This document shows, piece after piece, positions 1-32,000 of a stretch of DNA of 32,000 nucleotides. Source of the DNA: Mycolicibacterium smegmatis (GTDB lineage Bacteria; Actinomycetota; Actinomycetes; Mycobacteriales; Mycobacteriaceae); assembly GCF_001457595.1 (NCBI RefSeq), contig NZ_LN831039.1:480001-512000 (forward strand). The letters run 5' to 3'. How positions within the stretch are numbered: position 1 is the stretch's first letter; each line of letters begins with the position of its first letter. The position numbers were made by a program, and so were the translations under genes. The notes beneath the pieces were generated by a model. It did not search any database. It was given only the letters and a program-made list of their open reading frames with translations, and was not told the DNA's origin.

Positions 1-2
1 TG

Positions 3-2024
3 ATGGCGGCCCAGCTCGACGAGGCCGGCGGTGTGCTGCTCAACCGGATGATGCGCGACCTCGGTATCGAGGTGCACACCGCGGTGAGCACCCAGAGCAT
101 CGCACCGGCGCAGAAGCGCAAGCCACTGCGCAGGTCCGAGATCGACGACTCGCTGCGGGTATCGCTCGACGACGGCACCGCGATCGACGCGGGCGTGGTG
201 ATCTTCGCCGCCGGCGTGCGTCCTCGCGACGAACTGGCCCGCGAGGCCGGCCTGGACATGGCGCAGCGTGGCGGCGTGCTCACCGATTCGAATTGTGTGA
301 CAAGTGATCCCAACATCTATGCGATCGGCGAGGTGGCCGCCGTCGATGGTCGCTGCTACGGCCTGGTGGCACCGGGTTACACCACGGCCGAGGTGGTCGC
401 CGACCGCCTGCTCGGCGGCTCGGCCGAGTTCCCCGGCGCGGACATGTCGACCAAGCTCAAGCTGCTCGGTGTCGACGTCGCGAGTTTCGGTGATGCCAAG
501 GGGATCACACCGAACTGCCTTGAGGTGGTGGTCAACGACCCGGTCAAGCAGACCTACGCCAAACTGGTGCTCTCCGATGACGCCAAGACCCTGCTGGGCG
601 GCATCCTGGTCGGTGACGCCTCGGCCTACGGCGTGCTGCGGCCCATGGTCGCCAGTGAGCTGCCCGGTGACCCGCTGGCGCTGATCGCCCCGACCACCGG
701 CGGCGACGCTCCCGGCCTCGGTGTGGGGGCGCTGCCGGACATCGCACAGATCTGCTCGTGCAACAACGTCACGAAGGGGGACCTGACCGAGGCCATCGCC
801 GGCGGATGCTGCGATGTCGCCGACCTCAAGAAGTGCACGCTGGCCGGTACGTCGTGCGGGTCCTGTGTTCCGCTGCTCAAGCAACTCCTCGAGGCCCAGG
901 GGGTGGAGCAGTCCAAGGCGCTGTGCGAGCACTTCAGCCAGTCACGCGCCGAGTTGTTCGAGATCATCTCGGCCACCGAGATCCGCACCTTCTCGGGGCT
1001 GATCGAGCGCTTCGGCACCGGAAAAGGTTGCGACATCTGCAAACCCACGATCGCGTCGATCCTGGCATCGACGAGTTCGGACCACATCCTCGACGGTGAG
1101 CAGGCCGCGCTGCAGGACAGCAACGACCACTTCCTGGCCAACATCCAACGCAACGGCAGCTACTCGGTGGTGCCCCGCGTGCCCGGCGGAGACATCACGC
1201 CCGAACAGCTGATCCTGATCGGCGAGATCGCAAGGGATTTCGGCCTCTACACCAAGATCACCGGCGGCCAGCGCATCGACATGTTCGGCGCGCGGGTCGA
1301 GCAGTTGCCCGAGATCTGGCGACGACTGGTCGAAGGCGGCATGGAGTCCGGCCATGCCTACGGCAAATCGCTGCGCACTGTGAAGAGTTGCGTGGGGAGT
1401 GACTGGTGCCGCTACGGACAACAGGATTCGGTCCAGATGGCCATCAACCTCGAGTTGCGGTACCGCGGTCTGCGCGCACCGCACAAGATCAAGATGGGTG
1501 TTTCGGGTTGTGCACGCGAGTGTGCCGAGGCCCGTGGCAAGGACGTCGGCGTCATCGCGACCGACAGTGGGTGGAACCTCTACGTCGGCGGCAACGGCGG
1601 CATGACGCCGCGGCATGCGCAACTGCTGGCGGGCGATCTCGACGACGAGACCCTGATCCGCTACATCGACCGGTTCCTCATGTTTTACATCCGCACGGCG
1701 GACCGGTTGCAACGCACGGCGCCGTGGGTCGAGGCCCTCGACGGCGGCATCGATCACCTCCGCGATGTCGTGTGCGACGATTCGCTCGGCCTGGCCGAGG
1801 AGTTCGAGGCCGCGATGGCCCGCCACGTCGAGGGTTACGCCTGCGAGTGGAAAGGCGTGCTGCAAGACCCTGACAAGCTCGCGCGTTTCGTCTCGTTCGT
1901 CAATGCGCCCGACACCCCCGATCCGACCGTCTCGTTCACCGAGCGCAGCGGACGCAAGGTTCCCGACCTGCGTCCGGTATCCATCGGAATGCCCACGATC
2001 CGGCCACTACAGGAGATGTCATGA
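3..2024 (+). CDS. nirB: Assimilatory NAD(P)H nitrite reductase large subunit NirB, 5'-truncated by the window edge
   Basis: 673 aa open from the window start. It has a BFD-like [2Fe-2S] Cys cluster (CSCNNVTKGDL...CGSCVP) and a siroheme/[4Fe-4S] Cys motif (KSCVGSDWCRYG ... GVSGCARECAEA). High GC3. Stop overlaps the nirD start (ATGA at 2021-2024). Confidence 0.95.
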   Translation: MAAQLDEAGGVLLNRMMRDLGIEVHTAVSTQSIAPAQKRKPLRRSEIDDSLRVSLDDGTAIDAGVVIFAAGVRPRDELAREAGLDMAQRGGVLTDSNCVTSDPNIYAIGEVAAVDGRCYGLVAPGYTTAEVVADRLLGGSAEFPGADMSTKLKLLGVDVASFGDAKGITPNCLEVVVNDPVKQTYAKLVLSDDAKTLLGGILVGDASAYGVLRPMVASELPGDPLALIAPTTGGDAPGLGVGALPDIAQICSCNNVTKGDLTEAIAGGCCDVADLKKCTLAGTSCGSCVPLLKQLLEAQGVEQSKALCEHFSQSRAELFEIISATEIRTFSGLIERFGTGKGCDICKPTIASILASTSSDHILDGEQAALQDSNDHFLANIQRNGSYSVVPRVPGGDITPEQLILIGEIARDFGLYTKITGGQRIDMFGARVEQLPEIWRRLVEGGMESGHAYGKSLRTVKSCVGSDWCRYGQQDSVQMAINLELRYRGLRAPHKIKMGVSGCARECAEARGKDVGVIATDSGWNLYVGGNGGMTPRHAQLLAGDLDDETLIRYIDRFLMFYIRTADRLQRTAPWVEALDGGIDHLRDVVCDDSLGLAEEFEAAMARHVEGYACEWKGVLQDPDKLARFVSFVNAPDTPDPTVSFTERSGRKVPDLRPVSIGMPTIRPLQEMS

Positions 2025-2389
2025 CGCTGACCGACGATCGTAAGGACGTTGTCGCCCAGACACACTCGGAGTGGACCAGGGCGTGTGCCTACGACTTCCT
2101 CATACCGGGACGCGGTGTCGCGGTGCTGTTGGCCGACGGATCGCAGGCCGCCTTGTTCAAGCTGGATGACGGTTCGGTGCACGCCATCGGCAACATCGAC
2201 CCGTTCTCGGGCGCCGCGGTGATGTCGCGTGGGATCACCGGTGACCGCGGCGGCTGCCTGACGGTGCAGTCGCCCATCAAGAAGCAGGCGTTCGCGCTCG
2301 TCGACGGGGTCTGCCTCGACGATCCCGAGGTGTCGCTGCCGGTGTACCGGACGAGGATCTCCGCCGACGGTTTCGTGGAGATCGCCTGA
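2021..2389 (+). CDS. nirD: Nitrite reductase small subunit NirD (Rieske-like fold)
   Basis: 122 aa, with AGGAG 6 nt upstream and a 4-nt ATGA overlap with nirB. The size and position immediately after nirB are typical of NirD. Confidence 0.9.
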   Translation: MTLTDDRKDVVAQTHSEWTRACAYDFLIPGRGVAVLLADGSQAALFKLDDGSVHAIGNIDPFSGAAVMSRGITGDRGGCLTVQSPIKKQAFALVDGVCLDDPEVSLPVYRTRISADGFVEIA

Positions 2390-2403
2390 GCACTGCCGCC
2401 CGG

Positions 2404-2646
2404 TCAGCCGATGTGCTCACTGGCGGCAAGCCAGTGTGTGTCGCGCCCGGAGGATTTGCTGCGGCGTACGTCGCCGCGGCGCTCCAGCACCGTCAGGTTG
2501 CGGTACACGGCCTCGATCACGACCGGATCGCCGAACCTCTCGCGTACGTCATCGCGCAGTTGCGCGGTGGACTTCGACTGTCTCGTATCGCTCAACACTG
2601 CCATCAGTTGCTGTCGTAGCCGCTCGGCCGGCGTCGGATCAGGCAC
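2404..2646 (-). CDS. Small hypothetical protein, possible winged-helix DNA-binding fold; start uncertain (open frame extends to 2814)
   Basis: The C-terminal ~70 codons have high GC3 and a wHTH-like pattern (STAQLRDDVRERFGDPVVIEAVYRNLTVLERRGDV). Codons upstream of ~2650 have many A/T-ending third positions, so the 136-aa full ORF is probably over-extended. Candidate starts are GTG 2646 or ATG 2604. Confidence 0.45.
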   Translation of the reverse strand: MPDPTPAERLRQQLMAVLSDTRQSKSTAQLRDDVRERFGDPVVIEAVYRNLTVLERRGDVRRSKSSGRDTHWLAASEHIG

Positions 2647-2991
2647 TGGCGCTGCCGGTTCGGCTGCGGTTGCGCGCCGCGCTGGCCGGTGTTGTGTGCT
2701 GCACCGAAGTCTTACCCCCACAAAATGTCGAACGATCGTGGACACGATAGCTGAGTTCAAGTCGGCAACCCGCAACCGCCCTGTTCCGGACCCTGGAACC
2801 GGCGCATCCGTCAATTAATTGCCTGAGTAAATACCAGAACAACCGGTGTTTGAGACGCCGTATTCCTGGGAATCCCGGCAGGGCGAACGTTGGAAGCCCG
2901 TGATGTCCCTCATGACTGGCTAACTAGATTTGTTCGCTGGCGGTGTTTATCATCGCCTCAGGGTAGATCGATGACAAAAGGCTGAAGAGGG

Positions 2992-3615
2992 ATGTTGGGG
3001 CGTTCGTTTCTGAACCTGGTCGGCACTGCGGCAGTGCTGGGGGCTCTGATTGCTGCAGCAATGCCACTCGGCCTGAGTGCCGTCGACCGCGCCGGTTCGC
3101 CGATTCCGTGTGGCACCGCGCTGAACCCGGACTACCGGGTCGCCGCGAAGGAAGACCTGCTGAACCACGATCAGTTCACGCTCGTCGGACCGGTGTTTGC
3201 CACCAGCGATTACAAAGGGCAGTGTGCCGAAATCGTCGGTCAGCGCAGAATGGCCGCCATGTCGGTGGCGGGCGGCGGAATCCTGATTTTGCTCACGGTG
3301 TTCACCGCGCCGTTTGCGGCGCAAGCCGCGGCACGCGTCGTCGCCTCACGCCGCAGCAGGCAGGCTGAGAACGCCGGCCCGGCGGAACCGGTTCGCGACG
3401 AGCCGGACCATGCCCCCGTGGGTGCCCAGTGGAGCGGTTACCAGGTCGGCGCCGGCCTCACGCAGCCGATCCTGGAAAAGACCCTCGGCGAGCAGATAGG
3501 AAGCCACGACTATGCGGCGGTCGCTGCGGCGGCGCTGCGCCGCGACGGCGTCGGCGATCCTCGGAGCGCCGGTGGCGGCGTAGGCCAGCTCTACGCGGTC
3601 GCCGGTAACGGCTGA
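2992..3615 (+). CDS. Hypothetical exported/membrane protein with an N-terminal signal or TM segment, two Cys and a second TM
   Basis: 207-aa ORF with hydrophobic N-terminus LNLVGTAAVLGALIAAAMPLGLSA, Cys40/Cys77 and a second hydrophobic stretch GGGILILLTVFTAPFAA. The last ~90 codons are antisense to the chelatase gene (3346-3615), so the C-terminal tail may be a read-through artefact of GC-rich antisense sequence. Confidence 0.45.
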   Translation: MLGRSFLNLVGTAAVLGALIAAAMPLGLSAVDRAGSPIPCGTALNPDYRVAAKEDLLNHDQFTLVGPVFATSDYKGQCAEIVGQRRMAAMSVAGGGILILLTVFTAPFAAQAAARVVASRRSRQAENAGPAEPVRDEPDHAPVGAQWSGYQVGAGLTQPILEKTLGEQIGSHDYAAVAAAALRRDGVGDPRSAGGGVGQLYAVAGNG

Positions 3616-4041
3616 CAGCATCGCGGCGGTCCGGCGCAGATCGGACTGTGCGTACGGGTCCGAGGTGCCGGCTGCGGCCAGGATCACCGCGTCGCCCGGC
3701 TGCCACCCGGATTCGACGAGCCGATCGGCGAGCACCCGGACGGTCCCGTGACAGGGTCCGAGCGGCGGGGTGACCGTGACGAGCGGATGGCCGCTGGCCG
3801 ACACATGAGCAGGAACGTCGACGCGCACGTGATACCCGGCGGCGAGGAATGCGGGCACCAGCACCACCGGCCGATCGGCCGGCATGGTGTCCAGCACGTC
3901 CCGTGGGGTCGGGCCCAATACGTCGACGAATGCGACCTGGACACTTCGTTCGAGCTGTTCGGCCACCCGCTCGGCGAGATCGGCGATCATCGCGACCCCA
4001 CCGGGTTTGCGGGTGCCGTGCGCCACCAGCAGCAGGCTCAT
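3346..4041 (-). CDS. CbiX/SirB-type sirohydrochlorin chelatase (Rv0259c-like)
   Basis: 231 aa from ATG 4041 (MSLLLVAHGTRKPGG...). Two-lobed CbiX pattern: VAHGTR in lobe 1 and AAAGTSDP in lobe 2. ATGA overlap (4038-4041) with the stop of the upstream regulator gene. The 436-aa ORF in the track is an upstream over-extension. Confidence 0.85.
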   Translation of the reverse strand: MSLLLVAHGTRKPGGVAMIADLAERVAEQLERSVQVAFVDVLGPTPRDVLDTMPADRPVVLVPAFLAAGYHVRVDVPAHVSASGHPLVTVTPPLGPCHGTVRVLADRLVESGWQPGDAVILAAAGTSDPYAQSDLRRTAAMLSAVTGDRVELAYAATGAPRIADAVAAQRRRSDRRIVVASYLLAEGLFQDRLREAGADLVTAPLGTHGGMVRLVANRFRRAGVLSLPAAA

Positions 4042-5225
4042 AACGCGCGTGCCATCTCTGTGTCGGTGTCGTCGACCGCCAGCCGATAACCCCTTTTCAC
4101 CACGGTGGACACGATGCTCTTGTCTCCCAATGCAGTTCGAAGGCGCAGCACCGCGGTCTCGACGGCGTGGGTGTCGGTCCCGCTGCCGGGCAGCGCGCCC
4201 AGCAGATCGAAACGTGACACCACCGCGCCGGGCCGGTGCGCGAGCGCCCGGATGGTGGCCATACCCGCGGGGGACAGCGACTTGACCACGCCGTCCACCA
4301 GCACGCAGGTCCCTCGGATCTCGAGGAGGTGACCCGCGACCCGCAACGTACGGGACTGCAGCAGGGGCAACTCGTCGGTGATGTGGCGGGCCAGTGCGCC
4401 CAACCGCATGCGCTCGGGCGCCGACGTGGGAATGCCGAGGCGCACGAGCGGACGCGCCGTGACCGGTCCGACGCACATCGCGTGGACGTCGGTGCGCAGC
4501 GCGGAGACCACCTGCTCGGTCAGTCCCAACTCGGTGGCTCTCATCAGCACCGAGGCGACGGCCGGGGCCGAGGTGAAACTGACTGCGTCGAAGCGCCGTT
4601 CGGCGATGCCTGCGACGAGTTGGTCGAACTCGCCGCCCGGTGGGGCGGGATGCCACCGGTAGACACGGATCGGCACCACCTCTGCACCCGCGACACGCAG
4701 CTCGTCGAGGAACTCAGGGAACGGATCCCAGTCGTCGGTGGCGCCGTGGAGTTGCACGGCGATGCGCCGGCCGTCGACGCCGTGCTCGACGAGGTAGCGG
4801 ACCACCTCGCGGGAGGATTCGGAGTCCGGCGACCACTCCTCCGGCAACCCGGCGGCCCGTAGTGCCCCCGTGGCCTTCGGCCCCCTGGACACGATGCGAG
4901 CCTTGCCCAGCGCCTCGGTCAGCTCGCCGGCCAGGCCCCAGCCGTCGGCTGCGGCGATCCACCCCCGCAACCCGATGCCGGTGGTGGCGACGACGATGTC
5001 GGGCGGGTCGGTGATCAACGACTCGGTGTGTGCCCGCAGTTCGTCGTCGTCGGGCAGCGGCACCATGGTGATCGCGGGCGCGCTGGTCACCGTCGCGCCC
5101 CTCCTGCGCAGCAGGGCGCACAGTTCATCGGCTCGTCGGGCGGAGGTCACCGCCACCCGGAATCCGGTGAGGGGTGCCCAGTCGGGCTCACGCATGCTTC
5201 CTGTGTAGGCAGGCTCTGTTTCCAC
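4038..5225 (-). CDS. Fusion protein: uroporphyrinogen-III synthase (HemD)-like domain plus a C-terminal OmpR/PhoB-type winged-helix DNA-binding domain (Rv0260c-like)
   Basis: 395 aa. The N-terminal ~250 aa are HemD-like (two alpha/beta lobes: RVAVTSARRADEL..., VATTGIGLRGW..., FTSAPAV). The C-terminus (RFDLLGALPGSGTDTHAVETAVLRLRTALGDKSIVSTVVKRGYRL) is typical trans_reg_C. GTG start at 5225 lies 4 nt after the narK3 stop; an alternative ATG is at 5195. Confidence 0.85.
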   Translation of the reverse strand: METEPAYTGSMREPDWAPLTGFRVAVTSARRADELCALLRRRGATVTSAPAITMVPLPDDDELRAHTESLITDPPDIVVATTGIGLRGWIAAADGWGLAGELTEALGKARIVSRGPKATGALRAAGLPEEWSPDSESSREVVRYLVEHGVDGRRIAVQLHGATDDWDPFPEFLDELRVAGAEVVPIRVYRWHPAPPGGEFDQLVAGIAERRFDAVSFTSAPAVASVLMRATELGLTEQVVSALRTDVHAMCVGPVTARPLVRLGIPTSAPERMRLGALARHITDELPLLQSRTLRVAGHLLEIRGTCVLVDGVVKSLSPAGMATIRALAHRPGAVVSRFDLLGALPGSGTDTHAVETAVLRLRTALGDKSIVSTVVKRGYRLAVDDTDTEMARAL

Positions 5226-5229
5226 GGCG

Positions 5230-6639
5230 TTACCCCGCGATTGCTGGGGCGTGTCGCTCGGTCCCTGTGACCGGCATCGCAGCGGGGCGGCGCACGTAGC
5301 AGAACCAGGTCACCACCGACGCCAGCACGTAGAACGCCAGGAAGATCCAGAACGCGGTGGTCGCCGAACCGCTGGATAGGTAGGACTGCCGCAACGCCAT
5401 GTTGATCCCCACGCCGCCCAGCGCCCCGACCGCACCCGCGAAGCCGATGAGCGCACCGGACATCGACCGCGACCAGTGCCTGCGCTCGTCCTCGCTGACG
5501 TCCAGCGAGTGGCTGCGCGCCTCGAAGATCGACGGGATCATCTTGTACACCGAACCGTTGCCGATACCGCTGAGCAGGAACAGCGCGATGAAACCGACGA
5601 CGTAGCCGCCCATCATCAGTCCGGTGGCGGCCTCGCTGCTGCCGTCGGAGACCGTGCTGACCGCGACCAGCAGACCGGCGCCCAGGATCATCCCGGCGAA
5701 CACCGCCAGGGTGACCCGCCCGCCGCCGATGCGGTCGGCGAGCTTGCCGCCGTACACCCGCGACAGGGAGCCCAGCAGCGGACCGATGAAGGCGATCTGC
5801 GCGGCGTGCAGCGACGCCTGAGCCGGGGTCTGGCCGCCGGAGATGAAGTTGATCTGCAACACCTGGCCGAACGCGAACGCGAACCCGATGAACGATCCGA
5901 ACGTGCCGATGTAGAGCAACGAGATGATCCACGTATCCCGTTCGCCCAGAATCGCTTTCATGGCACCGAGATCGATCTTGTGATGCTCGAGGTTGTCCAT
6001 GTACAGCGCCGCGCCCAGGCCCGCCACGGCAAGGGCGACCAGGTAGACCGCGCACACCCAGTACGGGGCCCGGTTGCCCGCCGTCGCGATCACGAACAGG
6101 CCCACCAACTGGATCATCGGGACGCCGATGTTGCCCCCGCCCGCGTTGAGTCCCAGCGCCCAGCCCTTGAGCCGCTGCGGGTAGAAGGCGTTGATGTTGG
6201 TCATCGACGACGCGAAGTTGCCCCCGCCGAAGCCGGCCAGCGCGGCGCACACCAGGTACGGCCACAGCGGCAGGCCCGGGTTGGCCATCAACACGACGGT
6301 CATCACGGTCGGGATCAGCAGCACGAGTGCGGAGAACACCGTCCAGTTGCGACCGCCGAACGTCGCGGTGGCCAGCGTGTACGGGATGCGCAGGCACGAC
6401 CCGACCAGGGTGGCCGTGGCCCCGAGCAGGAACTTGTCACCCGCCGAGAACCCGTAGACGGCCTCGGGCATGAACAGCACCATCACCGACCAGATCGACC
6501 AGATGGAGAAGCCGATGTGCTCGGCGACCACCGACCAGATCAGGTTGCGACGTGCGACGTACTTGTTGCCGGCCTCCCAGGCCACGACGTCCTCGGGATC
6601 CCAGTTCGTGATGCGCTTCGGCTTGAGCAGAGTGGGCAT
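5230..6639 (-). CDS. narK3: MFS nitrate/nitrite transporter (NarK family, NarK3-like)
   Basis: 469 aa, 12 predicted TM segments and a NarK-type glycine-rich motif (GFGGGNFASSM). Position matches Rv0261c synteny. Confidence 0.92.
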   Translation of the reverse strand: MPTLLKPKRITNWDPEDVVAWEAGNKYVARRNLIWSVVAEHIGFSIWSIWSVMVLFMPEAVYGFSAGDKFLLGATATLVGSCLRIPYTLATATFGGRNWTVFSALVLLIPTVMTVVLMANPGLPLWPYLVCAALAGFGGGNFASSMTNINAFYPQRLKGWALGLNAGGGNIGVPMIQLVGLFVIATAGNRAPYWVCAVYLVALAVAGLGAALYMDNLEHHKIDLGAMKAILGERDTWIISLLYIGTFGSFIGFAFAFGQVLQINFISGGQTPAQASLHAAQIAFIGPLLGSLSRVYGGKLADRIGGGRVTLAVFAGMILGAGLLVAVSTVSDGSSEAATGLMMGGYVVGFIALFLLSGIGNGSVYKMIPSIFEARSHSLDVSEDERRHWSRSMSGALIGFAGAVGALGGVGINMALRQSYLSSGSATTAFWIFLAFYVLASVVTWFCYVRRPAAMPVTGTERHAPAIAG

Positions 6640-6747
6640 GCGAGCACGCTAGAAAGCGATTATTGCCCCGACACTGCGCGCGATGACCCGGCCGTGAAAT
6701 TCCGCTCACCTGGATCGGCGGGCAGGTGTGAGAAAGCCGTTACGCGG

Positions 6748-8983
<2,236 letters not shown>

Positions 8984-8997
8984 CTACCCGCGGGTAG
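8984..8997. promoter_or_regulatory. Perfect 14-bp palindrome CTACCCGCGGGTAG, just upstream of the pxpB ORF and downstream of the yhhQ-like stop
   Basis: Read directly from the sequence. It has no loop, so it is a poor terminator and more consistent with a dimeric protein-binding site. Function unknown. Confidence 0.3.
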
Positions 8998-9048
8998 CTA
9001 AGAACGGTACGGCTCTGTGAGCCTTGCCAGAGCTGCCTTACCGAAGCC

Positions 9049-9729
9049 TCACACGGCGACCTGATACGTGGGTTCGGAGCGCTTGACGAACGCGATGACG
9101 CGGTAGGTCACCGGCAGCATGAGCACCTCTACGGCGGTCTTGTAGAACCAGCCGAGCGCGGTGTAGGTCACGAAGTCGCCGAATGTCGAGATGCCGATCG
9201 CACCCGCGGCGATCGCACAGAACACCAGCGTGTCGCCGAGCTGACCGGCGAACGTCGATCCGATCAGGCGCGCCCAGAGATGTTTCTCCTTGGTCCGCTG
9301 TTTGATGGCGACGACGACCCAGGCGTTGATGGTCTGCCCGACGAGGAACCCGGCCAGGCCGGCGACGATCAGCTGTGTGTAGGCGCCGACGACGTTCTCG
9401 AAGTGCTCCTGATTGGTGTAGAAGTCGGCCGCGGGCAGATAGACGGTGACCCAGAACGCGAGCGCGGCCAGCGCGTTCATCGCGAAACCGAGCAGGATCG
9501 CGCGACGTGCGGCCTTGAAGCCGTACACCTCCGACAGCACGTCGCCGATCACGTAGGTCAGCGGGAACACGATGAACCCGCCGTCGGTGATGATCGGTCC
9601 GAACGCCACGCCTTTGGTGGCGGTGACGTTGGAGATGATCACCAGGGCCGTGAAGACCGCGACGAACATCGGATAGTAGGCCGATCCGACGGAGGCGGTG
9701 CCGCGGTGCTCGGGTTCGGGAATGCTCAC
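9049..9729 (-). CDS. yhhQ: YhhQ/VUT-family membrane protein (queuosine-precursor transporter family)
   Basis: 226 aa, ~6 TM segments and family-typical motifs (ISNVTATK, VFPLTYVIGDVLSEVYG, ARRAILLGF). Confidence 0.82.
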   Translation of the reverse strand: MSIPEPEHRGTASVGSAYYPMFVAVFTALVIISNVTATKGVAFGPIITDGGFIVFPLTYVIGDVLSEVYGFKAARRAILLGFAMNALAALAFWVTVYLPAADFYTNQEHFENVVGAYTQLIVAGLAGFLVGQTINAWVVVAIKQRTKEKHLWARLIGSTFAGQLGDTLVFCAIAAGAIGISTFGDFVTYTALGWFYKTAVEVLMLPVTYRVIAFVKRSEPTYQVAV

Positions 9730-9753
9730 TCGGCCTATCTTCTCAGGCCGTGC

Positions 9754-10707
9754 TCATCCCAGCACGCGGGCCAACTCCGGCGGCAGTTGATCGGCGACGA
9801 CGGGATAGGACAGCGGCGAGGCGAAGGCGATGGCTCCCGCGAGCTCCTTGGTGGTGAAGATGTTCCGATCACGCCTCGTGGCCGCGAGTTGAGCGACGAT
9901 GGGGTCCGCCAGCAACGCATCGCGGTCCTGATCGCTCTCGGTCGTCCAAATCAGCACGTCGGCGCCGTCGAGCACCGAGGCGATCTCGTCGCGGGGGATC
10001 AACGCGGGCACCTCGGGCACCGTCAGGCCCATCTGCGTGAGGAAGTCGGTGCGCCATCCCGGCGGCGTGGCCTGCACACCGCCGCGGTACAACGTGCCGC
10101 CCAGCAGGAGTGCCTTCTTGCCGGAGAATTGCGGGTGATCGGTCTTCACGGTGGTGAACCTGTCGTCGACCGATTTGATCAGCTCGGTCATCTCGGCGTT
10201 CTTGAACACCGCCTGACCGATGATCGTGGCCTGGTCCTTCCACGGTTCGAAGAACGCCTCGGAGCCGGTCTGCGCGACCGTCGGAGCGATCTCGGACAGC
10301 TTCGCGTAGGTGTCGGCGTCCAGGCCCGCGTTGGTGGCGACGATGAGATCCGGTTTCAGTGCCGCGATCTCCTCGACCGGGATGCCGTTGTCGAGGTTGA
10401 GCACGGTGGGCTGCGCCCCGGCGAGTTGCCGTTGCGCCCAAGGCCATACGCCGAACGGTTCACCACCGAACCAGTCGGTCACCGCGATCGGCACGACCCC
10501 GACCGCGAGCAGGTCGTCCTGCTCGGTGAGACCGGCGCTCACCACACGCTGGGGCGGGCCGGGGATCGTGGTGTCGCCGAAGGCGTGGCGGACGGTGACC
10601 GATCCGTCGTCGGCGACTTCGCCGGGTTTGTCGGTGCTGCACGCGGCCACGAGTGCCAATCCGGCGGTCACCGCCAGAAACCCGCGTCGGGTCAGTGGTC
10701 TCGGCAC
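9754..10707 (-). CDS. fecB2: Periplasmic iron-siderophore/heme-type ABC substrate-binding lipoprotein (FecB2/Rv0265c-like) with a Tat-type signal
   Basis: 317 aa. Twin-arginine motif TRRGFL followed by lipobox LVAAC. Class III SBP-like body (DLIVATNAGLD...). No cognate permease or ATPase genes in the window. Confidence 0.86.
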   Translation of the reverse strand: MPRPLTRRGFLAVTAGLALVAACSTDKPGEVADDGSVTVRHAFGDTTIPGPPQRVVSAGLTEQDDLLAVGVVPIAVTDWFGGEPFGVWPWAQRQLAGAQPTVLNLDNGIPVEEIAALKPDLIVATNAGLDADTYAKLSEIAPTVAQTGSEAFFEPWKDQATIIGQAVFKNAEMTELIKSVDDRFTTVKTDHPQFSGKKALLLGGTLYRGGVQATPPGWRTDFLTQMGLTVPEVPALIPRDEIASVLDGADVLIWTTESDQDRDALLADPIVAQLAATRRDRNIFTTKELAGAIAFASPLSYPVVADQLPPELARVLG

Positions 10708-10722
10708 TTCGCCAGCGTACGG

Positions 10723-11859
10723 TCAGTCCAGGGTGAAGCTGCCGAACAACACGGTGGCGAGTCCCAGTGCGACGACGATGTTGACGACAGTCGCCGACGC
10801 GAACACCGCGATCGGCCGCCAGCCTGCCTCACGCAGTCCGCGTGCGGAGAACTCCAGCCCGATCGCCACGAACGCGAAGATCAGGAACCAGTTCCGCAGA
10901 TCGTTGACCGTCGCGATGGCGGCCTTGCCGTCCGCGGCGAACTGCAGGTACAGCGTGCCGATGATCGAGGCGGCGATGAAGCCCAGCACGAATTTCGGGA
11001 AACGGTCCCAGAATTGGCTCAGTGACGGGCGCGCATCGGCGGCTGTCCTGCGTTCGACCTTGAGCGCGAAGTAGGCCGTGAGCGCAATCGCGACGAAACC
11101 GATCAGCGCGTTCTGCGTGGTCTTGACGATCGTCGCGATCTGCAGCGCATCCTCACCCGCGATCGCGCCGGACGCTGCGACGGCCGCGGTGGTGTCGATG
11201 TTGCCGCCGATCCACGCGCCGGCGACGGCGTCGGACAGGCCGAACACGTCTGCCAGCCACGGCAACAGGAAGATCGAGGGCAGGGCGAAGACGATCACCA
11301 GCGAGGCGGCATAGGCCAGTTGTTCCTTCTTCGCCTGCACCGCACCTGCGGCCGCGATCGCCGCGCTCACCCCGCAGATCGACACCGCGGATGCCAGCAA
11401 CGCGCGCAGTTTGTCCTCCAGGCCGAGCCTGCCACCCAGCCACCAGGTGAACCCGAACACGATCGAGATGAGCAACAGTGCCTGGATGATGGCCGGGCCC
11501 GCCGCGGTGACCAGCACCTTGAGGTTGATGGACGCGCCCAGCAGCACCAGGCCGGTCTTGATGAAGAACTCGGTGCGGAATCCGCGCGACAGCGCGTCGC
11601 GCAGCGCGAGCTTGGACAGGATCGCATTGCCGATCAACCCCAGAGCGATTGCGTACACCGGGAATTCGATCGACTTCGCGGCCTTGGCGAACGACGTGCC
11701 CGCGAACCACTGGGGCACCTGGGCCTCGAGAAACTTGGTGGCCGCCCCGAGTGCGACGACGACGAGGACGCCTGCGACGGCGTAACCGAGCGCGGACTGG
11801 CCCGACTGCCGTGGCTGCCCCGACTGCCCGGACTGTTCTTCGGTGCGCTGCTCGGTCAC
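10723..11859 (-). CDS. yeiH: YeiH/UPF0324-family integral membrane protein (putative sulfate exporter family)
   Basis: 378 aa, ~10-11 TM segments and UPF0324-like sequence (FFIKTGLVLLGASINL...). GTG start. The N-terminal low-complexity tract (SGQSGQPRQSGQS) is encoded by a 9-bp tandem repeat. Confidence 0.83.
   Translation of the reverse strand: MTEQRTEEQSGQSGQPRQSGQSALGYAVAGVLVVVALGAATKFLEAQVPQWFAGTSFAKAAKSIEFPVYAIALGLIGNAILSKLALRDALSRGFRTEFFIKTGLVLLGASINLKVLVTAAGPAIIQALLLISIVFGFTWWLGGRLGLEDKLRALLASAVSICGVSAAIAAAGAVQAKKEQLAYAASLVIVFALPSIFLLPWLADVFGLSDAVAGAWIGGNIDTTAAVAASGAIAGEDALQIATIVKTTQNALIGFVAIALTAYFALKVERRTAADARPSLSQFWDRFPKFVLGFIAASIIGTLYLQFAADGKAAIATVNDLRNWFLIFAFVAIGLEFSARGLREAGWRPIAVFASATVVNIVVALGLATVLFGSFTLD
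11794..11838. repeat. Imperfect 9-bp tandem repeat x5 (GGACTGGCC CGACTGCCG TGGCTGCCC CGACTGCCC GGACTGTTC) inside the 5' end of the yeiH-like gene
   Basis: Read directly. It encodes the Q-S-G repeats on the minus strand, stays in frame, and could vary in length between strains. Confidence 0.6.
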
Positions 11860-11945
11860 GGGATCACACTCCCCGGGACGGCCCCGGCCAGGACCAGTCC
11901 CAGCAGTGCGAGACCGACGATCACGGCGAGCCAGTCCTCATTCAC
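11856..11945 (-). CDS. Candidate 29-codon hydrophobic micro-ORF (VNEDWLAVIVGLALLGLVLAGAVPGSVIP) overlapping the yeiH-like start by GTGA
   Basis: Hand translation of the minus strand. GTG start at 11945; the TGA stop (11856-11858) overlaps the yeiH GTG (11857-11859). GC3 is high and there is one clear TM helix. It is below the ORF-track length cutoff. No SD is evident. Confidence 0.3.
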   Translation of the reverse strand: MNEDWLAVIVGLALLGLVLAGAVPGSVIP

Positions 11946-12009
11946 GCGGTTCACGCGCGTCAGGTTAAGAAGGCGATGCTCCGGATTGAAGAATTGCGAT
12001 CACCGCGAT

Positions 12010-12723
12010 TCAAGGGGTCAGCGCGACGTTGAGTGCTTGCCCTACGGCCGCGGTGTCACCCTCGACCTTCGCCGTCTCGAGCAGGTCGCGCCGCTTCCAC
12101 AATCCGAGGTAGAGGTCCTCGGCCGATGCGGTCACCGTCGCCACCGGTTCGCTCGGCTCGGTCCCGCCGACCGTCCACGTGTGCTCGGTGTCGGCGGTGC
12201 GGAACAGGATGGGTGCGGCCACCGGTTCGGTACGGCCGAAGCGCACCTGGCGCGGGTAGAACACGGTCAGGACCTCGTCGACGCCGTCGGCGCAGAACTC
12301 CGGGGCGAGGCCGACGGGGTCGGCGCCGACCGCGTGCTGCAGGTCCGCGTGGTGTACGGCGTGTTCGTGGGCCTGGCGGCGGATCCAGAAACCTGCGAGC
12401 CGGGGCTTCGGCCCGAAGCCCCAGCACGGTTCATCGGCGTCGACCGCCCGCATCGCGGTGAGGTAGTCGGGGATGCCGTCGAGGAAATCGGCGACGGCCT
12501 GGGTGGGCTCGTCCTGCGGTTGCGGTTCCTCCGCCAACTCGCGGGTGCGCAGGATCTGGCGTACCCAGGACTCGATCGACCACAGGTGGCCCAGCAAATC
12601 GACGACCGTCCAACCCGGGCAGGTCGGTACCGCACGCGCGAGGTCGGCGTCTTCACCGAGGGCATACGACTGGATGGCGAGCACGTCGGTCTGTAATTGC
12701 GTCAGGAGCGTGTTGTCGTCCAC
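12010..12723 (-). CDS. DinB-fold, mycothiol-dependent maleylpyruvate-isomerase-family protein (TIGR03083-like)
   Basis: 237 aa with the N-terminal metal-binding domain signature (...CPGWTVVDLLGHLWSIESW..., HEHAVHHADL). Lies 9 nt downstream of the TetR gene on the same strand. Confidence 0.8.
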   Translation of the reverse strand: MDDNTLLTQLQTDVLAIQSYALGEDADLARAVPTCPGWTVVDLLGHLWSIESWVRQILRTRELAEEPQPQDEPTQAVADFLDGIPDYLTAMRAVDADEPCWGFGPKPRLAGFWIRRQAHEHAVHHADLQHAVGADPVGLAPEFCADGVDEVLTVFYPRQVRFGRTEPVAAPILFRTADTEHTWTVGGTEPSEPVATVTASAEDLYLGLWKRRDLLETAKVEGDTAAVGQALNVALTP

Positions 12724-12732
12724 ACGTGCACA

Positions 12733-13335
12733 TTACGGGTTGGTCAGGCCCCGCAGAAGGACGACGAGACCGAACTCGAAGGCGTCGTCGGCGCGGGCAG
12801 GCTTGGGTGCGCCCGTGGCCAGCGCGGCGGCCAGTTCGGGCCCCACCTCGGTGCCGGATTCCCACGGTTCATCGGGCGCGGCGAGGTCGAGCGCCGAGCC
12901 CAGCACGTAGTTGTCGATCAGCGTGATGATGCGCAGCGAATCCGCGGCGCTGAAGCCGGCACGGCCGAGGGTGACCGCCAGTGCGTTGTACATGCGGAAC
13001 GCCTGCGTGCTGTTGACGGCGTGGATCGTGAGAAGCGGGATCAGCCGCGGGTAGCGCGCGAAGCTGCGCCGGTAGGAACGCATGATGTCGGCCACCACGT
13101 CGCTCCACGGCCGGTCGGTGTCGAGGTCGGGCAGGTTGACCTCGGACATCGCGCGTTCGCGCAGGAGTTCGACGATCTGTTCGCGACCTGCCACGTGGTT
13201 GTAGAGCGACGACGGACTGACCTTGAGCCTGCGGGCCAGTTCGGGGATGGTGAAGCCACCCGTGGCGTTGACGAGATCCAGTGCCGCAGTGGCGATCCGG
13301 TCGGTCGACAGTATCGGTGTGGATGGACGACCCAT
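12733..13335 (-). CDS. TetR-family transcriptional regulator
   Basis: 200 aa with an N-terminal TetR HTH (FTIPELARRLKVSPSSLYNHVAGREQIV). Divergent from the agmatine operon. Confidence 0.9.
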   Translation of the reverse strand: MGRPSTPILSTDRIATAALDLVNATGGFTIPELARRLKVSPSSLYNHVAGREQIVELLRERAMSEVNLPDLDTDRPWSDVVADIMRSYRRSFARYPRLIPLLTIHAVNSTQAFRMYNALAVTLGRAGFSAADSLRIITLIDNYVLGSALDLAAPDEPWESGTEVGPELAAALATGAPKPARADDAFEFGLVVLLRGLTNP

Positions 13336-13395
13336 GGCCGGATTCTCCCTTGTTGTGACCTAGCGCTTTACAACTCGTGGTCCACGCCACACAAT

Positions 13396-13414
13396 AAACG
13401 AATCTCATTCGTTT
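13396..13414. promoter_or_regulatory. Candidate TetR operator: perfect inverted repeat AAACGAAT-CTC-ATTCGTTT
   Basis: 8-bp arms and a 3-bp spacer, read directly. It lies in the 86-bp divergent intergenic region and ends 1 nt before the AGGAG SD of the first operon gene (ATG 13422). Confidence 0.55.
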
Positions 13415-13421
13415 TAGGAGC

Positions 13422-14417
13422 ATGATGATCACCCTGACCGCCACCGCCCCCGAGTCGCTGTCGCGCACCACGGTCTCGCAGCGGCCCCCGCTGCGGGTGG
13501 GTCTGGTGCAGCACCGCTGGCGACCCGACGCCGGCGAGCTGGTCAAAGTGCTGCGCGAGGGCATCGACCGCGCCGCGGGGGAGGGGGCGACGGCGGTCTT
13601 CCTGCCCGAGATCACCCTGCTGCGGTACCCGGCGGACACGCCCGCGGGCCCGAACCCGGGAGACGCGGCCGAGGACCTCACCGGTGGGCCCACATTCGAA
13701 CTGGCCGCCGAGGCCGCGCGCGCCAACGGCATCTTCGTCCACGCGTCGCTGTACGAAAAAGCCCCGGCCGCAGACGGTCTCGGGTACAACACCGCCATCC
13801 TGGTGTCGCCCGAGGGTGAACTGGTGGGGCGCACCCGCAAGATGCACATCCCGATCTCGGCCGGTTACTACGAGGACACGTATTTTCGTCCGGGCCCGGC
13901 CCGGCCCTCGGATGGCGACCCTTATCCGGTGTACAGCCCCGAAGGGCTCGGCGCGCGCATCGGGCTGCCCACGTGCTGGGACGAATGGTTCCCCGAGGTG
14001 GCCCGCAGCTACTCGCTGGGCGGTGCGGAGATCGTCGTCTACCCGACGGCGATCGGGTCGGAGCCGGTGTTCCCGGACTTCGACACCCAGCCGCTGTGGC
14101 AGCAGGTCATCGTCGCCAACGGCATCAGCAGCGGGTTGTTCATGGTGGTGCCCAACCGCACCGGTGACGAGGGCAGTCTGTCCTTCTACGGCTCGTCGTT
14201 CATCTCCGACCCGTTCGGGCGGGTTCTGGTCTCCGCGCCACGCGACGAGGAAGCGGTCCTGGTGGCCGATCTCGATCTCGATCAGCGCCGCGACTGGTTG
14301 GAGCTGTTCCCGTTCCTGCTCACCCGCAGGCCCGAGAGCTACGGTTCGCTGACCGAGCCTGTGGACCCCGACCATCCCTACGGGGCGGGGCATGCGGCCA
14401 CGCCCGTGGTGAAGTAG
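13422..14417 (+). CDS. aguB: Carbon-nitrogen hydrolase, N-carbamoylputrescine amidase-like
   Basis: 331 aa with Glu-Lys-Cys nitrilase-superfamily triad contexts (VFLPE, RKMHIP, LPTCWDEWFPE). Adjacent to agmatine deiminase. Tandem ATG ATG start after AGGAG. Confidence 0.85.
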   Translation: MMITLTATAPESLSRTTVSQRPPLRVGLVQHRWRPDAGELVKVLREGIDRAAGEGATAVFLPEITLLRYPADTPAGPNPGDAAEDLTGGPTFELAAEAARANGIFVHASLYEKAPAADGLGYNTAILVSPEGELVGRTRKMHIPISAGYYEDTYFRPGPARPSDGDPYPVYSPEGLGARIGLPTCWDEWFPEVARSYSLGGAEIVVYPTAIGSEPVFPDFDTQPLWQQVIVANGISSGLFMVVPNRTGDEGSLSFYGSSFISDPFGRVLVSAPRDEEAVLVADLDLDQRRDWLELFPFLLTRRPESYGSLTEPVDPDHPYGAGHAATPVVK

Positions 14418-14423
14418 GCCCCC

Positions 14424-15446
14424 GTGGGCTCATATGTCATGCCCGGCGAGGGCGCACCGCAGGACCGGGTGTGGATGGCGTTCCCGTGCGAGGGTTACTC
14501 ACTCGGTGACACCGAGGCCGACCGGCACGAGGCGCGGTCCACGTGGGCCGCGGTCGCCCATGCGATCACGCAGTTCGAACCCGTCACGATGCTCGTCGAT
14601 CCCGCCGAGATCGGCGCGGCGAGAAGATATGTGTCACGGGATGTCGAGCTTGTCGAGGCACCACTGAACGACGCCTGGATGCGTGACATCGGGCCCACGT
14701 TCGTGCACGCCGCCGACGGCTCGGTGGCCGCGGTCGACTGGACGTTCAACGGCTGGGGCGGTCAGGACTGGGCACGGTGGGACCGCGACGCCGAGATCGG
14801 TGTGACGGTGGCCGAACTGGCTTCGGTGCCCGTCGTCTCGTCCGCACTTGTCAACGAGGGCGGCGGAATCCAGGTCGACGGCAACGGCACCGTGCTGCTC
14901 ACCGAAACCGTGCAACTCGACCCGGGCCGCAATCCAGGGCTCACCAGGGAGCAGGTGGAACGAGAACTGGCCCGTACCATCGGCGGCACCGACTTCGTGT
15001 GGCTGCCCCGCGGCCTGACCCGCGACAGCGAGCGTTTCGGTACCCGCGGGCATGTCGACATCGTCGCGGCCATCCCGGCTCCGGGTCGTCTGCTGCTGCA
15101 CACACAGCGTGCGGAATCTCATCCGGACAGCCTGGTGTGCAAGGAAATCCGTGCCGTACTCGAGGAGTCCGCCCGCTTCGACATCGTGGAAATGCCCGCG
15201 CCGGACACCCTCACCGACGCCGAAGGTCATGTCGACTACAGCTACATCAACCACCTCGTCGTCAACGGCGGTGTGATCGCGTGTGCGTTCGGCGATCCGC
15301 GCGACGCCGACGCCGCGGCGATCCTGGCCGAGCAGTATCCGGGCCGCGAGGTGGTGAGCGTCGACGCCCGTGGGCTGTTCGCCCGTGGCGGGGGCATCCA
15401 CTGCATCACCCAGCAACAACCGGCACCCCGCGGAAAGGTCTCATGA
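14424..15446 (+). CDS. aguA: Agmatine deiminase (peptidyl-arginine deiminase superfamily)
   Basis: 340 aa from GTG 14424 (an alternative ATG at 14439 gives MPGEGAPQDRVWMAFP). C-terminal catalytic Cys motif GGGIHCITQQQP. Stop overlaps the next gene start (ATGA 15443-15446). Confidence 0.87.
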   Translation: MGSYVMPGEGAPQDRVWMAFPCEGYSLGDTEADRHEARSTWAAVAHAITQFEPVTMLVDPAEIGAARRYVSRDVELVEAPLNDAWMRDIGPTFVHAADGSVAAVDWTFNGWGGQDWARWDRDAEIGVTVAELASVPVVSSALVNEGGGIQVDGNGTVLLTETVQLDPGRNPGLTREQVERELARTIGGTDFVWLPRGLTRDSERFGTRGHVDIVAAIPAPGRLLLHTQRAESHPDSLVCKEIRAVLEESARFDIVEMPAPDTLTDAEGHVDYSYINHLVVNGGVIACAFGDPRDADAAAILAEQYPGREVVSVDARGLFARGGGIHCITQQQPAPRGKVS

Positions 15447-17080
15447 GCGAGCGTATTGTGCCGACCGTGAATTCATCCACCCTCTTCCGCAACGGCGTGA
15501 TCTGGAGTCCTGACGGGGACACGACCACCGACGCCCTGCTGATCTCGGGCGGCGTCGTGCAGGCCGTCGGCGACGAGGCCAAGGCCGGATCCGCCGATGT
15601 CGAGGTGGATCTCGAAGGCGGTTTCCTCATGCCGTCGTTCGGCGACGGCCACGCCCACCCGCTCTACGGTGGCCTCGAATCCGCCGGTCCCGCGGTGCGC
15701 AAGGGCAAATCGGTCGACGAGATCGTCGCCGCGGTCAAGGAGTACGCCGACGCCCACCCCGAGCAGGAGTGGATCGTCGGCGCGTCCTACGACGGCAGCC
15801 TCGCGTCCGACGGTCTGTTCGACGCACGCTGGCTCGACGCCGTGGTACCGGACCGCCCGGTGGTGCTGCGGGCATGGGACTACCACACGTTCTGGGTGAA
15901 CTCGGCGGCGCTGCAGCGCGCAGGCATCACCGCGGACACGCCCGATCCGGTGATGGGGGAGATCCCGCGCCGGGCCGACGGATCCCCGCTGGGCACGTTG
16001 CGTGAATGGGGTGCAACCGATCTCGTTTCCGCGGTGATGCCCGCACGTGATGAGTCGGTGCGGATCGGGGCGCTTTCCACCGCCGCCGACTATTACCTGG
16101 CCCGCGGTGTCACGTGGGTGCAGGACGCGTGGGTCGAGCCCGCCGACGTGGACACGTACGTGGCCGCCGCGCAGCAGGGCGCGTTGCGGATGCGGTTCAA
16201 CCTGGCCTTCTACGCCGATCCACGGCATTTCGACGAGCAGGTCACGCAGTACGCCGCCGCGCGGGATCGCGTGCGGGACGCGGGATCTGACCTGTTGACG
16301 GCGCAGACCGTGAAGTTCTTCGCCGACGGCGTGGTGGAGAACGAGACCGGCGCCCTGCTCGCACCGTACTGCTCAGGCCTGCACTCGCACGGCATGCAGG
16401 TGTGGGAGGGGGACTCGCTGGCGCAGGCCGCCCGGCGGGTGGACGATCTCGGCTTGCAGATCCACATCCACGCGATCGGCGACGCCGCGGTGCGCCAGGC
16501 CCTCGACGCGATCGAATACGTTGTGCGGCAGAACGGTCCGCGCGACCGCAGGCCGGTGATCGCGCACGCCCAGTTGGTCGACGACGCCGATCTCGGCCGC
16601 TTCGCCGAACTGGGTGTCATCCCCAACATGCAGCCGCTGTGGGCGCAGATGGACGCGTTGATGACCGTGCTGACAATCCCCCGTCTCGGCGTCGAGCGTG
16701 CCCAGAAGCAGTACCGCATCCGCAGCCTGGAGGATTCCGGCGCCGCGTTGGCGTTCGGTTCGGACTGGCCGGTGTCGTCGGGTGCGCCGCTGGACGGCAT
16801 CGCCGTCGCGGTGTCGCGCCGCACCGCCGACGGCGAGCCGGAAGGCGGATGGACGCCGCACGAGATCCTGCCTCCCGAAGCGGCTCTGGCGTCGTACACC
16901 GGTGCGGTCGCCTACCAGGCGTTCGCCGAGAAGACTTGGGGCCGAATCGTTCCCGGTGCCAGCGCGGATCTGGTGTGGCTGGATCGCGACCCCCGCACCG
17001 TCCCGCCGCTGGAGCTTCCCGCGGTTGGCGTACGTGCCACCTACCTGCAGGGCAGACCGGTTCACACGGCTGCGGATTGA
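15443..17080 (+). CDS. Large metal-dependent amidohydrolase (Amidohydro_3 / YtcJ-like, COG1574)
   Basis: 545 aa from ATG 15443 (MSERIVPTVNSS...). HxH metal motif (GDGHAHP), later HIHAIGD and GSDWPV motifs. The 767-aa ORF in the track is an upstream over-extension across aguA. Confidence 0.85.
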   Translation: MSERIVPTVNSSTLFRNGVIWSPDGDTTTDALLISGGVVQAVGDEAKAGSADVEVDLEGGFLMPSFGDGHAHPLYGGLESAGPAVRKGKSVDEIVAAVKEYADAHPEQEWIVGASYDGSLASDGLFDARWLDAVVPDRPVVLRAWDYHTFWVNSAALQRAGITADTPDPVMGEIPRRADGSPLGTLREWGATDLVSAVMPARDESVRIGALSTAADYYLARGVTWVQDAWVEPADVDTYVAAAQQGALRMRFNLAFYADPRHFDEQVTQYAAARDRVRDAGSDLLTAQTVKFFADGVVENETGALLAPYCSGLHSHGMQVWEGDSLAQAARRVDDLGLQIHIHAIGDAAVRQALDAIEYVVRQNGPRDRRPVIAHAQLVDDADLGRFAELGVIPNMQPLWAQMDALMTVLTIPRLGVERAQKQYRIRSLEDSGAALAFGSDWPVSSGAPLDGIAVAVSRRTADGEPEGGWTPHEILPPEAALASYTGAVAYQAFAEKTWGRIVPGASADLVWLDRDPRTVPPLELPAVGVRATYLQGRPVHTAAD

Positions 17081-17091
17081 GAGGAGCGCAG

Positions 17092-18435
17092 ATGTCGAAT
17101 ACCGCGGAGGTGGCCGAAGGTCATCTCAAACGGGCACTGGGGCTGCCGTCCCTGGTGCTGTTCGGCCTGGTGTACATGGTGCCGCTCACGGTGTTCACCA
17201 CCTACGGCATCGTCACCCAGACCTCGGGTGGGCGGGTGCCGCTCTCCTACCTGGTGACGTTGGCCGCCATGGTGTTCACGGCACGGTCGTACGCCCGCAT
17301 GTCGGTGGCCTATCCGGTTGCCGGGTCGGCTTACACCTACACGCAGAAGTCGTTCGGCGCTCCGGTCGGGTTCCTCGCCGGTTGGTCGCTGCTGCTCGAC
17401 TACCTGTTCCTGCCGATGATCAACTATCTGGTGATCGGCCTCTATCTGTCGGCGGCGATCCCGGCGATACCGGCGTGGGTGTTCATCCTCATCGCGATCG
17501 CGGTCGTGACGGTGCTCAACGTCGTCGGCATCGTGTCGGTGGCGCGCGCGAACTTCGTCATCATCGCGGTCCAGGCGATCTTCATCGTCGCGTTCCTCAT
17601 ACTGGCCACCTCGAAGGTGTTCAGTTACGGCACTGTGGATCTGGCGGCGCCGTTCACCGGTGACGGCACCGCACCCGGATTCAGCCCTGTGCTGGCCGGC
17701 GCGGCGATCCTGTGCCTGTCGTTCCTCGGCTTCGACGCGGTCTCGACGTTGTCCGAGGAGGCCAAGGATCCGAAACGAACCGTCCCGCGGGCGATCATGA
17801 TCGCGACGTTGGCGTCGGGCCTGATCTTCGTGGTGCTCTCGTACATGGCGCAGGTGGTGTTCCCCTCCAACGAGTTCAGCGACGTCGACTCCGGTTCGCT
17901 GGACGTGATGATGACCGCGGGCGGAAACTTCCTGCAGGTGTTCTTCACGGCCGCCTACGTCGCGGGAGCGACCGGTTCGGCGATCACGTCGCAGGCTTCG
18001 GTGGCGCGCATCCTCTACGCGATGGGACGCGACGGAGTGCTGCCGCGCCCCTTCTTCGGGCACGTGTCTCCGAGGTTCTCCACCCCGGTTTACGCGATCC
18101 TGGCGGTCGCGGTGATCTCGCTGCTGGCCATCGTGATCGACCTGGGAATCCTGGCTTCGGTGATCAGCTTCGGTGCGCTGGTGGCGTTCTCGGCGGTCAA
18201 CCTGTCGGCCATCAAGCACTACTTCGTCGACCACCGCGAACGTGCGGGTGCGCAGGTGATCAACAGCCTGGTGCTGCCGCTGATCGGTTTCGCGTTGACG
18301 GTGTGGCTGTGGTTCAGCCTCGACGGCCTCGCGCTCATCATCGGGTTGTGCTGGCTCGCGATCGGTTTCGTGTGGCTTGCGGGCGTCACCCGCGGATTCC
18401 AGCGGCCGACCCCGGTGCTGGACATGAAGGAGTAG
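17092..18435 (+). CDS. APC-superfamily amino acid/polyamine permease (putrescine-importer-like)
   Basis: 447 aa from ATG 17092, preceded by GAGAGGAG. 12 TM segments and a typical APC N-terminus (LKRALGLPSLVLFGLVYMVP). The track ORF (16402) is over-extended. Confidence 0.9.
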   Translation: MSNTAEVAEGHLKRALGLPSLVLFGLVYMVPLTVFTTYGIVTQTSGGRVPLSYLVTLAAMVFTARSYARMSVAYPVAGSAYTYTQKSFGAPVGFLAGWSLLLDYLFLPMINYLVIGLYLSAAIPAIPAWVFILIAIAVVTVLNVVGIVSVARANFVIIAVQAIFIVAFLILATSKVFSYGTVDLAAPFTGDGTAPGFSPVLAGAAILCLSFLGFDAVSTLSEEAKDPKRTVPRAIMIATLASGLIFVVLSYMAQVVFPSNEFSDVDSGSLDVMMTAGGNFLQVFFTAAYVAGATGSAITSQASVARILYAMGRDGVLPRPFFGHVSPRFSTPVYAILAVAVISLLAIVIDLGILASVISFGALVAFSAVNLSAIKHYFVDHRERAGAQVINSLVLPLIGFALTVWLWFSLDGLALIIGLCWLAIGFVWLAGVTRGFQRPTPVLDMKE

Positions 18436-18448
18436 TTGGCACACAGCG

Positions 18449-18485
18449 ATCGAGCGGCCACGGTGTGTTCACGTGGCCGCTCGAT
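18449..18485. terminator. Bidirectional intrinsic-terminator-like hairpin between the convergent permease and ohr genes
   Basis: Perfect 14-bp stem ATCGAGCGGCCACG / CGTGGCCGCTCGAT with a 9-nt loop GTGTGTTCA, read directly. No clear U-tract. Confidence 0.65.
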
Positions 18486-18510
18486 GCGTTCGGGGGTGTG
18501 TCAGGCCGTA

Positions 18511-18930
18511 TCAGGCTGCAGTGACCGTGACGTCGATGTTGCCGCGGGTGGCCTTGGAGTAGGGGCACACCTGGTGGGCGTCGTCGACGATGGCCTGCGC
18601 GGTCGCCTGGTCCACGCCCGGGATGGTGACGTTGAGACGCGCCCGCAGCGAGAACTCGCCGTCGGTGTTGAGCAGGTCCACTTCGGCGTCCACCGCAGTG
18701 TCAGCCGGCAGCTTCACGTTGTGCTTGGGTGCGGTGACACCCATGGCGCTCAGGAAGCACGCCGACCACCCCGCGGCGAAAAGCTGCTCGGGGTTGGTGC
18801 CGGAGCCTTTGCCGCCCGGCGGGGTCAGCTGGATGTCGAGGTTGCCGTCGGAACTGAACGACTCGCCCTGCCGCCCACCGGTGGTGTGGGTCTTGGCCGT
18901 GTACAGCACGTTGTCGGTGGAAGTGGTCAT
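18511..18930 (-). CDS. ohr: Organic hydroperoxide resistance protein Ohr (OsmC/Ohr family)
   Basis: 139 aa with the two catalytic Cys contexts (GWSACFLSA and HQVCPYSKATRGN). Confidence 0.93.
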   Translation of the reverse strand: MTTSTDNVLYTAKTHTTGGRQGESFSSDGNLDIQLTPPGGKGSGTNPEQLFAAGWSACFLSAMGVTAPKHNVKLPADTAVDAEVDLLNTDGEFSLRARLNVTIPGVDQATAQAIVDDAHQVCPYSKATRGNIDVTVTAA

Positions 18931-18956
18931 TACCGTCTCCTGTTCATATAAGTCGC

Positions 18957-18973
18957 ATCCGATTTAATCGGAT
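18957..18973. promoter_or_regulatory. Candidate OhrR operator 1: ATCCGAT-TTA-ATCGGAT
   Basis: Perfect 7-bp arms with a 3-bp spacer in the A/T-richer ohr-ohrR divergent region, 27 nt upstream of the ohr ATG. Confidence 0.5.
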
Positions 18974-19017
18974 ACGTCAGACCCTAACATCGAAACAGCC
19001 TCTGTCAATCCCGTCCG

Positions 19018-19039
19018 ATTGAATCGCATGCGATTCAAT
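19018..19039. promoter_or_regulatory. Candidate OhrR operator 2: perfect 22-bp palindrome ATTGAATCGCATGCGATTCAAT
   Basis: Read directly. It ends 18 nt upstream of the ohrR ATG and shares the CCGATT.AATCG core with operator 1. Confidence 0.55.
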
Positions 19040-19056
19040 TTCGGTACACTCGGTTC

Positions 19057-19500
19057 ATGACCCCCGCGCGTCTGAACCTGGCCGACTTCCTGTGCTTCTC
19101 GATCTACTCGGCCAACCTCGCGTTCGGAAAGGCCTACAAGCCGCTGCTGGACCAGCGCGGCATCACCTACACGCAGTACATCGCGATCGTGGCGTTGTAC
19201 GACCAGGATCATCAGACCGTGAGCAGCCTGGGTGAGAAGCTGTTCCTGGAGTCCAACACCCTGACCCCGATCCTCAAGAAGCTCGAGTCGCTGGGATACG
19301 TGACCAGGCGTCGGGATCCCGACGACGAGCGTCAGGTCGTCGTCAGCCTGACCGAGGCCGGCCGTGCACTGCGTGAACAGTCGTTCGAGTTGGAGCTCGC
19401 GTCGGCCACCGGCTTGACCGTCGACGAGATGCGGATCATGCAGAAGGGCATCGCGAAGCTACGTGACAACCTGCGTGAGCACGTCCGCGCCACTCGCTGA
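19057..19500 (+). CDS. ohrR: MarR-family organic-hydroperoxide-sensing repressor OhrR
   Basis: 147 aa with an N-terminal sensing Cys context (LADFLCFSIYSA) and a MarR wHTH. Divergent from ohr. Confidence 0.9.
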   Translation: MTPARLNLADFLCFSIYSANLAFGKAYKPLLDQRGITYTQYIAIVALYDQDHQTVSSLGEKLFLESNTLTPILKKLESLGYVTRRRDPDDERQVVVSLTEAGRALREQSFELELASATGLTVDEMRIMQKGIAKLRDNLREHVRATR

Positions 19501-19511
19501 CCGGATGTTGC

Positions 19512-21509
19512 TCAGTGGGGGACCGCCACGCTGCGTAGCAGCTCGGGTGTGAGTTTCGGGACCGCCTCGGGCACCACGAGTACCGGTGTGGTGGCGTGCG
19601 CGACAACTGCAGCGGCAACACTGCCCTGTAGATGCCCGAGGAAACCGTTGCGCCGGTGCGGACCGATCACGATCATGCTCGCGCCGTGCTTCTCGGCGGT
19701 GTCGACGATGCCCTGCCACGTCGGTGCGGCCTCGACCGCGACACTGCACGCGGTGAACCCGGCGGCCTCGGCGAGTTCCGCACCGCGGGCGGCGGTCCGC
19801 TCGGCCGCGCGCCGCACCTCGCTCGCCTGGTCGGCGTCGAAGGGTTCGGTCCCGGCGGGGGTGAATCCGACGTCGGCGGGTTGCCACACGCAGACGACGA
19901 GTGCGTCGCGCTCTCCTGCCAACCGGCCGGCGGCGAAGTCGATGGCGTTCGCCGCGCGCTCGGACCCGTCGTAGGCGATCAACACCGGCCCGGTCATCGC
20001 GGGCAGGACGCGGGCCGCGGGACGCGAAGGCGTGACGGCCGGGACCTGCGGAGCGGGCAGACCCGGGCGCAGCCGCGCGAGCAGCGGCGGCGAATACCAG
20101 GCCGGATCGTCCCCGTCGAGGAAGCGGTCGATGTCAGGTGCCTGTGGTCGCGCACCGCTGAGCAGGTAGACCACCACACCGAAGAGCGCGCCGCCGATCG
20201 CCAGGCCGAGGCTGATCCACAGCGCATCGCCGGTTCCCTGCACCAGGCCACCGGTGGCCGTGAGCGCGAAATGCGCGAAGATCGGCGCCACCATGAACGC
20301 CGCGACGGCACGCAGCAGTTCGATGATCGCGAAGACGCGCTGCAAACTGTTGGACTGCAACGAGAAACCCGCCACGAACAACGCCGGGGCGACGGTGGCG
20401 CCGAGGGCCAGACCGGTCAGGGCCGAACCGACCAGCGCCAGCGGCTGATTCGCGGGTAGTGCGAATCGGAACGCCACGACCCCGGCGGCGAGCAGCGCCA
20501 TCCCGACGAGGGGGAGGTAGTGCATCGCGCGGCGGCTGATGACGTGTCCGAACACGAACGCCATGACCACCGCGCCGCCGAGTTCGGGCAGATACAGCAG
20601 CCCGACGTGTACCGGGTTGAAGCTCTCGAGGAAGACCTCGGCGGTCAACGCGGTCGCAGCAACCGAGGCCGCCGCCGCGAACAGCGCCACCCCGACGCCG
20701 GCAACCGGGATGGAACTCGTGAGCATCGTCCGGATCGTGAGCAACGGCCGCGGTGCGCGGAACTGGTAGACGATCAGGGTCACGATCAGCAGCAGGCCGC
20801 CCAGCATCGGCACGGTGACCGCCGCGTCGTCGAATCCGTGGCTGGTGAGCTGTGCGGCACCGATGAACGCCGCCGCGCACCCCACCGCTGCCAGCGCGAT
20901 GGCCTTGATGTCACGTGGCGCGGTGCGGTCTGCCGGCGGCGCATCCTCGAACGTCAACAGCGCCATGACCAGGGCCGCCAGCGCGATGGCGGCGATAATC
21001 CAGAACAGTGGGCGCCAGGCGTGCGCCTCGGCCTGCGTACCACCGACGAACGGGCCGAGGGCGACCGCCCCGAACACGCACATGTTCATGATCACTGCTG
21101 TGTGGCGCAGCTTTTCGCGTGGGAAGCCGATGGTCAACGGTGGTGCGGCGGCGATCAGCAGCATGCTGGTCGACAAACCCTGGAGCACATGGCCGATGAT
21201 GAACACCGTGCCGTTCGGTGCCGAAGCGGCCACCGCCGAGCCGATGACGAGCAGTACGGCGTACGCGATCATCATGCGCCGCTGGGGGAGATGCTGCGCG
21301 AACTGCACGGCCAGTACGGTCCCCACTGCGTAGGCCGCGTTGCCCAAACCCGAGCCCAGGCTCATCTCCTGGGGCGTCATGTGCAGTTGTTCACAGATGA
21401 TCGGAACCAGCGGGTCGATCGCCGCGGACAGTGCCAGGTAGGGGATCAGGGCCAAGGTCACCATCGTGGCGACTGCGGGGTACCTTCCGGCGAGGGGGCC
21501 TTGGCGCAT
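19512..21509 (-). CDS. 14-TM MFS (DHA2-like) transporter fused to a C-terminal universal stress protein (USP) domain
   Basis: 665 aa. I count ~14 hydrophobic segments in residues 1-470, then a Pro-rich linker. A ~150-aa USP-like domain follows (VLIAYDGSERAANAIDFA ... ASMIVIGPHRRNGFLGHLQGSVAAAVVAHATTPVLVVP). Confidence 0.85.
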   Translation of the reverse strand: MRQGPLAGRYPAVATMVTLALIPYLALSAAIDPLVPIICEQLHMTPQEMSLGSGLGNAAYAVGTVLAVQFAQHLPQRRMMIAYAVLLVIGSAVAASAPNGTVFIIGHVLQGLSTSMLLIAAAPPLTIGFPREKLRHTAVIMNMCVFGAVALGPFVGGTQAEAHAWRPLFWIIAAIALAALVMALLTFEDAPPADRTAPRDIKAIALAAVGCAAAFIGAAQLTSHGFDDAAVTVPMLGGLLLIVTLIVYQFRAPRPLLTIRTMLTSSIPVAGVGVALFAAAASVAATALTAEVFLESFNPVHVGLLYLPELGGAVVMAFVFGHVISRRAMHYLPLVGMALLAAGVVAFRFALPANQPLALVGSALTGLALGATVAPALFVAGFSLQSNSLQRVFAIIELLRAVAAFMVAPIFAHFALTATGGLVQGTGDALWISLGLAIGGALFGVVVYLLSGARPQAPDIDRFLDGDDPAWYSPPLLARLRPGLPAPQVPAVTPSRPAARVLPAMTGPVLIAYDGSERAANAIDFAAGRLAGERDALVVCVWQPADVGFTPAGTEPFDADQASEVRRAAERTAARGAELAEAAGFTACSVAVEAAPTWQGIVDTAEKHGASMIVIGPHRRNGFLGHLQGSVAAAVVAHATTPVLVVPEAVPKLTPELLRSVAVPH

Positions 21510-21843
21510 ATCAGAAGCGCCCTGATGTCGGGTTCAGTTCACGCACTGGCGGTGAAACGACGTGCGGTGATTGCTCTATTCCATCTGTGGGTGGTGTCAC
21601 GACCGTTTGCGCAGCGGAAACATCTGTGCCTGCGTAATGACATCACTCGCAACAACTTTCAGGGAACTCACAGCAGATGTGCAGGGGACGGACAGTCCGG
21701 TGCGATGCTCCGTCGCCGACTTGGATGGCGGCGATGGTGAAATCGTCGGCAGCCGTGGCGTTTCGGTGAACTCTCGGCAGTCGACTCCCGGTGAGGGTGA
21801 CACAACTCCGCCCTGCTGGGAGGGTCCGCCTGCCACCTGTGAT

Positions 21844-22092
21844 CTACGGAGATGTGTTCGGGGTCGGGCTCTGCGACGATTCCCATTTGGACTCCATGGT
21901 CCGCGTGACGGGCGTGCCTGCCGCGAACTCCCGCTGGAACGTCTCGCCGTCGTCGCCTTCGAAGGTGACCAGTAGGCCCGATCCGGTGTCCTCCTTGTGG
22001 ACCACCTTGCAGGTGGGTTCCCCGGTGCCGAGGGTCACCACGTCACCGGGGGCCACCTCGTCGATGCGCGCGACGGCACTGTTGTCAGACAT
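21844..22092 (-). CDS. Small acidic hypothetical protein (82 aa)
   Basis: High GC3 throughout. AGGA SD 3 nt (ACC) upstream of ATG 22092. Lies 39 nt downstream of the gntP stop on the same strand. I recognise no domain. Confidence 0.6.
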   Translation of the reverse strand: MSDNSAVARIDEVAPGDVVTLGTGEPTCKVVHKEDTGSGLLVTFEGDDGETFQREFAAGTPVTRTMESKWESSQSPTPNTSP

Positions 22093-22131
22093 GGTCCTGT
22101 CGATAGCCGCTTTACGCGCTCACCAAACCGG

Positions 22132-23577
22132 TCAGCCCATGGCCCACAGGCCGAGGCTGATCACGAACGCCGTCAGTCCCAGCGTCGTCTCCAGCAGCGT
22201 CCAGGTCTTGAGCGTGGTCTTGACGTCCATGCCGAAGAACCGGCTGACCAACCAGAAGCCGGAGTCGTTGACGTGCGAGAGCACCGTGGCGCCCGCGGCG
22301 ATCGCCATCACCAGCGCGGTCAGTTGCAGGCTGCTCAGTCCCGCGGCGGCGACGGCCGCGCTGAGTAGACCCGCGGTGGTGGTCAATGCGACCGTCGCCG
22401 AACCCTGCGCGACGCGCAGCAGTGTGGAGATGAGGAAGGCCTGCAGGATCAGCGAGATCCCGAGGTCGGACAGCGAACCGCTCAGGGCGTCTCCGATGCC
22501 GCTGGTGCGCAGCACGCCACCGAACATGCCGCCCGCACCGGTGATCAGGATGATCGCGCAGATCGGGCCGAGGGCGTTGTCGAGGATGTCGGTGACGGTG
22601 GCCATCGACCTGCCGCGCAATCCGAGTACCAGGGTGGCGACGATCACGGTGATCAGCAGGGCGATCGAGGTGGTGCCGATCAGTTTGAGGTACTCCGCCC
22701 ACGTGGCCTCTTCGGGAATCACCCCTGCGGTCTGCAGGGTGGCGACCACCGTGTTGCACGAGATCAGTACGAAGGGCAGCAGCAGCACACCCAGGACGGT
22801 CAGGAACGACGGTGTGGTCCGGGTGGCGGTCTTCGAGGACCCTGTGGCGCCGGCCCCGTCGGCGTCGGCCTCGGTGCCGGTGGCGTCGGAATCGCGGCCG
22901 CCGTTGATCTCACCGAACAGTGACGTGGGAATGTCGACGTGAACCCGCCTGCCGATCACCTGGGACACGAGGAACGCGCCGACATACCACGACACCAACG
23001 CCACGGGGACGCCGACGATCAGGGTGAGACCGATGTTGGCGCCGAGCAGTTCGGCCGCCGCAACCGGACCGGGATGCGGCGGGACCAGGGCGTGCATGGC
23101 CGCGAACGCGCCGGCTGCGGGGAATGCGTACAGCAGCAGCGATCCGCCGAACCTGCGGGCCACCGTCATGATGATCGGCAGGAAGACGACCAGACCGGCG
23201 TCGAAGAAAATCGGGAAACCGAACAGCAACGCGGCCACGCCGAGCGCGAGAGGGGCCCGCTTCTCGCCGAACCGGCCGATGAGCGTGTCGGCGAGAACCT
23301 GTGCACCCCCGGTGGTTTCGAGAAGACGCCCGATCATGACACCGAAACCGACGAGCAGGGCCACGGAGCCGAGCGTGCTGGAGAACCCGGATGACAGGGC
23401 GCTTGGCACATCGGCCACGGGGATACCGGCGGCCAGTGCGGTCAACAGGCTCACCAGTACCAGGGCGACGAACGCGTGCAGCTTCACCTTGATGATGAGG
23501 AACAGCAGGACCGCCACCGCGGCTGCCGCGATCAGCAGAAGGGTGGTGGTGCCGTATGCCGGATCAATGGCGTCCAC
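22132..23577 (-). CDS. gntP: GntP-family gluconate:H+ permease
   Basis: 481 aa with GntP-type sequence (TLLLIAAAAVAVLLFLIIKVKLHAFVALV..., FFDAGLVVFLPI). GTG start preceded by GAGGGGG. Confidence 0.92.
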   Translation of the reverse strand: MDAIDPAYGTTTLLLIAAAAVAVLLFLIIKVKLHAFVALVLVSLLTALAAGIPVADVPSALSSGFSSTLGSVALLVGFGVMIGRLLETTGGAQVLADTLIGRFGEKRAPLALGVAALLFGFPIFFDAGLVVFLPIIMTVARRFGGSLLLYAFPAAGAFAAMHALVPPHPGPVAAAELLGANIGLTLIVGVPVALVSWYVGAFLVSQVIGRRVHVDIPTSLFGEINGGRDSDATGTEADADGAGATGSSKTATRTTPSFLTVLGVLLLPFVLISCNTVVATLQTAGVIPEEATWAEYLKLIGTTSIALLITVIVATLVLGLRGRSMATVTDILDNALGPICAIILITGAGGMFGGVLRTSGIGDALSGSLSDLGISLILQAFLISTLLRVAQGSATVALTTTAGLLSAAVAAAGLSSLQLTALVMAIAAGATVLSHVNDSGFWLVSRFFGMDVKTTLKTWTLLETTLGLTAFVISLGLWAMG

Positions 23578-23613
23578 GACGCCCCCTCAACACAGCGAAA
23601 TCCATGGGTCGGC

Positions 23614-24126
23614 TCACCGGTCCTCCTCTGGTGTGTGGGATTGTGTTGCGCTGACGTAGCTTTCGATGATGTCGTCGATGGACTGGTCGACATCGATCGC
23701 GACACCGCACTCATCGGGCGCCAGGGGCTCGAGGGTTTTGAACTGTGATTCCAGCAGCGACGCGGGCATGAAATGGCCCGGCCTGCTCGCCTGCCTCCTG
23801 CCGATGGTCTCCATCGACCCCTCCAGATGCAGGAACTCGATGTCGGGGCAGTGCTGCCGCAGTTGGTCGCGGTAGGTGCGTTTGAGGGCCGAGCAGCTCA
23901 TCACGCCGCCGGCGGGATGTTCGGCCAGCCACTTACCGATGGCCTCGAGCCAGGGGTAGCGGTCGTCGTCGTCGAGGGCGTGACCTGCGGACATCTTCTC
24001 GATGTTGGCCGGTGGGTGGAAGTCGTCGGCGTCGGCGAAGGGCACGCGCAACCGCTGGGCCAGCGCCGCGCCCACGGTTGATTTCCCGGAGCCGGAGACT
24101 CCCATGACGACGATCGGTGTAGCCAT
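23614..24126 (-). CDS. gntK: Gluconokinase (thermoresistant GntK-type)
   Basis: 170 aa with P-loop GVSGSGKST and FADADDFHPPANIEKM, typical of gluconate kinase. Confidence 0.92.
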   Translation of the reverse strand: MATPIVVMGVSGSGKSTVGAALAQRLRVPFADADDFHPPANIEKMSAGHALDDDDRYPWLEAIGKWLAEHPAGGVMSCSALKRTYRDQLRQHCPDIEFLHLEGSMETIGRRQASRPGHFMPASLLESQFKTLEPLAPDECGVAIDVDQSIDDIIESYVSATQSHTPEEDR

Positions 24127-24171
24127 ATCTCTTCTGCCTGGTCGATGTGGGTGACGTCACATAGCGTGCCT

Positions 24172-24188
24172 CAATCGTCATACGATTG
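24172..24188. promoter_or_regulatory. Candidate GntR operator CAATCGT-CAT-ACGATTG
   Basis: Perfect 7-bp arms with a 3-bp spacer. It contains the FadR-subfamily-like t.GT-N3-AC.a core, in the 122-bp gntK/gntR divergent region. Confidence 0.5.
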
Positions 24189-24251
24189 CAATAGCCGACT
24201 TTTAATGAGTAGCTCTTTTCAGCGCTGAAGCGTCTCTGGCATCATCAATTG

Positions 24252-24986
24252 ATGCTCGATCGTCCGATTGCTGGTGAACTCCACGGCAGCCTCGTTGCCG
24301 CGCTGGGAACCGGGATCGTCTCGGGCCGTTACCAGCCCGGACATGTGCTCAACCTGGAGGGGATCAGCGCCGAGCACGGCGTGTCCCGCAGCGTTGCGCG
24401 TGAGGCGGTGCGTGTCCTGGAGTCCATGGGGATGGTCGAGTCGCGCCGCCGGGTGGGCATCACCGTGCAGGGTCCCGAGAAGTGGAACGTCTTCGACCCG
24501 GTGCTGATCCGCTGGCGGCTGCAAGCCGGTGACCGCACGGCGCAACTGGTGTCGCTGTCGGAACTACGACTGGGTTTCGAACCGGCCGCGGCCGCGCTGG
24601 CCGCGCGGCGGGCGAGCCCGCACCAGTGCCGCGTCCTGGCAACCGCGGTGTCCGACATGGTGATGCACGGACGCAACGGCGACCTCGCGGCGTATCTGGC
24701 GGCAGACAAGCTCTTTCACCAGACCATGCTGGAGGCGAGCGGCAACGAGATGTTCCGGGCGCTCAACGGCGCGGTTGCCGAGGTGCTCGCCGGTCGCACC
24801 CATCACGGCCTGATGCCGGAGAAACCGAACATCGACGCGATCGCCCTGCACGACGAGGTCGCCCGCGCCATCAGGATGGGCGAGGCCGATCAGGCCGAGC
24901 GGGCCATGCGCGCGATCATCGGCGAGTCGGTCTCGGCCATCGTCGAGGTCGGACCCCCGGGTGCAGGGACCGCCGCGCAGGCATGA
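24252..24986 (+). CDS. gntR: GntR-family (FadR/FCD subfamily) transcriptional regulator
   Basis: ~244 aa with an N-terminal wHTH (EGISAEHGVSRSVAREAVRVLESMGMVESRRRVG) and a C-terminal FCD-like helical domain. ATG 24252; the track starts at TTG 24249. Confidence 0.9.
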   Translation: MLDRPIAGELHGSLVAALGTGIVSGRYQPGHVLNLEGISAEHGVSRSVAREAVRVLESMGMVESRRRVGITVQGPEKWNVFDPVLIRWRLQAGDRTAQLVSLSELRLGFEPAAAALAARRASPHQCRVLATAVSDMVMHGRNGDLAAYLAADKLFHQTMLEASGNEMFRALNGAVAEVLAGRTHHGLMPEKPNIDAIALHDEVARAIRMGEADQAERAMRAIIGESVSAIVEVGPPGAGTAAQA

Positions 24987-25057
24987 GGGGCCCCACGCGC
25001 ATGCGACGATCGGCATAATCACCCCGAAATCGTCCTCGCTGAGGAAGGGTGGGCCCC

Positions 25058-26485
25058 ATGCGCGAATATCTCAAGTTCTACATCGACGGCCGCTGGGTGG
25101 ATCCGGCCGAGCCGCGGACCCTCGACGTCGACAACCCGACCACCGAGCAGGTCGCCGGGCGCATCGCGATCGGCGCGGCGGCAGATGTCGACGCCGCGGT
25201 CGAAGCGGCCCGCAAGGCGTTCACCACGTGGTCGCAGACCTCCCGCGACGAGCGCCTCGCGGTCCTGGGCGCGATCCTCGACGAGTACCAGAAGCGCGCG
25301 TCCGACCTCGCCGACGCGGTCAGTGAAGAGATGGGTGCGCCGGCATCGCTGGCCGCGGGTCCGCAGGTCAGGATGGGCCTGGGGCACCTCACCACGTCGA
25401 TCGAGGCGCTCAAGAAGTTCCAGTTCGAGGAGCAGTACGGCAGCACCCTGGTGGTCAAGGAGCCGATCGGTGTCTGCGGTCTCATCACGCCGTGGAACTG
25501 GCCCATCAACCAGATCGCGTGCAAGGTGTTCCCCGCGTTGGCCACCGGCTGCACCATGGTGCTCAAGCCGTCCGAGGTGGCCCCGTTCTCGGCGCAGATC
25601 TTCACCGAGATCGTCGACGCCGCAGGCGTTCCCGCCGGCGTGTACAACCTCGTGTACGGCGACGGTCCCGGCGTGGGCTCCGAGCTGTCGAGCCACCCCG
25701 ACATCGACATGGTGTCGTTCACCGGGTCCACCCGCGCGGGCATCGACGTGGCGAGGAACGCCGCGCCCACCGTCAAGCGCGTGACGCAGGAATTGGGCGG
25801 AAAGAGCCCCAACATCGTGCTGGACGACGCCGACTTCGCCAAGAGCGTGGCGGCAGGCGTATCGGCGATGATGACGAACAGCGGGCAGAGCTGCAACGCT
25901 CCTTCGCGCATGCTGGTGCCGAATTCCCGTATGGACGAGGCGATCACGATCGCTCGCGGGACCGTCGCAGCGGTGAAGGTCGGCGATCCGTCCGACAAGA
26001 AAGCGATCGGTCCGGTCGCGTCGAAGGCCCAGTTCGACAAGATCCAGGGGCTCATCCAGAGGGGCATCGACGAGGGCGCGACGCTCGTCGTCGGCGGCAC
26101 CGGGCGCCCCGACGGCCTCGACACGGGCTACTACGTCAAGCCGACGGTGTTCGCCGACGTCACCAACGACATGACGATCGCGCGGGAGGAGATCTTCGGC
26201 CCCGTGCTGTGCATCCTCGGCTACGAGGATCTGGACCAGGCCGTCGAGATCGCCAACGACACCGAATACGGCCTGGCCGGCTACGTCTCAGGCGCGGACC
26301 TCGAAACCGCGCGTGCCGTGGCCCGCCGCATCCGTGCTGGATCGGTCGCGATCAACCACGGATTCGATCTCAGCGCCCCGTTCGGCGGGTACAAGCGCAG
26401 CGGCAACGGACGCGAGTGGGGCCACTTCGGTTTCGACGAGTACCTCGAGACCAAGGCCGCGATGGGCTACGCGCCGCCACAGTAG
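25058..26485 (+). CDS. NAD(P)+-dependent aldehyde dehydrogenase
   Basis: 475 aa from ATG 25058 (GAGGAAGG SD 10 nt upstream). Catalytic motifs ELGGKSP and NSGQSCNAPSR (catalytic Cys), plus EEIFGPV. Confidence 0.92.
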   Translation: MREYLKFYIDGRWVDPAEPRTLDVDNPTTEQVAGRIAIGAAADVDAAVEAARKAFTTWSQTSRDERLAVLGAILDEYQKRASDLADAVSEEMGAPASLAAGPQVRMGLGHLTTSIEALKKFQFEEQYGSTLVVKEPIGVCGLITPWNWPINQIACKVFPALATGCTMVLKPSEVAPFSAQIFTEIVDAAGVPAGVYNLVYGDGPGVGSELSSHPDIDMVSFTGSTRAGIDVARNAAPTVKRVTQELGGKSPNIVLDDADFAKSVAAGVSAMMTNSGQSCNAPSRMLVPNSRMDEAITIARGTVAAVKVGDPSDKKAIGPVASKAQFDKIQGLIQRGIDEGATLVVGGTGRPDGLDTGYYVKPTVFADVTNDMTIAREEIFGPVLCILGYEDLDQAVEIANDTEYGLAGYVSGADLETARAVARRIRAGSVAINHGFDLSAPFGGYKRSGNGREWGHFGFDEYLETKAAMGYAPPQ

Positions 26486-26516
26486 GCGCAGTAGACGAAT
26501 CGGGCGAACGTGGCAC

Positions 26517-28658
26517 CTACTCCGCGGGAGCGGGTGTCACGTCGGCACCGGAGCCCTTGATCGACGCTTTCGCGCGGTTCTCGGGCCGCACGGCCTTCTT
26601 GCCGCGCACGTAGCCGGTCTTGGAGATCGACGCCGCGAGCAGGGCGTCCTCGCCCTTGACGAACGGGTGGAACGCCACGCCGGCGCCTCCGCGGCCCTTG
26701 ACCGGGATGTCGGCGACTTCGGTGACCTTCCAACTCTTTTCGGCGATCGACAGGATGGCCTCGCCGTTGGCGCACGACACCGGCAGCGCGGCGATCACCT
26801 CGTCACCGTCGGCCGCGAGCTTCACCCCGGCCACACCGTTTCCGGCGACGCCCTGCGGGTTCACCGACGCCGGGTCGACACGCAGGATCTTGCCGCGCCG
26901 CGTCACGAGCGCCAGATGGTAGCCCTCCGGAAGCACACCCGAGCGCACCAGACCGGTGATGTCGGGCGCGACCGGGATGTCGCGGATCTTGAACGGCAGA
27001 CCGTTGCCGGTCGTGAACTTGATACGACCGTCGGACCACACAGCCCAGCCGAGCCCGGAGGTGAGCAGCTCACCGTGGCTGTCGGAGAACACCCCTCGGT
27101 CGTCGAGACGCCAGGCCGTGTTGACCTTGCGTTCGCGTGAACCGTCCTCGTCGCCGCGGGATACCGGCGTCGCGTCCAAGTCCAGCACGGTGCGCCGGTC
27201 GTACTCGGGGCCCTTGAACAGCTTCGCGGTCTCGACGAGTTCCTTGTCGATCACCTTGCGGCGGGACTCGGGGTTGGTCACCAGATCATTGAGTTCGGCG
27301 AACTCGGCGTCGAGCTTCTCGGCCTCGGCCTGCAGCTCGATGACGTCGAGTTTGGTCAGTCGCCGAAGTTGCAGCGACAGAACGTAATCCGCCTGCTCGG
27401 CGTCGATCTTGAACCGCTCCTGCAGGCCCTTGCGGGCCTCGTCGACGGTCTCGGAGCCGCGGATGACCGCGACGGCGGCGTCGATGTCGAGGTGGATCTT
27501 CATCAGACCGGCCACCAGATGGCGGCGCGCGGTGACCTTCTCCAGCCGGTATTCACTGCGGTGCAGCACCACCGAATCGCGCAGCTGGAGGAATGTCATG
27601 ATCAGGTCACGCACCGACCACCAGCGCGGTACGCGGTTCTCGTCGAGGGCCACCAGGCTCGCGGCGAAGGTGGATTCCAGCGGTGTGAGGGCGAGCAGTT
27701 GGTCGCGGATCTGTTCTGCGTTGTGGCCGCGCTTGGCGGTGACGACGATGCGCAGGCCGTTGCGGCGGTCGGTGAGGTCGGACATGTCCGCGACCCCCGA
27801 CATCTCGCCGGACTCGACGAGGGCACGGATGCGGTCCTGCACGGTGTTGCTCGCGACGCCGGGTGGCAGTTCGGTGATGATGCAGTTCTTGCCCTCGACC
27901 GAGATCGTGCCGCGCACGGTGAAATGCCCACGGCCGGTGGTGATGTACTCACGCAGCCCGGCCGTGCCCACCACACTCGCGCCGGACCCCCAATCGGGTC
28001 CGGGGATCAGCTTGCACAGCCGGTCGTCGGTCATGTTCGGCGTCTTCAGCAGCGCCCGGCAGGCCGCCATCACCTCGCGCGGATTGTGTGCGGGCACCTT
28101 GGTGGCCCACCCCTCGGCGATGCCGACGGCCCCGTTGCACAGCAGCACGGGCCACTGCGCGGGCAGCACGGTCGGCTCGATCCATTCGCCGTCGAACGTC
28201 GGCACCATCGGTACCGCGTGGTCGTTGAGTTCGGCGGTCAGCGCCGCGCCCGGTGCCGAGAGCCGCATCTCGGTGTACCGGTCGGCGGCGGGGATGTCGC
28301 CCTGGATGCGGGGGAACGCGCCTTGTCCGTCAATGACTTTCACGCGCTGGAAGTCCGCGGCCATCAGCGCCGCGGCGCCGTACATCGAGGCGCCGCCGTG
28401 GGGGTGCAGGTTGCCGGTGACCGCCGAGCACACCTTCGACGACTTCTGCGGTTTGTTGCCTGGCAGCAGTTTCGAGTCGTGCATCTGGTACAGCAGTCGA
28501 CGCTGACCGGGTTTGAGCCCGTCGTACGCCGACGGGATGGCGCGGTCGCTGACGCTGTAGAGCGCGAAGGTCAGTTGGTAGTGGTTCCAGTAGTCGTCGG
28601 CGCTCTGGTCGAGCACCAGATCGGGGTTCTGCTCGGGAACGTCCAGGGTGGCGGTCAC
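26517..28658 (-). CDS. Type IIA DNA topoisomerase subunit A, short GyrA/ParC-like paralog (TopoNM-like)
   Basis: 713 aa from GTG 28658 (GGAG 9 nt upstream). Catalytic Tyr context AADRYTEMRLS, QRDR-equivalent HPHGGASMYG, a coiled-coil region and only ~210 aa of C-terminal beta-pinwheel-like sequence. Lies 11 nt downstream of the GyrB-like gene. Confidence 0.9.
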   Translation of the reverse strand: MTATLDVPEQNPDLVLDQSADDYWNHYQLTFALYSVSDRAIPSAYDGLKPGQRRLLYQMHDSKLLPGNKPQKSSKVCSAVTGNLHPHGGASMYGAAALMAADFQRVKVIDGQGAFPRIQGDIPAADRYTEMRLSAPGAALTAELNDHAVPMVPTFDGEWIEPTVLPAQWPVLLCNGAVGIAEGWATKVPAHNPREVMAACRALLKTPNMTDDRLCKLIPGPDWGSGASVVGTAGLREYITTGRGHFTVRGTISVEGKNCIITELPPGVASNTVQDRIRALVESGEMSGVADMSDLTDRRNGLRIVVTAKRGHNAEQIRDQLLALTPLESTFAASLVALDENRVPRWWSVRDLIMTFLQLRDSVVLHRSEYRLEKVTARRHLVAGLMKIHLDIDAAVAVIRGSETVDEARKGLQERFKIDAEQADYVLSLQLRRLTKLDVIELQAEAEKLDAEFAELNDLVTNPESRRKVIDKELVETAKLFKGPEYDRRTVLDLDATPVSRGDEDGSRERKVNTAWRLDDRGVFSDSHGELLTSGLGWAVWSDGRIKFTTGNGLPFKIRDIPVAPDITGLVRSGVLPEGYHLALVTRRGKILRVDPASVNPQGVAGNGVAGVKLAADGDEVIAALPVSCANGEAILSIAEKSWKVTEVADIPVKGRGGAGVAFHPFVKGEDALLAASISKTGYVRGKKAVRPENRAKASIKGSGADVTPAPAE

Positions 28659-28669
28659 GTGAAAGTCTC

Positions 28670-30703
28670 CTACGTCAGGTCCAGCGCGGAGGTGTCGACA
28701 CGGGCGGCGACATCGGCCATCCACGTGCGCCGGCCCTCCGGCGGTCCGCCGAACAACGTGTGGTGCAGCTTCTTCTCGCTCTCATCGGGGCGCACCCGAA
28801 TCACCGTGCGGCGCTGCGGATCCAGCACGGTGTTCCAGAAGTCGTCGGCGTCCATCTCACCGAGACCCTTGTTGCGCTGTACCTCCACGCGTCGGTTGGA
28901 GGACGCCTTCAACTGGGCCACGGCCGCGTCGCGTTCGGACTCGTCCTGGCAGTAGATCCGCTCGTCGCCTGCCTTCACCACGAACAGCGGCGGCATGGTC
29001 ACGTACACCATCCCGGCTTCGACGAGCGGACGGTAGAAGTCCAGGAACATCGAGATCAGGCTCGAGTTGATGTTGCCACCGTCGGGGTCGGCGTCGGAGG
29101 CGAACAGGATCCGGTCGTACCGGCACAGTTCCGGGTCGCAGTGGTCGCGCACGCCGCAGCCCAGGATGCGCTCGATCGCGTCGAACTCGTCTTTGGCCCG
29201 CGCCTTGTTCAACGGGAAACCGTAGACGTTGGGCGGCTTGCCTTTCAGCGGGAACGCGGCCTGGAACGTCGCGTCGCGCGCGGCCTTGATGGTGCCCAGA
29301 GCCGAATCGCCCTCGCAGAGGAACAGTTCGGCGCCCGAACCACGGCCCGACTCGCGGCTGGGCAGCAGCTTGGGCGGCAGCGACAGGTTGGTACCGAGAC
29401 CTTTGGCCTTCGATGCCGCACGGGCGCGGGCCTTGGCGCCCTCGGCGCTGCGGCGGGCGCGCGCGGACTCCAGTGCCAGCTTGCTCCACAGCGTCACGGT
29501 GTCGGCGTTGGCGGGGTTGGCCGCCCAGATCGTCACGCTGCGCGCCACATCCGGGGCCATCGCCAGGTTCAGCGAGCGCGACGACACCGCGGTCTTGGCC
29601 TGCGAATCCCACGCGACGTCCGGTGCGCGGGTGTCCACGGCCAGTGCGGTCACGGCCGCGAAATCCTGTGGTTCCGGGCCTTCTTCGTTCTTGGCCAGGC
29701 CCAGATCGCGCATGCGGGACGCGCGCTCGGCCAACGCCTCGGACAGACCCTTGATCGCGGCGGTCAGGTGCGATCCGCCGCCGGGTGTGCGCACGGTGTT
29801 GCAGAACGCGGCGACCGTCGCCGGTTCGGCCGGTCCGGCCGTCAGCGACCAGCGGAACGGGGTCGGTCCGCGGCCCGTGGTGTACTCGCCGCGGCCTTCC
29901 ACGACGGCGCGGACCTCGGGCAGGGGAGTGCCCGCCGCGGTGCACATGAGGTCCAGCAGGGTTTCGGTGCCCCACGGCCCGCTGAACGGTTCGAGCACCG
30001 CCGGCGGGACCTCTTCGCCGGGCCAGCCCTCGTCGACGACGACCAGGTGCACGCCGGGCGACATCCGCGCCGCGGCGTGTGCGCGCAGCAGCACCTCGCC
30101 GATGTCCAGGGTCGAGTCCGGCGCGATCGCAGGGTCGAACAGGATGCGCACCTCGGTGCCGTGCAGGTCGGGCTTGCGGTTGCTGACGCCGCGCAGTTTC
30201 TGGGTGTCGTTGCGGGTGAACGGGGCCTCCGGGTCGAACTCCTTGCCCTCGAACACGCCCGGATAACCGCGGCCGAAGCTCTGCAGAAAGGTCTTGCCGT
30301 CACGGCGCACCGTGACGTCGGTGCGCGCGGAGATGAACACCGCGGCCGCCGCGCCGATGCCGTTGAGGCCGGCGCCGGTGCTGGTGGCGTCCTTGTGCGC
30401 GGAGAACTTGCCGCCGGCGCGGGCTGTGCCCAGCGTCTTGACGATGCCGTTCTTCCCGGTGGTCGGGTCGGTGTCGACGGGCAGGCCGCGGCCGTCGTCG
30501 GCGACGCTGACCGAACCGTCGGCGTGCAGGGTGATCGTGACGGTCGACCCGCCGTGGCCGGGATCGGCGACCTCCTCGATCGCGTTGTCGACGATCTCGC
30601 GCAGGGCGGTGTTGAGCACGTCGAGGCCCAGGTTCACCGCCGGCCGCAGCCGCGTGTGCTGGACATCGTCGAGCTCGGTGATGTCTGCGGCGGTGTAACT
30701 CAC
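28670..30703 (-). CDS. Type IIA DNA topoisomerase subunit B, GyrB/ParE-like paralog (TopoNM-like)
   Basis: 677 aa from GTG 30703 (GGAGAG 8 nt upstream); an in-frame ATG 30766 is an alternative start. GHKL motifs EIVDNAIEE, DDGRGLP and GLNGIG; QTK-loop-like SQAKTA; Toprim motifs CEGDSA and SDADPDGG. Confidence 0.9.
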   Translation of the reverse strand: MSYTAADITELDDVQHTRLRPAVNLGLDVLNTALREIVDNAIEEVADPGHGGSTVTITLHADGSVSVADDGRGLPVDTDPTTGKNGIVKTLGTARAGGKFSAHKDATSTGAGLNGIGAAAAVFISARTDVTVRRDGKTFLQSFGRGYPGVFEGKEFDPEAPFTRNDTQKLRGVSNRKPDLHGTEVRILFDPAIAPDSTLDIGEVLLRAHAAARMSPGVHLVVVDEGWPGEEVPPAVLEPFSGPWGTETLLDLMCTAAGTPLPEVRAVVEGRGEYTTGRGPTPFRWSLTAGPAEPATVAAFCNTVRTPGGGSHLTAAIKGLSEALAERASRMRDLGLAKNEEGPEPQDFAAVTALAVDTRAPDVAWDSQAKTAVSSRSLNLAMAPDVARSVTIWAANPANADTVTLWSKLALESARARRSAEGAKARARAASKAKGLGTNLSLPPKLLPSRESGRGSGAELFLCEGDSALGTIKAARDATFQAAFPLKGKPPNVYGFPLNKARAKDEFDAIERILGCGVRDHCDPELCRYDRILFASDADPDGGNINSSLISMFLDFYRPLVEAGMVYVTMPPLFVVKAGDERIYCQDESERDAAVAQLKASSNRRVEVQRNKGLGEMDADDFWNTVLDPQRRTVIRVRPDESEKKLHHTLFGGPPEGRRTWMADVAARVDTSALDLT

Positions 30704-30847
30704 TGCTCGTTCTCTCCAAAAAGTGGGGTGGTGTGCCGGTGGAATGGTAGACGCCGGATCAGACATCACCGCGCATCTGCGCTGCAACCTGCGATGTGAT
30801 CTGCCGCGATACGTACGGAAGTGGTCCAGACCACAGCCACCTGTCAG

Positions 30848-30865
30848 GGTAGGGACAGCCCTACC
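30848..30865. promoter_or_regulatory. Short hairpin/inverted repeat GGTAGGG-ACAG-CCCTACC in the topoisomerase/kinase divergent region
   Basis: 7-bp perfect arms with a 4-nt spacer, read directly, ~40 nt upstream of the kinase ATG. Function unknown. Confidence 0.25.
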
Positions 30866-30905
30866 TTGAATACGCGGGCACACGGGATGGGGGTGGATCC
30901 GGCAG

Positions 30906-32000
30906 ATGCCTAGCGTGACGAGCGTGACCACAACGCAGCGTTCCGGCCGACTTCGTCAGCTGGGTGTCGACAGCGCCTACGTGCTGCTCGGTTTTCCGCT
31001 CGCCACGGTGAGCTTCACCGTCATCGTGGCGATGCTGGCTGCCGGGATCGCCACGGCAGTCCTGGTGATCGGGCTGCCGATCCTCGTCGGAACGCTTCTC
31101 GTCGCCCGGGTGCTCGCCGATATCGAACGGTTGCGTCTGCCTGCTGTTCTCCGCCGCCCGCGCATCCGGCCGGCCTACCGCAAGGCCGCACCCGGGGCCG
31201 GCGTGTGGAACCGGCTCGGCGCCGTGATGGCCGACGCCCAGTCCTGGCTCGACGTCGTGCACGCCGTGGTGCGGTTCCCGGTCTCGTTGGTCACCTTCAG
31301 CGTCGTGGTCAGCTGGTGGGCTGCCGCGCTCGGCGGCACGTCGACCGCCGCGTGGGACTGGGCCGTCCCCCGCGGCCCGGACAATCAGTCACTGGCCCAG
31401 CTGATCGGCCTCGGCGACAGCACAGTTGCGCGGATCGGGTTTCAGACCGCCGCCGGCCTGCTCTGCCTGGTCAGCCTGCCCTGGGTGGTCCGTGGCTGCG
31501 CCTTGCTCGACGCCGGCCTGGCCCGCACGCTGCTGTGCGGTGTCTCGGAGATGCGTCAGACCATCACCGTGCTCGCGGAGCAGAAGTCGGCGGCCACATC
31601 GGCCGAGGCGCATGCACTGCGCCGGCTGGAACGCGACATCCACGACGGCCCGCAGCAACGTCTCATCCGCCTCGCGATGGATCTGGGACGCGCCCGTCAG
31701 CACACGCAACCGGGTGCCCTGCAGGACATCATCGACGAGGCGGTGGTGCAGACCCAGGAGACCCTCGACGAACTGCGCGCCCTGTCACGCGGGATCGCCC
31801 CGCCGGTGCTCACCGACCGTGGGCTACCCAGTGCGCTTGCCGCCCTTGCCATTCGGTGCACGGTCCCGGTCGAACTCAACGTCGACCCCGGCCTGGGCAC
31901 TTCCGCGGGCAGGCCGGACCCGGCTGTCGAGACCACCGTCTATTTCGCGGTCGCCGAGGCGCTGACCAATGTTGCCAAACACAGCGAGGCGACAACCTGC
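30906..32000 (+). CDS. Two-component sensor histidine kinase (HisKA_3 / NarL-partner type), 3'-truncated by the window edge
   Basis: Not in the supplied ORF track; hand-translated. ATG 30906 is open to 32000 (365 codons). N-terminal multi-TM sensor region (AYVLLGFPLATVSFTVIVAMLAAGIATAVLVIGLPILVG...), H-box LERDIHDGPQQRL, and the start of the ATPase N-box (VYFAVAEALTNVAKHS). Confidence 0.85.
   Translation, partial: MPSVTSVTTTQRSGRLRQLGVDSAYVLLGFPLATVSFTVIVAMLAAGIATAVLVIGLPILVGTLLVARVLADIERLRLPAVLRRPRIRPAYRKAAPGAGVWNRLGAVMADAQSWLDVVHAVVRFPVSLVTFSVVVSWWAAALGGTSTAAWDWAVPRGPDNQSLAQLIGLGDSTVARIGFQTAAGLLCLVSLPWVVRGCALLDAGLARTLLCGVSEMRQTITVLAEQKSAATSAEAHALRRLERDIHDGPQQRLIRLAMDLGRARQHTQPGALQDIIDEAVVQTQETLDELRALSRGIAPPVLTDRGLPSALAALAIRCTVPVELNVDPGLGTSAGRPDPAVETTVYFAVAEALTNVAKHSEATTC

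Follow-up and report, generated by a model that had tools for sequence, protein, structure and literature searches.

What is an additional pair of type IIA topoisomerase genes doing in the chromosome of Mycolicibacterium smegmatis, outside the dnaA-proximal gyrBA context? The pair lies within the 32,000-nucleotide stretch of DNA analysed here (the window), and according to our analysis the locus is almost certainly the topoN-topoM operon, which encodes TopoNM. This enzyme is not new and has been known since 2005. Taken as a whole, the account of it as an accessory type IIA enzyme of probable mobile origin, predicted to be controlled by PafBC, is the best explanation that we can offer, and we hold it with high confidence.

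Results

The B-subunit gene topoN (GyrB/ParE-like, 677 aa) occupies 28670..30703 of the minus strand, read from a GTG at 30703 to 28670, and is followed on the same strand by the A-subunit gene topoM (GyrA/ParC-like, 713 aa) at 26517..28658, which also starts with GTG, at 28658. The Shine-Dalgarno sequence GGAGAG (30712..30717, minus strand) is placed 9-14 nt upstream of the topoN start, and both GTG and Shine-Dalgarno are kept in 38/38 orthologous loci, the counterparts of the latter being GGAAAGGA or GGAGAGAA. At the junction (28659..28671, minus strand) exactly 11 nt separate the topoN TAG (28672-28670) from the topoM GTG, and the topoM Shine-Dalgarno AGGAGA (28671-28666) overlaps the topoN stop codon; the distance and the presence of both Shine-Dalgarno sites agree with the first-pass annotation. 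Independent gene calls on public contigs reproduce the 677-aa and 713-aa products, and the two genes stand side by side in every mycobacterial locus examined with both genes recovered. Purifying selection acts on the pair across Mycobacteriaceae (dN/dS against orthologues of 0.09-0.24 for topoN and topoM), and we regard it as a real, intact and conserved operon, not a chance pair of open reading frames.

One flank is an aldehyde dehydrogenase gene (25058-26485, plus strand). On the other side a divergent intergenic region of 202 nt (30704..30905), delimited by gene calls on identical public contigs, leads to the gene of a HisKA_3 sensor kinase (plus strand, start at 30906), which belongs to an operon with a NarL-type response regulator. 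These are the neighbours named at the first reading, and gene calls in the window place no dnaA, dnaN or recF near the pair. The two-component pair was found beside topoNM in none of the 38 other species, so a role as its dedicated regulator is unlikely.

TopoNM was reportedly described in Mycobacterium smegmatis by Jain and Nagaraja in 2005 (Mol Microbiol 58:1392). Proteins identical to the 713-aa and 677-aa products are recorded in NCBI genomes labelled Mycolicibacterium smegmatis, and 'topoisomerase subunit TopoM' is the annotation given to members of the same 90% cluster in M. anyangense and M. chitae, which identifies the locus with the published enzyme, as the first-pass annotation had proposed for the case that the DNA is from M. 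smegmatis. For strain mc2 155 the literature lists MSMEG_0456, named 'gyrase subunit A', and MSMEG_0457, named 'topo IV subunit B', beside the canonical gyrA MSMEG_0006 (PMC12702967); since gyrB is also there, as MSMEG_0005 (PMC5656591), topoNM is an extra enzyme. Reviews (PMC8084294, PMC11894792) describe its properties and bear out the first reading that the enzyme itself is not new; the introduction of positive supercoils goes back to one 2005 study, as relayed in these reviews.

TopoN is built of a GHKL ATPase domain, a transducer and a Toprim domain, and its C-terminal tail is of the GyrB type (Pfam HATPase_c, DNA_gyraseB, Toprim and DNA_gyraseB_C). Alignment to mycobacterial GyrB assigns a full set of intact motifs, namely E36-x-x-D-N40, DDGRG (69), GGKF (97), GLNGIG (112), QAK (368-370), E464-GDSA, PLKGK (485), D537-A-D-P-D541 and KGLGEM (612). 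In TopoM a breakage-reunion core (WHD, tower and coiled coil) is followed by a C-terminal domain (CTD) that is short; Pfam recognises DNA_topoisoIV at E 1e-110 and a single weak GyrA_C repeat, and the codon of the catalytic Tyr128 (28275..28277, minus strand) stands in the context AADRYTE, aligned with AAMRYTE of M. tuberculosis GyrA. The B subunit had thus rightly been called complete and the A subunit catalytically equipped. Sequence matches in PDB span TopoM residues 24-492 only, and the full-length model, of low confidence over the N-terminal 190 residues, resembles gyrase and topoisomerase IV A subunits in Foldseek. That the enzyme is divergent is evident from the NCBIfam models, where TopoN reaches 280 bits for gyrB (cut-off 882) and 248-252 for parE (723-900), and TopoM 437-452 for gyrA (877-902) and 319-345 for parC (629-813).

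The TopoM CTD (residues 512-713; 26520..27125, minus strand) has about 200 aa and is modelled as a short beta-pinwheel of about four strand groups. An AlphaFold2 model of this domain alone (pLDDT 86.8, pTM 0.81) matches GyrA/ParC CTDs only, best 4g3n (E 2e-8, TMq 0.60, 16% identity), then 1wp5, 1zi0 and 1zvt; it shares 13-18% identity with such pinwheels and has about two-thirds of their length. An HMM of the domain gives family members 172-272 bits, against at most 117 for every ordinary GyrA/ParC. The canonical GyrA box Q[RK]RGG[RK]G is absent from the entire protein, so the short domain without it had been correctly described. The motif KGRGGAGV (residues 654-661; 26676..26699, minus strand), similar to a GyrA box, does lie in the last beta unit as claimed, with K654, G655, G660 and V661 invariant across the family and R656 and G657 at least 90% conserved, but it is an ordinary blade motif and not demonstrably a displaced GyrA box. 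A further blade motif, QGVAGNGVAGV, is found one blade before it, at residue 602, and a conserved basic tail R-A-K-A-S-x-K completes the domain. On the modelled fold, a short, roughly four-bladed pinwheel CTD without canonical GyrA box is what defines the topoNM family.

Reviews (PMC11894792, PMC2647321) treat TopoNM as a 'stand-alone' lineage that only M. smegmatis possesses. A survey of Mycobacteriaceae, which the first-pass annotation had recommended, found the pair in at least 38 species-level genomes at 74-93% identity, which rules out that it is peculiar to M. smegmatis; the best 120 matches are all from Mycobacteriaceae (73-96%). The pair is widespread in fast-growing mycobacteria and the published picture is outdated. 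None of the 38 other species shares the flanking genes that topoNM has in M. smegmatis. Two lineages of topoNM, of about 88% and about 75% identity, are spread incongruently among related species: M. vaccae (90%) and M. austroafricanum (75%) are relatives, and so are M. porcinum (89%) and M. fortuitum (76%).

Outside mycobacterial chromosomes the family is met on mobile elements. A copy of 86% identity is carried by a 437-kb circular plasmid of M. intracellulare (NZ_CP012886.2), and remoter relatives (36-65%), some of them B-A fusions, occur on metagenomic contigs that are rich in ORFans and resemble plasmids or phages. An exhaustive search among 50%-identity representatives added about 19 full-length clusters of the family at 36-53%; in three of these the protein is a B-A fusion, 1377-1427 aa long. 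In one locus (L004) a homing endonuclease gene lies between topoN and topoM, accompanied by phage-type MazG, ligase, exonuclease and phosphoesterase genes; another (L005) has a Phage_L5_Gp78 neighbour, and two more (L087 and L088) have IS605, Cas3/Cas1, DUF732 and PknH_C genes amid ORFans. A neighbour-joining tree supports the mycobacterial clade, with the plasmid copy inside it, at bootstrap 100 and a sister clade of mobile-element copies at 94; monophyly of the core family receives 62% only, and the far members P0167 and P0170 take another place when the core domain is used. The 30 kb around M. smegmatis topoNM contain neither an integrase nor a transposase and are of unremarkable composition. 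On balance, a mobile-element origin appears rather probable. The sequenced phages of INPHARED hold no family member, no isolate phage comes closer than 36% identity, in a match confined to the N-terminal core, and the family CTD is found on only one IMG/VR contig; because recognised viral collections hardly contain the family, to name 'phage' as its carrier is guesswork, and the safer wording is 'plasmid or other mobile element'.

Upstream of topoN we predict a bipartite promoter of the PafBC type, TGTCTG-N10-TACCAT (30744..30765, minus strand), from its match to the consensus tGTCgg(N10)tA(N3)T (PMC8635444) and its conservation across species. Its -10 hexamer (30749-30744) is 40 nt upstream of the GTG, and the pattern TGTCNG-N10-TANNNT has this single match on both strands of the window, where 0.24 would be expected by chance. 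The looser TGTC-N12(+/-1)-TAnnnT precedes topoN in 22/38 orthologous loci (mean of 0.19 loci in shuffles), a count that measures conservation and not independent recurrence, since the instances are related by descent; five further loci of the 38 have an AGTC/CGTC variant, and the plasmid copy and the phage-like contig L005 carry the motif as well. Exact spacing over 22 nt and a suitable distance from topoN are shared with the PafBC (RecA-NDp) regulon promoters, from which the M. smegmatis site differs in one mismatch of its -26 element (TGTCTG against tGTCgg). MSMEG_0456 and MSMEG_0457 were not found in the accessible PafBC data sets. The predicted, conserved -26/-10 promoter directly upstream suggests that PafBC switches on the operon, a prediction that we put forward tentatively, as a little short of an even chance.

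Discussion

The locus has everything in common with the TopoNM of 2005, that is, the organism, the order of a B-like and then an A-like gene, proteins identical to the M. smegmatis records and sequence features fitting the reported low quinolone sensitivity; nothing at the locus departs from it, and only the published picture is narrower than the family now found. The sensitivity may be explained by the equivalent of the QRDR (TopoM residues 85-100, HPHGGASMYGAAALMA; 28359..28406, minus strand), where TopoM, aligned without gaps to GyrA of M. tuberculosis (3ifz, 5bs8), has G89/A90/S91/G94 opposite D89/A90/S91/D94. The quinolone water-metal bridge is anchored by an acidic residue and a serine. 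TopoM has Gly in place of the acidic Asp94 and, like M. tuberculosis GyrA, lacks the serine (Ser83 in E. coli), and Gly89, Ala90 and Gly94 at the contact positions would account for low fluoroquinolone sensitivity.

The same three residues, and carriage on mobile elements, which is typical of resistance genes, might be taken to mean that the pair is a drug-resistant replacement target, for self- or acquired resistance, kept for its insensitivity to natural gyrase poisons. The poisons meant here are quinolone-like compounds, coumarins and peptide toxins. We consider this unlikely: neither in the window nor at the further loci examined does a biosynthetic gene cluster or a toxin gene adjoin the pair, gyrase independence is not known of M. 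smegmatis, and a family so old and diverse, down to 36% identity and with fused forms, fits a function in replicon maintenance better than recent drug selection.

Less likely still is a divergent, vertically inherited actinobacterial topoisomerase IV (ParE/ParC), lost in slow growers and serving as dedicated chromosome decatenase, although its label is given to the protein in many sources. Among genomes, the nearest cellular relatives are indeed ParC-like genes of Micrococcales (Leucobacter, Microbacterium, Rothia; 40-44% over residues 29-676), the nearest representatives outside the family satisfy a single model, that of the generic subfamily NF004044 ('DNA topoisomerase (ATP-hydrolyzing)'), the GyrA box is missing from TopoM as from ParC, and relaxation and decatenation are expected of both. 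However, both subunits score far under the parC/parE equivalog cut-offs, the CTD is of a separate family (Micrococcales ParC reach 50-73 bits with its HMM), positive supercoiling is reported for TopoNM, and the nearest relatives beyond the mycobacterial clade have surroundings like those of mobile elements and do not lie in chromosomal par loci. The differing flanks among species, the plasmid copy nested in the mycobacterial clade and the incongruent lineages also speak against vertical descent.

That the pair is the housekeeping gyrase or its decaying duplicate, as the frequent 'DNA gyrase subunit A/B' annotations would have it, is refuted by the separate MSMEG_0005/0006, by gyrA/gyrB scores of about half the cut-offs or lower, by the CTD and the gene context, and by catalytic residues that are all intact, which together with the dN/dS values shows that the genes are not decaying.

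The accessory enzyme TopoNM shares with gyrase the A2B2 type IIA architecture, the GHKL ATPase, Toprim, WHD tyrosine and beta-pinwheel fold. It differs in sequence (about 35% identity in the catalytic core), in a CTD of about four blades where GyrA has some 300 aa and six, in the missing GyrA box at the CTD start and in gene position, and these differences leave no sequence basis for negative supercoiling. With phage and plasmid type IIA enzymes (T4 gp39/52/60, ParC/GyrA-like) its distant relatives share a setting among replication and nucleotide-metabolism genes on elements rich in ORFans; homing endonuclease and methylase genes interrupt the subunit genes or lie between them, and a B-A fusion occurs in some, as in eukaryotic and viral topoisomerase II; the family is, however, no closer to T4-type enzymes than to bacterial GyrA/ParC.

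Since the motifs are intact, and from what is established about type IIA enzymes, we propose that TopoNM very probably works by the generic strand-passage mechanism, as an ATP-dependent A2B2 topoisomerase besides the housekeeping gyrase. ATP would dimerise TopoN by way of the GHKL domain, with E36, N40, the lid GLNGIG and the transducer lysine of QAK taking part, the gate segment would be cleaved by the Toprim acidic residues E464, D537, D539 and D541 with TopoM Tyr128, and a second duplex would cross the break and leave by the coiled-coil C-gate. With its shortened CTD lacking a GyrA box at the start, the gyrase-type positive wrap that drives negative supercoiling should be impossible, and TopoNM is expected to relax and decatenate DNA.

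It would be logical to suggest that a discrete mobile family was taken up by many fast-growing mycobacteria and has been retained there by purifying selection, and that in them PafBC, the mycobacterial activator of the response to DNA damage and replication stress, may turn on the operon. Mycobacteria, to our knowledge, have no topoisomerase IV, and TopoNM could fill the niche of a decatenase in them. The predicted promoter of a DNA-damage type gives a testable lead on the role of the enzyme.

A complete type IIA topoisomerase, distinct from gyrase and from topoisomerase IV

The two genes follow one another on the minus strand: topoN, the B-like gene, runs from a GTG start at 30703 to a TAG stop at 28672-28670 and encodes 677 aa, and topoM, the A-like gene, runs from a GTG start at 28658 to 26517 and encodes 713 aa. 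Read from the sequence, 11 nt separate the two, exactly as the first-pass annotation had described it, and the good Shine-Dalgarno site that it had ascribed to each gene is there as well: the AGGAGA of topoM overlaps the topoN stop codon, and the topoN GTG with its GGAAAGGA or GGAGAGAA ribosome-binding site is kept in 38 of the 38 orthologous loci examined. The longest mechanical ORFs reach farther upstream; gene calls on public contigs give proteins of 677 and 713 aa.

TopoN contains the Pfam domains HATPase_c, DNA_gyraseB, Toprim and DNA_gyraseB_C, and all catalytic motifs of GyrB/ParE are present in it. The GHKL motifs EIVDN (36-40), DDGRG (69), GGKF (97) and the GLNGIG lid (112) as well as the transducer QAK (368-370) align with mycobacterial GyrB, and the Toprim and metal motifs are represented by E464 in CEGDSA, PLKGK (485), DADPDG (537-542) and KGLGEM (612); residues 150-284 are too divergent for alignment to solved GyrB sequences. 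TopoM matches DNA_topoisoIV (E 1e-110, profile positions 1-431 of 432) and one weak GyrA_C repeat, and has a full breakage-reunion core with the catalytic Tyr128 in AADRYTE. By sequence criteria TopoN and TopoM are a complete bacterial type IIA topoisomerase (A2B2), in agreement with the earlier reading of a complete GHKL and Toprim B subunit next to an A subunit with its tyrosine in that very context.

That the pair is an extra and divergent enzyme was also claimed from the start, and the NCBI curated equivalog models bear this out. TopoM scores 437 and 452 bits with the gyrA models TIGR01063 and NF004043 (cut-offs 877 and 902) and 345 and 319 bits with the parC models (cut-offs 813 and 629), while TopoN scores 280 bits with the gyrB model TIGR01059 (cut-off 882) and 252 and 248 bits with the parE models (cut-offs 723 and 900), so both proteins stay at about a third to half of what is demanded of a gyrase or topoisomerase IV subunit. 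The gyrBA genes of M. smegmatis lie elsewhere, gyrB being MSMEG_0005 (PMC5656591). A sequence search of the PDB found no solved TopoNM structure, and its matches, with GyrA and ParC about equal, are limited to TopoM residues 24-492. TopoNM is distinct from both enzymes.

Very probable identity with the published TopoNM, and sensitivity to gyrase poisons

NCBI genomes under the label Mycolicibacterium smegmatis contain the exact 713-aa and 677-aa proteins, and the annotation 'topoisomerase subunit TopoM' is carried by proteins of the same 90% cluster (M. anyangense, M. chitae) or at 90% identity. Gene order and strand of the known M. smegmatis pair fit the window, and this is the only extra type IIA pair, additional to gyrBA, mentioned for the species. 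From the source annotations and from its being the sole extra pair we infer with high confidence that the genes are the published topoN and topoM; the enzyme, as the first-pass annotation had stated, is not new, its discovery dating from 2005, and the locus is a re-identification.

Reviews describe TopoNM as built of two subunits, the GyrB/ParE-like TopoN and the GyrA/ParC-like TopoM, which relaxes supercoils of both signs, decatenates and introduces positive supercoils (PMC8084294; PMC11894792), and ATP-dependent strand passage has been reported for it, as summarised in PMC8084294. Reviews of 2021 and 2024 still treat it as unique to one species, and its mechanism and function are called unknown (PMC8084294; PMC11894792), which agrees with the earlier statement that its role is unresolved. 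A separate observation comes from the NapM preprint, where a napM deletion strain that grows better on novobiocin shows increased expression of a further gyrB homologue of M. smegmatis, MSMEG_1229, a gene absent from M. tuberculosis (bioRxiv 10.1101/2024.11.29.625984), and M. smegmatis may therefore hold spare type II parts beyond TopoNM.

A gap-free alignment over the quinolone-contact stretch places G89, A90, S91 and G94 of TopoM opposite D89, A90, S91 and D94 of M. tuberculosis GyrA. Loss of the acidic residue, as in D94G of M. tuberculosis, leads to strong fluoroquinolone resistance. Poor sensitivity of TopoNM to fluoroquinolones and coumarins is on record (PMC8084294; PMC11894792), and we explain the fluoroquinolone part of it by quinolone-contact residues that lack the acidic residue (G94).

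A short C-terminal pinwheel without a GyrA box

Gyrase has a six-bladed C-terminal domain of about 300 aa with the GyrA box in the first blade, whereas that of TopoM comprises 202 aa in about four strand groups (AlphaFold2 model, pLDDT 86.8, pTM 0.81). The pattern Q(R/K)RGG(R/K)G has no match anywhere in TopoM, the first blade of this domain included, and the sole motif resembling a GyrA box, KGRGGAGV (654-661), sits in the last blade; the short domain without the canonical box noticed at first pass is hereby confirmed. The last two repeats have KGRGGAGV and QGVAGNGVAGV (602-612) as their glycine-rich blade motifs, both nearly invariant in the family, in which the basic tail motif R-A-K-A-S-x-K is conserved as well.

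Significant structural matches of the domain model are exclusively C-terminal beta-pinwheels of GyrA and ParC, with the M. tuberculosis GyrA domain 4g3n (E 2e-8) followed by 1wp5 (E 1e-7), 1zi0 and 1zvt (1e-3). These matches have 13-18% identity and cover less than half of the targets, with TMt values of 0.44-0.47 for the GyrA domains. In fold, the domain is similar to those of ParC and GyrA equally, and by sequence it is a family of its own. Since the pinwheel is short and has no GyrA box, no gyrase-type wrap would be expected, and relaxation and decatenation are the activities that we would predict from it.

An intact operon in many fast-growing mycobacteria

The literature confines TopoNM to M. 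smegmatis, which is no longer correct. The 120 best database matches all belong to Mycolicibacterium/Mycobacterium (73-96% identity), among them M. goodii, M. parafortuitum, M. flavescens, M. vaccae, M. chitae, M. duvalii, M. novocastrense, M. aubagnense, M. fortuitum, M. mageritense and M. conceptionense. With one genome scanned for each species, at least 38 loci at 74-93% identity were obtained, after which identity drops to 44% or less; fast-growing mycobacteria commonly have the pair. In every locus where both genes were recovered topoN is directly upstream of topoM, and dN/dS of both genes is 0.09-0.24; the operon is intact, conserved and under purifying selection.

TopoM of these species (L089-L126) falls into two lineages, at about 86-93% (around 88%) and about 74-78% (around 75%) identity to M. 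smegmatis, and the lineages do not follow the species. The copy of M. vaccae is at 90% and that of M. austroafricanum at 75%, and the copy of M. porcinum, which also differs from that of M. conceptionense, is at 89% and that of M. fortuitum at 76%. We take M. vaccae and M. austroafricanum, and likewise M. porcinum and M. fortuitum, to be close relatives, and such incongruence is a hint that copies were replaced or transferred within the genus. Two metagenome-assembled genomes with mycobacterial-type TopoNM genes carry foreign labels, namely 'Acidobacteria bacterium' (L115, JAKIXW010000016.1, 87% identity) and 'Spirochaetes bacterium' (L088, GCA_008012165.1 SSEG01000011.1, 58% identity). L087, the sister-clade contig of the latter, has the mycobacteria-typical DUF732 and PknH_C, and both labels are probably binning contamination.

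The gene neighbourhood

Gyrase genes have an origin-proximal context, dnaA-dnaN-recF-gyrB-gyrA, and topoNM has other neighbours. As the first-pass annotation had it, one flank is an aldehyde dehydrogenase and the other a sensor kinase, here found to be divergently transcribed, of the HisKA_3 type and accompanied by a NarL-type response regulator; nitrite-reductase and gluconate genes and a GntR regulator are also among the neighbours, and no dnaA, dnaN or recF was called in the 32-kb window. The rest of the window holds nitrite reductase, CbiX, an MFS transporter, a 5-oxoprolinase-type subunit, a CN hydrolase and an amidohydrolase. The genes at 3-8296, a nitrite-assimilation-type cluster of the NirB large subunit (truncated by the left end of the window), CbiX and the MFS transporter, then the 5-oxoprolinase-type carboxyltransferase subunit, are ordinary metabolism without relation to topoNM. 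ARAGORN calls a 90-nt tRNA-Ala(cgc) at 24560-24649 on the minus strand, inside a GntR-family ORF (24249-24986, plus strand); Rfam at gathering threshold finds no tRNA and no other RNA family in the whole window, and the call is probably a false positive.

The flanks of M. smegmatis recur in none of the 38 listed loci, and 13 of the loci have another downstream gene in common. No GC or composition anomaly, integrase or transposase marks the M. smegmatis window as a genomic island. PMC8084294 proposes a tie to Ept/Wadjet, an SMC-like system of plasmid defence; this locus does not support it, as SMC-like and other defence genes are absent from the 32 kb.

Relatives on a plasmid and on probable mobile elements

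The boundary of the family was drawn by an exhaustive phmmer search, which covered 1.84 billion representatives. Full-length alignment in one stretch is seen for about 19 clusters, at 36-53% identity, and after them the scores step down to ordinary GyrA/ParC proteins aligned over the N-terminal core only. An HMM of the TopoM-type C-terminal domain draws the same line, with members at 172-272 bits and all else at 117 bits or less, Micrococcales ParC-like proteins being at 50-73 bits; by this HMM the match on a 203-kb jumbo phage (L011) is of the ordinary GyrA/ParC type and was set aside. In three clusters (P0151, P0161 and P0169) of 1377-1427 aa the TopoM part is C-terminal in a B-A fusion, and a single fused gene of 1451 aa (P0329) occupies 2617-6972 of the contig L006; all four fusions are metagenomic. 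The single B-A chain is also the arrangement of eukaryotic and some viral topoisomerases II, to which these family members are alike.

All 10 of the distant-member clusters looked up are metagenome-only, and the contexts fetched for distant members look like mobile elements. In the contig L004 two small ORFs and a 694-aa HNH homing endonuclease separate topoN from topoM (5696-8735), amid MazG, a DNA polymerase exonuclease subunit, an ATP-dependent ligase and a metallophosphoesterase, all of which match PHROG. The contig L005 is ORFan-rich and has a neighbour similar to mycobacteriophage L5 gp78. In L087 and L088 the pair is surrounded by ORFans with IS605/TnpB, Cas3/Cas1, DUF732, PknH_C and HU, and is split by a PTH2-domain gene (L087:9597-9959) or by an N6/N4 DNA methyltransferase gene (L088:8494-9962). 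A plasmid copy is beyond doubt: a topoN-topoM pair whose products are 86-88% identical to those of M. smegmatis lies at 194409-198581 of NZ_CP012886.2 (L003), a circular plasmid of 437 kb from a slow grower, M. intracellulare subsp. chimaera AH16, amid hypothetical genes and a MoxR/DUF58 cluster.

In a neighbour-joining tree of the core domain the mycobacterial clade, with the plasmid and one IMG/VR copy in it, has 100% bootstrap and the sister clade of mobile-element copies 94%, and the union of both has 62%, as has the core family. A metagenome scan for more distant contexts returned copies of the mycobacterial clade only. On the only IMG/VR contig with a TopoM-type gene (L007/L169, IMGVR_UViG_3300040985_002881) a large serine recombinase with Resolvase, Recombinase and Zn-ribbon domains and an AAA_25 protein (8301-9764 and 10619-12631) lie 5-7 kb downstream; the arrangement resembles the border of an integrative element, and the flanks of this contig are common to no other locus compared.

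A viral origin was suggested by Forterre and Gadelle (PMC2647321). Recognised viral collections hold almost no member of the family: tblastn of TopoM against 50,697 phage records gave nothing above 36% identity, with matches on the N-terminal core only, and two IMG/VR scans gave one family member, of the mycobacterial clade. We therefore speak of a mobile element and not of a phage, reject an origin via known phages, and would better put 'viral origin' as 'mobile-element origin', of which the plasmid case is proven.

A predicted PafBC-type promoter upstream of topoN

When the regions upstream of topoN are aligned across species, a conserved bipartite element appears. TGTC-N12(+/-1)-TAnnnT is found in 22 of the 38 loci, against a shuffle mean of 0.19 loci; AGTC or CGTC stands in its first part in five more, and another five have TGTC-N12-cAGAAT or GACAAT. 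It resembles the PafBC motif tGTCgg(N10)tA(N3)T, in which a -26 element read by PafB is coupled to a SigA -10 hexamer (PMC8635444), and from this likeness topoN is predicted to stand behind a conserved PafBC-type promoter. The predicted promoter of M. smegmatis, TGTCTG-ATCCGGCGTC-TACCAT, is at 30744-30765 on the minus strand and ends 40 nt upstream of the topoN start codon. TGTCNG-N10-TANNNT matches the window, both strands included, at this single place (0.24 matches expected by chance), and in several species the form is perfect, TGTCGG or TGTCGGTG. The motif is also matched at the plasmid copy (L003) and the phage-like copy (L005). A sigma-70 consensus promoter scan gave no match, as expected for mycobacteria. 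The full motif is missing from six loci of the ~75% lineage (L108, L110, L111, L112, L121, L124) and from the mobile-element copies L004 and L006, all of which have a common GGCGTGTCG element upstream of topoN.

The accessible PafBC papers and supplements do not list the pair (MSMEG_0456 and MSMEG_0457). In an expression table the pair is down in biofilm (0.37 and 0.54) and up in recovery (4.3 and 3.05), replication genes of the same table follow the same pattern, and DNA-repair enzymes are down in biofilms (PMC12702967). Such a pattern is compatible with PafBC control and not diagnostic of it.

The adjoining two-component system would be another conceivable regulator. It is beside topoNM in none of the 38 other species listed, and for this reason we consider it unlikely as a dedicated one. 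The divergent intergenic region also contains a perfect 7-bp inverted repeat, GGTAGGG-CTGT-CCCTACC (30848-30865), which may be an operator for the adjoining NarL/GerE-type response regulator. The repeat precedes the sensor-kinase ATG (30906) by 41 nt and lies about 83 nt on the upstream side of the topoN -26 element.

Proposed role and significance

From what is known of the enzyme family, TopoNM would work as an A2B2 tetramer that passes strands through two gates driven by ATP, and the positive supercoiling step is taken from the literature. With the predicted PafBC-type promoter, the operon would be expressed under DNA damage and replication stress, stress by gyrase poisons included, and the enzyme itself is predicted to be insensitive to those poisons that would induce it. 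The ancestor may have been a replication or segregation helper of a mobile element, retained by mycobacteria, which lack topoisomerase IV.

Taken together, these points allow a reading that we offer tentatively and to which we give clearly less than an even chance: TopoNM might be a domesticated mobile-element enzyme, driven by PafBC in fast growers, which as a damage-inducible and intrinsically quinolone-insensitive back-up steps in under gyrase poisoning or replication stress to relax and decatenate the chromosome, or else large plasmids and phage genomes. Its unusual four-bladed C-terminal domain, found also in the B-A fusions, might then mark a fifth bacterial type IIA lineage with a DNA-handling geometry of its own.

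To a question that is 20 years old our analysis adds the distribution of the pair, its relatives on probable mobile elements with the fusions among them, the family of C-terminal domains modelled with four blades, and the predicted PafBC-type promoter. Wide distribution under selection, mobile carriage and a PafBC-type promoter turn 'function unknown' into something that can be tested, and they support the long-standing idea that mobile elements bring unusual topoisomerase lineages into cells. Non-tuberculous mycobacteria would have a second, drug-insensitive type II enzyme, which bears on the action of fluoroquinolones in these bacteria.

What the first reader, a model, noticed from the sequence alone, without database searches (positions are those of the whole stretch)
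28377..28406. QRDR of the GyrA-like subunit naturally carries quinolone-resistance-type residues (HPHGGASMYG)
Seen in sequence: minus-strand codons CAC CCC CAC GGC GGC GCC TCG ATG TAC GGC encode HPHGGASMYG. Canonical GyrA reads HPHGD-(S/A)-(A/S)-(V/I)-Y-D; from memory, E. coli has HPHGDSAVYD and M. tuberculosis has HPHGDASIYD. The acidic residue equivalent to E. coli D87 / M. tuberculosis D94 is Gly here, and the preceding conserved Asp (D82/D89) is also Gly. D94G is a classic clinical fluoroquinolone-resistance substitution in M. tuberculosis, because that acidic residue anchors the water-metal-ion bridge. Inference: this paralog should be intrinsically poorly sensitive to fluoroquinolones. 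It could therefore act as a drug-insensitive backup, or as a self-protection-type target paralog.
Basis: partly seen in the sequence, partly recalled or inferred. Interest (0 to 1): 0.7.

Follow-up and report, generated by a model that had tools for sequence, protein, structure and literature searches.

The report
TopoNM: known quinolone-insensitive mycobacterial topoisomerase
The stretch is the drug-binding helix of TopoM, the GyrA-like half of the extra topoisomerase TopoNM of Mycolicibacterium smegmatis; it does lack the residues that quinolones need, but this enzyme's poor quinolone sensitivity is cited from a 2005 study, so the finding is correct and not new.

Summary
Window 28377-28406 (minus strand) encodes HPHGGASMYG. 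HMMER aligns it without gaps to HPHGDASIYD of M. tuberculosis GyrA. The D89/E. coli D82 and D94/E. coli D87 positions are therefore Gly, and the Ser83 position is Ala.

The gene is not an unknown paralog. The 713-aa GyrA-like protein and the 677-aa GyrB-like protein encoded 11 nt upstream are exact matches to NCBI records of Mycolicibacterium smegmatis. The flanking genes are those of strain mc2155. This is TopoNM (TopoN/TopoM, MSMEG_0457/0456), described by Jain and Nagaraja in 2005.

Later papers citing that work report about 40-fold less fluoroquinolone inhibition than for gyrase, and reduced coumarin sensitivity.

The "backup or self-protection" idea is not supported:
- Wild-type mc2155 carries TopoNM yet has a ciprofloxacin MIC of 0.25 ug/ml.
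- A gyrA D94G mutation raises that MIC to 1 ug/ml.
- No biosynthetic cluster flanks the genes.

Smaller additions from this work:
- Gly at the D87 position is kept in 200 of 200 mycobacterial orthologues.
- The NBTI anchor residues D82 and M120 are both replaced.
- TopoN carries Lys at the GyrB N538 position.
- The cassette occurs in at least 240 species genomes and on one megaplasmid.

Interest is low.

The parts
26517..28658 (-). topoM (MSMEG_0456-type): the GyrA-like subunit of TopoNM, 713 aa, GTG start, stop codon included
   Evidence: Pfam finds DNA_topoisoIV (1e-110) and one DNA_gyraseA_C blade. The protein scores below every NCBIfam gyrA/parC cut-off. The exact sequence is an NCBI M. 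smegmatis record and is 712/713 identical to ULN35890.1. The gene call is the same in public assemblies.
28377..28406 (-). The finding itself: helix-alpha4 / QRDR core HPHGGASMYG (H85-G94). G89 is the E. coli D82 / Mtb D89 position, A90 is the S83 / A90 position, and G94 is the D87 / D94 position.
   Evidence: sequence; ungapped alignment to Mtb GyrA HPHGDASIYD; conservation.
28269..28289 (-). Active-site motif AADRYTE (A124-E130). R127 and the catalytic Y128 are kept. D126 sits at the E. coli M120 position.
   Evidence: All seven residues are invariant in the 42-sequence alignment.
26679..26699 (-). KGRGGAG loop in the last blade of the short C-terminal domain (about 200 aa). It is GyrA-box-like. 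No such motif occurs in the first blade.
   Evidence: It aligns to 'qgrggkg' of the Mtb GyrA C-terminal domain (domain 2). Only one Pfam blade is detected.
28659..28669 (-). 11-nt spacer between the topoN stop and the topoM start. The Shine-Dalgarno sequence taGGAGa overlaps the stop codon, so the two genes form a coupled operon.
   Evidence: The same 11-nt gap appears in public gene calls. The pair is adjacent in 80 of 81 loci.
28670..30703 (-). topoN (MSMEG_0457-type): the GyrB-like subunit, 677 aa, GTG start preceded by GGAGAG. An in-frame ATG at 30766 is a less likely start.
   Evidence: Pfam finds HATPase_c, DNA_gyraseB, Toprim and DNA_gyraseB_C. The protein scores below the NCBIfam gyrB/parE cut-offs. 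The exact sequence is an NCBI M. smegmatis record. Start context is shown.
29186..29194 (-). TopoN residues K-D-E at the Mtb GyrB N538-T539-E540 positions (N499-T500-E501 in the 675-aa numbering). Lys therefore sits at the site of the N538K substitution.
   Evidence: and the alignment. The motif is conserved as KDEF in the orthologues. The effect of N538K in M. tuberculosis is reported in PMC3386181.

Best explanation
The window is a piece of the Mycolicibacterium smegmatis chromosome. The two minus-strand genes at 26517-30703 are topoN and topoM. They encode TopoNM, the known 'atypical' third kind of bacterial type IIA topoisomerase, alongside gyrase and topo IV.

TopoM keeps everything needed for DNA cleavage: the HPHG turn, R127 and Y128. 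Its helix alpha4 has lost both protein anchors of the fluoroquinolone water-metal-ion bridge. The Ser83 position is Ala90 and the acidic residue four positions later is Gly94. The preceding Asp (E. coli D82) is Gly89.

Fluoroquinolones bind bacterial type IIA enzymes mainly through that bridge. The drug-enzyme-DNA complex should therefore be poorly stabilised on TopoNM. This is the most likely reason for the reported roughly 40-fold lower fluoroquinolone inhibition of this enzyme.

Shown here: the identity of the genes, the residue equivalences and their conservation. Taken from the literature: the reduced drug sensitivity and the bridge mechanism. Inferred: that G89, A90 and G94 are the cause.

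The residues are best read as a lineage trait of an old, divergent topoisomerase family. They are not an adaptation to quinolones, and they do not make the cell resistant.
For: Identity:
- The exact TopoM and TopoN sequences are M. smegmatis records, and the neighbouring kinase is the mc2155 protein AFP36926.1.
- TopoM is 712/713 identical to ULN35890.1.
- MSMEG_0456 is annotated as gyrase A and MSMEG_0457 as topo IV B.
- Orthologues at 86-90% identity are named 'topoisomerase subunit TopoM'.

Residue mapping:
- The alignment to Mtb GyrA is ungapped.

Mechanism from the literature:
- The bridge is anchored by Ser83 and the acidic residue four positions later. Mtb has A90, and A90 and D94 mutations disrupt the bridge (PMC10006343).

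Phenotype from the literature:
- TopoNM is 40-fold less inhibited by fluoroquinolones than gyrase (PMC9769811).
- It has reduced fluoroquinolone and coumarin sensitivity (PMC8084294).

Constraint:
- Gly at the D87 position occurs in 200 of 200 orthologues.
- H85-G88, M92-G94 and A124-E130 are invariant.
- dN/dS is 0.10 for TopoM and 0.12 for TopoN.

Further drug-site divergence in the same pocket:
- The D82 and M120 positions, both NBTI contact residues, are G89 and D126 (PMC12647645).
- TopoN has Lys at the GyrB N538 position.
Against: - The primary paper (PMID 16313624) is not in the library. The '40-fold' figure and the drug profile are second-hand. I could not see whether the authors had already pointed to these residues.
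- No Gly-to-Asp revertant has been tested, so causality is inferred.
- Gly at the D87 position also occurs in 10 of 118 canonical GyrA/ParC representatives. The residue alone does not define the family.
- More distant TopoM-like proteins carry D, Q or S at the D82 position and D, E, L, T or Q at the D87 position.
- The placement on helix alpha4 rests on sequence alignment only. The AlphaFold model was unusable, with a mean pLDDT of 54.7.
Confidence: 0.85

Rival explanations
1. One reading: TopoNM is a drug-insensitive backup enzyme, or a self-protection copy of the target. On this view it is kept because it lets the cell survive gyrase-directed antibiotics.
For: - The enzyme is reported to be less sensitive to both fluoroquinolones and coumarins.
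- Several drug-contact positions differ at once: the D82, S83, D87 and M120 positions in TopoM and the N538 position in TopoN.
- Soil mycobacteria live among producers of gyrase inhibitors (general knowledge).
Against: - mc2155 carries TopoNM and still has a ciprofloxacin MIC of 0.25 ug/ml. A gyrA D94G mutation raises it to 1 ug/ml, so gyrase sets the phenotype.
- Quinolones act as poisons, so a sensitive gyrase is dominant over a resistant second enzyme (established knowledge). The same logic appears in the dual-target MIC table of PMC12647645.
- TopoNM makes positive supercoils, not negative ones, so it cannot substitute for gyrase.
- No biosynthetic cluster lies in the window or in the next 8 kb.
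- The flanks of 81 loci have no conserved partner genes. Only 8 ORFs of 1000 aa or more occur in them, and only two of those belong to the same gene cluster.
- Its transcripts fall in biofilm and rise on regrowth together with replication genes (PMC12702967).
Confidence: 0.07
2. The Gly residues are incidental. The low quinolone sensitivity of TopoNM comes from other differences, such as the overall DNA-gate geometry, the TopoN Toprim region or the enzyme's different DNA handling. Restoring Asp would then change little.
For: - TopoM is only about 35-40% identical to GyrA/ParC in the N-terminal domain.
- TopoN also differs at the GyrB drug-pocket positions, with KDE in place of NTE.
- 10 of 118 canonical enzymes carry Gly at the D87 position.
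- Distant family members vary at both positions.
Against: - In M. tuberculosis gyrase, which already has Ala at the Ser83 position, the single change D94G is enough for high-level resistance and loss of drug-induced cleavage.
- The same change, plus loss of D89, in a homologous and gaplessly aligned helix is the simplest cause.
Confidence: 0.15
3. TopoNM is a mobile-element or virus-derived topoisomerase. Its real role would be plasmid or mobile-DNA maintenance, or defence, as reviews have speculated. Its odd drug site would simply reflect that foreign origin.
For: - Reviews propose a viral origin and a link to the M. smegmatis condensin-like plasmid-defence system.
- A TopoN-TopoM pair at 86-88% identity sits on a 437-kb mobilizable plasmid of M. 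intracellulare subsp. chimaera.
- The cassette's flanks differ widely between species.
- Two TopoM lineages about 75% identical to each other both occur under the name M. fortuitum.
Against: - No close phage homologue exists. All phage hits are below 37% identity and are GyrA/ParC- or T4-like.
- GC content of the genes (0.68-0.69) matches the flanks.
- dN/dS is about 0.1 across at least 80 species.
- No defence or mobility genes are consistently adjacent.
- PADLOC was not run.
Confidence: 0.1

Closest known systems
[quoted passage not shown]
   Same: It is the same enzyme. The window proteins are exact M. smegmatis sequences in the mc2155 gene neighbourhood. Both share the two-gene GyrB-like then GyrA-like layout. 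The published properties are ATP-dependent relaxation, decatenation, positive supercoiling, and reduced fluoroquinolone and coumarin sensitivity.
   Different: Nothing differs at the level of the protein. The window strain differs from ULN35890.1 by one residue (T355A). What this analysis adds is the residue-level rationale, its conservation, and a much wider distribution than 'only M. smegmatis'.
DNA gyrase GyrA, especially the fluoroquinolone-resistant M. tuberculosis mutants D94G, D89N/G and A90V
   Same: The fold and catalytic motifs are the same. The helix-alpha4 sequence is homologous and even carries the same residue numbers. TopoM looks like a natural 'A90 + D89G + D94G' allele.
   Different: - TopoM scores 452 against a cut-off of 902 (NF004043) and 436 against 877 (TIGR01063).
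- The C-terminal domain is short (about 200 aa) with one detectable blade and no GyrA-box in the first blade.
- The enzyme is reported not to introduce negative supercoils.
Topoisomerase IV ParC/ParE
   Same: Both are heterotetrameric type IIA enzymes that relax and decatenate DNA. Database records often name the TopoM protein 'topoisomerase IV'.
   Different: - TopoM scores below the parC and parE cut-offs (344 against 813; 318 against 629).
- Positive supercoiling has been reported for TopoNM only.
- Canonical ParC keeps Ser/Thr and Asp/Glu at the bridge positions.
Eukaryotic topoisomerase II (quinolone-insensitive because the Ser and acidic anchors are absent; from memory, Met762 and Met766 in human II-alpha)
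   Same: The logic is the same: a type IIA enzyme that lacks both bridge anchors and is naturally poorly targeted by antibacterial quinolones. Some metagenomic TopoM relatives are single-chain TopoN-TopoM fusions, like topo II.
   Different: Eukaryotic topo II is only a remote relative (E about 1e-13). It has different residues at the sites and a different domain layout at the C-terminus.
Self-resistance target duplicates of antibiotic producers (for example, the second gyrB of aminocoumarin-producing Streptomyces; from memory)
   Same: Both are a second, drug-insensitive copy of a topoisomerase in an actinobacterium.
   Different: Those copies sit in or next to the biosynthetic cluster and replace the sensitive subunit of gyrase itself. 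Here there is no cluster, both subunits are separate from gyrase, and the cell stays drug-sensitive.

Membership tests
TopoNM (atypical type IIA topoisomerase of M. smegmatis) | Sequence identity with the M. smegmatis TopoM and TopoN proteins | tested here: met
   The exact 713-aa and 677-aa sequences are NCBI M. smegmatis records. TopoM is 712/713 identical to ULN35890.1. The flanking kinase is mc2155 AFP36926.1, and the aldehyde dehydrogenase cluster holds mc2155 AFP36923.1, which brackets the two genes. MSMEG_0456 is annotated as gyrase A and MSMEG_0457 as topo IV B. That MSMEG_0456/0457 is TopoNM rests on my own knowledge and on the 'TopoM' names carried by orthologues.
TopoNM (atypical type IIA topoisomerase of M. 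smegmatis) | Two adjacent co-oriented genes, the GyrB-like one upstream of the GyrA-like one, separate from gyrBA | tested here: met
   Domain content is shown. An 11-nt spacer contains the Shine-Dalgarno sequence. The pair is adjacent in 80 of 81 loci.
TopoNM (atypical type IIA topoisomerase of M. smegmatis) | A lineage distinct from gyrase and topo IV | tested here: met
   All NCBIfam gyrA, parC, gyrB and parE models score at roughly half their cut-offs or less, apart from the generic NF004044 subfamily model (496.4 against 654). In the 1.84-billion-protein search, full-length collinear matches (418-783 bits) stand apart from canonical GyrA hits that match the N-terminal domain only (388 bits or less). 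No formal tree was built.
TopoNM (atypical type IIA topoisomerase of M. smegmatis) | ATP-dependent relaxation and positive supercoiling activity | not testable with these tools
   Literature only. The catalytic residues (E/N/D of the ATPase, EGDSA, DxDxD, R127-Y128) are present.
TopoNM (atypical type IIA topoisomerase of M. smegmatis) | [quoted passage not shown] | not testable with these tools
   Literature only and second-hand. The sequence is consistent for quinolones. For coumarins, the usual GyrB contacts (the E. coli D73, R76 and R136 positions) are retained, so that part is not explained by sequence.
DNA gyrase subunit A (GyrA) | Passes the curated equivalog model | tested here: not met
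   NF004043 scores 452 against 902, and TIGR01063 scores 436 against 877.
DNA gyrase subunit A (GyrA) | A six-bladed C-terminal domain with a GyrA-box (QRRGGKG-type) in the first blade | tested here: not met
   The C-terminal domain is about 200 aa and only one Pfam blade is found. The only RGG motif is KGRGGAG, in the last blade. Blade number could not be counted because the model was poor.
Topoisomerase IV subunit A (ParC) | Passes the curated equivalog model | tested here: not met
   TIGR01061 scores 344 against 813, and TIGR01062 scores 318 against 629.
Self-resistance target paralog of an antibiotic producer | Located in or beside a biosynthetic gene cluster for an inhibitor of that target | tested here: not met
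   The neighbours are a sensor kinase and response regulator, a hydrolase, MmpS/MmpL, TetR, an aldehyde dehydrogenase, GntR/K/P, MFS-Usp, MarR and OsmC. No partner gene is conserved across the 81 loci.
Self-resistance target paralog of an antibiotic producer | Confers drug resistance on the cell | not testable with these tools
   The literature argues against it. mc2155 has a ciprofloxacin MIC of 0.25 ug/ml despite TopoNM, and gyrA D94G raises it to 1 ug/ml.

The most novel reading that the evidence does not exclude
TopoNM's whole DNA-gate drug pocket is divergent. The quinolone bridge anchors, both NBTI anchors (the D82 and M120 positions) and the GyrB N538 position all differ. The two-gene cassette is mobile among environmental mycobacteria: its flanks vary, a copy sits on a megaplasmid, and two lineages occur within one named species. 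The most novel reading not excluded is that the cassette spreads as a poison-proof decatenase or relaxase. It would keep replication or large plasmids going when natural gyrase poisons are present, even though it gives no benefit against synthetic quinolones in standard MIC tests.
Probability: 0.08. Interest if true: 0.5.

Novelty: already known. Interest (0 to 1): 0.15.

Why it matters
It matters little as a discovery. The enzyme, its separate status and its poor quinolone sensitivity have been in the literature since 2005. The cell it sits in is quinolone-sensitive regardless.

The work still has some uses:
- It gives a residue-level reason for a known biochemical property. The helix reads like a natural A90 / D89G / D94G version of the M. 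tuberculosis numbering.
- It predicts that the newer NBTI drugs should also miss this enzyme.
- It corrects a statement still repeated in reviews up to 2024, that TopoNM exists only in M. smegmatis. Close relatives are in at least 240 species-level genomes and on a plasmid from a clinical M. chimaera isolate.

That last point is relevant to anyone using M. smegmatis or other fast-growing mycobacteria as surrogates in screens for topoisomerase inhibitors.

Tried and rejected
1. Reading the primary paper (PMID 16313624). It is not held, so the drug data are second-hand.

2. Finding the M. smegmatis orthologue through homology lists. Two searches did not list it by name. It was finally identified through cluster membership and exact look-up.

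3. AlphaFold2 model of TopoM from a 42-sequence alignment. Mean pLDDT was 54.7 and pTM 0.36, with the N-terminal 190 residues below 50. The model was unusable, so no fold search was run, and the blade count of the C-terminal domain is unresolved. Deeper family members from the representative search could not be fed to the predictor.

4. My first guess that TopoN had lost the coumarin-contact Arg (E. coli R136). This was rejected. The HMMER alignment places an Arg there ('vrRdgk' against 'ikRdgy'). Coumarin insensitivity is therefore not explained by the classic residues.

5. Self-protection reading. Pfam scans of the window genes and public gene calls of the next 8 kb found no biosynthetic genes.

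6. Conserved neighbour search over 82 loci. None was found. A UvrA-like paralog lies near the cassette in only 9 loci.

7. Phage origin. No phage hit exceeds 37% identity.

8. Names for distant family members. All are unnamed metagenomic proteins.
Full report
**The observation**

Window 28377-28406 on the minus strand reads CAC CCC CAC GGC GGC GCC TCG ATG TAC GGC, which is HPHGGASMYG. It lies in a long, GC3-rich minus-strand ORF.

Public gene calls and the alignment of homologues place the start at the GTG at 28658, giving 713 aa. In this numbering the motif is H85-G94.

phmmer against all PDB chains gives GyrA and ParC structures at E = 1e-89 to 1e-61. It aligns 'hphgGAsmyG' without gaps to 'hphgDAsiyD' of M. 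tuberculosis GyrA. The equivalences are:
- G89 = Mtb D89 = E. coli D82
- A90 = Mtb A90 = E. coli S83
- G94 = Mtb D94 = E. coli D87

The E. coli numbers rest on established knowledge and on the statements quoted. The active-site motif AADRYTE, with R127 and Y128, follows at the normal distance.

**What the gene is**

Pfam finds the DNA_topoisoIV domain (1e-110) and a single GyrA C-terminal blade. The ORF immediately upstream has the four GyrB domains. Both proteins score far below all NCBIfam equivalog cut-offs for gyrA, parC, gyrB and parE.

The two genes are separated by 11 nt, and a GGAG overlaps the upstream stop codon. The GyrB-like gene most likely starts at the GTG at 30703, which is preceded by GGAGAG, giving 677 aa as in public gene calls.

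Homologues at 73-96% identity are all from Mycolicibacterium and related genera. A few carry the name 'topoisomerase subunit TopoM'.

The decisive step was the exact-sequence look-up:
- The window's 713-aa and 677-aa proteins are NCBI records of Mycolicibacterium smegmatis.
- The divergently transcribed sensor kinase is the mc2155 protein AFP36926.1.
- The aldehyde dehydrogenase cluster contains mc2155 AFP36923.1.
- TopoM is 712/713 identical to another M. smegmatis strain and 97% identical to M. goodii.

In M. smegmatis, MSMEG_0456 is annotated as gyrase A and MSMEG_0457 as topo IV B. The window therefore carries TopoNM itself, the atypical type II topoisomerase of Jain and Nagaraja (2005).

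**What is already known about it**

I could not read the 2005 paper. Papers that cite it state the following:
- TopoNM relaxes DNA, decatenates it and introduces positive supercoils.
- It is distant from all other type IIA enzymes.
- It is '40-fold less' inhibited by fluoroquinolones than gyrase (PMC9769811).

**How it most likely works**

[quoted passage not shown] The bridge is anchored by the Ser83-position residue and the acidic residue four positions downstream. M. tuberculosis gyrase has Ala at the first anchor, and mutations at A90 or D94 disrupt the bridge (PMC10006343). D94G gives MICs of 2-8 ug/ml across four fluoroquinolones (8 ug/ml for ciprofloxacin, ofloxacin and levofloxacin) in a clinical isolate (PMC3386181).

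TopoM has Ala at the first anchor and Gly at the second, so no protein anchor remains. That this causes the measured insensitivity is an inference. It is the simplest one, and I put it at about 0.75 given the enzyme's identity.

Two further differences lie in the same pocket:
- The D82 and M120 positions, which are the contact residues of NBTI drugs (the D82N and M120K mutants each lose more than 500-fold inhibition; PMC12647645), are G89 and D126 in TopoM.
- TopoN has K-D-E where Mtb GyrB has N538-T539-E540. N538K alone raises fluoroquinolone MICs about fourfold in M. tuberculosis.

The catalytic and ATPase motifs of TopoN are intact: EGDSA, PLKGK, DxDxD, and the E. coli E42, N46, D73, R76, K103 and R136 positions. 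The coumarin insensitivity is therefore not explained by the classic contacts.

**Conservation**

- In 80 species-level genome loci the motif is HPHGGASMYG (74 loci) or HPHGGTSMYG (6 loci).
- In 120 database proteins it is GGA(A/S)MYG or GGT(A/S)MYG in 117, and GSTAMYG in 3.
- Gly at the D87 position is therefore invariant, and Asp never occurs at the D82 position.
- In a 42-sequence alignment, H85-G88, M92-G94 and A124-E130 are invariant.
- dN/dS against 78-81 orthologues has a median of 0.10 for TopoM and 0.12 for TopoN.

A full scan of 1.84 billion representative proteins shows about twenty more distant clusters that are collinear over the full length (36-53% identity). Some are single-chain TopoN-TopoM fusions of 1377-1427 aa. 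In these clusters the two positions vary: D, G, Q or S at the first, and G, D, E, L, T or Q at the second.

Among the 118 full-length (600 aa or more) GyrA/ParC-like representatives in which the HPHG motif was found, the D82 position is never Gly. The D87 position is Gly in 10. The double-Gly helix is therefore a trait of the mycobacterial TopoM clade, not of the whole family.

**Why the 'backup or self-protection' reading fails**

- M. smegmatis mc2155 carries TopoNM, yet its ciprofloxacin MIC is 0.25 ug/ml. A gyrA D94G mutation raises it to 1 ug/ml (PMC8007378). Gyrase therefore decides the phenotype, as expected for poisons whose sensitive target is dominant (established knowledge).
- TopoNM is reported not to make negative supercoils, so it cannot replace gyrase.
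- The neighbourhood is ordinary chromosome:
  - Downstream lie genes for NirB, a HemD-type regulator, MFS transporters, PxpBC-type carboxyltransferases, agmatine deiminase, permeases, OsmC, MarR, GntP/K/R and an aldehyde dehydrogenase.
  - Upstream lie a two-component system, a hydrolase, MmpS/MmpL and TetR.
- GC content does not differ from the flanks.
- Transcripts of both genes fall in biofilm and rise on regrowth together with replication genes. This fits a growth-linked DNA-topology role.

**Distribution**

Reviews say TopoNM is absent from related bacteria or 'found so far only in M. smegmatis'. The data here disagree:
- Close relatives were confirmed in 240 species-representative genomes, including Mycolicibacter and Millisia.
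- A TopoN-TopoM pair at 86-88% identity lies on a 437-kb mobilizable plasmid of M. intracellulare subsp. chimaera.
- The pair is always together, but its flanks differ strongly between species.
- No close phage relative exists.

This leaves open some horizontal movement of the cassette, which I did not resolve.

**Verdict**

It is unsupported on biological role. Novelty: already known. Interest: 0.15.

Noticed in passing
window 26517-30703; loci L001-L080: Reviews up to December 2024 state that TopoNM occurs only in M. smegmatis. However, 240 species-representative genomes hold close relatives, mostly Mycolicibacterium but also Mycolicibacter and Millisia. The TopoN-TopoM pair is adjacent in 80 of 81 loci.
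   Followed up: partly
L081 (NZ_CP012886.2, 194409-198581): A TopoN-TopoM pair at 86-88% identity to the window sits on a 437-kb mobilizable (MOBP) plasmid of M. intracellulare subsp. chimaera AH16 from sputum. It is surrounded by hypothetical genes.
   Followed up: partly
L001-L081 flanks: The cassette's flanking genes are poorly conserved between species. The window's own neighbours (GntR/K/P, aldehyde dehydrogenase) recur in only 5-9 loci. A UvrA-like paralog lies nearby in 9 loci.
   Followed up: partly
proteins P0096 and P0380 (both named M. fortuitum); Two TopoM lineages differ in their identity to the window (about 88-90% against about 75%). Both occur under the same species names in the M. 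fortuitum complex. This suggests either paralogy or horizontal exchange.
   Followed up: no
proteins P0123, P0133, P0141 (metagenomic): Distant family members are single-chain fusions of a TopoN-like and a TopoM-like half (1377-1427 aa), like eukaryotic topo II. One cluster has 25 members on contigs of up to 227 kb.
   Followed up: no
window 29186-29194 (-) and the TopoN ATP-lid region: TopoN has Lys and Asp at the Mtb GyrB N538 and T539 positions. In the ATP lid, the E. coli Y109 and H116 positions are Thr and Asn. The coumarin contacts D73, R76 and R136 are kept, so the reported coumarin insensitivity is unexplained by sequence.
   Followed up: partly
window 26517-27100 (-), TopoM C-terminal domain: The C-terminal domain is only about 200 aa, with one Pfam-detectable blade. 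A GyrA-box-like KGRGGAG lies in the last blade rather than the first. This could bear on the reported positive supercoiling, but the AlphaFold model was too poor to count the blades.
   Followed up: partly
clusters of P0041 and P0042: Two '90% identity' database clusters mix 677-aa TopoN-type and 711-712-aa TopoM-type proteins. This is probably a clustering artefact, perhaps bridged by read-through or fused gene calls, and not biology.
   Followed up: no
window 25043-26485 (+) versus mc2155: The window's aldehyde dehydrogenase is an M. smegmatis sequence (CKG93949.1) but not the mc2155 one (AFP36923.1). The sensor kinase is identical to that of mc2155. The window therefore seems to come from a non-mc2155 M. 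smegmatis strain.
   Followed up: no
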